Shown here: positions 1 to 30,888 of the stretch, piece by piece | Numbering within the stretch: the stretch's first letter is position 1 | How the letters are laid out: the number at the start of each line of letters is the position of its first letter | From: Frankiales bacterium | Lineage (GTDB): Bacteria; Actinomycetota; Actinomycetes; Mycobacteriales; SCTD01 | Assembly (NCBI GenBank): GCA_043747515.1 | Contig: JAYTOZ010000358.1 | Location: forward strand, 1 to 30,888 | Direction of reading: 5' to 3' | DNA: 30,888 bases | Position numbers and translations under genes: made by a program | The notes under the pieces: generated by a model | What the model saw: the letters and a program-made list of their open reading frames with translations, nothing else | What the model was told of the DNA's origin: nothing | Database searches by the model: none

Positions 1-398
1 CGCAGCTGTCCGCCGACCAGCAGGAGCAGCAGGCCGGTCGCTGCGACGGCCACCCAGGCGAGCGCCCCACGGCGACGGCAGCCGATGTCCGCGGGAGCCG
101 CAGGAGCGAGGGGGACGGCGGCACTGCGTAGCGCCCACGCGCCGACGAACACGACCTCGAGGACGACGAATGCGTATTCCTCGACTGGGATCGAGCCGAT
201 CCGGCCGATGACCTGGGCGGGGTCGTAGGACCAGACCCCGGTACGGACGAGGTGGTCGTCCCACGGAGTGGTCCAGAGCAGCGCCAGTGTCGACAGAGCC
301 GCTCCAGGGGCGACGAGCACCCGCCGCCCGGGCACACCGCGCAGGAGCAGGGCCGCCGGAAGGGCGACGGCCAGAAGGTCGAACAGCGCGTAGTTCAC
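1..398 (-). CDS. crtY: Lycopene cyclase domain-containing membrane protein (CrtYcd/CarR-type), 3' end outside window
   Basis: Not in the ORF track; translated by hand from GTG at 398 (GGAG 5 nt upstream): MNYALFDLLAV...LLWTTPWDDHLVRTGVWSYDPAQVIGRIGSIPVEEYAFVVL. TTPWD..GVW.Y..G.IP.EEY.F is the membrane lycopene cyclase signature. Co-oriented with the rhodopsin. Confidence 0.85.
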   Translation of the reverse strand, partial: MNYALFDLLAVALPAALLLRGVPGRRVLVAPGAALSTLALLWTTPWDDHLVRTGVWSYDPAQVIGRIGSIPVEEYAFVVLEVVFVGAWALRSAAVPLAPAAPADIGCRRRGALAWVAVAATGLLLLLVGGQL

Positions 399-425
399 GG
401 GTGCTCCCAGCCTGCGCGGGTGGTG

Positions 426-464
426 CCGGTCGGGGGCGGCGCGGGTGCAGCCACCCCCGACCGG
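426..464. terminator. GC-rich hairpin between rhodopsin and lycopene cyclase genes
   Basis: CCGGTCGGGGG (426-436) and CCCCCGACCGG (454-464) form a perfect 11-bp inverted repeat, extended by GGC/GCC. No U-tract. Confidence 0.55.
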
Positions 465-495
465 AGCGTCGTACCGGGCGGGTCTTTTTGGGGGG

Positions 496-1338
496 TTAGG
501 CCCGCACGCTGGAGCGGTCGGCGACCAGATCGCCCATCTCGTGGTCCTCGTCGAAGCTCGGGTCGTCGGCCTCGCTCTTGAACCGGGCGATCTTGAAGAT
601 GACCAGGCCGAACGCCGCCTTGGCGAGGATGTCAGCGATCGAGTAGCCGGCCTGCCGGGCCACAAAGCCACCGGCACCACTGAACCCGAAGACCGGGAAC
701 AGGTAGGCGATCGGGTAGACGCCCCAGAGACCCACCAGCATGATCCGCAGCTTGCTGACGGTGCCCCGGACCTCGAGCGGCTGGCGGTCGAGCGACTTGC
801 TCAGCTCGACGAACAACACGTAGAGCAGGTAGATGAACGGGATCGTCGACAGCGTGCCCCACAGCAGCCGGGTGCCGGTGTCGCTCGAGACCTCACCGGG
901 GTAGCCGAGCGCGATCATCAGGCCGGAGGCGATGACGAGCTTGGTGAGCAGTGGCTTGGCGACAGCGCGGGCCAGCGCCAACACGGCGATTGTCTCAACG
1001 AGCAGCAGCGGGACGGTGAGGAACCAGTCGACGTATCGGTAAGCCTCGTTGAACTCGATGTTGGTGAGCTTGAACGGCCCGGATCCACCCTGGGCGGTGG
1101 TCTTGTAGGACTCCTTGAAGTTCTGGAAGATCCGGATGTAGTGGTAGGTGGCGATGAAGCACACCATTGCGCTGACCACCAACGCGTTGCGGTAACGGGC
1201 AACGACCCGTCGTTGCGACAAGACCAGGAACAGCCCGGTGAACGCCAGACTGGCGATGGCGAGCGAGAACAGGTTGTAGACGGCATTGAACTGCCCAGAA
1301 CTGAGCTCTGGGACCTTGACGGATGCAGCGAGCAACAC
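496..1338 (-). CDS. Microbial rhodopsin, xanthorhodopsin/actinorhodopsin-like outward proton pump (DTE motif)
   Basis: 280 aa, 7 hydrophobic segments. Helix C RYVDWFLTVPLLLVE (D-T-E), helix B YHY His, helix G DILAK Schiff-base Lys, LGYPGE and LWGTLSTIPF as in xanthorhodopsin. GAGGAG 6 nt before GTG 1338. Confidence 0.97.
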   Translation of the reverse strand: MLLAASVKVPELSSGQFNAVYNLFSLAIASLAFTGLFLVLSQRRVVARYRNALVVSAMVCFIATYHYIRIFQNFKESYKTTAQGGSGPFKLTNIEFNEAYRYVDWFLTVPLLLVETIAVLALARAVAKPLLTKLVIASGLMIALGYPGEVSSDTGTRLLWGTLSTIPFIYLLYVLFVELSKSLDRQPLEVRGTVSKLRIMLVGLWGVYPIAYLFPVFGFSGAGGFVARQAGYSIADILAKAAFGLVIFKIARFKSEADDPSFDEDHEMGDLVADRSSVRA

Positions 1339-1499
1339 GTCTTGCTCCTCACGGTTGCGCCGGCGAAGTGCCGGCTCGTCGGCTGGTCGGCGGGTGCCGG
1401 CGAGGGGCGTCGGTCCCGGTCCCGGGGCGGTGTGGCCGCGGTGCGTGTCCGTGGTCTCCGTCGGGGCACGGTGATCTTCACGGGCCCGGCGACGTTGCG

Positions 1500-1526
1500 C
1501 AACCCGAACATCTCATGGCGCGTTCT
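1500..1526 (-). promoter_or_regulatory. Putative ECF-sigma-type promoter for the rhodopsin-crtY transcript
   Basis: Minus strand AGAAC (1526-1522)-N18-GTTG (1503-1500), one mismatch from GGAAC-N18-GTT. The -10 part overlaps the palindrome GTTGCGCAAC (1494-1503). Confidence 0.3.
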
Positions 1527-1550
1527 GTGACTGGCTGCGATCCTGTGGCT

Positions 1551-2522
1551 ATGGTCCGACCGGCCCGCGCCCTGCGAGATCACGACCCGACGAGGTTGCT
1601 GACGCCGTCCTGGAGCCCGGTTCCGGCAGCCCTTCACACGACGCGAAGCTCGGTCGGCCTGGTCGCCGTCGCCGCCACCGTCGGGGCCCTCGCACCCGCT
1701 GCCGCCGCCGATGCCGGACCGGCGCTGCTGGTCGTCGCCGGCCTGCTCGGCTTGCCGCACGGGGCGGTCGACCACCTCGCCCTCGGCTGGGTCCGTGGCC
1801 GGACCGGCCCGGCCCGGCCCGGCGTCCTGCTCGCCTATGCCGCCGCAGCGGTTGCGGCAGCGGTGGCCGCCCTCGCCGCCCCGATGCCAGCCCTGCTGCT
1901 GCTCCTGACGCTGTCGGTGGCACATTTCGCCGAGGGCGAGGCCGCGTTCGACCGGTTGCGGGGAGGAGCCGGGCTCGTCCTGCCGGCAACCGCGCTCGGC
2001 ACAGCGGTGGTTGCGCTGCCGCTCGTGCTCCGGCCGGCCGCTGCCCGCCCATTGCTGATCGCGTTGGACCCGGCCCTGCCGGCGGTGCTGGCCGGCGCGC
2101 GGCTGGTGCTGATCGTCGGGACGGCGCTGCTTGTCGTGGTCGGCCTGCTGGTGGCAATGCGCGCTGGTCAGCGGATGGTCGCGACGGAGCTGGCGGTCGT
2201 CGCGCTGGCTGCCGCGCTCGGCCCGCCGCTGGTTGTCTTCGCCGTCTGGTTCGCCGGCTGGCACGCCCCGCGGCACCTGGTCCGGTTGGCTGCCCTCGAA
2301 CCGTCCGGCGACGGACGTGAGCGGGTGCGCCGGCTGGCTCGCGGCGCTGCCGTCCCGACCGCGTTCGCGGCCAGCGGCCTGGCCGGGCTCGCGCTCGTGC
2401 TCGGCGGCCTCCCGGGAGCGGTGCTGATCGTGCTGCTCGCGCTCACTGTGCCGCACACCGCGGTGGTGGCGCGGCTCGACCGGTTGGCCGCCACCGCGAC
2501 AGTCGACCGGTCAGCCGCGTAG
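1551..2522 (+). CDS. blh: Brp/Blh family beta-carotene 15,15'-dioxygenase
   Basis: Four His motifs GLPHGAVDH, SVAHF, GWHAPRH and LTVPH in a multi-TM protein, divergent from the rhodopsin. ATG 1551 chosen because TG-c-GATCCT lies 6 nt upstream (leaderless type); ATG 1515 is an alternative. Confidence 0.9.
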   Translation: MVRPARALRDHDPTRLLTPSWSPVPAALHTTRSSVGLVAVAATVGALAPAAAADAGPALLVVAGLLGLPHGAVDHLALGWVRGRTGPARPGVLLAYAAAAVAAAVAALAAPMPALLLLLTLSVAHFAEGEAAFDRLRGGAGLVLPATALGTAVVALPLVLRPAAARPLLIALDPALPAVLAGARLVLIVGTALLVVVGLLVAMRAGQRMVATELAVVALAAALGPPLVVFAVWFAGWHAPRHLVRLAALEPSGDGRERVRRLARGAAVPTAFAASGLAGLALVLGGLPGAVLIVLLALTVPHTAVVARLDRLAATATVDRSAA

Positions 2523-4211
2523 CCCCAGCTGGTCGTCGCGCCACTCCGTCGCCGCGTCGCCGGTCCGGGCCAACTCGTGCTCGCGCTCGCGCAGGTCGAC
2601 CCGGCGGATCTTGCCGCTGACGGTCTTGGGGAGCTCGGCCACGAACTCGAGCCGGCGCACCCGCAGGTAGGGCGCGAGGCGCTCGCGGGCGTGCTGCAGG
2701 ATCGCGCGAGCGGTCTGCTCGGTCGGCTCCCAGCCGGCGGCCAGGGTGACGTAGGCCTTGGGGACGGCCAGCCGCAGCGGATCCGGCGCCGGGACGACCG
2801 CTGCCTCGGTGACGGCCCGATGCTCGATCAGCACGCTCTCGAGCTCGAACGGCGAAACCTTGTAGTCGCTGGCCTTGAACACGTCGTCGGTGCGACCGAT
2901 GTAGGTGATGCTCCCGTCCGCGGCTCGCTGCGCGATGTCGCCCGTGTGGTAGCGGCCACCGGCCATCGCCTCCGCCGCGAGCTCGAGATCACCCTGGTAG
3001 CCCGTCATCAACGCCAGCGGCTGGCTGGACAGGTCGAGACACAACTCGCCTTCGTCGGCGAGCTGGTCGGTGAGCGGGTCGACGAGCACCACCGGGATGC
3101 CCGGCAGTGGCCGGCCCATCGCACCCGGCCGCACCGGCTGCCCCGGGGTGTTGCCGACCTGGGCGGTCGTCTCGGTCTGGCCGAACCCGTCGCGAACGGT
3201 CAGCCCCCAATGCCGCTGCACGTGGGTGATCACCTCGGCGTTGAGGGGTTCGCCGGCCGCGAGCAGCTCCCGCAGGGCACCCGGCCCGCCGGACAGGTCT
3301 GCCTGGATGAGCATCCGCCACACCGTCGGCGGCGCGCAGAACGTCGTCACCGAGGCCGCCCGGAGCTGGGCCAGCAGGGTCGCGGCCTCAAACCGGGCGT
3401 AGTTCGCGACGAAGACGGTCGCCTGGGCCAGGAACGGCGCGAAGAAGCAGGACCAGGCGTGCTTGGCCCAGCCGGGCGAGGCGATCGTGAGGTGCACATC
3501 GCCCGGCTGCAACCCGATCCAGTACATCGTCGACAGGTGCCCGACCGGATAGCTGACCTGGGTGTGCTCGACCAGCTTCGGCCGCGAGGTCGTGCCCGAG
3601 GTGAAGTACAACAGCACCGGGTCGCCCGGATCGGTCACCGCCTCGAAGGTCCTCGGCTGCCTCACGGCGTACGCCGATCGGTAGTCGAGCCAGCCGGGTG
3701 GGGTCCCGTCGACGCAGATCCTCGACAGCGATGGCAGCTGGTCGAACTTGGCGGCATCGTCGGCCGTCGCGACGACGTGCTGCACATCGGCCCGGGCCAC
3801 CCGGTCGGCCAGGTCGGCGGCGCCGAGCGCCGTCGTCGTGGGGAGCACGATCGCGCCGAGCTTCATCACCGCCAGCATCGACTCCCACAGCTCGACCCGG
3901 TTGCCGAGCATCAGCATGACGCGGTCGCCCCGGCCGACCCCCTGCTCGGCCAGCCAGGTCGCGACCTGGTCGGAGCGCCGGACCAGGTCGTCGTAGGTGA
4001 GGCGCTGCTCGCTGCCGTCCGGTTCGACGATCCACAGCGCGACGGTGTGGGAGCCGCGGCCGATCGCGTCGAACCAATCGGTGGCCCAACAGAACGGGCC
4101 CTTGAGCTGCGGCCAGGCGAAGGTGGCGACCGCCTGGTCGTAGTCGTCCCGGGTCGCCAGCAGGTGGTCGCGCGCGGCCCGCAGCGCGATGGTGTTGGCC
4201 GTGTCGGTCAT
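2511..4211 (-). CDS. AMP-binding acyl-CoA synthetase (short/medium-chain acid-CoA ligase family)
   Basis: YFTSGTTSRPK, AAGEPLN, GFGQTET, YHTGD, GRTDDVFK and PKTVSGKIRR motifs. Start ATG 4211 with CAGGAT 6 nt upstream. Confidence 0.92.
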   Translation of the reverse strand: MTDTANTIALRAARDHLLATRDDYDQAVATFAWPQLKGPFCWATDWFDAIGRGSHTVALWIVEPDGSEQRLTYDDLVRRSDQVATWLAEQGVGRGDRVMLMLGNRVELWESMLAVMKLGAIVLPTTTALGAADLADRVARADVQHVVATADDAAKFDQLPSLSRICVDGTPPGWLDYRSAYAVRQPRTFEAVTDPGDPVLLYFTSGTTSRPKLVEHTQVSYPVGHLSTMYWIGLQPGDVHLTIASPGWAKHAWSCFFAPFLAQATVFVANYARFEAATLLAQLRAASVTTFCAPPTVWRMLIQADLSGGPGALRELLAAGEPLNAEVITHVQRHWGLTVRDGFGQTETTAQVGNTPGQPVRPGAMGRPLPGIPVVLVDPLTDQLADEGELCLDLSSQPLALMTGYQGDLELAAEAMAGGRYHTGDIAQRAADGSITYIGRTDDVFKASDYKVSPFELESVLIEHRAVTEAAVVPAPDPLRLAVPKAYVTLAAGWEPTEQTARAILQHARERLAPYLRVRRLEFVAELPKTVSGKIRRVDLREREHELARTGDAATEWRDDQLGLRG

Positions 4212-4233
4212 GCCCGCATCCTGCCCGACCCGG

Positions 4234-5400
4234 CTAGCGGTCCAGGGGCAGGCCGACGTAGTTCTCGGCAAGGCTGGTGGCAGCGGCCGTGGAGCTCGCG
4301 ACAGCGCGCAGCTGGGCGAGCTGCAGCTGTCGGTCGAAGTCGTCACCGCCGAAGGTGTGCAACATCGAGGTCATCCACCAGGAGAAGTGCGTCGTGCGCC
4401 AGACCCGGCGCAGCGCCCGTTCCCCGTAACTGTCGAGCAGGTCCGGATCGCGGGCACCGAACCAGGCGGTCAGCGCGTCCGCGAGCAGCGCCACGTCGGC
4501 GACCGCGAGGTTGAGGCCCTTGGCGCCGGTCGGCGGGACGATGTGCGCGGCGTCGCCGGCCAGGAACAACCGGCCGTGCCGCATTGGGGTGCTGACGAAA
4601 CTGCGCATCGGCGTGATCGCCTTGTCGATGACCTCGCCGGTGTCCAGCGACCAGCCGTCGAGCGCGAGGCGAGTCTGCAGCTCGGCCCAGATCCGGTCGT
4701 CGGACCAGTCCTCGACGCGTTCGCCAGGGTCGACCTGGAGGTAGAGACGGCTGATCTCAGGCGACCGCATGCTGTGCATCGCGAAGCCGTGGGGATGCCA
4801 GGCGTAGATCAGCTCGTCGGTCGACGGAGCCACCCTGGCCAGGATCCCCAGCCAGGCCAGGGGGTACTCGCGCTCCCAGGTCGTCGCCCCCGGTACAGCG
4901 AGCCGGCTGATCCCGTGGAATCCGTCGGCACCGACGACGACGTCGCAGTCCAATCGGTGGAGCTGACCGTCGGCGGTGCTGAACGTCACGGCCGGGTGGT
5001 CGGAGTCGACATCGTGGACGGCCGTGCCGGAGACCTCGAAGTGCAGCGGCAGACCCGCTGCCACGCGCGCGGCGATGAGGTCCTTGACCACCTCGGTCTG
5101 GCCGTAGACCCAGACCGAGCGGCCGGTCAACGCCTGGAAGTCGATCCGGTGCCGCTCGCCCGGCCACTGCAGGAAGATCCCGTCGTGCTGCAGCCCCTCG
5201 CGCTGGAGCCGGCCGCCGACGCCGGCCTCGACGAGCAGGTCGACGGTGCCCTGCTCGAGCACCCCGGCCCGGATCCGCGCCTCGACGTAGTCGCGGGAGC
5301 GTCGCTCGATGACGACGCAGTCGATGCCTGCCCGGGCGAGCAGCTGCGACAACAGCAGACCGGCGGGGCCCGCGCCGATGATGGCGACCTGGGTACGCAT
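4234..5400 (-). CDS. pobA: 4-hydroxybenzoate 3-monooxygenase
   Basis: MRTQVAIIGAGPAG, RIRAGVLEQG, VYGQTEV, DGFHG, RSPEISRLYLQ and GDAAHIVPPTGAKGLNLA. Adjacent to pca genes. Confidence 0.95.
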   Translation of the reverse strand: MRTQVAIIGAGPAGLLLSQLLARAGIDCVVIERRSRDYVEARIRAGVLEQGTVDLLVEAGVGGRLQREGLQHDGIFLQWPGERHRIDFQALTGRSVWVYGQTEVVKDLIAARVAAGLPLHFEVSGTAVHDVDSDHPAVTFSTADGQLHRLDCDVVVGADGFHGISRLAVPGATTWEREYPLAWLGILARVAPSTDELIYAWHPHGFAMHSMRSPEISRLYLQVDPGERVEDWSDDRIWAELQTRLALDGWSLDTGEVIDKAITPMRSFVSTPMRHGRLFLAGDAAHIVPPTGAKGLNLAVADVALLADALTAWFGARDPDLLDSYGERALRRVWRTTHFSWWMTSMLHTFGGDDFDRQLQLAQLRAVASSTAAATSLAENYVGLPLDR

Positions 5401-5489
5401 GGCGCAGAGCCTGACGGCAAGGGCTGCGCGGGCCAAGCCGGGGGATGACACGCTGCGCACAAACCGCGCGGCGACGAAAGGAGCGCATC

Positions 5490-6203
5490 GTGGCAGCGCC
5501 GAGGCATTGGGGCTACGAACGGCCGCCCGACGGGGTCAACCCCCCGCTGCTGGCACCGGCGTACGCCGCCACGATTGCGCGCGCGCCCTCCCGGACGTTG
5601 GTCCTGCTCCCGCACCGCCTCGGGGAGCTGACCGGGCCGGTCTTCGGCCCAGAGCGGGTGCTCCCCGGTGACGCCGACCTCACCACGTGTGGAGCCACCG
5701 AGGCGATCGGCCAGCGGATCATTGTGACGGGGCGGGTACTCGACAGCGACGGCCGGGCGGTGCCGCACACCCTGATCGAGCTCTGGCAGGCCAACGCCGC
5801 CGGGCGCTACGCCCACCCACTCGACAGCTGGCCCGCGCCGCTCGACCCTGGCTTCACCGGCGCCGGCCGGACTGTGACCGACACTGAGGGCCGCTACCGC
5901 TTCACCACGATCAAGCCTGGCGCCTACCCATGGCGGAACCATGACAACGCCTGGCGGCCGGCGCATCTGCACTTCTCGCTGTTCGGCGTCGCCTTCGCCC
6001 AGCGGCTGGTCACCCAGATGTATTTTCCCGACGACCCGCTGTTCGGCCAGGACCCGATCTACGGCGCGGTGCCCGAGGCGTCCCGGCATCGGCTCGTCAG
6101 CCGCTTCAGCCTGGCGCAGACCCGCCCGGACTGGGCCCTCGCCTTCGAGTTCGACATCGTGCTGCGGGGGCGCGACGCCACACCCTTCGAGGAGCCCCGA
6201 TGA
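5490..6203 (+). CDS. pcaH: Protocatechuate 3,4-dioxygenase beta subunit
   Basis: ELWQANAAGRY, TIKPGAYPW and WRPAHLHFS carry the Tyr/Tyr/His/His iron ligands; LVTQMYFP. AAGGAG before GTG 5490. Confidence 0.95.
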   Translation: MAAPRHWGYERPPDGVNPPLLAPAYAATIARAPSRTLVLLPHRLGELTGPVFGPERVLPGDADLTTCGATEAIGQRIIVTGRVLDSDGRAVPHTLIELWQANAAGRYAHPLDSWPAPLDPGFTGAGRTVTDTEGRYRFTTIKPGAYPWRNHDNAWRPAHLHFSLFGVAFAQRLVTQMYFPDDPLFGQDPIYGAVPEASRHRLVSRFSLAQTRPDWALAFEFDIVLRGRDATPFEEPR

Positions 6204-6742
6204 GCCGGTTGGGTCTCACCCCCTCGCAGACCGTCGGCCCCTACCTCTCGCTCGCCCTGCGTCGGCCGGACGGCCAGTACGTCGTACCGGCGGGAACGCC
6301 TGGTGCGTGCTGGATCCGGGGACGCGTGCTCGACGGCCGAGGTGAGGTCGTCACCGACGCACTGGTCGAGACCTGGCAGGCCGACGTCGACGGGATCTAC
6401 TGCCATCCACGCGACGAGCGGTACGCCGGGGCACCGGTCACCCCCGGCTTCCGGGGCTTCGGGCGCTCCGAGACGGTCGCGGGCGGCTGGGCGATCCACA
6501 CCGTGCGGCCGGGGTGGGCCGACGGTGCCCCGCACCTGGCCGTGTCGGTCTTCGCCCGTGGCCTGCTCGACCGACTGGTCACCCGGATCTACCTGCCGGA
6601 CCAGGACAACAGCCAGGATCCGGTGTTGGCCGGGCTCGACCCGGCGCGGGCCGCCACCCTGGTCGCGGCCCCCGCCGAGGACGGCTACCACCTCGACATC
6701 ACACTGCAGGGTGAGCATGAGACCGTCTTCTTCGCTGTCTGA
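6200..6742 (+). CDS. pcaG: Protocatechuate 3,4-dioxygenase alpha subunit
   Basis: TPSQTVGPY, ETWQAD, VSVFARGLL, TRIY and LQGEHETVFF. ATGA overlap with pcaH. Confidence 0.95.
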   Translation: MSRLGLTPSQTVGPYLSLALRRPDGQYVVPAGTPGACWIRGRVLDGRGEVVTDALVETWQADVDGIYCHPRDERYAGAPVTPGFRGFGRSETVAGGWAIHTVRPGWADGAPHLAVSVFARGLLDRLVTRIYLPDQDNSQDPVLAGLDPARAATLVAAPAEDGYHLDITLQGEHETVFFAV

Positions 6743-8069
6743 CGGCCTGTTCGACGGGGTCCTCGGCCGCGGTGGAGCCGCCGAGCAGGTCCGTGACGGG
6801 GCCTGGTTGCGGGCGCTGCTGGACGTCGAGGCGGCCCTCGCGATGGCCTGCGTCGCAGCCGGTCTGGTCCCCCCGGCGGCAGCCGCCGCGATCTTCGCCG
6901 CCTGCCGGGACATCGGCGCGTACGACCTCGGGACGCTCGGCCGGCAAGCAGCCGCGGAGGGCAATCCGGTGGTGCCCCTGGTGCGGGCCATCGAGACCCT
7001 CGCCGGGCCGGACGCCGCACCCTTCGTGCATGTCGGCGCGACGAGCCAGGACGTTCTCGACAGCGCCATGCTGCTCGTGGCCCGACGGTCACTGACGCAC
7101 GTGCTCACCGACCTGCGGGCCGCGGCCGGGGCCGCCGCCGGGCTCGCCGCCGCGCACCGGGACACCGCCATGGTGGGCCGGACCCTGCTGCAGCAGGCCC
7201 TGCCGACGACCTTCGGGCTCAAGGCGGCCGGCTGGGCGCTGGCGCTGGACCACGCCGCGGCGCAACTCGACCGGGTCGACGCAGCGTTGCCGGTGCAGCT
7301 CGGCGGCGCGGTCGGCACCCTCGCGGTCTACGGGGAGAGCGCGACGGTCGTGCTCACCGAGCTGGCGCGGGCGCTGGGGCTGCGGGTGCCGGTGCTGCCC
7401 TGGCACACTGCCCGCGGACCGGTCGCCGACCTGGCGGGCGCACTCGGCGCGGCCTGCGGGGCGGTCGGGAAGGTCGGGCTCGACGTCTGCCTGCTGGCCC
7501 AGAACGAGGTCGGCGAGGTGCGCGAAGCGGTGGCGGGCCGGGGCGGCTCGTCGGCGCTGCCGCACAAGCGCAACCCCGTCGCGGCCGTCGCCGCCCGGGC
7601 CGCGGCGTTGCGCGCTCCAGGCCTGGTCGCGACGCTGCTCACTGCCATGGCGCAGGAGCATGAGCGCGCGGCGGGTGCCTGGCACGCCGAGTGGGAGACC
7701 CTCGGTGAGCTGCTCCGCGCCACCGGCAGCGCCGCGGCCTGGCTGCACGACTGCCTGGAGTCCCTCGAGGTGGACTCCGGGCGGATGGCGCACAATCTTG
7801 GCGTGGCAGGCAATGAGCTGGTCACCGAGGCGGTGGCGGTGGCGCTCGCCCCGAGGCTCGGCCGCACCGCCGCACACGAGCTGGTCGCGGCGGCGATGGC
7901 CCGGACCCGCGACCACGCCAGCACCCTGTGGGCGGAGCTCGCTGCCGACCCCGGCTGTCCGCTCGACGATGCGCAACTCAGCCGTCTCACCACCCCGTCG
8001 ACCGGTCAGGCCGGCCAGCTGGTCGATCGTGCCCTGGCCAGTCGCACCGCCGACAAGGAGCAGCCGTGA
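6717..8069 (+). CDS. pcaB: 3-carboxy-cis,cis-muconate cycloisomerase
   Basis: Fumarase/aspartase-superfamily signature GGSSALPHKRNPV, plus HVGATSQD, GRTLLQQA and HERAAGAWHAEW. Start uncertain (ATG 6717 or CTG 6735). Confidence 0.9.
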   Translation: MRPSSSLSDGLFDGVLGRGGAAEQVRDGAWLRALLDVEAALAMACVAAGLVPPAAAAAIFAACRDIGAYDLGTLGRQAAAEGNPVVPLVRAIETLAGPDAAPFVHVGATSQDVLDSAMLLVARRSLTHVLTDLRAAAGAAAGLAAAHRDTAMVGRTLLQQALPTTFGLKAAGWALALDHAAAQLDRVDAALPVQLGGAVGTLAVYGESATVVLTELARALGLRVPVLPWHTARGPVADLAGALGAACGAVGKVGLDVCLLAQNEVGEVREAVAGRGGSSALPHKRNPVAAVAARAAALRAPGLVATLLTAMAQEHERAAGAWHAEWETLGELLRATGSAAAWLHDCLESLEVDSGRMAHNLGVAGNELVTEAVAVALAPRLGRTAAHELVAAAMARTRDHASTLWAELAADPGCPLDDAQLSRLTTPSTGQAGQLVDRALASRTADKEQP

Positions 8070-9295
8070 CCGCCGTCGAGGTCCAGCACGTCGAAGCCGG
8101 TCCGTCGGACGCGCCTGTCGTCGTGCTCATCGGCTCGCTCGGCTCGACCCATGCGATGTGGGACCCGCAGGTGCCGGTGCTGAGCCAGCGCTTCCGGGTC
8201 GTCCGCTACGACGCCCGCGGGCACGGCAGATCACCGGTGCCGCCGGGCCCCTACGCACTGGACGACCTGGTCGACGACGTGGTGGCGCTGCTCGACCGGC
8301 TCGGGGTCGCGCGGGCCCACGTCGTGGGGCTCTCGCTCGGCGGCATGACCGCGATGCGGCTCGCGGTCCGCGAGCCGGCTCGGGTGGACCGGCTGGCCCT
8401 GCTGTGCACCTCGGCGCTGCTCGGGCCGCCGAGCGGCTGGACCGAGCGCGCCGCGGCCGTCCGCGCGGGCGGCAGCGGCGCGGTCGCCGACGCCGTCGTC
8501 GAGCGCTGGCTCACCCCGGCGGGCCGGCTCCCGGACCGGGTGGCCTGGCTGCGAGCCATGATCGCCGCGACACCGGCCGAGGGCTATGCCGCCTGCTGCG
8601 AGGCGATCGGGGCGATGGACCTGCGGGCCGACCTGGTGGACATCGCTGCACCGACCCTGGTCATCGCCGGCGCGGACGACCCGTCGACGCCGCCCGAGCA
8701 CCTCGAAGCCATCGTCGCGGCGATCCCCGGCGCGCGGCTGCAGGTCCTCGCCGGGGCCGCCCACCTGGCCAACATCGAGCAGGCAGCCGCTGTCAATGCC
8801 GCCCTGCTGGCCCATCTCGACCCGGCGGGGCGCTCCTCCCACAACACCGGGATGGCGGTGCGCCGGGCCGTGCTGGGCGACGAGCACGTCGACCGCGCCG
8901 TCGCAGCCACGACCGCCCTCACCGAGCCCTTCCAGGACCTCCTCACCCGCTACGCCTGGGGCGACGTCTGGGCCAGGCCGGGACTGTCCCGGCGTACGCG
9001 CAGCCTGGTGACGCTGGCGGTGCTCACCGCCCTCGGCCATGAGCACGAGCTCGCACTGCACGTGCGGGCGGCTGTCACCAACGGCCTGACCGACGAGGAG
9101 ATCTCCGAGGTGCTGCTGCACACCGCCGTCTATGCCGGCGTGCCGGCCGCGAACCGGGCCTTCGCCGTCGCCCAACAGACCCTCGCCGAGCTGCAGCCCC
9201 GACCCGGATCGAGCAAGCGCCACGCAGCTGGTGCTCGTGCTGGATCCGACCGCGACCCGCCCGCGTTTCCAGGGCCCGATCCAGCACGGCAATGA
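8066..9295 (+). CDS. pcaL: Fused 3-oxoadipate enol-lactonase / 4-carboxymuconolactone decarboxylase (PcaD-PcaC)
   Basis: Alpha/beta hydrolase (YDARGHG, GLSLGG, AAHLAN) followed by a CMD domain (YAWGDVW, ELALHVRAA, YAGVPAAN). AAGGAG RBS and GTGA overlap with pcaB. Confidence 0.93.
   Translation: MTAVEVQHVEAGPSDAPVVVLIGSLGSTHAMWDPQVPVLSQRFRVVRYDARGHGRSPVPPGPYALDDLVDDVVALLDRLGVARAHVVGLSLGGMTAMRLAVREPARVDRLALLCTSALLGPPSGWTERAAAVRAGGSGAVADAVVERWLTPAGRLPDRVAWLRAMIAATPAEGYAACCEAIGAMDLRADLVDIAAPTLVIAGADDPSTPPEHLEAIVAAIPGARLQVLAGAAHLANIEQAAAVNAALLAHLDPAGRSSHNTGMAVRRAVLGDEHVDRAVAATTALTEPFQDLLTRYAWGDVWARPGLSRRTRSLVTLAVLTALGHEHELALHVRAAVTNGLTDEEISEVLLHTAVYAGVPAANRAFAVAQQTLAELQPRPGSSKRHAAGARAGSDRDPPAFPGPDPARQ
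9233..9292. repeat. Palindromic dispersed repeat, copy 1 (REP/MITE-like)
   Basis: GCTCGTGCTGGATC-N31-GATCCAGCACG-GCAA; 11-bp perfect inverted arms (9236-9246 and 9278-9288). Homologous to 13554-13614. Confidence 0.75.
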
Positions 9296-9436
9296 TCGCC
9301 GGCCGGCCCGGGCTCGGCCTCGTTGCCGGGAGGTGCGACACCGGGCCGGTCAGATAGCCTCGGGGCGGCGTACGCAGGGCTGACCGCGCCGTTGCCGACG
9401 CCCCATCCCGACGCCCGTGCAGTGAAGGGGATCGAC

Positions 9437-10657
9437 GTGGCCACGGCGGCCGGCACACCTCTGGCGGCCCTGCTGCTGGAAAACATCCACGACGACGCTG
9501 CGTTCGCGCTGCGCGACGCAGGCTTTGCGGTGGAGCGCCTCGATCGGGCGCTCGGCGAGGCCGAGTTGCTCGAACGCATCGGCGGGGTGGCGGTGTTGGG
9601 CCTGCGCTCCAACACGTCGCTGACCGAGAAGGTGCTGGCTGCCGGCACCGAGCTGCTGGCGGTCGGGGCGTTCTGCATCGGCACCAATCAGATCGACCTC
9701 GCCGCGGCGGCCCAGCAGGGGGTCGCGGTGTTCAACGCGCCGTTCTCCAACACCCGCAGCGTCGTGGAGCTGGCGATCTCGGAGATCATCGCGCTGACCC
9801 GACGGCTGACCGACAAGAACACCGATATGCACGCCGGTCGTTGGGACAAGTCCGCGGTCGGCAGTCATGAGATTCGCGGCCGGCGGCTCGGCATCGTCGG
9901 CTACGGCAACATCGGCAGCCAGCTGTCGGTGCTCGCCGAGGCGCTCGGCATGCGGGTGCTGTTCTACGACTCCGCCGACAAACTCGCGCTGGGCAACGCC
10001 CGCCGCTGCGGGACGCTGGACGAGCTGCTCGCCGAGTCCGATGTCGTGTCGCTGCACGTCGACGGCAGGGCCGGCAACAACGACCTGTTCGGCGAGGAGC
10101 AGCTGGCTCGGATGCGGCCGCGCAGTATCTTTCTGAATCTTTCCCGCGGTTTCGTGGTCGACCACGAGGCGCTCGCAACGCACATCGGCAGCGGGCATCT
10201 GGCTGGCGCCGCCGTCGATGTCTTCCCGGTCGAGCCCAAGGCCAAGGGCGAGGAGTTCATCTCGGCTTTGCGCGGGCTGCCCAACGTCATCCTGACGCCG
10301 CACGTCGGCGGTTCGACCGAGGAGGCGCAGCAGGACATCGGTCACTTCGTCGCCGGCAAACTGCGGGACTACGTCGGGACCGGCAGCACCTCGCTGTCGG
10401 TCAACCTGCCCCCGGTCGCCCTGCCGCGCGACGCCGGCCAGACCCGGCTGCTGCTGTTGCACCACAACACGCCCGGCGTGCTGGCGACGGTCAACGGGCT
10501 GCTCGCCGAGCACGGCGTCAACATCGAGGGCCAGCTGCTCGCGACGAGGGGCAGCCTGGGCTACGTCGTCACCGACGTCGGGGGCGGCTGTGACGGCGGT
10601 GTGGTGGCGGCGCTGCGGGCGCTGCCGGACGCGGTCCGCCTGCGGGTGCTCACGTGA
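9437..10657 (+). CDS. serA: D-3-phosphoglycerate dehydrogenase, E. coli-like form with C-terminal ACT domain
   Basis: LLLENIH, GAFCIGTNQIDL, FNAPFSNTRSVVEL, GIVGYGNIG, NLSRG and TPHVGGSTEEAQ. ACT domain HHNTPGVL...VNI retains the His/Asn/Asn serine site. GAAGGGG before GTG 9437. Confidence 0.93.
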   Translation: MATAAGTPLAALLLENIHDDAAFALRDAGFAVERLDRALGEAELLERIGGVAVLGLRSNTSLTEKVLAAGTELLAVGAFCIGTNQIDLAAAAQQGVAVFNAPFSNTRSVVELAISEIIALTRRLTDKNTDMHAGRWDKSAVGSHEIRGRRLGIVGYGNIGSQLSVLAEALGMRVLFYDSADKLALGNARRCGTLDELLAESDVVSLHVDGRAGNNDLFGEEQLARMRPRSIFLNLSRGFVVDHEALATHIGSGHLAGAAVDVFPVEPKAKGEEFISALRGLPNVILTPHVGGSTEEAQQDIGHFVAGKLRDYVGTGSTSLSVNLPPVALPRDAGQTRLLLLHHNTPGVLATVNGLLAEHGVNIEGQLLATRGSLGYVVTDVGGGCDGGVVAALRALPDAVRLRVLT

Positions 10658-12012
10658 GCCTGCTCGACGAGCTCGAGACCGCGGTCGGCGTCGACCACGT
10701 TCTGGTCGACGCCGACCTCACCGCCTCCTACGAGACCGACTGGACCGGCCGCTTCTCGGGGCGGGCCCGGTGCGTCGTACGCCCGCGCAGCACCGACCAG
10801 GTCGCGGCGGTCCTGCGCGCCTGCTCGGCACATGGGGCGCCGGTGGTGGTGCAGGGCGGCAACACCGGGCTCGTCGGGGGCGCCGTCCCGGCCGGCGGCG
10901 AGGTCGTCGTGAGCATGTCCCGGCTCAGTGACGTCGGCGAGATCGACCTGGCCGCAGCGCAGGTCACGGTCGGCGCCGGGGTGACCCTCGCCGCGCTGCA
11001 GTCTCACGCGCGCGCGGCCGACCTCGACTTCGGCGTCGACCTGGCGGCGCGCGAGTCGGCCACCGTCGGCGGGCTCGTCGCGACCAACGCCGGCGGCATC
11101 CGGGTGCTGCGCTACGGCTCGATGCGTGCGCAGCTGACCGGGGCCGAGGCGGTGCTGGCGGACGGCTCGGTCGTCAGCCGGCTGGCCGGGCTCGCCAAGG
11201 ACGGCACCGGCTACGACCTCGTCTCGCTGCTCGCCGGCAGCGAGGGCACCCTGGCCGTCGTCACCCAGGTCCGGGTCCGGCTCGTCCCGCGGCCGCGGGC
11301 CCGCTGCGTGGCGCTGCTCGCGATGGCCGGCACCAGCCAGGCCGTGGCGCTGCTGCCGGGGCTGCGCGAACGGCTGCCGTCGCTGTCCGCGGCCGAGTTG
11401 TTCTTCCAGCCCGGCCTTGAGCTCGTCCGCGGCTACGGCGGCCTGCCGGCGCCGTTCGGCGAGCCGCACCCGGCCTATCTGCTGCTCGAGTGCTCCGACC
11501 GGTGCGACCCGACCGAGGCGCTCGTCGAGGCGGTCGGGGAGGCCGACGGCCTGCTCGACGCGACGGTCGCCAGCGACGCCGCCTCGCAGCGCGCGCTGTG
11601 GGCCTACCGCGAGACCCACACCGAGGCGATCAGCGCCGAGGGGGTGCCGGTCAAACTGGACGTCTCGGTGCCGACCGGCCTGCTGCCCGAGCTCGTCGAC
11701 CGGCTGCCCGGGGTGATCGCGGCGGTGTGCCCAGTGGCCCGGCCGATCGTGTTTGGCCACGTCAACGAGGGCAACCTGCACGTCAATGTGCTCGACACCG
11801 GCGAGCTGCACGACGAGGTCACCGATGCGGTGCTGCGGCTCGTCGCCGAGCTGCAGGGCAGCATCAGCAGCGAGCACGGGGTCGGCCGCGCCAAGGTCGC
11901 CTGGCTCGGACTGTCCCGGTCGGCCACCGAGATCGCCGCCATGCAGGCGATCAAGCGGGCGCTCGACCCGGCCGGGATCCTCAGCCCGGGGGTCCTGCTG
12001 CCGACGGTGTGA
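10654..12012 (+). CDS. FAD-binding oxidoreductase, D-2-hydroxyglutarate dehydrogenase-like (VAO/PCMH fold)
   Basis: QGGNTGLVGG, GGLVATNAGG, GSEGTL, WAYRETHTE, KLDVS, GHVNEGNLHVN and SSEHGVG. GTGA overlap with serA. Confidence 0.8.
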   Translation: MSLLDELETAVGVDHVLVDADLTASYETDWTGRFSGRARCVVRPRSTDQVAAVLRACSAHGAPVVVQGGNTGLVGGAVPAGGEVVVSMSRLSDVGEIDLAAAQVTVGAGVTLAALQSHARAADLDFGVDLAARESATVGGLVATNAGGIRVLRYGSMRAQLTGAEAVLADGSVVSRLAGLAKDGTGYDLVSLLAGSEGTLAVVTQVRVRLVPRPRARCVALLAMAGTSQAVALLPGLRERLPSLSAAELFFQPGLELVRGYGGLPAPFGEPHPAYLLLECSDRCDPTEALVEAVGEADGLLDATVASDAASQRALWAYRETHTEAISAEGVPVKLDVSVPTGLLPELVDRLPGVIAAVCPVARPIVFGHVNEGNLHVNVLDTGELHDEVTDAVLRLVAELQGSISSEHGVGRAKVAWLGLSRSATEIAAMQAIKRALDPAGILSPGVLLPTV

Positions 12013-12028
12013 CAGCTCGGTGACGCGG

Positions 12029-12055
12029 GGAACGACCCGGCCGGGCCACCGGTTG
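12029..12055 (+). promoter_or_regulatory. SigH/SigR-type thiol-oxidative-stress ECF promoter of msrA
   Basis: GGAAC (12029-12033)-N18-GTTG (12052-12055) matches the actinobacterial SigR/SigH consensus, and msrA is a known member of that regulon. Confidence 0.7.
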
Positions 12056-12095
12056 CACGTCGTACACATGCAGCCCGATGACAGGAGTCCCCACC

Positions 12096-12752
12096 GTGTG
12101 GTCCTTGACCAAAAAGCTCGACCTTCCCACGGCCGACACGGCGCTGCCCGGCCGCGCCGAGCCGATGGGTGTGCCCGACCGGCATGAGGTCCTCGGCACA
12201 CCGATCACCGGCCCGTTCCCAGCGGGCGCACAGACGGCCTACTTCGCCCTGGGCTGCTTCTGGGGCGCCGAGCGGATCTTCTGGGAGGCGCCCGGCGTCC
12301 TTGGCACCGCGGTCGGCTACCAGGGCGGGATGACCCCCAACCCGACGTACGAACAGACGTGCTCGGGCCGGACCGGTCACACCGAAGCCGTCCAGGTCGT
12401 CTACGACCCGACCAAGACGTCCTACGACGCGCTGCTGAAGCTGTTCTGGGAGAACCACGACCCGACGCAGGGCATGCGGCAGGGCAACGACGTCGGCTCG
12501 CAGTACCGCTCGGCGATCTACGCCTCGACCGACGTGCAGCTCGCCGCGGCCAAGGCCAGCCGTGAGGTTTACGGCAAGGCCCTGGCGGCGTCCGGCCGCA
12601 GCGAGATCTCGACCGAGATCGTCCCGGCCGGGCCGTTCTACTACGCCGAGGCCTACCACCAGCAGTACCTGCACAAGAACCCCGGGGGCTACTGCAACCA
12701 CGGCTTCAACGGCGTCTCCTGCCCGATCGGCACCGGCGTCACCTCGGCGTAG
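12096..12752 (+). CDS. msrA: Peptide-methionine (S)-S-oxide reductase
   Basis: [35 protein letters not shown] and [13 protein letters not shown] before GTG 12096. Confidence 0.97.
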
Positions 12753-12778
12753 CCGGCGGAGCGTGCCACCCTTGCAGG

Positions 12779-13537
12779 GTGCGCCCCCTGACCCGCAACG
12801 CCGTGCTCGCAGCGACGGTCGTCGGGTGGGTCGGGTTGGCGCTCGGCCTGGACACCGGCGCGTCGCTGACCCAGCAGCGGCTGCTCGGGGCCGGCACCTG
12901 GCTGCTGCTGCTTGCCTGCCTGCGCGGTGAGTCCCGCGCCACCCGGATCCAGGTCGCGGTCGTGGTCGCCTATGCCTCGCTGATCGAGTACGTCTTCGCC
13001 GGTTGGCTCGGGGTCTACGTCTACCGGCTGCACAACGTCCCGGCGTTCGTCCCACCTGGGCACGGGCTCGTCTATCTGGCGGCGCTCGCGATCGGCCGCA
13101 GTGGCTGGGCGCACCGCCACCAGCGCGGCCTGCTCGGTGTCACCCTCACCGCCTGCGCGGCCTGGGCGGTCTGGGGCCTTGCGTTGTCCCCGCGACCGGA
13201 CGCCCTCGGGGCGTTCTGGTTCGGCTGCCTGCTCGTGTTCGCCAGGTGGGGACGCAGCCGACTCGTCTACGCCGGGGCGTTCCTGGTCGTGAGCTACCTG
13301 GAGATCGTCGGCACCTCGCTGGGCACCTGGGCCTGGCAGCTGCACGACCCGACCGGCCTGGTCACCATCGGCAACCCGCCGAGCGGGATCGCCGGCGGCT
13401 ACGCCTGGTTCGACGCCGCCGCGCTGGCGCTGACGCCGCGGCTGCTGGCCCGGTGGGACGCCCGTCAGACCGGCTCCGGCGTCAGTCTGCGGACCGGCAC
13501 CACGCCCGACAGCACGTACGACGCGGCTGCGGTCTGA
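12779..13537 (+). CDS. Conserved hypothetical multi-pass membrane protein
   Basis: 252 aa, alternating hydrophobic segments with motif-like loops (YRLHNVPAFVPPGHG, GNPPSGIAGGY). High-GC3 codon usage; CACCCT 6 nt before GTG. Confidence 0.75.
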   Translation: MRPLTRNAVLAATVVGWVGLALGLDTGASLTQQRLLGAGTWLLLLACLRGESRATRIQVAVVVAYASLIEYVFAGWLGVYVYRLHNVPAFVPPGHGLVYLAALAIGRSGWAHRHQRGLLGVTLTACAAWAVWGLALSPRPDALGAFWFGCLLVFARWGRSRLVYAGAFLVVSYLEIVGTSLGTWAWQLHDPTGLVTIGNPPSGIAGGYAWFDAAALALTPRLLARWDARQTGSGVSLRTGTTPDSTYDAAAV

Positions 13538-13553
13538 CCCAGCAGCTCGCCGC

Positions 13554-13614
13554 GCTCGTGCTGGATCGGGCCGCGACACGCCGGGCGGTCCGCGGCCAGA
13601 TCCAGCACGAGCAA
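13554..13614. repeat. Palindromic dispersed repeat, copy 2 (REP/MITE-like)
   Basis: GCTCGTGCTGGATC (13554-13567)-N31-GATCCAGCACGAGC (13599-13612): perfect 14-bp arms with an inner GGCCGCG/CGCGGCC stem. Intergenic. Confidence 0.8.
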
Positions 13615-13645
13615 CGTCGGTCCGGCCCGACGTACCCTTGTGACA

Positions 13646-14863
13646 ATGAGCGTGCTGGCCCGTTACGCCGAGGTGCTTCGACCACCGGGCGCTCGGGCGG
13701 CGCTCGCCGCCAGCACGGTCGGCCGGGTCTCGCTCAGCAGTACCGGCCTGGGTGCGTTGCTGCTCACCCGTGCCACCACCGGCTCGTACGCCGCCGCCGG
13801 GGCGGTCTCGGCGTCGTACGCGATCTCCTTCGCGCTGGCGGCGCCGAGCCGGGCCCGCTCAGCCGACCGGGTAGGTCCGGTCCGGGTGCTCGTGCGGTGC
13901 GGGGTGCTGCATCCGCTGGCCCTGCTTGCCCTCGTCCTTCTGGCCTGGCAGAACGCACCGGCCTTCGCGCTGGCCGGCGCCGCGGTGGCAGCCGGGGTCA
14001 CCGTGCCGCCGATCGGATCGGTGATGCGCGCCCTGTGGGGCGATCTCGCACCGGGACCGGCGATGCAGACGGCCTACTCCCTGGAGTCGGTGGTCGTGGA
14101 GCTGTGCTTCGTGGTGGGGCCGCTGCTCGTCGCGGGGCTCACCGCGCTGTTCGACCCGACCGCGCCGGTGCTCGCCTCGGCGGTGCTCGCAGCCGGCGGC
14201 GCCCTGTGGCTCGCGCGTGTGCCGCGCCTGCGGGCCGTCGAGCCGCACGCCGCGCGACCCACCTCGATGGCCGGCCCGCTGGTGTCGGCGGCCGTCCGCG
14301 CGCAACTGCTGACGGTGCTGTGGATCGGGGTGGGTTTCGGCGCCATCGAGGTGGCGGTGCCGGCATTTGTCGAAGAGCACGGCAGCCGGCCCAGCGCCGC
14401 CGGGGTGGTGCTGGCCGTCTGGAGCCTCGGCTCGGTCCTCGGCGGTCTGGTCTACGGCGGGCTGCATCCGCGGGCCCACGCGCACCGCCAGCTGCCGGTG
14501 CTCGTGGGGGCACTCGCCGTCGGCGCGAGCCTGCCGGTGCTGTCACCGGGGGTGCTGCTACTCGCCGCCGCGCTGTTCGCCTACGGCGGGGCGATCGCGC
14601 CGTTCAGCGCCTGCAATTCGGTCCTGCTCGGCGCCTCGGCCCCGGCGGGCACGCTGACCGAGGTGTTCGCCTGGAACGGCAGCATGATCTTTGGTGGTGC
14701 GGCGCTCGGCAGCGCGCTGGCCGGTCAGCTGATCGGCCCGTACGGCGCGGTCGCCGCCCTGGCCGTGACCGCCGCCGCCGGGCTGCTGACCCTGCTGTCG
14801 TCGGTGGTCGGGCTGTCGGCGCTGCGCGCAGGCGCGTCGGTCAGCGCACCTGCAGCGCGCTGA
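13646..14863 (+). CDS. MFS transporter
   Basis: About 12 hydrophobic segments, motif-A-like ARSADRVGPVRV and AYSLESVVVELCFVVGP. TACCCT 7 nt before ATG 13646. Confidence 0.9.
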   Translation: MSVLARYAEVLRPPGARAALAASTVGRVSLSSTGLGALLLTRATTGSYAAAGAVSASYAISFALAAPSRARSADRVGPVRVLVRCGVLHPLALLALVLLAWQNAPAFALAGAAVAAGVTVPPIGSVMRALWGDLAPGPAMQTAYSLESVVVELCFVVGPLLVAGLTALFDPTAPVLASAVLAAGGALWLARVPRLRAVEPHAARPTSMAGPLVSAAVRAQLLTVLWIGVGFGAIEVAVPAFVEEHGSRPSAAGVVLAVWSLGSVLGGLVYGGLHPRAHAHRQLPVLVGALAVGASLPVLSPGVLLLAAALFAYGGAIAPFSACNSVLLGASAPAGTLTEVFAWNGSMIFGGAALGSALAGQLIGPYGAVAALAVTAAAGLLTLLSSVVGLSALRAGASVSAPAAR

Positions 14864-15619
14864 GCACCTCGTCGTGCAGCAGGCCGTTGCTGCACACCAC
14901 GCTGCCGCCGTCGGCGGTCGCCCGGCCGGCAAGGTCGGTGAAGCGGCCGCCGGCCTGCTCGACGATCACCTGCAGGGCGGCGAGGTCCCACAGCGACACC
15001 TCGGGCTCGAACGACGCGTCGACCGCGCCCTCGGCGACGAGCAGGTGCGACCAGAAGTCGCCGAACGCCCTGGTCCGCCAGCACCGCTGCGACAGCGACA
15101 GCAGCCCGGGCAGCCGGCCCTGATCCTGCCAACCGGTGAGGCTGCTGTAGGACAAGTGCGCGTCGGCCAGTTGGCTGACCCGCGAGACGCCGAGCCTGGT
15201 GCCCTGGGACGCCGACGCCCCGGCGTACGCGCCGAGGCCGGTGGCGGCCCACCACCGGCGGCCGAGCGCCGGCGCGCTGGCGACCCCGACGGTGGTGACA
15301 CCGTCCTCCTGCAGCGCGATCAGGGTGGCCCAGACGGGCACGCCGCGCACGAAGTTCTTGGTGCCGTCGATCGGGTCGAGGACCCAGCGACGCGGCCCCG
15401 CACCGGTGCTGCCCTGCTCCTCGCCAAGGATCGCGTCACCGCAACGGCGTACGGCGAGCAGGTCGCGCAGCTCGCGCTCGACGGCGGTGTCGGCGTCACT
15501 GACCGGGGTGAGGTCGGGCTTGGTCGAGACCTGCAGGTCGAGGGCCCGGAAGCGGGCCAGGGTGACGGCGTCGGCCCGGTCGGCGAGCTGATGGGCCAGC
15601 TCCAGGTCGTCCTGCAGCG

Positions 15620-15623
<4 letters not shown>
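14841..15623 (-). CDS. hisN: Histidinol-phosphatase (inositol monophosphatase family)
   Basis: KPDLTPVSDAD, ILGEE, WVLDPIDGTKNFVRGVPVWATLIAL, TRAFGDFW and WDLAAL. ATGA overlap with fabF. Confidence 0.92.
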
Positions 15624-17802
<2,179 letters not shown>

Positions 17803-17826
17803 CCGCGACTGGTTAGGGTCGGCGGC

Positions 17827-18069
17827 ATGGAGCGCACCGAGGTCCTTGACGTGATGCGGGACAAGGCCGTCGAGATGCTCGAGGTCGAGCCGGACGCCGT
17901 CCAGGAGGACAAGTCGTTCGTCGAAGACCTCAAGGTCGACTCGCTGTCGCTGGTGGAGTACACGATGGACCTCGAGGATGCGTTCGGGATCGAGCTGCCC
18001 GAGGACGAGCTGACCGACCTCAAGACCATCGGGGCGTTCGTCGACCTCATCATGACCAAGCTCGGTTAG
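17827..18069 (+). CDS. Acyl carrier protein (ACP-2)
   Basis: 80 aa, acidic, EDLKVDSLSLVE...LEDAFGIELPEDE. TAGGGT 7 nt before ATG. Confidence 0.93.
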   Translation: MERTEVLDVMRDKAVEMLEVEPDAVQEDKSFVEDLKVDSLSLVEYTMDLEDAFGIELPEDELTDLKTIGAFVDLIMTKLG

Positions 18070-18082
18070 GGCGGGCGAGCTC

Positions 18083-19516
18083 GTGCAGCAGTTGACCGGT
18101 CTGGACGCGGCCTTCCTGGCGCTGGAGACCCCCGGGGTCTACGGCCACGTCGGGAGCGTCTGCATCCTCGATGCCGCCAACGCGCCGGCACCGGTGACGC
18201 TGGAGTCGCTGACCCGGCTGCTCGAGTCGCGTCTGCACCTGGTGCCGGTCTTCCGCCGCCGGCTGGCCGAGGTGCCGTTCGGGTTCGATCAGCCCTACTG
18301 GATCGAAGACCCCGATTTTGACATCGAGTTCCATGTCCGCGAGATCGCGCTGCCCGCGCCGGGGGACGACAAGCAGCTCGCCGAGCAGGCCGCCCGGTTG
18401 CATGCCCGACCGCTCGACCGCAGCCGCCCGCTCTGGGAGCTCTACCTGATCTCTGGGCTGTCCGGCGGCCGGGTCGCGGTGTACAGCAAGGTGCACCACG
18501 CCGCGATCGACGGGGTCGGCGGCAACGACGTGCTGGCCGCCCTGCTCGATCTGACGCCTCAGGGCCGCGACCTCGAGCCCGCGCCGCCATGGTCGGGTGA
18601 CCATGTGCCGGGCCCGGTCGAGTTGCTGACCCGCAGTGCGGTCTCGATGTGGGGCCACCCGGCGCGAGCGGTGCGCCTGTCGACCCAGCTCGCCGCGTCG
18701 CTGCCCGGCATCATGCGCAACACCGCGATGCCGCGCCTACCGGTGGTCGACCGGCTGTGGCGGCGCAGTCAGAGCGCCGTGCTCAACCAGAGCAGCTTGC
18801 GCGCCCCGGCCACGCCGTTCAACAAGCGCATCTCGCCGCACCGCCGCTGGGCCTTCTGCACCGTCTCGCTCAGCGACGTCAAGAAGGTCAAGAACGCGCA
18901 GGGCTGCACCGTCAACGACGTCGTGATGGCGCTGTGCGCCGGTGCGCTGCGTCGCTGGCTGCTCGACCACGACGCGCTGCCGGACTCGCCGCTGATCGCG
19001 GCCGTCCCGGTCTCGATTCGCAGCGACGCACAGCAGGGCGCCGGGGGCAACCGGGTCTCGTCGATGATCGCGCCGATCCCGACCGACATCGCCGACCCGG
19101 GTGAGCGGCTCGCGCTGGTCCATGAGGCGATGCGGGCTGCCAAGGAGCAGCACGGCGCGTTGCCCGCGGACCTGCTCGCCGACGCGGCGCAGTTCGCGAT
19201 GCCGGCGCTGGCCGGCCAGGCAGCCCGGCTCAACGCCCGGTTGCGCCTGCTGGAGTGGCTCAGCCCGTTCAACCTGTTCATCTCCAACGTCCCGGGGCCC
19301 AACATCGCGCTTTACTATGCTGGTGCGAGATTGCTTGCCTACTACCCATTGTCGGCTATCGCTCATGGTCAGGGACTCAACATGACCGTGATGAGTTACG
19401 AGGACGGCCTGCACTTCGGGCTGCTGTCCTGCCGCGAGCTGGTGCCCGATCTTGACACGCTGGCCCACTACCTTGTCGACTCACTCGATGAGTTGCTCGC
19501 CCTCATCCCCGCCTGA
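18083..19516 (+). CDS. Wax ester synthase / diacylglycerol acyltransferase (WS/DGAT)
   Basis: LTGLDAAFL, PLDRSRPLWELY, HHAAIDG catalytic motif, TVNDVV, GNRVS and ISNVPGP. Confidence 0.95.
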   Translation: MQQLTGLDAAFLALETPGVYGHVGSVCILDAANAPAPVTLESLTRLLESRLHLVPVFRRRLAEVPFGFDQPYWIEDPDFDIEFHVREIALPAPGDDKQLAEQAARLHARPLDRSRPLWELYLISGLSGGRVAVYSKVHHAAIDGVGGNDVLAALLDLTPQGRDLEPAPPWSGDHVPGPVELLTRSAVSMWGHPARAVRLSTQLAASLPGIMRNTAMPRLPVVDRLWRRSQSAVLNQSSLRAPATPFNKRISPHRRWAFCTVSLSDVKKVKNAQGCTVNDVVMALCAGALRRWLLDHDALPDSPLIAAVPVSIRSDAQQGAGGNRVSSMIAPIPTDIADPGERLALVHEAMRAAKEQHGALPADLLADAAQFAMPALAGQAARLNARLRLLEWLSPFNLFISNVPGPNIALYYAGARLLAYYPLSAIAHGQGLNMTVMSYEDGLHFGLLSCRELVPDLDTLAHYLVDSLDELLALIPA

Positions 19517-19532
19517 TCCCCGGAGGCTTCCC

Positions 19533-19952
19533 GTGCCCGTCCCCGTCATCGGTTTTGCCCACGTCCGCCTGACCGTCACCGACATCGAGCGATCGCGGGC
19601 GTTCTACGACGCGGTCTTCGGCTTCCAGGTGGCCTACGAGCTGCCGGCCGGCGCGGATGCGGCGACCAGGCAGGCCCTCGGTTTCCTCTATGGCGGGGTG
19701 ATCTACACCTTCGGTGGCGGGCTGCTGGGGCTTCGTCCGGTGGCCCCCGGCGGGGACCGCTTCTCAGAGGACCGCTCGGGCCTTGACCACCTCTGCTTCA
19801 CCGTCGCCGGGCCGGCCGACCTGGAGATCGCCATCGGGGTGCTCGACGGCCTCGGCGTCGAGCACGGTCAGGTGAAGAATCTCGGTGAGGTGTCGATCCT
19901 TGAGTTCCGCGACCCGGACGGCATCGCGCTCGAGCTTTCAGCACCGAACTAA
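19533..19952 (+). CDS. VOC/glyoxalase family protein
   Basis: AHVRLTVTDIERSRAFY, GLDHLCF and FRDPDGIALE. GGAGG before GTG 19533. Confidence 0.9.
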   Translation: MPVPVIGFAHVRLTVTDIERSRAFYDAVFGFQVAYELPAGADAATRQALGFLYGGVIYTFGGGLLGLRPVAPGGDRFSEDRSGLDHLCFTVAGPADLEIAIGVLDGLGVEHGQVKNLGEVSILEFRDPDGIALELSAPN

Positions 19953-19962
19953 ACTCCGGCGG

Positions 19963-21039
19963 GTGACCATCGAGACCCTGCCCTCGCCGGTGCTTGCGGC
20001 CCGTCGCCTCGCCGACGACCTGCTCCGCCCCCAGGCCGAGCAGGTCGACGACGACGCCGTGCCGCGCTCGCATCTGGACGCCCTCGCCGCCGCCGGCCTG
20101 CTCGGCCTCACCGGACCTCCTGCGTACGGCGGGGCAGGGGTGCCCGCTCCGGTGGCCCGTGAGATCACCGAGTTGCTGGCCGGGGCCGACGCGGCGACCT
20201 GGTTCGTCTCGACCCAGCACGCCATGCCGCTGGGCATGCTGGCCGCCTCAGCCAACCAGGAGCTGCGCGAACGGCTGCTGCGGCCGCTGTGCACCGGCTT
20301 GTTGGCCGGGGTCGCGGTGGCCCACCTGCGCCGACCGGGTCGGCCGGCCGTCACTGCGACCCGGGTCGACGGCGGCTGGCGGTTCGACGGGCACGTCGGC
20401 TGGATGACCTCCTGGGGCATCTGCGACGTCTTCCTGCTCGCCGGGCTGTCCGGCGACGGCCAGGCAGTCTTCGCCCTGCTCCCGGCCGTCGAGGGCGGCG
20501 GCCTGACGGCGAGCCAGCCGATGCGACTCGCAGCGATGCAGGCGACCTCCACGGTGACCCTGGACCTCGCCGGCCTGAGAGCGACCGACGCCGACATCGT
20601 TGCGACGGAGCCTTATGACGGGTGGCTCGCGATCGACCGCGCGAAGACCGCGAACATCACCCCTGCGGTCTTCGGCCTGCAGGCCGACACGGTCCGCCGA
20701 CTCGCCGAGACCGCCCGCGACAGAGGCGATGCCACCGCTGCCGAGCTCGCCAACCGGCTGCGGGACGAGGCCGACGCCCTGCGGGTGCAGGCCTACGCCC
20801 TCATCGACCATGTGCCTGCCGACGAGCAGATCGAGGATCGGCTCGCCTTGCGGGCTGAAGCACTCGAGTTGCTGGTGCGCTCGGCCACCGCGCTCGTCGC
20901 CGCCACCGGCGGCAGCGCCATGGCGGTTGGGTCGGCGCCGCAACGCCGATTGCGCGAGGCCGGCTTCATGCTGGTGCAGGCCCAGACCGGCCCCGTCCGC
21001 GAGGCCACCCTGCAACGGCTGCTGGAGCGGACGGCGTGA
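19963..21039 (+). CDS. Acyl-CoA dehydrogenase superfamily flavoprotein (possibly monooxygenase-like)
   Basis: HLDALAAAGLLGL...YGGAG, GWRFDGHVGWMTS and RRLREAGF. TAAACT 7 nt before GTG 19963. Confidence 0.8.
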   Translation: MTIETLPSPVLAARRLADDLLRPQAEQVDDDAVPRSHLDALAAAGLLGLTGPPAYGGAGVPAPVAREITELLAGADAATWFVSTQHAMPLGMLAASANQELRERLLRPLCTGLLAGVAVAHLRRPGRPAVTATRVDGGWRFDGHVGWMTSWGICDVFLLAGLSGDGQAVFALLPAVEGGGLTASQPMRLAAMQATSTVTLDLAGLRATDADIVATEPYDGWLAIDRAKTANITPAVFGLQADTVRRLAETARDRGDATAAELANRLRDEADALRVQAYALIDHVPADEQIEDRLALRAEALELLVRSATALVAATGGSAMAVGSAPQRRLREAGFMLVQAQTGPVREATLQRLLERTA

Positions 21040-21806
21040 GCTGGCGGCTGACCGACAGCGACTGGAACTCCTGGCCGGATGGCCTGACCGACGCCCAGTT
21101 GTGGGCGCAGACCGCCAATCTCGGGCTCGACGGCATCGAGCTCGGCGTCTACGACGCGTCCGTCGAGCTTGCCCCCGCGCGGCTCGCCGCTCTGCCCGGC
21201 ACCGTGCCGGTGACCGACCTGCTGCTGTCGCTGCCCGCCACCCGCTGGCCGGGCGGGGCGCTGTCCGGCGACATCGACCGCCTCCTGACGCAGGTGCGCG
21301 CCTGCTCCGACGTCTGCCGCGACCTGGGCCTTGACGTCCTCGGTCTGTGGCCGGGCGCCGATCCGGTCGGCGCCGACGTCCTCGACGGGGTCCGGCGGGT
21401 CGTCGACGCAGCTGGCGACATCCGGATCGCGCTGGAGTACAAGCCGGACACCGCGGTAGCCACCTGCGACGATGTGATCGCCCTGTGCGCAGCCGTTCCC
21501 GGGCTCGGGGTGCTGCTCGACACCGGCCACGCCTACGCGAATCGCGAAGACCCGGCGCTGCTCGTCGAGCGGCTCGGCGGGCTGCTGCTGCACTGCCACC
21601 TCGGCGACGCGGCTGCCGGTGGGGGCGACGACGACCTGCCCTGCGGGCGGCTGCACGACTTCGGCACGTTCGTCGCCGCGCTGGATGCGACCGGCTGGTC
21701 CGGCACGGCCTCGTTCGACCTCTACGGCGCGGTCTCGAGCGGCCTGCTGACCGGTGGCCAGGCGGTCCGCGAGAGCCGCGACCACGTCCTTGCCACCCGC
21801 GCGTGA
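21036..21806 (+). CDS. Sugar phosphate isomerase/epimerase (xylose-isomerase-like TIM barrel)
   Basis: DGIELG, IALEYKP, LDTGHA and HCHLGD metal-ligand motifs. GTGA overlap. Confidence 0.85.
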   Translation: MSWRLTDSDWNSWPDGLTDAQLWAQTANLGLDGIELGVYDASVELAPARLAALPGTVPVTDLLLSLPATRWPGGALSGDIDRLLTQVRACSDVCRDLGLDVLGLWPGADPVGADVLDGVRRVVDAAGDIRIALEYKPDTAVATCDDVIALCAAVPGLGVLLDTGHAYANREDPALLVERLGGLLLHCHLGDAAAGGGDDDLPCGRLHDFGTFVAALDATGWSGTASFDLYGAVSSGLLTGGQAVRESRDHVLATRA

Positions 21807-22738
21807 GGGCCGTCGTCGCGCACGGTCCGGGGGATTTCCGGCTTGAGCAGGTCGAGGACCCGGTCGGCGACCTGCTCGTCGACGTCGAGGCCGCCGGAGT
21901 CTGCGCCGCCGACCGGATGCTCTGGACCGGCGACCATCCCTGGGGGACGCTGGCCTGGCCGTTCGTCCCCGGGCACGAGCTGCTCGGCCGCGACCCGGCT
22001 GGCCGACGGGTCACCACCGAGGTCAAGGTGCCGTGCGGGTCCTGCCCAGCCTGCGCGCGCGGCGAGGACCACCTGTGCCTGCACGGACGGCATCTGGGCA
22101 GCGGCTTTTCCGGTGCGTTCGCCGAGCGGGTGGCCCTGCCGGTCGGCGCCCGGGTGCACGACATCCCCGAGGCCCTCACCACCGAGCAGGCGGTGCTCGC
22201 CGAGCCGATGGCCTGCGCCCTGCATGCCGTACGCCGGGCCGGGGTCCGGCCCGGCGACCGGGTCGCCATTGCGGGCCTCGGCGGCCTCGGTGCGCTGGCG
22301 GTGCACGCCGCCCGCGCGCAGGGGGCGGCGCACGTGACGGCGGTCGTCCGGAGCGAGGACAAGGCCCGCCTTGCTCGGGAGTTGGGCTACGACGCCGCGA
22401 CGAAGGAGCCTTCCGGTGCGGCGTACGACACGGTCCTTGACGTGAGCGGTTCGGTTGATGCGGTGGCCGTTCTGCTGCGGGCGGTCCGGCCGGGCGGGCG
22501 GGTCGGTGTCTACGGCGTCTACCGCGAGCCGCTGCCGCTCGACCTCAACGGGCTCGCGGAATTTGGCGAGTTGACCGTCAGCGGTGGACATCTCGCCCCC
22601 GGCTGCTTCCCAGAGGCGATCGCCCTGCTGCACCTGGTCGACGGCGCGCTCGTCGTCACCGGCACCCATCCGCTCGAGCGGCTCACCGACGCGCTCGAGG
22701 CCCCGCAGCCCCGCCTGAAGGAGATCGTGCGCCCGTGA
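21803..22738 (+). CDS. Zinc-dependent (MDR) alcohol/polyol dehydrogenase
   Basis: GVCAAD, PGHE, CGSCPACARGEDHLC, EPMACA and AGLGGLG. Starts at GTG 21803 inside track ORF 21347..22738. Confidence 0.9.
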   Translation: MRAVVAHGPGDFRLEQVEDPVGDLLVDVEAAGVCAADRMLWTGDHPWGTLAWPFVPGHELLGRDPAGRRVTTEVKVPCGSCPACARGEDHLCLHGRHLGSGFSGAFAERVALPVGARVHDIPEALTTEQAVLAEPMACALHAVRRAGVRPGDRVAIAGLGGLGALAVHAARAQGAAHVTAVVRSEDKARLARELGYDAATKEPSGAAYDTVLDVSGSVDAVAVLLRAVRPGGRVGVYGVYREPLPLDLNGLAEFGELTVSGGHLAPGCFPEAIALLHLVDGALVVTGTHPLERLTDALEAPQPRLKEIVRP

Positions 22739-23373
22739 AGGACCTCATCGACGAGCTCATCACCGTCGGCCGCAAGGCGGTGGCGGCAGGGCTGGTGATC
22801 GGCAGCGGGGGCAACCTGTCGGCCCGCCTGCCCGGCGCGGACCAGTGCGTCGTGACGGCGAGCGGCTGCTGGCTCGACGAGCTGACACGGGACGATTTCT
22901 CGGTCGTCGCCATCACTGACGGCGCGGTGCGGGGCGGGCATCCCCGGCCGAGTAGCGAGACGCCGCTGCACCTCGCGACCTACCGGGTGCGAGCCGACGT
23001 CAACGCCGTCGTCCACCTGCACCCGCAGACCTCGGTGCTGCTCGACGCGCTCGGCCACCCGATTCGGCTGCTGACGATCGACCACGCCTACTACGTGCGC
23101 GAGGTGCGCTCGACGCCGTTCATCCAGAGCGGCACGCAGGAGCTCGCCGACGCCGGCGCGGCCGCGGTCGCGGATGGCTGCAACTGCGTCATCCTTGGCC
23201 ACCACGGCTGCTCGGCGCTGGGCGAGACCGTCGAGCTGGCCCACAAGCGGGCGGCGAATCTCGAGGAGGCCGCTCGCGCGACGCTCGTGATGTTGCAGCT
23301 CGGCGACACGACCACGGTCTGCCCGCCGGCCTACCTGGCGACCGTCCGGACCAGGGAGCGCGCCGCGCCGTGA
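22735..23373 (+). CDS. Class II aldolase/adducin family protein
   Basis: GSGGNLS, PSSETPLH, VVHLHP and ILGHHG metal-binding His motifs. Confidence 0.92.
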   Translation: MKDLIDELITVGRKAVAAGLVIGSGGNLSARLPGADQCVVTASGCWLDELTRDDFSVVAITDGAVRGGHPRPSSETPLHLATYRVRADVNAVVHLHPQTSVLLDALGHPIRLLTIDHAYYVREVRSTPFIQSGTQELADAGAAAVADGCNCVILGHHGCSALGETVELAHKRAANLEEAARATLVMLQLGDTTTVCPPAYLATVRTRERAAP

Positions 23374-24776
23374 GCCTGGTGGCCGGGCTCGACCTGGGGG
23401 GCTCGTCGGTCAAGGCCTGGGTCTGCGACGCCTCGGCGCCGCAGCAGGCCCTCGCTTCGCTCACTGTGCCGGCGCCGGTGTTGCGGCCGGCTCCGCACCG
23501 GGTGGAGTTCGTCCCCGGCGAGTGGGAGGCCGTCTGCCGCACCGCCCTGGCCGACGTCGTACGCCGTACCGGCCGGCCCGGCGCCGACTACGTCGGGGTC
23601 ACCGTCGGTTCGCTCCGGCAGGGCTTCGTGCTGTTGGACGGCGCCGGCGAACCGCTGGGCACCGGGGTGCTCAACAGCGACCGCCGGGGAGCCCCCTACG
23701 CCGGGGTGCTTGACGGCCAGCACCGGCTCACCGGGCACTGGCCGGCGCCGGAGCTGACCCTGCCCAAGCTGCTCGCGGTGCAGCACGACGAGCCGGCGCG
23801 GTGGGCGGCGACGGCGCGGGTGCTGTTCGTGCACGACTGGGTGCTGTGGCGGATGACCGGGGTGCAGGTCACCGAGTTGTCCTACGCCTGCGCGGGCGCG
23901 ATGGCCGACGTGGCCGGTCGGCGGTGGGCCACCGACCTGCTGGAGCAGTGCGGTGTCGGCGTCGGGCGACTCGCGCCGCTGGTCGAGGCCGGCAGCCGGG
24001 TCGCTGCGCTGGGCGAGGGCTGGGGCCTGCCGGTCTCGCTGCCCGTGGTCAGCGGGTGCGGCGACACCCAGCTCGCTGCGATGGGCGTCGGGGGCCTGGC
24101 CGACGGGGTCCTGACGGTCGTGGCCGGGTCGAGCACGCCGGTCCAGGTGGCCACCTCGGCGATGGTCGACGACCCGCTCGGCCGCCCGTGGGTGTCGACC
24201 CACGCAGCACAGGATCGCTGGGCAGCGGAGGGCAATGCCGGCTACCCCGGGACGGCACAGGGCTGGTGGGCCGGCCTCGTCCCGCGCGGTCAGGATGAGC
24301 CGGCGACCGGGCCGAGCCACGTCACGGCGGTCACGGCCGCGCCGTACTGGTCGCAGCAGACCTGGGAGCGCAAGCCACCGACGTCACTGCTGGGGCTGCG
24401 GCCCGAGACGACCGCCCGCGACGTGGCCGACGCCTTCGAACAGGCGCACGCCTACGCGGTGCGCGGCAACATCGAGGACCTCGAACGGGCCTTGCGCCGA
24501 GCCGCCTCAGCCGTCGTGGTCACCGGCGGGGCGGCTGCCGACGGCCGGCTGCCGGCCCTGCTCGCCGGGGTGCTCGGCCGAGACGTGCACTGGGCCAGAA
24601 GCGGCGGTGCGGCGCAGGCCGGCACGGTGCTGGTCGCGCGGGCGCTCGGGGCGCAACTGGACATTCCAGCCCTGCCGACGACGGTGTTGCCCGCCGGCGA
24701 CCCGGCGCCCTGGCAGGAGGGTTACGAGCGTTGGACGACGACGACCGAGGCGTTGCGCTCGGCTTTGGCCGGCTGA
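23370..24776 (+). CDS. FGGY-family carbohydrate kinase (LsrK/xylulokinase-like)
   Basis: GLDLGGSSVK, SLRQG, NSDRRG, HDWV, SGCGDTQLA and VTGGAA. Confidence 0.9.
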   Translation: MSLVAGLDLGGSSVKAWVCDASAPQQALASLTVPAPVLRPAPHRVEFVPGEWEAVCRTALADVVRRTGRPGADYVGVTVGSLRQGFVLLDGAGEPLGTGVLNSDRRGAPYAGVLDGQHRLTGHWPAPELTLPKLLAVQHDEPARWAATARVLFVHDWVLWRMTGVQVTELSYACAGAMADVAGRRWATDLLEQCGVGVGRLAPLVEAGSRVAALGEGWGLPVSLPVVSGCGDTQLAAMGVGGLADGVLTVVAGSSTPVQVATSAMVDDPLGRPWVSTHAAQDRWAAEGNAGYPGTAQGWWAGLVPRGQDEPATGPSHVTAVTAAPYWSQQTWERKPPTSLLGLRPETTARDVADAFEQAHAYAVRGNIEDLERALRRAASAVVVTGGAAADGRLPALLAGVLGRDVHWARSGGAAQAGTVLVARALGAQLDIPALPTTVLPAGDPAPWQEGYERWTTTTEALRSALAG

Positions 24777-25702
24777 GCCTTCCTGCCACGCTTGTCGAGG
24801 TACATCCGCCGGTCGGCCAGGCCCCAGGCGGTCTCGACGGCCTGGGACGGGTCCCACCAGGCCGCCCCGACCGACACCTGCAGCTGCTCGTCCCGCAGGG
24901 CCGCCTGCAGGCGGGCTGCGAGCTGTTCGGCGTCCCCGAAGCCGGCTGCCGGGCTGAGCACCCCGAACTCATCGCCGCCGAGGCGGGCCAGCACATCGGT
25001 GCGCCGGACCGCGCCCTGCAACGCGGTCGCCACCTTGGTGAGCAGCAGATCGCCGCTCGCGTGGCCGAGCCGGTCGTTCAAGGCCTTCAGCCCGTCGCAG
25101 TCGAGGCTGGCGAAGGCCAGCCCGCCGCCGTCGCGCTGGCAGCGCTCACGTTCCCGGTCCAGGGCGGTGATCCAGCCGAACCGACTGAGCACGCCGGTGA
25201 GCGGGTCGCGCATCGCCGCCGCTTCGGCCTCGTCGGCGCGCGCCGCCTCGATCCGACTGGCGGTGCTCGCCTCGTGGACGTGGGCCAGCAGGTCGGCGAG
25301 CATCTGGACCAGCGGCAGCACCTCCGCGAGGGACGGCGGCATCGGCTCCGGGTCGAACCCGCAGACGGTCCCGAGCAGCCGGCCGTCGACGGTGATCGGC
25401 GCCCCGACGTACGCCGAGATGGGCAGCTCGGTGCGCAGGGGTGCGGCGCCGAGCCGGGAGTCGTCGTCGAGGTTGGCCACCACCTGCGCGCCGGTGCCGC
25501 GCACCATCCGCCAGCACACGGTGTCGGTCCAGCGCAGCCGGGTGCCGGGTGGCACGCCGTAGCCGCGGTCGGCGACGGCGACGGGGATCCAGTCACCCGC
25601 CTGTTCGTCGATGTCGGCGACCACCCAGGCGTGCATCGGGGACTGGGTCTGCAAGAAGTCGACGACACGCTGGGCCGCGACGAGATAGCCGTCGTGCTGC
25701 AC
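24722..25702 (-). CDS. GAF-domain diguanylate cyclase
   Basis: N-terminal GAF (AYVGAPI..GTVCGFD), DPLTG, DCDGLKALNDRLGHASGD and RLGGDEF, with an RxxD I-site (RRTD). GGAGG before GTG. Confidence 0.92.
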   Translation of the reverse strand: MQHDGYLVAAQRVVDFLQTQSPMHAWVVADIDEQAGDWIPVAVADRGYGVPPGTRLRWTDTVCWRMVRGTGAQVVANLDDDSRLGAAPLRTELPISAYVGAPITVDGRLLGTVCGFDPEPMPPSLAEVLPLVQMLADLLAHVHEASTASRIEAARADEAEAAAMRDPLTGVLSRFGWITALDRERERCQRDGGGLAFASLDCDGLKALNDRLGHASGDLLLTKVATALQGAVRRTDVLARLGGDEFGVLSPAAGFGDAEQLAARLQAALRDEQLQVSVGAAWWDPSQAVETAWGLADRRMYLDKRGRKAQPAKAERNASVVVVQRS

Positions 25703-25812
25703 AGTGCCTCCGCTGGGTCGCGCGCGACGCGGGTCAGGGCAGCCGCGCCTAGTCTGCGGCCCGCCACCGGTCGCGTCACTGGCCCAAAAGGATGGTGCGG
25801 GACAGTGTCTGG

Positions 25813-26757
25813 ATGAGGGCCCTGGTCACCGCGGAGTTCACCGACGACGGCGTGATACGTCTGCGCGACCTCGGATACGAGGTGCGGCAAGCCGGCTGGG
25901 GCGCCACCCGGCAGCCGCTCGACACCTCCGCCCTGGTGGCGGCGGCGAGCGGGTGCACGCTGCTGGTGACCGAGCTCGAGGTCATCGACGCCGAGGTGCT
26001 CGCGGCGCTGCCCTCGGTGCAACTGGTCGCGACTGCTCGCGGCGGCCCGGTCAACGTCGATCTCGCCGCTTGTGCGGCTCGCGACGTGCCGGTCCTGTTC
26101 ACCCCCGGCCGCAATGCCGGGTCGGTCGCGGATTTCACCATCGGCCTGCTGCTCACGCTCTGCCGGGGGATCACCGCAGCTGATCGGCATCTGCGCGAGA
26201 GCGGCTGGCACGTCGGTGACGACCTGCCCTACCTGCACTTTCGCGGGCCGGAGCTTGCCGGCCGGGTGCTCGGCGTCGTCGGCCTGGGCGCGGTCGGCCG
26301 GCTCGTCGCCCAGCGCGCCTCGGCCGGCTTCGGCATGCGGGTCCTGCACCACGACCCGAACGTGGCGGGCTCGCTGCCGCTCCAGGAGCTGGTGGCCGCG
26401 GCCGACGTGCTTTCGCTGCACTGTCCACGCCTGCCGGCGACCCGCGGGCTGGTGGACGCCGGCCTGCTGGCCCGGTTGCGGCCGGCGTCCTACCTCCTGA
26501 ACACCGCCGGCGGGGGCGTCGTCGACGAGGACGCCCTGTGCGACGCCCTCGACGCCGGCCGGCTCGCCGGAGCGGCCCTGGACGTGTTCGCGACCGAACC
26601 GCTACCCAGGGACAGCCGGCTGCTGCGCACTCCCAGGTTGCTGCTGACGCCGCACCTGGCCGGCGCGGCCGACGACGTGGTGACGCACCACACATCGATG
26701 CTCTGCGACGACATCGAACGCTGGCACCGAGGGGAGCCCCTCATGCATCGCGCCTGA
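25813..26757 (+). CDS. D-isomer-specific 2-hydroxyacid dehydrogenase (no ACT domain)
   Basis: ARGGPVNVDL, TPGRNAGSVAD, GVVGLGAVG, SLHCP, LDVFATEP and TPHLAG. Confidence 0.9.
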   Translation: MRALVTAEFTDDGVIRLRDLGYEVRQAGWGATRQPLDTSALVAAASGCTLLVTELEVIDAEVLAALPSVQLVATARGGPVNVDLAACAARDVPVLFTPGRNAGSVADFTIGLLLTLCRGITAADRHLRESGWHVGDDLPYLHFRGPELAGRVLGVVGLGAVGRLVAQRASAGFGMRVLHHDPNVAGSLPLQELVAAADVLSLHCPRLPATRGLVDAGLLARLRPASYLLNTAGGGVVDEDALCDALDAGRLAGAALDVFATEPLPRDSRLLRTPRLLLTPHLAGAADDVVTHHTSMLCDDIERWHRGEPLMHRA

Positions 26758-26777
26758 TGCAGTCATAGGCTCCGGCG

Positions 26778-27923
26778 ATGGTTCACGTCGCTGTCCTCGG
26801 TGCCGGCCCGACCGGTCTGGAGGCGGCCCTCGCGGCCGTCCAGCGGGGGTGGGACGTCACGGTCTACGAGCAGGCGCCGCAGGTCGGTGGCCATGTCCGC
26901 GACTGGGGGCACGTGCAGCTGTTCACCCCCTGGTCGATGGGCGTGTCGCCCCGGGCCGTCGAGGCCCTTGGTCTGGTGCCCGGGGCGTCCTGCCCGACCG
27001 GCCATGAGTACGCCGAGCACCTGGACCGAGTGGCTGCGCTGCTGCCGGATGTCCAGCTGTCGACGCGGGTCGACCAGGTCGCCCGGACGGGCCTGCTCAA
27101 GAGCGAGGAGATCGGCAGCGAGGTGCGCGGGGCCACGCCGTTCCGGTTGCTGGTGATCGGGCCGGACGGCACCGAGCGGGTCGAGCATGCCGATGTCGTG
27201 CTGGACTGCTCGGGGACCTACGGCAACCCCAACCCGACCGGTGACGGCGGAATCCCGGCCCTCGGCGAGCGCGCCCTCGGTGACCGCGTCGTACGCCGGA
27301 TCCCCCGCGTCGACGCCGGCTGGGCGGGACGCCGAGTGCTGCTCGTCGGCGCCGGCTACAGCGCGCAGACCGTGGCCCGCGACCTCGTCGGCGTGGGCGC
27401 GCAGCTGACCTGGGCCATCCGCCGGGCAGAGCCGACCTGGGGCGCGGTCGAGGGTGACTCCCTGCCGGACCGCGCCGCGCTCGTCGCGTCGTCCCGTCGG
27501 ATCGCCGAGGGCGGCGACGTCATCAGGGGTGTGGTCGTCGAGGCCCTGCGGCCGGTCGGGGACGACGTGGTCGTGGTGCTCAGGCGGCAGGACAGCTCGA
27601 CGACGGAGGTCGTCGTCGACGTGGTCGTGTCGATGACCGGCGCGGTCGGCGACAGTCGGATCTACCGCCAGCTGCAGGTCCACGAGTGCTATGCGACCGA
27701 GGGTCCGATCGCGCTGGCCGCGACGCTGCTCGGCGCCGAGGGCGGCGACTGCCTGATGCAAACCTCGGCCGGCGTCGACGCGCTGCGCAACCCCGAGCCG
27801 CGGTTCTTCGTGCTCGGCAGCAAGAGCTACGGCCGCAACAACACCTTCCTGCTGCGGGTCGGTTGGGAACAGGTCGCCGAGGTCTTCGCGGCCCTCGACG
27901 AGGAGCTGCTCGCCGCGGTGTGA
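26778..27923 (+). CDS. FAD/NAD(P)-dependent oxidoreductase (flavoprotein monooxygenase-like, possibly arsenic-associated)
   Basis: Two Rossmann motifs (GAGPTG, GAGYSA), plus WGHVQLFTPW, QVHECYATEGP and GSKSYGRNNTFLL. TAGGCT 6 nt before ATG. Confidence 0.85.
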   Translation: MVHVAVLGAGPTGLEAALAAVQRGWDVTVYEQAPQVGGHVRDWGHVQLFTPWSMGVSPRAVEALGLVPGASCPTGHEYAEHLDRVAALLPDVQLSTRVDQVARTGLLKSEEIGSEVRGATPFRLLVIGPDGTERVEHADVVLDCSGTYGNPNPTGDGGIPALGERALGDRVVRRIPRVDAGWAGRRVLLVGAGYSAQTVARDLVGVGAQLTWAIRRAEPTWGAVEGDSLPDRAALVASSRRIAEGGDVIRGVVVEALRPVGDDVVVVLRRQDSSTTEVVVDVVVSMTGAVGDSRIYRQLQVHECYATEGPIALAATLLGAEGGDCLMQTSAGVDALRNPEPRFFVLGSKSYGRNNTFLLRVGWEQVAEVFAALDEELLAAV

Positions 27924-28023
27924 AGCAGCGCGGTCGGGGCAGGCCGTGTGACTGGCGACAGCCTCGGCCGGCATGTGCTCAATCGGCTCCGTCATCACCG
28001 ACCTGGCCGGTCCTACCGTCGAG

Positions 28024-28152
28024 CGTCGCAAGCCGCGCCCGAGGCGGGCCTCACCGTCTTTGGTGCTCGACGAAAAAGCCCGCACCAAAGGCGGCTACGG
28101 CGGGATCCTCGGCGTGGGGCAGGGTTCGGTGCATCCGCCGCGGCTGGTCCAG
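28024..28152 (+). pseudogene. pepA: Frameshifted internal fragment of leucyl aminopeptidase (M17)
   Basis: [12 protein letters not shown] in one frame, a +1 shift at TTTG (28059-28062), then [30 protein letters not shown], which resembles the conserved actinobacterial PepA segment preceding the GKGITFD motif. No start or catalytic motifs. Confidence 0.75.
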
Positions 28153-28176
28153 GCAGGCAACCAGAGGTCTCCTGTT

Positions 28177-28206
28177 CGGCGGGATGGGGGAGGTCTTTCC
28201 CCGCCG
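28177..28206. terminator. Hairpin between convergent transcription units
   Basis: CGGCGGG (28177-28183) and CCCGCCG (28200-28206) form an inverted repeat just past the arsR stop. Confidence 0.35.
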
Positions 28207-28218
28207 TACTCCCTGTCA

Positions 28219-28578
28219 TCAACCGCCGTGCGTATCAATCTCCGCAGATGTGCGGCAGCACGTGTCGTTACCGCCGGGCCGGGCCGAGGCAGGCAGATCC
28301 GCCTCGTCGAGGACGGCATCCAGGGCCGCCCGGGCCGCGGCGAGGCCGGCTGGATCCAGGGCGTAGTGCGTGAAACCGTCCGCGTGCCGCCGGGTGACCA
28401 GGCCGCAGGCGGCGAGCTTGGCCAGGTGGTGGCTGACCAGCGGCTGGGCGAGCCCGGACTGCTCGACCAGCTCGCGCACGCACTGCTCGCTGCGACGCAG
28501 GGCGCGCACGAGCTCGAGCCGGTGCGGCTCGGACAGCGCTCGCAGCACCTCCTGAACGTCCAGGGTGGCAGCGGCCAT
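28219..28578 (-). CDS. arsR: ArsR/SmtB family transcriptional regulator with C-terminal Cys-Cys
   Basis: 119 aa: [32 protein letters not shown] and DTCCRT. TGATG overlap with the methyltransferase; C-terminal part of track ORF 28219..29655. Confidence 0.9.
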
Positions 28579-29738
28579 CAGCAGCAGGGCGCGTCGGTGG
28601 CGCTGGACAGCCCGCGCAGGTCCCGCTGCAGTGGCGCAGCCGGACCCGCTGCCGTCAAGGCCGCCGGCGGCGCGCAGGCGAACATCGGCGCGGTTTCCGG
28701 GTCGACCGGCTCGGCCGGTGACAGCAGCTCGAAGGCCCCGGCGTACGGCGCCTTGGCCAGGATGTCGAAGGTCTTGGCACAGACCGCGGTCGCGACACCG
28801 CGCTCGTAGACGTGGTCGTCGTCGTCGAGCACGGCCTTGAACGGGCCCCGCAGCACGACCGCCTGGCCGTGGTCCATGCACGGGCCGTGTTTGCCCTTGT
28901 AGGCCACGACCGTGACGGAGCGGAACTCGATGCCCTCGACGACCTGCCACGGGGCGCTGTCGCGCTTGTCCAGGGTGACGCCGTAGAAACCAGCTTCCTC
29001 GAAGGCGCGCAGGAAGGCCTCCTGTTCGTACGCGCCGGAGATGCAGCCGCTCCACAGGTCGGCGTCGGCGCGCAGATGGTCGGGCACCTCGACGTCGCTG
29101 ACGATGTCGGAGATGACCGCCCGGCCACCGCGGCGCAGCACCCGGAAGATCTCGCCGAACAGCGCCGGCTTCTGCTCGTGCGCCACCAGGTTGAGCACGC
29201 AGTTGGACACGACCGCGTCGACCGAGTCGTCGGCGACCAGCGGCACCTGGAGCTTCTGCTGCTGTACGAAGGCGTCGTACGCCGTGATGCCGGCGAAGTC
29301 GGTCACCGGGTTGGCCTGGAGCCAGGCCTCGCTGGCCGCGACGTCGAGCCGCATGTCCTGGATCTTGCCCTTGCGGAACTCCACATTGTCGTAGCCGACT
29401 GCAGCAGCGACCTGCGGAGCGGCGCCGCGGGCGAGATCGAGCATCTCGTCGGTCATGTCGATCCCGATCACCCGACCGGTGGCGCCGACGACCTGCGAGG
29501 CGATGAAACAGATCTTGCCGCCGCCGCTGCCGAGGTCGAGGACCGTCTCGCCCTCGAGCAGGTGGGTGCTCGGGTCGCCGCAGCCGTAGTCGCGGTCGAG
29601 CACCTCCTGCGGGATGACGGTGAGCAAGCGCGGGTCGTAGTCGACCGGACAGCACAGCGCCGCCTCGACGGCCTGCGCGCCGGCGCCGTAGCGGTCCACG
29701 ACGGACTGTTCGACGGCAGCGTCGGTGGTCAGGGTCAT
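28578..29738 (-). CDS. arsM: Arsenite methyltransferase (ArsM/AS3MT)-like SAM-dependent methyltransferase with C-terminal extension
   Basis: SAM motifs LDLGSGGG and GIDMTDEML. All four ArsM-type Cys motifs are present (ALCCP, YGCGDP, SNCVLNL, SGCISGA). Extra C-terminal domain and terminal PCC. AGGAG before ATG 29738. Confidence 0.8.
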
Positions 29739-29748
29739 GTCGGGTCTC

Positions 29749-30888
29749 CTAGACGGCGCAGTTGTAGACGAGGGGCAGGGATCCATCGGCGCGACGCAGG
29801 GTCAGGAAGTGCTCGACGGCGAGGCGCTTGCCCTCTGCCAGCGACACCCACTCATCCGGCGAGGGGTGCTTGGCGAGCAGCATGTCCGGGCTTGTGTCGA
29901 CGTCCGCGCCGGCCGGGTGCCAGTGCATCCCGTCGGCGGTGACGGTCAACTCGGGCACCGTGTTGCCGTCGTCGATGACCGCTCCGTCGGTGGAGAAACC
30001 ACGTGCGACCAGCGGGCGTACGGCAAAGTCCTTGCCGGTGATGCCCATGCCGGCCAGCAGCGCTCGCAGCGGCTCGACCTCATGGACGTTGTCCGGGGTT
30101 GAGGTCATCCCGACCCGCACCGGCAACCCGAGGCCCTTGGCGAGCGCCAGGCCGTCCATGGCCTTCTGCCAGGACCCGGCCCCACGGTTGATGTCATGGC
30201 CTGGGGCCGAGGCCGCGTCGATCGACGTCTGCAGGACGAGCCGCTCACACCCCGCCAGCCGCTTCAGCTGCTCGAGCCGCCAGCCCTGGTAGAGCATGCC
30301 GTTGGTGAGCAGGACGACGTCGAGCCGATCCGTCGCGTAGAGCACCATCTCGACGATGTCGGGTTCGAGGAAGGGCTCGCCGCCGGTGACGTAGACCTCG
30401 GTGAAGCCCTCGGCGACCGCCTCGTCGACGAGCGCCCGGAAGCGGTCGAGGCCCACCGACCGTTTGCTGGCCTGTGGGCTCGAGGCCACCGAGCAGTAGG
30501 AGCAGGACAGGTTGCAGTGGAAGTTGGTGTAGAGCCACAGCCGGGGCGGGAACAGCGGTGAGCCGAACAGCGGCACCACCGGCAGCCCGTCGTCGACGGC
30601 CTCCGGCGCGTCGGCCCAGCTGACCTGCTCCTGCTCAAAACCGTCCGGCAGGGCGGAACGGTAGAGCTGGTAGCGACCCTTGGACCGCTCGTAGGGCGGG
30701 ACGACCTCGAGACACGTTGTCCACCAGCCGGTCTCGACGGTCTCCACGAACGCCTCGGGCAGCCCACCGGCGCGCATCGAGGCGGCCTGCGCCGGCCAGT
30801 CGTAGGCCAGCGGCACGAGCTCGGCGCCGACCCGGCCGTCGACGAGATCAACCATGGCGTACCAGACCTCGCGCCGCCCATCGTTGGC
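29749..30888 (-). CDS. Radical SAM protein (Rv1681/MoeX-like) with N-terminal extra domain; 5' end probably outside window
   Basis: LWLYTNFHCNLSCSYC (CxxxCxxC), TGGEPFL, LTNG and VPELTVTADGMHWHP. The frame stays open upstream of ATG 30855 to the window edge (ANDGRREVWYA). Confidence 0.88.
   Translation of the reverse strand, partial: ANDGRREVWYAMVDLVDGRVGAELVPLAYDWPAQAASMRAGGLPEAFVETVETGWWTTCLEVVPPYERSKGRYQLYRSALPDGFEQEQVSWADAPEAVDDGLPVVPLFGSPLFPPRLWLYTNFHCNLSCSYCSVASSPQASKRSVGLDRFRALVDEAVAEGFTEVYVTGGEPFLEPDIVEMVLYATDRLDVVLLTNGMLYQGWRLEQLKRLAGCERLVLQTSIDAASAPGHDINRGAGSWQKAMDGLALAKGLGLPVRVGMTSTPDNVHEVEPLRALLAGMGITGKDFAVRPLVARGFSTDGAVIDDGNTVPELTVTADGMHWHPAGADVDTSPDMLLAKHPSPDEWVSLAEGKRLAVEHFLTLRRADGSLPLVYNCAV

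Follow-up and report, generated by a model that had tools for sequence, protein, structure and literature searches.

Three genes at one end of the window very probably form a module for retinal phototrophy, in which blh runs divergently from an opsin gene and the opsin is followed by a fused lycopene beta-cyclase; the pump that it encodes is, as judged by sequence, antenna-competent. The window is the whole stretch of DNA that was analyzed, 30,888 nucleotides in length, and its host appears to be an uncultured actinobacterium of glacier, ice, or sediment. The opsin is unexceptional within its family of light-driven proton pumps, which has been studied extensively, and the locus mainly confirms a known picture: across the Actinomycetota, pumps of the xanthorhodopsin (XR) family that have the fenestration Gly and come with retinal genes of their own occur widely but unevenly.

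The opsin and its relatives

The rhodopsin gene occupies positions 496..1338 on the minus strand. Its product, 280 residues long, matches PF01036 (E 4e-37) and is of the type that includes xanthorhodopsin, Gloeobacter rhodopsin (GR), and the actinorhodopsins (ActR). The start codon is GTG, and an orthologue with 81% identity (locus L014) begins at the same start, as ATG. A Shine-Dalgarno-like GAGGAG, read from the sequence at 1345..1350 of the minus strand, precedes the GTG across a 6-nt spacer. Helix C reads RYVDWFLTVPLLLVE, which provides D104, T108, L112 (the green-tuning site), and E115. Helix E reads LLWGTLSTIPF, where HMMER alignments to 3ddl and 6nwd set G161 opposite XR G156 and GR G178; the same residue is aligned with G153 of Kin4B8. 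D104, T108, E115, and H66 are aligned with D96, E107, and H62 of XR and with E132 of GR. The Schiff-base Lys, K240, is found in the motif ADILAK and is invariant across 201 relatives, as are H66, D104, T108, L112, and E115. An AlphaFold2 model (pLDDT 92.3) shows seven long helices. The sequence-only reading had listed a DTE proton-pump motif, a Leu at the green-type tuning position, and a Gly at the XR Gly156 position, and all three are where it placed them. The protein is a DTE rhodopsin of the XR family and of outward-pump type, and light-driven outward transport of protons is predicted for it.

Sequence matches to the opsin in PDB include 6nwd (GR, E 3e-82), 9wfa (psXR, E 4e-81), and 3ddl (XR, E 4e-65). 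Bit scores against it are 203-279 for GR, psXR, RlActR, XR, Kin4B8, and TR, at most 105 for the next group (ESR), 80 for PR, and 68 for BR, and the order of these relatives by Foldseek agrees with their order by bit score. Of the solved structures, psXR and GR are nearest to the opsin: in the Foldseek search with its model, psXR has TM 0.97 and GR TM 0.95, each at 56% identity with rmsd of 1.2-1.6 A. The nearest kin of the opsin are members of the XR family, not PR, BR, or NQ pumps. Its best matches among genomes are MAGs of Frankiales and Mycobacteriales (74-82%), followed by Geodermatophilus, Humibacillus, Planktophila, and Clavibacter; identity to the opsins of Planktophila, Clavibacter, and Microbacterium is 55-62%.

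A Pro in the middle of helix D has been proposed as a marker by which ActR can be told apart from xantho-opsins (Dwulit-Smith et al. 2018, 10.1101/367102). Of the ActR characters given in that study, the opsin has the actinobacterial host and the nearest kin but not the Pro: its position 136 is Ile, within KLVIAS, where ActRs read LVPA(S/A). All relatives below 70% identity carry the Pro; from 70% upward the residue is in most cases I, V, L, or F. GR, XR, and Kin4B8 are absent from the 50%-cluster representatives, and a short-motif BLAST for these named reference rhodopsins returned no exact match. The placement of the opsin relative to the named references is therefore one by bit scores, Foldseek identities, and the helix-D marker.

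The carotenoid site

Gly at XR position 156 opens the carotenoid fenestration. The opsin agrees with GR at this residue and at seven more: the eight residues established by mutagenesis as holding the carotenoid in GR (Chuon et al. 2022, PMC9151804), namely G178, T179, S181, T182, F185, W222, P226, and I227, are identical in the opsin, as G161, T162, S164, T165, F168, W205, P209, and I210. Going by these residues, the carotenoid site is intact. The floor of the fenestration is hydrophobic, as in keto-carotenoid binders; V216/F217 are aligned with M211 of XR and M233/L234 of GR, a place where Kin4B8 has the pair S208/Y209 (10.1101/2022.08.24.505090).

An antenna-type glycine had been put forward in the sequence-only reading as a feature of this pump. 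The residue is present, but it is shared by 200 of 201 relatives. Gly161 is a state of the whole clade and no peculiarity of this opsin; being fixed throughout the actinobacterial clade, it does not single the protein out. The antenna competence of actinorhodopsins, moreover, has already been published (Dwulit-Smith 2018, 10.1101/367102; Chuon 2021, PMC8113403).

The three-gene module

The opsin gene is flanked, as had been claimed, by a crtY-domain gene and a divergent blh. The lycopene cyclase gene lies at 1..398 on the minus strand (TIGR03462, 52.6 bits, cut-off 39.4). Because the window is the whole contig, the gene is cut by the contig end after 132 codons, and what is present is its 5' part, holding the first CrtYc/Yd-type (CarR-type) domain with the catalytic PVEE at residue 71. 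Its start is probably GTG 398, as suggested by the orthologue N-terminus (MDYLLFDLL against VNYALFDLL). Orthologues of the cut gene encode 254-residue fusions of two domains. The fused cyclase of L014 (6320..7084), with 57% identity over the 132 residues, has two CarR-type domains with PVEE at 71 and 204, and family member G009 has two adjacent cyclase domains. With two CrtYc/Yd-like domains, PxEE in each, and linkage to a Blh-family gene and an opsin, these orthologues presumably resemble the haloarchaeal-type fused CrtY with brp/blh. An origin of the window cyclase by recent duplication of the host CrtYc/Yd was considered and rejected, since similarity to the host CrtYc is limited to 48% over 33 residues.

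The blh gene, at about 1551..2522 on the plus strand, encodes a Brp/Blh-family beta-carotene 15,15'-dioxygenase (TIGR03753, 133.5 bits, cut-off 95.25; PF15461, E 4e-31) and is the sole BCD-family gene in the genome. The product combines a profile score above the curated cut-off with the four iron-binding histidines of the family, and cleavage of beta-carotene is predicted. The His residues in LPHGAVDH, VAHFAEGE, and WHAPRH, plus LTVPH, are kept in seven orthologues. The frame is open from 1323, where it overlaps the opsin start, and offers candidate starts at 1515, 1545, 1551, and 1596. Conservation with the orthologues begins near residue 100 of the frame read from 1323, so translation probably starts at ATG 1551 or close to it. 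The region between the two gene starts, 1339..1550 and assigned to neither strand, presumably contains both promoters. A search of this region for a regulatory element identified none, the one candidate being a short, weak, imperfect palindrome at 1364-1381.

Gene order is conserved. The arrangement blh(-)|opsin(+)-cyclase(+) is kept in L014, L019, L021, and L023, and the same order occurs in G009 (C1:304135-306703), whose genome has four cyclase domains where rhodopsin-free members of the family have two. Opsin, blh, and fused cyclase are inherited together as a three-gene module. The sample of the order comprised 121 genomes; 12 of them carry an opsin, and 6 of those 12 also carry a Blh. The sequence-only reading had recommended inspecting the genes to the left of the window for crtB, crtI, and a hydroxylase or ketolase. 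There the contig ends, and past the cyclase the orthologous loci encode a cation-efflux protein, a SIS-domain protein, and a phosphomannomutase, nothing related to carotenoids; since these genes are unrelated, only the rest of the cyclase is expected beyond the contig end.

Carotenoid genes elsewhere in the genome

The genome, which is 82% complete, encodes on other contigs (C numbers) a polyprenyl synthase (CrtE-like, C352:2812-3558), crtB (C321:14073-14843), crtI (split between C352:1-1404 and the end of C321), and CrtYc/Yd (C321:7372-7877) as a second cyclase pair. Together with the module's own cyclase and Blh, these genes make up a predicted route to retinal. The earlier suggestion that the host can make retinal thus holds as far as the genes for the route are concerned, and retinal would be supplied through them. 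The description of the locus as self-contained was an overstatement, because the genes for lycopene synthesis, like the second cyclase pair, sit on other contigs.

A candidate pigment cluster comprises a CrtO-like gene (the end of C446 plus C266), CruF (C266:1164-1898), a GT2 glycosyltransferase, and a CrtD-like gene (the end of C266 plus C352:6655-7881), and the relative L100 has them in the same order, with an intact orthologue of the CrtO-like gene at 5321..6859. A salinixanthin-like pigment is expected to require enzymes of the CrtO, CruF, glycosyltransferase, and CrtD types. The cluster could make such a pigment, with the ketolase putative. CrtO is the best NCBIfam match of the CrtO-like protein, at 134 + 113 bits (about 250) against a curated cut-off of 1000, and a homologue search with the protein returned generic names only. 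No protein of this genome, or of four relatives, reached the cut-off of the CrtO ketolase profile, NF045689; Deinococcus radiodurans, the named control, also falls below it, so the threshold may be strict. Searches of the 82%-complete genome found no match to the CrtZ hydroxylase (PF04116) and no CrtW-sized desaturase, the sole FA_desaturase match being in a frame of 408 residues, too long for CrtW. Across the 121 genomes of the order, the CruF pathway and the opsin showed no tendency to occur together: CruF occurs in 57 of 109 rhodopsin-free genomes and in 7 of 12 rhodopsin-bearing ones. As CruF is equally common without rhodopsin, the pigment pathway is not tied to the opsin.

Occurrence in RNA libraries

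In four metatranscriptomes of glacier ice, which belong to a single study, contigs are found that agree with the opsin ORF without differences. Contig depth cannot rank genes, and contigs in an RNA library may be DNA carry-over; the matches therefore count only as presence in RNA libraries. Depth figures in all four ice metatranscriptomes, subject to that limit, are far higher on opsin contigs than on contigs of blh and the flanking genes. Parts of the stretch are without cover in some RNA runs. To the left, contigs of the RNA runs extend 470-1038 nt past position 1.

Proposed mechanism and alternatives

We propose that CrtE-like, CrtB, and CrtI enzymes, whose genes lie on other contigs, would supply lycopene, that the fused cyclase of the module would turn it into beta-carotene, and that Blh would cleave the beta-carotene to retinal. 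The opsin would bind all-trans retinal at Lys240. Green light of about 540 nm, a color that Leu112 would set, would then drive outward proton pumping, with Asp104 (partner His66) as the proton acceptor and Glu115 as the cytoplasmic donor, as in GR. Because Gly161 is accompanied by every residue of the GR carotenoid-binding motif and by a hydrophobic floor, the opsin may also hold a host keto-carotenoid by its ring; a salinixanthin-like glycoside, if the CrtO-like/CruF/GT2/CrtD-like cluster makes one, is a possible candidate. At its fullest, the proposal is that a glacier or ice actinobacterium runs a native dual-chromophore system, in which a GR-like pump is paired with an antenna of salinixanthin-like keto-carotenoid glycoside, the co-inherited fused cyclase diverts lycopene to beta-carotene and retinal, and the flux toward antenna and toward chromophore is divided over two cyclase systems. 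We advance this fullest form tentatively, and consider it rather doubtful. If the antenna reading is true, light harvesting by keto-carotenoids, so far demonstrated for Salinibacter XR, cyanobacterial GR, and psXR, and in part for ActR-13023, would extend to cryospheric and soil Actinomycetota, and blh, opsin, and fused cyclase would offer a compact cassette for engineering retinal phototrophy.

There is nearly an even chance that the opsin is instead a proton pump with retinal as its only chromophore, the Gly being an inherited trait of the clade and the carotenoids serving photoprotection, not light harvesting, on high-light surfaces of ice or sediment. The Gly is kept in the relatives whatever the gene context, the CruF pathway is unassociated with the opsin across the order, and the 82%-complete genome yielded no ketolase above the curated threshold and no hydroxylase. 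Dwulit-Smith et al. (2018, 10.1101/367102) call the Gly necessary but not sufficient for antenna binding, and photoprotection is their alternative. ActR-13023 can be quoted on both sides, as it bound its native carotenoid in vitro, yet added carotenoid did not significantly raise the total pH change (PMC8113403). Conservation speaks against a pump with retinal only: purifying conservation covers all eight GR carotenoid-contact residues, beyond the Gly, and the wider XR family switches freely at the Gly site (15 G, 10 W, and 5 F among 31 distant representatives), so that retention of Gly in this clade suggests selection.

The floor of the fenestration bears also on which carotenoid an antenna would use. 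Hydroxylated xanthophylls of the zeaxanthin or lutein type, made or scavenged, could serve as they do in Kin4B8, a structural relative (46% identity, TM 0.93); fenestrated freshwater XRs bind 3-hydroxy xanthophylls (10.1101/2022.08.24.505090), and Gly161 is in place. We consider this improbable, since the V216/F217 floor is hydrophobic like those of XR and GR where the Kin4B8 pair is polar, and a search of the 82%-complete genome for a CrtZ-type hydroxylase (PF04116) gave no match. It is more improbable still that the opsin has mainly a light-independent role in the membrane, such as lipid scrambling, and that the module is no energy device. A preprint (PMC12393363) proposes scramblase activity for opsins and notes opsin genomes without blh, and Blh is missing in half of the sampled rhodopsin-bearing genomes of the order. 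Here, however, blh is directly beside the opsin along with a dedicated cyclase, and all pump residues are invariant in the 201 relatives; scrambling and pumping, in any case, are not mutually exclusive roles.

Comparison with known systems

The xanthorhodopsin of Salinibacter ruber (3ddl) has 45% identity and TM 0.93 to the opsin. Its Gly156 is the counterpart of Gly161, and both proteins have a hydrophobic fenestration floor, but XR has a longer F-G loop. Set against the salinixanthin system of Salinibacter ruber, the host here has CrtO-like, CruF, glycosyltransferase, and CrtD-like homologues; the ketolase is putative, and no acyltransferase was identified.

GR (6nwd) and psXR (9wfa), the latter from an Antarctic Pseudanabaenaceae cyanobacterium, share with the opsin the DTE motif, the His partner, the Glu donor, the fenestration Gly, and the whole set of eight GR carotenoid-motif residues. 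Their hosts are cyanobacterial, whereas the opsin here is actinobacterial and lies beside blh and a predicted fused cyclase. The antenna of GR, echinenone or canthaxanthin, is supported by experiment; any antenna here is putative.

The ActR of acI (10.1101/367102), ActR-13023 (PMC8113403), and RlActR (PDB 9hfk, PMC11790970) are actinobacterial, green-absorbing DTE pumps with Gly at XR position 156, a set of traits that the opsin here has or is predicted to have. Actinorhodopsins likewise would draw their retinal from Blh and CrtYc/Yd-type cyclases, and in one acI genome actR, crtYc, crtYd, and blh are contiguous (Dwulit-Smith et al. 2018, 10.1101/367102). The cyclase here, in contrast, is probably one fused gene where theirs is two genes, and the habitat is apparently glacier, ice, or sediment where theirs is lake plankton.

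Gene layout at the left end of the window

The assembly totals 2.6 Mb in 510 contigs (82% complete), and the window is one entire contig of 30,888 bp, with a GC content of 70-76%. Near its left end the opsin gene (496..1338, minus strand) encodes a protein of 280 aa with the Bac_rhodopsin domain (PF01036, E 4e-37). The gene starts with GTG, preceded by GAGGAG at a spacer of 6 nt, and an orthologue at 81% identity begins at the same point with ATG. The next gene downstream, on the same strand and 97 nt away, has a lycopene cyclase domain (TIGR03462, 52.6 bits against a cut-off of 39.4) and runs from about 398 to window position 1, where the contig end cuts it after 132 codons. Upstream and divergent, blh (about 1551..2522, plus strand) encodes a Brp/Blh-family beta-carotene 15,15'-dioxygenase (TIGR03753, 133.5 bits, cut-off 95.25; PF15461, E 4e-31), the sole gene of its kind in the 82% complete genome. 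Its frame is open from 1323, but roughly the first 100 residues show no similarity to orthologues, which makes the ATG at 1551 or a neighbouring codon the probable start. The expected iron-binding histidines (LPHGAVDH, AHFAEGE and WHAPRH) are kept among orthologues. The stop-proximal end of blh overlaps convergently, by 12 nt (2511-2522), with that of an AMP-binding ligase gene on the minus strand.

The opsin and its family

With the GTG codon as residue 1, helix C (RYVDWFLTVPLLLVE) supplies the DTE motif as D104, T108 and E115, and L112 occupies the tuning site equivalent to proteorhodopsin 105. H66 lies within a YHY motif, and the Schiff-base lysine is K240 of the ADILAK stretch. In HMMER alignments to solved structures with positions counted, G161 (LLWGTLSTIPF) aligns with G156 of xanthorhodopsin (XR), G178 of Gloeobacter rhodopsin (GR) and G153 of Kin4B8. 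The sequence-only reading of DTE, a leucine at the tuning site and an antenna-type glycine is thus correct in every detail.

A sequence search of solved structures (E-values) and a Foldseek search with an AlphaFold2 model (identities and TM-scores; pLDDT 92.3 from 45 input sequences) recover the same structures: GR (PDB 6nwd; E 3e-82, 56%, 0.95), psXR (9wfa; 4e-81, 56%, 0.97), Rhodoluna actinorhodopsin RlActR (9hfk; 2e-73, 48%, 0.89), XR (3ddl; 4e-65, 45%, 0.93), Kin4B8 (7ytb; 9e-63, 46%, about 0.93) and thermophilic rhodopsin TR (5azd; 7e-59, 46%, about 0.95). After TR the sequence search drops widely to ESR, NQ pumps, proteorhodopsin and bacteriorhodopsin. The closest relatives in genomes are from Frankiales and Mycobacteriales MAGs (74-82%), followed by Geodermatophilus and Humibacillus (65-68%), Planktophila/acI (57%), and Clavibacter and Microbacterium (55-58%); public data already hold a protein 96% identical. 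This ranking, together with the actinobacterial relatives, places the opsin in the xanthorhodopsin family, among its actinobacterial members.

A proline in helix D has been proposed as a mark of actinorhodopsins (Dwulit-Smith et al., 10.1101/367102). The opsin has Ile136 instead of Pro at this site (window about 931-933). All relatives below 70% identity have Pro, whereas most relatives from 70% upwards carry I, V, L or F, so the subclade looks like an actinorhodopsin lineage that has lost the marker.

The carotenoid site

Found in 200 of 201 close relatives, Gly161 is by alignment no peculiarity of this opsin. Among 31 distant cluster representatives the equivalent position is G in 15, W in 10 and F in 5, in agreement with the roughly 55% Gly published for environmental XRs. 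Mutations that weaken canthaxanthin binding in GR fall at G178, T179, S181, T182 and F185 of helix E and at W222, P226 and I227 of helix F (Chuon et al. 2022, PMC9151804). All eight residues are identical in the opsin (G161, T162, S164, T165, F168, W205, P209 and I210) and are strongly conserved within its clade. The fenestration floor has been suggested to separate hydroxy from keto carotenoids, being polar in Kin4B8 (S208/Y209) and hydrophobic in XR (Chazan et al., 10.1101/2022.08.24.505090). In the opsin this floor, which may discriminate between pigments, is V216/F217, aligned with M211 of XR and M233/L234 of GR. The eight identities and the floor together suggest, at the level of sequence, a site of the GR/XR keto-carotenoid type. 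The glycine is necessary yet insufficient for carotenoid binding (10.1101/367102), and we lean somewhat against actual antenna use by this opsin while regarding it as a real possibility.

Retinal supply and the two cyclase systems

The locus had been described from sequence as a self-contained photosystem. That description does not hold, as other genes of the pathway are on separate contigs: crtB on C321, crtI in two pieces, at the end of C321 and at the start of C352, a polyprenyl synthase gene adjoining crtI, and a CrtYc/CrtYd two-gene cyclase pair after thiE (C321:7372-7877; about 1190-1845 of locus L004). Between crtI and crtB is a polytopic membrane protein of 459 aa with no Pfam match (C321:14924-16303; locus L005 2352-3731, minus strand).

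The order of blh divergent from opsin and cyclase recurs at four loci in relatives (L014, L019, L021 and L023), and is also present in G009, the only other rhodopsin-bearing genome sampled in the family. Orthologous loci encode the opsin-linked cyclase as one 254-aa protein in which two domains, each bearing PVEE, are fused, and the genes beyond it are unrelated; what the window lacks is therefore no more than the cyclase's second half. G009 has four cyclase domains, against two in rhodopsin-free members of the family, which have the CrtYc/CrtYd pair only. The present genome has two lycopene cyclase systems, this pair and the fused cyclase beside the opsin (window 1-398). A recent duplication of the host CrtYc as the origin of the fused cyclase is ruled out, since similarity between them is only remote. 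A division of labour between the two systems, one for pigment and one for retinal, is possible.

Blh, opsin and cyclase would form a compact retinal module, passed on as a unit and drawing its lycopene from the general host pathway. We consider it highly probable that the locus encodes a pump with such a module.

A candidate antenna pigment

The contigs bearing crtI carry pieces of a carotenoid-modification cluster found whole in a relative (locus L100, 5321-10613), in the order CrtO-like flavoenzyme, 147-aa ORF (conserved, no Pfam family), CruF (PF04240), family-2 glycosyltransferase and CrtD-like desaturase. Here the cluster is split across contig ends (C446 10107-11006, the whole of C266, and C352 6655-7881), which implies the contig order C446, C266, C352 (reversed), C321 (reversed). 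A pathway to a monocyclic keto-carotenoid glycoside of the salinixanthin kind would be expected to use CrtO-like, CruF, glycosyltransferase and CrtD-like enzymes. At about 250 bits the CrtO-like protein falls short of the curated cut-off of 1000; its top-scoring curated family is nevertheless CrtO, at about twice the next, and Deinococcus radiodurans, the named control, likewise falls under the cut-off. No CrtZ was found in the 82% complete genome. Among sampled genomes of the order, CruF is present in 57 of the 109 without rhodopsin and in 7 of the 12 with it, marking a general pigment route unlinked to the opsin.

Distribution and habitat

Across 121 sampled genomes of the order, 12 have rhodopsin, 8 have Blh and 6 have both. 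The trait is patchy, with predicted retinal self-sufficiency in only half of its carriers, a pattern also published for Rhodoluna and acI (10.1101/367102). Glacier, ice and sediment metagenomes of seven studies contain near-identical DNA, and two of the runs may be the source of the assembly itself. Four ice metatranscriptome runs of one study (X10, X11, X15 and X16) have contigs within window 1-1470 that match the opsin ORF without a difference. These runs also include contigs that span the opsin stop and the cyclase, reach 470-1038 nt past the left end of the window, and could complete the cyclase gene. The matches show presence in RNA libraries, which does not in itself prove transcription or a single transcript. 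Opsin depth far exceeds that of its neighbours in all four runs, although contig depth is no basis for ranking genes.

The rest of the window

The remaining genes agree with what had been remarked earlier about aromatic degradation and the storage of lipid. The AMP-binding enzyme (2511..4346, minus strand) is of the aryl/acyl-CoA ligase type. The protocatechuate branch is represented by a PobA-like 4-hydroxybenzoate hydroxylase (4234-5460, minus), protocatechuate 3,4-dioxygenase subunits PcaH and PcaG-like (5445-6742, plus), and a fused alpha/beta-hydrolase and carboxymuconolactone decarboxylase (7928-9295, plus). A KAS (15620-16927, minus), a FabG-type reductase (17038-17802, plus) and a WS/DGAT wax-ester/triacylglycerol synthase (18083-19516, plus) form a set consistent with neutral-lipid storage. 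Also encoded are SerA-like and GlcD-like enzymes, MsrA, an MFS transporter, a GAF-GGDEF diguanylate cyclase (24722-25702) and, at the right end, a methyltransferase (28578-29786) adjoining a radical-SAM protein (29749-30855).

Comparison with known systems

No element of the locus is without precedent. Actinobacterial DTE pumps that have Gly at XR position 156 are known (10.1101/367102), a native carotenoid binds the actinorhodopsin ActR-13023 (Chuon et al. 2021, PMC8113403), and the motif basis for carotenoid binding has been described in GR (PMC9151804). Mildly distinctive are the apparent co-inheritance of opsin and fused cyclase, the presence of a further cyclase system in the genome, the apparent loss of the helix-D proline and the apparently cryospheric habitat. 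In one acI genome actR, crtYc, crtYd and blh are contiguous (10.1101/367102); there crtYc and crtYd are separate genes, whereas the orthologues of the opsin-linked cyclase in the window are one fused gene.

Follow-up and report, generated by a model that had tools for sequence, protein, structure and literature searches.

A radical SAM fusion bearing an arsenate-reductase-like domain at the center of an actinobacterial arsenic locus that most likely makes carbon–arsenic compounds

Introduction

Two described pathways to carbon–arsenic compounds pair a radical SAM enzyme with the methyltransferase ArsM. The arsenosugar pathway uses ArsS (model TIGR04167) with ArsM and is associated with a cassette of TIGR04282 and TIGR04283 genes (Cheng et al. 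2021 Angew Chem, as cited in PMC12159101), whereas the arsinothricin pathway of Burkholderia gladioli relies on ArsL and ArsM from the arsQML cluster (bioRxiv 10.1101/2024.02.01.577332). A metallophosphoesterase-fold arsenate reductase, Car1, comes from Rufibacter tibetensis (Shen et al. 2024, Mol Microbiol 122:201, cited in PMC12124457), and PMC12124457 reports that Cys74 and Cys76 are essential in Car1 and present in Orf1 of a Paraclostridium ars operon.

The locus analyzed here lies on a 30,888-nt contig from a Frankiales bacterium (GCA_043747515.1 JAYTOZ010000358.1), which we refer to as the window. Three further groups of enzymes bear on its interpretation. MqnE/MqnB and HpnH/HpnG are pairs in which an adenosyl-transfer radical SAM enzyme is matched with a nucleosidase or phosphorylase. 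By-products of SAM are reportedly salvaged through a DHAP shunt that employs a phosphorylase, an isomerase, and a class II aldolase. Finally, we know of no reaction for the Rv1681 (“MoeX”) family of radical SAM proteins, which is represented by model NF049973.

Results and Discussion

The radical SAM gene of the window is the 3′ part of a fusion gene

The original prediction was that the end of the window carries an arsenic system in which minus-strand genes for a radical SAM protein, an ArsM-like methyltransferase, and an ArsR repressor converge on a flavoprotein gene. The features concerned are as follows.

29749–30888, minus strand: radical SAM fusion gene, 3′ 1,140 nt (C-terminal 379 of 564 codons), encoding the end of a Car1-like metallophosphoesterase domain, a linker (WWTTCLE), and a radical SAM domain (CNLSCSYC, C-terminal NCAV); PF12850 and PF04055 on the 564-aa protein P0005, and NF049973
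28578–29738, minus strand: 386-aa ArsM-like methyltransferase, SAM-dependent, carrying the four ArsM cysteines plus Cys-Cys at its C-terminus (NF040538, NF008823, CmArsM alignment)
28219–28578, minus strand: 119-aa repressor of the ArsR/SmtB family; its cysteines include Cys33, Cys58, and the vicinal pair Cys106-Cys107 near the C-terminus (PF01022, 53.9 bits; NF033788)
26778–27923, plus strand: two-Rossmann flavoprotein with a YpdA/TrxR-type fold, 381 aa, Cys304 and Cys325 invariant (Pyr_redox_2, AF2 model, alignment A3)

The convergent arrangement and the CxxxCxxC motif (CNLSCSYC) were as predicted. So was the tight linkage, with a TGATG overlap between the ArsM stop and the ArsR start, but the spacer between the radical SAM and ArsM genes, given earlier as 11 bp, is 10 nt (TAG, 10 nt, ATG, with GGAG overlapping the stop). 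The earlier delimitation of the radical SAM protein as a 368-aa product starting from the ATG at 30855 had to be abandoned. The window is a complete contig whose end truncates the gene, the reading frame is unbroken up to base 30888, close homologues are all about 564 aa with PF12850 at the N-terminus, and the methionine at 30855 occupies an internal, variable position (M, L, I, or V in alignment A1); thus only the C-terminal 379 codons are present. A near-identical 92-kb contig (99.4%) carries the uncut 564-aa protein, P0005, which is 100% identical to the part encoded in the window and contains both PF12850 and PF04055. On that contig the upstream neighbor of the fusion gene, just past the end of the window's contig, encodes a nucleoside phosphorylase.

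The N-terminal domain is related to ars-operon metallophosphoesterases

A tblastn search with fusion residues 1 to 235 recovered standalone metallophosphoesterases (MPEs) within ars operons, with E values down to 2e-37 and about 33% identity. The operons include ArsR-MPE-ArsM in Paraclostridium, ArsR-DUF6428-MPE-ACR3 in Pontibacter, and ArsM-ArsR-MPE-ArsC-ArsC-MIP in Rubrobacter. GNYD and a Cys-Gly-Cys pair are invariant in the alignment, and the pair corresponds to Cys74/Cys76 of the Paraclostridium protein, the positions reported as essential in Car1. The comparison was made through Paraclostridium and Hymenobacteraceae relatives of Car1, and by homology it places the fusion N-domain in the Car1 group with Cys-Gly-Cys retained. 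The fusion differs from Car1 in that its putative reductase domain is joined to a radical SAM domain, and several phosphoesterase metal ligands are lost: motif I reads GGxYSN in place of SDxHSN, and GHxH lacks its second histidine. This fused domain had been overlooked previously, when the radical SAM domain was seen alone.

The radical SAM core is nearest to the Rv1681 family and forms its own clade

The top NCBIfam model for the core is NF049973 (261 bits, E 9e-78, cut-off 380), with a match confined to profile positions 72 to 287 of 326. Bona fide Rv1681 members are 36 to 39% identical to the core in the alignment, or 42 to 44% over the matched stretch, and share RLWLYTNFxCNLxCxYC, VPExT..G..WHPxGA, and a near-terminal NCA with it. 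The resemblance to Rv1681 noted earlier from motifs is therefore genuine, but it does not extend to membership: the score is below cut-off, the fusion proteins form a separate, long-branched clade (support 100/100), and the Car1-like domain replaces the N-terminal segment of the Rv1681 family. The core is neither ArsS nor MoaA. Identity with ArsS was rejected because TIGR04167 scores 38 to 39 bits against a cut-off of 300, and no ArsL model appears among the 25 best NCBIfam matches, in line with the prediction that the protein resembles neither enzyme. ArsS has a Cys/Sec-rich C-terminus, whereas the fusion has a single conserved C-terminal cysteine (NCA).

It had also been proposed that the locus would provide an arsenic lead for the Rv1681 family. 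No arsenic genes were found on the contigs of three bona fide family members, whose neighbors, where the contig was long enough, are an acyl-CoA dehydrogenase and a PF12974 protein; the proposed lead is therefore without support so far.

The methyltransferase and repressor of the arsenic-linked locus

The ArsM-like protein aligns with CmArsM structures at Cys72, Cys174, and Cys224 and has a Cys-Cys pair 23 to 24 residues ahead of the YGCG cysteine, in agreement with the four motifs originally described. Likewise, the Cys-Cys tail of ArsR is present as Cys106-Cys107, and the repressor scores 71 bits with NF033788 (cut-off 55). No arsB, acr3, or arsC was recognized among the annotated genes of the window, outside stretches near 5415–7800 and 12000–13540, as had been noted for the gene cluster itself, and ACR3 was not found in the window's genome (82% complete). 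P0002-type ArsM adjoins the fusion gene in seven fetched loci (L006, L008, L009, L012, L014, L030, and L041) and yet was not found in any of the 200 genomes sampled from the phylum, which links the fusion family to arsenic. The proposal of an arsenic-linked system of radical SAM protein, ArsM, and ArsR is thus supported, and no paper describing the fusion system was found in the literature searched.

The best methyltransferase model is the arsinothricin-type NF040538 (330 bits, profile positions 25 to 352 of 356); the arsenite methyltransferase model NF008823 scores 200 bits (cut-off 263). This affinity would fit just as well a route like that of ArsL, for which the translationally coupled radical SAM and ArsM genes and the MTAP-like phosphorylases near relatives of the fusion also speak. 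The fusion might then transfer 3-amino-3-carboxypropyl or another SAM fragment, not adenosyl, to As(III), ArsM would methylate the product to an arsinothricin-like amino acid, and the phosphorylase would only clear the by-product MTA. We regard this as very unlikely, given that the NF040538 match falls short of its 500-bit cut-off, no ArsL model is among the 25 best matches of the radical SAM protein, an ArsQ-type permease is absent, and the conserved partners described below call for a sugar, probably ribose-bearing, product.

The fusion family occurs with two types of cassette

At least 561 species genomes, most of them from Actinomycetota, encode the fusion. Among 55 loci of at least 14 kb, 44 were assigned to variant A and 11 to variant B, to which the window belongs. 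TIGR04283 glycosyltransferase genes occur in 43 of the 55 (236 bits, cut-off 182), TIGR04282 in 22 (185 bits, cut-off 134), and ArsM-like genes in 13, with at least one of the three in 47; the “arsenosugar” names of both TIGR models derive from gene neighborhood, not assays. Variant A, which is basal in the tree, has these glycosyltransferases, an MTAP-like phosphorylase (19 of 44), and a second radical SAM protein, and also occurs with an MFS exporter. The second radical SAM protein, found in most fusion relatives, is unrelated (481 aa, CDLACTPC). Variant B instead combines a phosphorylase (P0125-type in 8 of 11) with an ArsM nearest to the arsinothricin type and the YpdA-fold flavoprotein; it also has a block of kinase, class II aldolase, and dehydrogenase genes.

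A tblastn search placed homologues of the flavoprotein close to the fusion gene at 48 of 80 loci. The AF2 model (pLDDT 83.7) has bacillithiol disulfide reductase 7a76 as its top fold match (TMq 0.65–0.67). The flavoprotein is a partner of the fusion retained across both cassette types, and not an incidental neighbor.

The plus-strand genes upstream of the flavoprotein gene are possible members of the system.

19963–21039, plus strand: acyl-CoA-dehydrogenase-fold protein with a weak SfnB-like match (TIGR04022, 52 bits)
21036–21806, plus strand: AP_endonuc_2/xylose-isomerase-like TIM-barrel protein, candidate sugar isomerase (PF01261, on the identical L003 gene)
21803–22738, plus strand: Zn-dependent alcohol dehydrogenase family protein
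22735–23373, plus strand: class II aldolase family protein (FucA/ribulose-1-P aldolase/MtnB-like; NCBIfam)
23370–24776, plus strand: FGGY-family sugar kinase, xylulokinase-like (TIGR01312, 144 bits, below cut-off)
25792–26757, plus strand: D-2-hydroxyacid dehydrogenase (PF02826/PF00389; conserved linkage)

The run opens with the acyl-CoA-dehydrogenase-fold gene, which is linked to the fusion at L006, L009, and L012. The TIM-barrel protein, which matches no NCBIfam model, is linked to the fusion in seven loci, and the kinase in seven variant-B loci with differing gene orders. The aldolase gene overlaps both flanking genes by 4 nt and is linked in six loci; its matches (NF006208, 103 bits; NF040649, 96; TIGR03328, 64) are each below cut-off. 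The D-2-hydroxyacid dehydrogenase gene, 20 nt upstream of the flavoprotein gene, is linked at L007, L012, L014, L025, and L041.

Both variants include a phosphorylase partner, which suggests an adenosyl transfer, although the likeness to MqnE/MqnB and HpnH/HpnG, in which the partner is also of the PNP_UDP_1 family, is at the superfamily level only, as is that to the DHAP shunt. P0125 itself has weak matches to HpnG and futalosine hydrolase. The phosphorylase and sugar block could, however, simply be salvaging 5′-deoxyadenosine or MTA by a DHAP-shunt-like route, or could represent an unrelated sugar operon that synteny has preserved, leaving only the fusion, flavoprotein, ArsM, and ArsR as the core. 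Phosphorylase, isomerase, and class II aldolase are indeed shunt components, the B loci come from related actinobacteria, and a GGDEF gene breaks the plus-strand run of the window. This smaller system is nonetheless unlikely, since the block has stayed beside the fusion gene in each of the four B sub-lineages even though gene order has been reshuffled, the phosphorylases represent divergent paralogues specific to the cluster, with scores well under the MTAP, DeoD, and Udp cut-offs, and the FGGY kinase and AP_endonuc_2 candidate isomerase differ in family from MtnK and MtnA. We note that the upstream phosphorylase and the sugar-phosphate-processing block belong to the picture and were missed in the earlier reading.

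A PhnD/PhnE-type importer is present in 7 of the 11 large B loci and suits uptake and breakdown better than synthesis. Through this transporter, variant B might import arsenate or an organoarsenical from the environment (for instance an arsenosugar or arseno-nucleoside) and dismantle or transform it, with the radical SAM domain catalyzing a radical cleavage or rearrangement instead of forming a C–As bond. The partners are of catabolic type (phosphorylase, kinase, aldolase, and dehydrogenases), and control by ArsR recalls resistance operons. Such a catabolic or protective role seems quite unlikely to us: the window's own locus (L003) lacks Phn genes, ArsM and the arsenate-reductase-like domain indicate an input of inorganic arsenic, and basal variant A looks biosynthetic, with its glycosyltransferases and exporter.

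A proposed pathway

Most likely, a widespread actinobacterial system built around the fusion makes carbon–arsenic compounds through an as yet undescribed route. For the chemistry we lean, at somewhat below even confidence, toward the fusion being an enzyme that adenosylates arsenic in the manner of ArsS but has a different ancestry, and whose product then undergoes base removal and sugar processing. The minus-strand genes of the window would be the distal part of an arsenic operon of nucleoside phosphorylase, fusion, ArsM-like methyltransferase, and ArsR. Because the N-domain groups with Car1, keeps Cys-Gly-Cys, and has lost metal ligands, it may reduce As(V), or merely hold As(III), on two thiols. 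The radical SAM domain would then cleave SAM and form a C–As bond on the bound arsenic, most probably by addition of the 5′-deoxyadenosyl radical, as an ArsS-type but non-orthologous enzyme. Methylation by the ArsM-like enzyme could precede or follow this step, and the phosphorylase would strip adenine to leave 5-arseno-ribose or its 1-phosphate.

Conserved neighbors suggest how the two variants might diverge from there. In most relatives, the CofC-like TIGR04282 protein and the GT2 TIGR04283 protein would assemble an arsenoriboside. In the variant to which the window belongs, the isomerase-like TIM barrel, FGGY kinase, and class II aldolase may instead cleave the sugar to DHAP and a C2 arsenical, the latter becoming a substrate of the dehydrogenases. 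The flavoprotein, with its two invariant cysteines, could deliver NAD(P)H-derived reducing power, whether for returning the Cys-Gly-Cys pair or pentavalent intermediates to the reduced state or for feeding the Fe-S cluster. Binding of a trivalent arsenical to the vicinal cysteines of ArsR would derepress the operon.

Several observations weigh against this pathway. The second radical SAM protein of the relatives could be the true C–As-forming or adenosylating enzyme, and the core appears specifically like neither ArsS nor HpnH (40 bits). Neither TIGR04282 nor TIGR04283 is found above cut-off in the window's genome.

The substrate might also be some element or group other than arsenic, for example selenium, antimony, sulfur, or phosphorus, with the ArsM-, ArsR-, and Car1-like proteins serving other metalloid or phosphonate-type chemistry. 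ArsM enzymes can methylate metalloids besides arsenic, the ArsR family has many ligands, SelL-related redox proteins and a MerA-like disulfide reductase are present in relatives, and PhnD/E components occur. We consider this highly improbable because three independent markers agree on arsenic: the standalone N-domain homologues beside ACR3, ArsC, and ArsM, the four ArsM cysteines, and the association of the family with an ArsS-type cassette.

Canonical ArsS was not found in five carrier genomes, as expected if the fusion functionally replaces it; in four of the five, the fusion gene itself is what matches the ArsS model best.

A truncated fusion gene at the edge of the arsenic locus

The three minus-strand genes and the convergent flavoprotein gene described in the original prediction are all present, but the radical SAM (rSAM) frame is open as far as the final base of the contig, and ATG 30855 lies inside that frame at a non-conserved position. 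The genes lie as follows.

29749-29751 (-): stop codon of the radical SAM gene, at the right end of the window
28578-29738 (-): ArsM-like gene, the middle of the three minus-strand genes
28219-28578 (-): ArsR gene, the last of the three
26778-27923 (+): flavoprotein gene, convergent with the three minus-strand genes

The tight linkage claimed for rSAM, ArsM and ArsR holds for TGATG, the overlap of the ArsM stop with the ArsR start, but the spacer between rSAM and ArsM is 10 nt rather than 11; there the rSAM stop codon TAG, overlapped by a GGAG, precedes the ArsM ATG. Consensus scans of the convergent gap (27924-28218) revealed no promoter or terminator.

Because the window is an entire contig, from an assembly of 2.6 Mb in 510 contigs (82% complete, 72% GC), its flanks were taken from L003, a 92-kb metagenome contig that matches it at 99.4% across 11.1 kb. 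This contig encodes a full-length homologue of the rSAM protein with 100% identity across the part encoded in the window, in an operon ordered DUF998 membrane protein, PNP_UDP_1 nucleoside phosphorylase (236 aa), fusion protein (564 aa), ArsM and ArsR. Among the best 120 homologues listed, all but a few shorter ones, mostly from short contigs, are ~560 aa long and carry PF12850 (Metallophos_2) ahead of PF04055. The L003 phosphorylase is a divergent PNP_UDP_1 member with weak matches to uridine and DeoD phosphorylases, HpnG and futalosine hydrolase, all far below the cut-offs.

The radical SAM domain resembles Rv1681 but forms a lineage of its own

Membership of the radical SAM superfamily is evident from the CxxxCxxC motif CNLSCSYC and from PF04055 (73.2 bits, cut-off 29.5). 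The best NCBIfam model for the rSAM core is that of the Rv1681 family, NF049973, which matches over profile positions 72-287 of 326 with 261 bits (cut-off 380), and the MoaA (56 bits) and HpnH (40 bits) models score lower. The protein does not belong to ArsS, as TIGR04167 yields 38-39 bits against a cut-off of 300, which bears out that part of the claim that it resembles neither ArsS nor ArsL. For ArsL the comparison was at the level of NCBIfam models: no ArsL-named model occurs within the best 25 of 56 NCBIfam matches, and any such match would score below ~38 bits.

A search of 1.8 billion representatives recovered standalone proteins 42-44% identical to the rSAM domain; four exceed the Rv1681 cut-off, and such bona fide members score 392-457 bits. 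The Rv1681 motifs named in the original prediction are indeed common to the fusion core and the bona fide members, with RLW.Y.NF.CNL.C.YC, PE..T..G..WHP.GA and the C-terminal Cys among the 59 columns that are invariant in their alignment. However, the fusions are monophyletic in our tree (100/100), with the standalone Rv1681-type proteins as outgroup. The gene context differs as well. Contigs were read for three bona fide proteins (L108, L110 and L106); where they extended far enough, in two of the three, an acyl-CoA dehydrogenase and a PF12974 protein are encoded nearby, and none of them showed arsenic genes. Therefore, given the score below cut-off, the separate clade and the other gene context, the resemblance to Rv1681 is real but membership fails.

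On present evidence, the arsenic link does not extend to the Rv1681 family, and the suggestion that the locus would give that family an arsenic lead has no support so far. ArsM-like genes occur in 13 of 55 large fusion loci and at none of the three bona fide Rv1681 loci read. The likeness of the neighbours at the Rv1681 loci to the ACAD-fold protein of the window (30% over 155 aa) and to a PhnD-like protein encoded at L027, a relative's locus (25% over 87 aa), is at superfamily level only. At L108:5042-8011 the PF12974 (PhnD-like) gene and the start of the rSAM gene share 7 nt, in an order matching fadE16-Rv1680-Rv1681. Among 200 sampled genomes of the phylum no protein exceeds the Rv1681 cut-off; weak matches to the model occur in 11 of 201 genomes, a tally that includes one unpublished genome, G125, and that supports none of the other claims.

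The N-terminal domain is related to arsenic-operon metallophosphoesterases

Residues 1-235 of the fusion matched 43 plasmid records by tblastn, and each of the three records opened carries a metallophosphoesterase (MPE) homologue within an ars operon, as follows.

Paraclostridium: ArsR-MPE-ArsM
Pontibacter: ArsR-DUF6428-MPE-ACR3
Rubrobacter: ArsM-ArsR-MPE-ArsC-ArsC-MIP

The match to the Paraclostridium protein has an E value of 2e-37. GNYD and a Cys-Gly-Cys pair are invariant in an alignment of the fusion with the standalone proteins, and Cys75/Cys77 of the fusion fall on Cys74/Cys76 of the Paraclostridium protein. According to the published account, Orf1 of a Paraclostridium ars operon is ~40% identical to Car1, an arsenate reductase of metallophosphoesterase fold, and carries Cys74 and Cys76, which are essential for reductase activity (PMC12124457). 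By its homology to ars-operon metallophosphoesterases and its Cys-x-Cys at the Cys74/Cys76 positions, the N-terminal domain falls into the Car1-type group.

The metal-binding motifs set the fusion apart from the standalone proteins. Its motif I reads GGxYSN where theirs reads SDxHSN, such that the Asp and His of this motif, kept in the standalone proteins, are lost from the fusion, and its GHxH motif lacks the second His. We considered a true phosphoesterase acting on a ribose-1-phosphate product and dropped this candidate, since the fusion retains the Cys-Gly-Cys pair and lacks the motif I metal ligands, and its standalone homologues lie in ars operons. Because of this same operon context and Cys pair, together with the altered motif I and GHxH, we read the domain as a putative arsenic-reducing or arsenic-holding module rather than a phosphoesterase.

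The fusion is widespread and occurs with two cassette types

A scan with one genome per species found the fusion encoded in at least 561 genomes, mostly of Actinomycetota, including cultured Streptomyces, Modestobacter and Conexibacter, with a few Dormibacterota; the carriers come mostly from soil and freshwater. Open reading frames of 80 loci were clustered and the recurrent clusters annotated, and cassette counts were taken from the 55 loci of at least 14 kb. Two types, A (44 loci) and B (11 loci), were defined by the TIGR04283 GT2 and a second, 481-aa rSAM protein, so that the exclusivity of the other partners is an observation. The type-specific partners do not overlap between types. Note that the counts are not independent because the loci are related.

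Gene partners of the fusion in the 55 large loci (type A; type B)
TIGR04283 'arsenosugar' GT2 (236 bits, cut-off 182): 43/44; 0/11
Second 481-aa rSAM, no curated model: 40/44; 0/11
Flavoprotein: 32/44; 7/11
MerA-like disulfide reductase: 29/44; 0/11
TIGR04282: 22/44; 0/11
MTAP-like phosphorylase: 19/44; 0/11
ArsM-like gene: 9/44; 4/11
P0125-type phosphorylase: 0/44; 8/11
PhnD/PhnE transporter: 0/44; 7/11
Kinase/aldolase block: 0/44; 6/11
Aldehyde dehydrogenase: 1/44; 4/11

The locus in the window is of type B. Type A occupies the base of the tree, and the four sub-lineages of type B make up a grade in which one type-A clade is nested; the kinase/aldolase block occurs in at least one locus of each B sub-lineage, in differing gene orders. 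The second rSAM protein of type A (~481 aa, motif CDLACTPC) is encoded, for example, at L037:3956-5398 (-) and in 48 other loci; it reaches only 26 bits with PF04055 and matched no NCBIfam model.

Most relatives of the fusion have an ArsS-type neighborhood, with TIGR04283 in 43 and TIGR04282 in 22 of the 55 large loci, whereas the window's genome has neither above cut-off and has its ArsM within the window. Its 82%-complete assembly yielded no copy of the phosphorylase, the second rSAM or either glycosyltransferase. A DUF2064/TIGR04282-like gene (122 bits, cut-off 134) and a GT2 gene share another contig of this assembly (G000:C318:280-2299), outside the arsenic locus. Five carrier genomes lack a canonical ArsS, and in four of them the ArsS model matches the fusion gene best. 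One carrier, Conexibacter sp. DBS9H8 (G003), has two separate ArsS-model matches, C1:1272294 and C1:3365139, each in a 573-aa open frame; one of the two is the L062 fusion, and the other may therefore represent a second fusion copy.

ArsM, ArsR and the flavoprotein

The prediction of a methyltransferase with all four ArsM cysteines agrees with the alignment to CmArsM, in which Cys53, the VSNC Cys and the SGC Cys pair with Cys72, Cys174 and Cys224, and Cys29/Cys30 lie in the region of Cys44. Methyltransf_31 (97 bits) identifies the SAM-binding fold. The protein scores below the cut-offs of three curated ArsM models (NF040538, 330 bits against 500; NF008823, 200 against 263; NF038099, 120 against 400), and the nearest model is that of the arsinothricin type, NF040538. 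ArsM of the window type adjoins the fusion in seven fetched loci and was absent from 200 sampled genomes of the phylum.

ArsR is an ArsR/SmtB winged-helix HTH_5 protein (NF033788, 71 bits, cut-off 55; PF01022, 53.9 bits, cut-off 22). The expected Cys-Cys tail was found as vicinal Cys106-Cys107 near the C-terminus, in addition to single Cys33 and Cys58, and we take this two-Cys C-terminal site to resemble the MAs(III)-selective SpArsR type.

The flavoprotein, named only generically as 'FAD/NAD(P)-binding' in the protein atlas, gave a structural model with pLDDT 83.7. Its fold matches are, in order, the bacillithiol disulfide reductase YpdA, then TrxR-type ferredoxin reductases and small flavin monooxygenases. 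The match to 7a76 has TMq 0.65-0.67 and probability 1.00, and the family model TIGR04018 reaches only 29 bits (cut-off 340). The invariant residues Cys304 (HECYAT) and Cys325 (GDCL) both fall within residues 300-325, a flexible segment that is the sole low-confidence stretch of an otherwise confident model and that may serve as a mobile loop for redox chemistry or arsenic binding.

The plus-strand run and associated aldehyde dehydrogenases

The plus-strand run (19963-26757) encodes the following proteins, its first five genes being linked by 4-nt overlaps.

ACAD-fold protein
AP_endonuc_2 TIM barrel
Zn-dependent alcohol dehydrogenase
class II aldolase
FGGY kinase
2-hydroxyacid dehydrogenase

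The otherwise co-directional run is broken by a GAF-GGDEF gene (24722-25702, -) between the FGGY kinase and 2-hydroxyacid dehydrogenase genes; its 3' end overlaps that of the kinase gene by ~55 nt. On L003, an aldehyde dehydrogenase of the aminobutyraldehyde/betaine-aldehyde type (617.6 bits, cut-off 615) is encoded three genes upstream of the fusion, and in several other B loci the gene is directly upstream. It lies with an acyl-CoA ligase gene at L003:5731-8711, upstream of the operon; L006, L007 and L009 likewise have both genes upstream of the fusion, and the dehydrogenase without the ligase recurs in L011, L020, L025 and L029.

A proposed route to organoarsenicals

To our knowledge, ArsS (arsenosugars) and ArsL (arsinothricin) are the only radical SAM enzymes known to form carbon-arsenic bonds. 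The analysis establishes how the genes are built, the fusion, its N-terminal homology to ars-operon proteins and the conserved partners of the family, and the locus points to a third lineage of such enzymes, of different ancestry. The Cys-Gly-Cys pair would take arsenic, and the fused thiol-bearing, arsenate-reductase-like domain could hand it straight to the radical SAM site, where the rSAM domain would form the C-As bond with the flavoprotein as a presumed source of reducing power.

Since a nucleoside phosphorylase and enzymes needing a ribose product are conserved in both cassette types, the group added to arsenic would most likely be 5'-deoxyadenosyl. These enzymes would be the CofC-like protein and GT2 in type A, and the isomerase candidate, kinase and aldolase in type B. 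The main uncertainties of this reading are the role of the second rSAM protein in type A, the affinity of ArsM to the arsinothricin type, the chance that the phosphorylase and the sugar block only salvage SAM by-products, and the Phn importer, which suggests uptake.

For the window's variant we also considered, as an improbable proposal, a full bacterial pathway that would turn inorganic arsenic into two-carbon organoarsenicals. As-adenosylation by the fusion would be followed by adenine removal, isomerization and phosphorylation, and cleavage by the class II aldolase would then give DHAP and arseno-acetaldehyde. Conversion of the latter by the alcohol dehydrogenase or the aminobutyraldehyde/betaine-aldehyde-type aldehyde dehydrogenase, with methylation by ArsM, would lead to dimethylarsinoyl-ethanol or -acetate, possibly arsenocholine or arsenobetaine. 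We know of no biosynthetic genes ever identified for these four compounds.

Actinomycetes have long been known for methylated arsenicals only, besides bisenarsan (2025 review, PMC12159101), and the literature searched held no paper on the fusion or the cassette. If confirmed, the system would add a large unrecognized organoarsenical source to the arsenic cycle and explain the working of the 'arsenosugar' glycosyltransferase cassette in genomes without ArsS. The kinase/aldolase variant in the window would then provide a concrete gene set for the origin of arsenobetaine-type C2 arsenicals, a long-open question.

Other genes in the window

A bacteriorhodopsin-like gene at 496-1512 (-) (PF01036, 127 bits), in this high-GC actinobacterial metagenome-assembled genome, probably encodes an actinorhodopsin-type light-driven pump. 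At 7817-9295 (+), a single open reading frame joins alpha/beta-hydrolase and carboxymuconolactone decarboxylase domains, the architecture of the PcaD-PcaC fusions of the beta-ketoadipate pathway.

Follow-up and report, generated by a model that had tools for sequence, protein, structure and literature searches.

A radical SAM protein with a Car1-like phosphoesterase-fold domain, encoded beside arsenic methyltransferase and ArsR genes, is a candidate maker of carbon–arsenic compounds

The window (the whole 30,888-nucleotide stretch of DNA analysed) ends inside a gene that, together with the adjoining genes for an arsenic methyltransferase and an ArsR protein, probably makes carbon–arsenic compounds by an undescribed route. 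Its product is a fusion of a phosphoesterase-like domain to a radical SAM domain. We give roughly even chances to the reading that a Car1-derived domain, which would reduce or bind an arsenical, feeds a radical SAM enzyme that forms C–As bonds and is neither ArsS nor ArsL. These two are, to our knowledge, the only radical SAM enzymes known to make such bonds. We put forward more tentatively, as somewhat short of an even chance, the broader proposal that the fusion stands alongside ArsS and ArsL as a third class of radical SAM enzymes that form C–As bonds, equipped with its own Car1-derived reductase or carrier domain and serving a widespread organoarsenical pathway in soil Actinomycetota, of which this window would hold a reduced, ArsM-coupled version. 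The features on which the argument draws are the following.

26778–27923, plus strand: FAD/NAD(P)-binding flavoprotein gene converging on the operon (Pfam Pyr_redox_2/3).
28219–28578, minus strand: ArsR-family repressor of 119 aa with a C-terminal Cys-Cys pair (PF01022, E 2e-14); its ATG overlaps the methyltransferase stop (TGATG).
28578–29738, minus strand: ArsM-like SAM methyltransferase of 386 aa; it starts 10 nt after the stop of the fusion gene, and a GGAG overlaps that stop.
29749–30888, minus strand: 3' part of the fusion gene (codons 186–564 plus stop), from the alignment with P0001 and the reading of the ORF; the 5' 185 codons lie past the contig end.
29752–30573, minus strand: radical SAM domain, residues 291–564 (PF04055, E 4e-20).
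29758–29760, minus strand: codon of Cys562, third residue from the C terminus, invariant in alignment A1 (tail conservation).
30493–30516, minus strand: CxxxCxxC motif (C310, C314, C317), read from the sequence.
30574–30657, minus strand: variable inter-domain linker, about residues 262–290 (poor conservation in alignment A1; pLDDT < 50).
30658–30888, minus strand: C-terminal third of the Car1-like phosphoesterase-fold module, residues 186–261 (PANDG, Y214-D215-W216, GLPxxF, GWWTTC244LE, PPxER), from the 3rqz alignment, Foldseek and conservation.

The minus-strand frame is confirmed as a real 564-residue two-domain gene that was cut by the assembly. It is open from base 30888 to the stop at 29749–29751 and extends 11 codons (ANDGRREVWYA) past ATG 30855, a peptide that the preliminary description had quoted correctly; the weak GAGG reported there does end 11 nt before this ATG. 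The protein cluster P0001 (564 aa; 8 member sequences, on contigs of up to 92 kb) matches the window part along its residues 186–564 with 378 of 379 positions identical (99.7%), and a genome of the same genus (G003, 92.9% identical in DNA) carries the 564-codon gene intact, beginning with ATG. Since ATG 30855 corresponds to Met197 of the full protein and falls within a conserved strand (V193-W194-Y195-A196), this codon does not serve as the start. Because the window is an entire contig, C358, in an assembly of 510 contigs that is 82% complete, the break in the gene reflects the end of an assembled piece and not biology. The missing N-terminal 185 codons were not found on the other contigs of this incomplete assembly. 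The unpublished genomes G005 and G030 underpin none of the conclusions.

The fusion of a phosphoesterase to a radical SAM domain had been predicted from the window alone, and the full-length proteins bear it out. In P0001, PF12850 (Metallophos_2) covers residues 13–200 with 50.2 bits (cut-off 27) and is followed by PF04055; the same order, Metallophos_2 at about 13–200 and then Radical_SAM at about 309–459, was found by Pfam in P0001 and two more distant members. The AlphaFold model (mean pLDDT 73) consists of two folded domains, with pLDDT below 50 at residues 242–291. Foldseek matched the N-terminal domain model to SapH (3qfm), 3rqz, 2gju and 1nnw (TM 0.76–0.78) and the C-terminal domain model to the folds of SkfB, BlsE and anSME. 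The N-terminal domain aligns with 3rqz over residues 3–239, and the alignment, like Foldseek, identifies the YD...M..GLP..F segment as the C-terminal element of SapH/3rqz-type metallophosphoesterases, in keeping with the preliminary description. The "low-complexity linker" described earlier fits residues 262–290, approximately, which are variable; it does not fit residues 239–261, where GWWTTCLEVVPPxERSxGRYQLY is invariant or nearly so. Stand-alone relatives terminate at this GWWTTC...GRY/GRF step. When the N-terminal domain alone was compared with NCBIfam (E up to 1), there were only weak matches to YfcE (18 bits), LpxH and PRK09453, and no arsenosugar-associated phosphoesterase model was matched. 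A literature search found nothing that joins metallophosphoesterase, radical SAM and ArsM.

A four-sequence alignment was used as query in a scan of one genome per species, and relatives were found in at least 582 species genomes, mostly of Actinomycetota. Carriers include Streptomyces, Modestobacter, Conexibacter, Pseudonocardiaceae, Solirubrobacterales, Acidimicrobiales, Dormiibacterota and one Acidobacteriota MAG. Fused and split forms were compared in the best 80 of these loci, as the preliminary description had proposed, and the protein is a single ORF of about 560 aa in some 78 of them, the two or three exceptions being broken or truncated. Cultured members of Streptomyces, Modestobacter and Conexibacter are among the carriers, and the reading given above is directly testable in culturable strains. 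Apart from methylated arsenicals and bisenarsan, few arsenic products are credited to actinomycetes (PMC12159101). If the reading holds, soils would harbour an unstudied route of arsenic biotransformation.

The motifs of the phosphoesterase-like domain were tabulated for 159 domains, comprising 79 actinobacterial fusions and 80 members of a second subfamily (subfamily 2), most of the latter from contigs of soil, freshwater and marine metagenomes. The metallophosphoesterase motifs that had been expected upstream are there in part: GD, GN-, H and the first His of GHxH are present, but DxH and the last His are replaced. Motif I, aligned to SDVHAN of 3rqz, reads G9-x-Y11 in place of DxH (G9 in 159/159, Y11 in 158/159), and the last His of GHxH has become G164 in every domain. 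D37 (motif II), N63 (motif III), H127 (motif IV) and H162 (motif V) are invariant in all 159. The motif I Asp/His and the last His of GHxH are textbook ligands of metal site 1; with these replaced, three of the four ligands of site 1 would be gone, and site 2 is left intact. A Cys-x-Cys pair, C75 and C77, is present in all 159 domains and C34 in 155; C160 and C244 are fixed in the actinobacterial fusions only. This pattern indicates that the phosphoesterase site is remodelled rather than merely divergent. Should the reading given above be right, the family would show how a hydrolase site for two metals was pared down to a single metal and a pair of redox cysteines. N63 is followed by Tyr in subfamily 1 (GNY) and by Cys in subfamily 2 (GNC), a motif III of the YfcE-group type.

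The kind of arsenate reductase to which the extra domain of the fusion is most closely related has been described only very recently. PMC12124457 cites Shen et al. (2024, Mol Microbiol 122:201) for Car1 of Rufibacter tibetensis, a metallophosphoesterase-type As(V) reductase in which Cys74 and Cys76 are reported to be essential, and describes a 40%-identical Car1-like orf1 in arsR-orf1-acr3-arsM operons of arsenic-methylating Paraclostridium. We found relatives bearing the CGC pair in arsR-MPE-arsM on a Paraclostridium bifermentans plasmid and in arsR-DUF6428-MPE-acr3 on a plasmid of Pontibacter kalidii; both are among the 180 plasmid records matched by P0241, a relative that has the CGC pair and keeps DxH and GHTH. 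Pontibacter kalidii belongs to the same family as Rufibacter. An end-to-end alignment of P0001 residues 1–239 and the Pontibacter protein (27% identity, E 1e-34) places C75/C77 at the ECGC of this ars-operon protein and, with the cysteines in register, argues that the N-terminal domain is a derived member of the Car1-like clade. The domain has in common with Car1 the SapH/3rqz-type fold with its C-terminal Y-D...GLP element, the GNYD motif III and a Cys-Gly-Cys at the same position (C75/C77 against Cys74/Cys76 of Car1), and with Car1-like proteins an arsenic gene context adjoining arsR and arsM. Car1-like proteins, however, are stand-alone proteins of about 250 aa with a full two-metal site; DxH and GHTH are kept in the Pontibacter and Paraclostridium proteins, P0241, P0260 and P0269, and replaced in the fusion and its stand-alone kin. 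The N-terminal domain of the fusion differs from Car1 in that motif I is GGxY, GHxH is THSG, a GWWTTCLE..PPxER tail has been added and a radical SAM domain is joined to it. Car1 is said to bind arsenate by a binuclear site and to couple to thioredoxin. Because Car1-like proteins keep the full binuclear site and the fusion has lost site 1, reductase activity may have been lost as well.

Subfamily-2 domains with 53–68% identity to the query domain taken from P0219 are joined either to radical SAM or to ArsM proteins. The best 120 clusters contain about 100 radical SAM fusions and about 12 ArsM fusions, and for two of the latter ArsM identity was confirmed by name or score: P0219 reaches 465 bits on the arsenosugar-ArsM model NF038099 (cut-off 400), and P0292 is named arsenosugar ArsM by NCBI. 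Among 80 metagenome loci, 43 have the domain fused to, or directly downstream of, its radical SAM. Judging by these partners, the domain keeps company with enzymes that have trivalent arsenicals and SAM as their common substrates. The available flanks of subfamily-2 pairs (up to 8 kb) contained no arsenic genes; the pairs adjoin housekeeping genes for ApaG, GTP cyclohydrolase I, TrkH and Hsp33.

The radical SAM domain scores 73 bits on PF04055 and is without SPASM or a second cluster motif; CxxxCxxC is found in 76 of the 77 complete fusions. Its best NCBIfam match is NF049973, the Rv1681 (MoeX) family, yet at 261 bits it lies below the cut-off of 380 and covers model positions 72–287 of 326, with both model ends unmatched; a true member, P0169, reaches 457 bits. 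The ArsS model TIGR04167 gave 39.8 bits against a cut-off of 300, over positions 11–147 (the N-terminal core only), compared with 414 bits for a true actinobacterial ArsS. The ArsL family NF040542 was absent among the 25 best NCBIfam matches, the weakest of which scored 38.6 bits. Stand-alone paralogues of the Rv1681 type were considered as split forms of the fusion and rejected: the four that were checked had no phosphoesterase-like neighbour within about 7–8 kb (less at contig ends). Our literature search found nothing on Rv1681 together with radical SAM.

ArsS adds 5'-deoxyadenosyl to dimethylarsenite in arsenosugar synthesis. The fusion resembles it in being a CxxxCxxC radical SAM protein with a conserved C-terminal cysteine; unlike ArsS, it has no DUF3641-type Cys-rich domain, a tail with a single Cys and an additional N-terminal domain. 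The 15 commonest C-terminal octamers, which account for 60 of the 77 complete actinobacterial fusions, all end in x-C-A-V/I (LVYNCAV here). In subfamily 2 the tail of the radical SAM partner, HCxxFCxxGGxSC, resembles the ArsS tail HCYGCIAGRGSSC. ArsL combines a canonical CxxxCxxC with a cysteine-bearing tail, and this tail binds As(III) (bioRxiv 10.1101/2024.02.01.577332). We infer that the conserved Cys tails of these radical SAM proteins would hold the arsenical. The fusion shares with ArsL this combination of cluster motif and C-terminal Cys tail, and its pairing with an ArsM that is nearest the arsinothricin type. It differs from ArsL in that the ArsL family is not detectable in it, the tail is YNCAV and not RCCLKC, there is no ArsQ among the eight genes scanned at 18083–28581 and a Car1-like domain has been added at the N terminus.

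Judging from the gene junctions, the fusion is translationally coupled to the ArsM-like methyltransferase and the ArsR gene, which argues for a single operon of the three. The family nearest to the methyltransferase is NF040538, the arsinothricin-type ArsM, with 330 bits over positions 25–352 of 356 (cut-off 500); the arsenite methyltransferase subfamily NF008823 gave 200 bits and the arsenosugar type 120. All four ArsM cysteine motifs (LCCP, YGCG, SNCV and SGC) are visible. At cut-off, no TIGR04283 glycosyltransferase, ArsS or second radical SAM was found in this 82%-complete genome, and the eight genes scanned at 18083–28581 include no ArsQ-like permease, ArsN or MTAP-like gene. The missing glycosyltransferase, ArsS and second radical SAM suggest that this lineage has a reduced, ArsM-coupled form of the cluster. 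As the glycosyltransferase and the second radical SAM are absent, the operon here may yield a product other than that of the larger cluster; with the methyltransferase nearest the arsinothricin type, chemistry like that of ArsL rather than ArsS would fit.

The larger cluster emerged when the neighbours of the 80 genome loci were clustered all-against-all and counted in the 45 loci with full 8-kb flanks. A TIGR04283 GT2 glycosyltransferase (228 bits, cut-off 182) is present in 33 of these 45, typically 65 bp upstream on the same strand, and a second, divergent radical SAM protein (CNLACTPC motif, no Pfam match) also in 33. The family of the window flavoprotein, which falls in neighbour cluster 3 (34 matches, 53–72% identity), occurs in 32 loci, a MerA/lipoamide-dehydrogenase-like disulfide reductase in 23 and an MTAP-like phosphorylase in 18; an ArsM-like methyltransferase lies within 8 kb in only 14. 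The TIGR04283 label, "arsenosugar biosynthesis glycosyltransferase", itself derives from gene association only. The fusion neighbourhood with TIGR04283 was also found in G039, G183 and G200, and the glycosyltransferase is absent from this genome and its complete family relatives G012, G014 and G024.

In a sample of 200 Actinomycetota genomes, each at least 90% complete, 16 have the glycosyltransferase, 7 ArsS and 2 the fusion; none has ArsS and the fusion together. The glycosyltransferase abuts ArsS in four of the 200 genomes (in two of these as GT-ArsS-MTAP-like), the fusion in two, a fusion of ArsM with radical SAM/SPASM in one and another radical SAM in one. The GT-ArsS-MTAP-like and GT-fusion-MTAP-like cassettes are otherwise homologous. 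Five further genomes with fusion clusters had no ArsS over the cut-off, and the best match to the ArsS model was the fusion itself where this was checked. The fusion thus has the same position as ArsS beside the glycosyltransferase and the MTAP-like phosphorylase, never together with it in the genomes searched, and by this alternation beside the same glycosyltransferase it fills, in other Actinomycetota, the ArsS slot of a homologous cassette.

From the fusion, its motif pattern, the Car1-like homology, the alternative partners and the neighbourhoods we infer every chemical step of the following scheme. The N-terminal domain, which would descend from a Car1-type arsenate reductase and would have kept C75/C77 and metal site 2 while losing site 1, may bind an arsenical, probably reduce a pentavalent one and pass a trivalent species on. 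Its disulfide could be recycled by a thiol/flavoprotein system, for example the conserved neighbour at 26778–27923. The radical SAM domain would then create a C–As bond, its substrate being a trivalent arsenical, probably a methylated one, that Cys562 holds; it would do so most likely by addition of the 5'-deoxyadenosyl radical, as in ArsS. The co-translated ArsM-like methyltransferase could supply or finish the methyl groups, and ArsR would render the operon arsenic-responsive. Several observations count against the scheme: metal site 1 is lost, the radical SAM domain falls under the ArsS, ArsL and Rv1681 cut-offs, and ArsM-like genes are found in a minority of the full-flank loci, with subfamily-2 pairs having no arsenic genes in their flanks. 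The association-based name of TIGR04283, the lack of that glycosyltransferase here and in the family relatives, the lack here of the second radical SAM and the arsinothricin-type affinity of the methyltransferase weigh on the same side.

We consider it rather unlikely that the chemistry is instead that of ArsL, in which a 3-amino-3-carboxypropyl group is moved to As(III) and an arsinothricin-type ArsM methylates the product to an arsinothricin-like antibiotic, the N-terminal domain only holding As(III) by its cysteines. The methyltransferase does score 330 bits on NF040538 against 120 for the arsenosugar type, though it stays under the 500-bit equivalog cut-off. The canonical cluster motif and As(III)-binding tail of ArsL would also suit this alternative, as would the absence of the TIGR04283 glycosyltransferase from this genome and its family relatives; the MTAP-like neighbour elsewhere would be equally at home in the removal of MTA. 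The tail and the NF040542 search speak against it, as do the eight genes at 18083–28581, which lack ArsQ-like permease and ArsN, and the fusion takes the place of ArsS beside the glycosyltransferase and MTAP-like genes in other lineages. That last alternation also weighs against a quite unlikely alternative, that in most carriers the fusion has no arsenic role at all, the phosphoesterase-like domain being a structural or substrate-binding pseudo-enzyme and the radical SAM domain acting on a lipid, sugar or cofactor; the neighbouring ArsM and ArsR genes would then reflect a lineage-specific accident or a secondary recruitment. Such a view would accommodate the 14 of 45 loci with an ArsM-like gene, the housekeeping neighbours of the subfamily-2 pairs and the commonest neighbour, a second, divergent radical SAM protein. 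It does not sit well with the invariant CxC, which is the catalytic pair of Car1, with the joining of the same domain to ArsM proteins or with the translational coupling seen here to the ArsM-like and ArsR genes.

The preliminary description had proposed that radical chemistry is coupled to dephosphorylation of a nucleotide- or sugar-phosphate-like intermediate. This finds no support: none of the 159 domains retains DxH or the last His of GHxH, the CxC of Car1 is kept and the gene context is one of arsenic, not phosphate. We therefore regard as improbable an active metallophosphoesterase that acts on a nucleotide- or sugar-phosphate intermediate, such as a ribose-1-phosphate derivative from the MTAP-like phosphorylase, even though the domain matches Metallophos_2, has the phosphoesterase fold and retains metal site 2, and the MTAP-like phosphorylase of related clusters would yield a sugar 1-phosphate. 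We know of no superfamily member shown to work with a site so replaced. The domain is fused as well to ArsM, which makes no phosphorylated product, and in this genome neither an MTAP-like nor a glycosyltransferase gene lies alongside. In near relatives, an aldehyde dehydrogenase gene lies upstream of the fusion and a PhnD-type ABC system is sometimes inserted between the fusion and the methyltransferase.

The cysteines of the ArsR repressor in the window operon fall in three places.

28219-28578, (-) strand: ArsR, with cysteines in SEQCV, in AACGL and in a C-terminal Cys-Cys pair

The SEQCV cysteine lies in the DNA-binding region and is the only one there, and the C-terminal tail consists of the Cys-Cys pair without a third cysteine. 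Two-cysteine tails are reportedly typical of methylarsenite-selective ArsR repressors; the tail seen here would fit an operon directed at organoarsenicals. The ArsM-like methyltransferase (28578-29738, (-) strand) also ends in a Cys-Cys pair (DAPCC), in addition to having all four cysteine motifs that are canonical for ArsM. Its methyltransferase domain is matched by Pfam as two separate stretches, which indicates an insertion.

One actinobacterial genome (G137) encodes a TIGR04283 glycosyltransferase followed by a different fusion, the methyltransferase part of which matches NF008823 with 212 bits.

Locus L199, 7620-9770, (+) strand: 717-aa fusion of an arsenite methyltransferase and a SPASM-type radical SAM domain

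In this protein, too, ArsM chemistry is linked to radical SAM chemistry within one polypeptide. Downstream of the phosphoesterase-like/radical SAM fusion, near relatives have genes for a PhnD/PstS-type binding protein and for an ABC permease (L018:3244-7252; also loci L022, L023, L029, L030 and L079); at L022, L023, L029 and L030 these genes separate the fusion from the ArsM-like gene. Such a system could import an organoarsenical or a phosphonate analogue.

The commonest neighbor of the fusion is a second radical SAM protein of about 470 residues, which carries a CNLACTPC motif and a C-terminal Cys/His ribbon.

Locus L064, 6506-7906, (-) strand: CNLACTPC protein, present at 50 of the best 80 genome loci of fusion relatives (L020-L099)

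It has no match in Pfam, NCBIfam or PDB, and in ESM Atlas it falls among Actinomycetota clusters labelled "radical SAM". The protein was not found in the 82%-complete assembly to which the window belongs.

The archaeal structures closest in fold to the N-terminal domain of the fusion are PDB 1nnw and 2gju. Like that domain, both are phosphoesterase-like and poor in metal ligands, with ANIAGN replacing DxH, GN replacing GD and GKY replacing GNH. Neither contains the CGC pair, and the Cys pair is therefore seen in no solved structure.

Among 80 metagenome loci (L109-L188) of subfamily 2, a second group of related phosphoesterase-like domains, some genes are phosphoesterase-radical SAM fusions; others are separate and in reversed order, with the radical SAM gene preceding the phosphoesterase-like gene, which implies independent fusion or fission. 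Subfamily-2 genes adjoin housekeeping genes (ApaG, GTP cyclohydrolase I, TrkH and Hsp33). The complete genome of Conexibacter sp. DBS9H8 (G042) carries two copies of the fusion (C1:1272294 and C1:3365139), both as ORFs of 573 aa.
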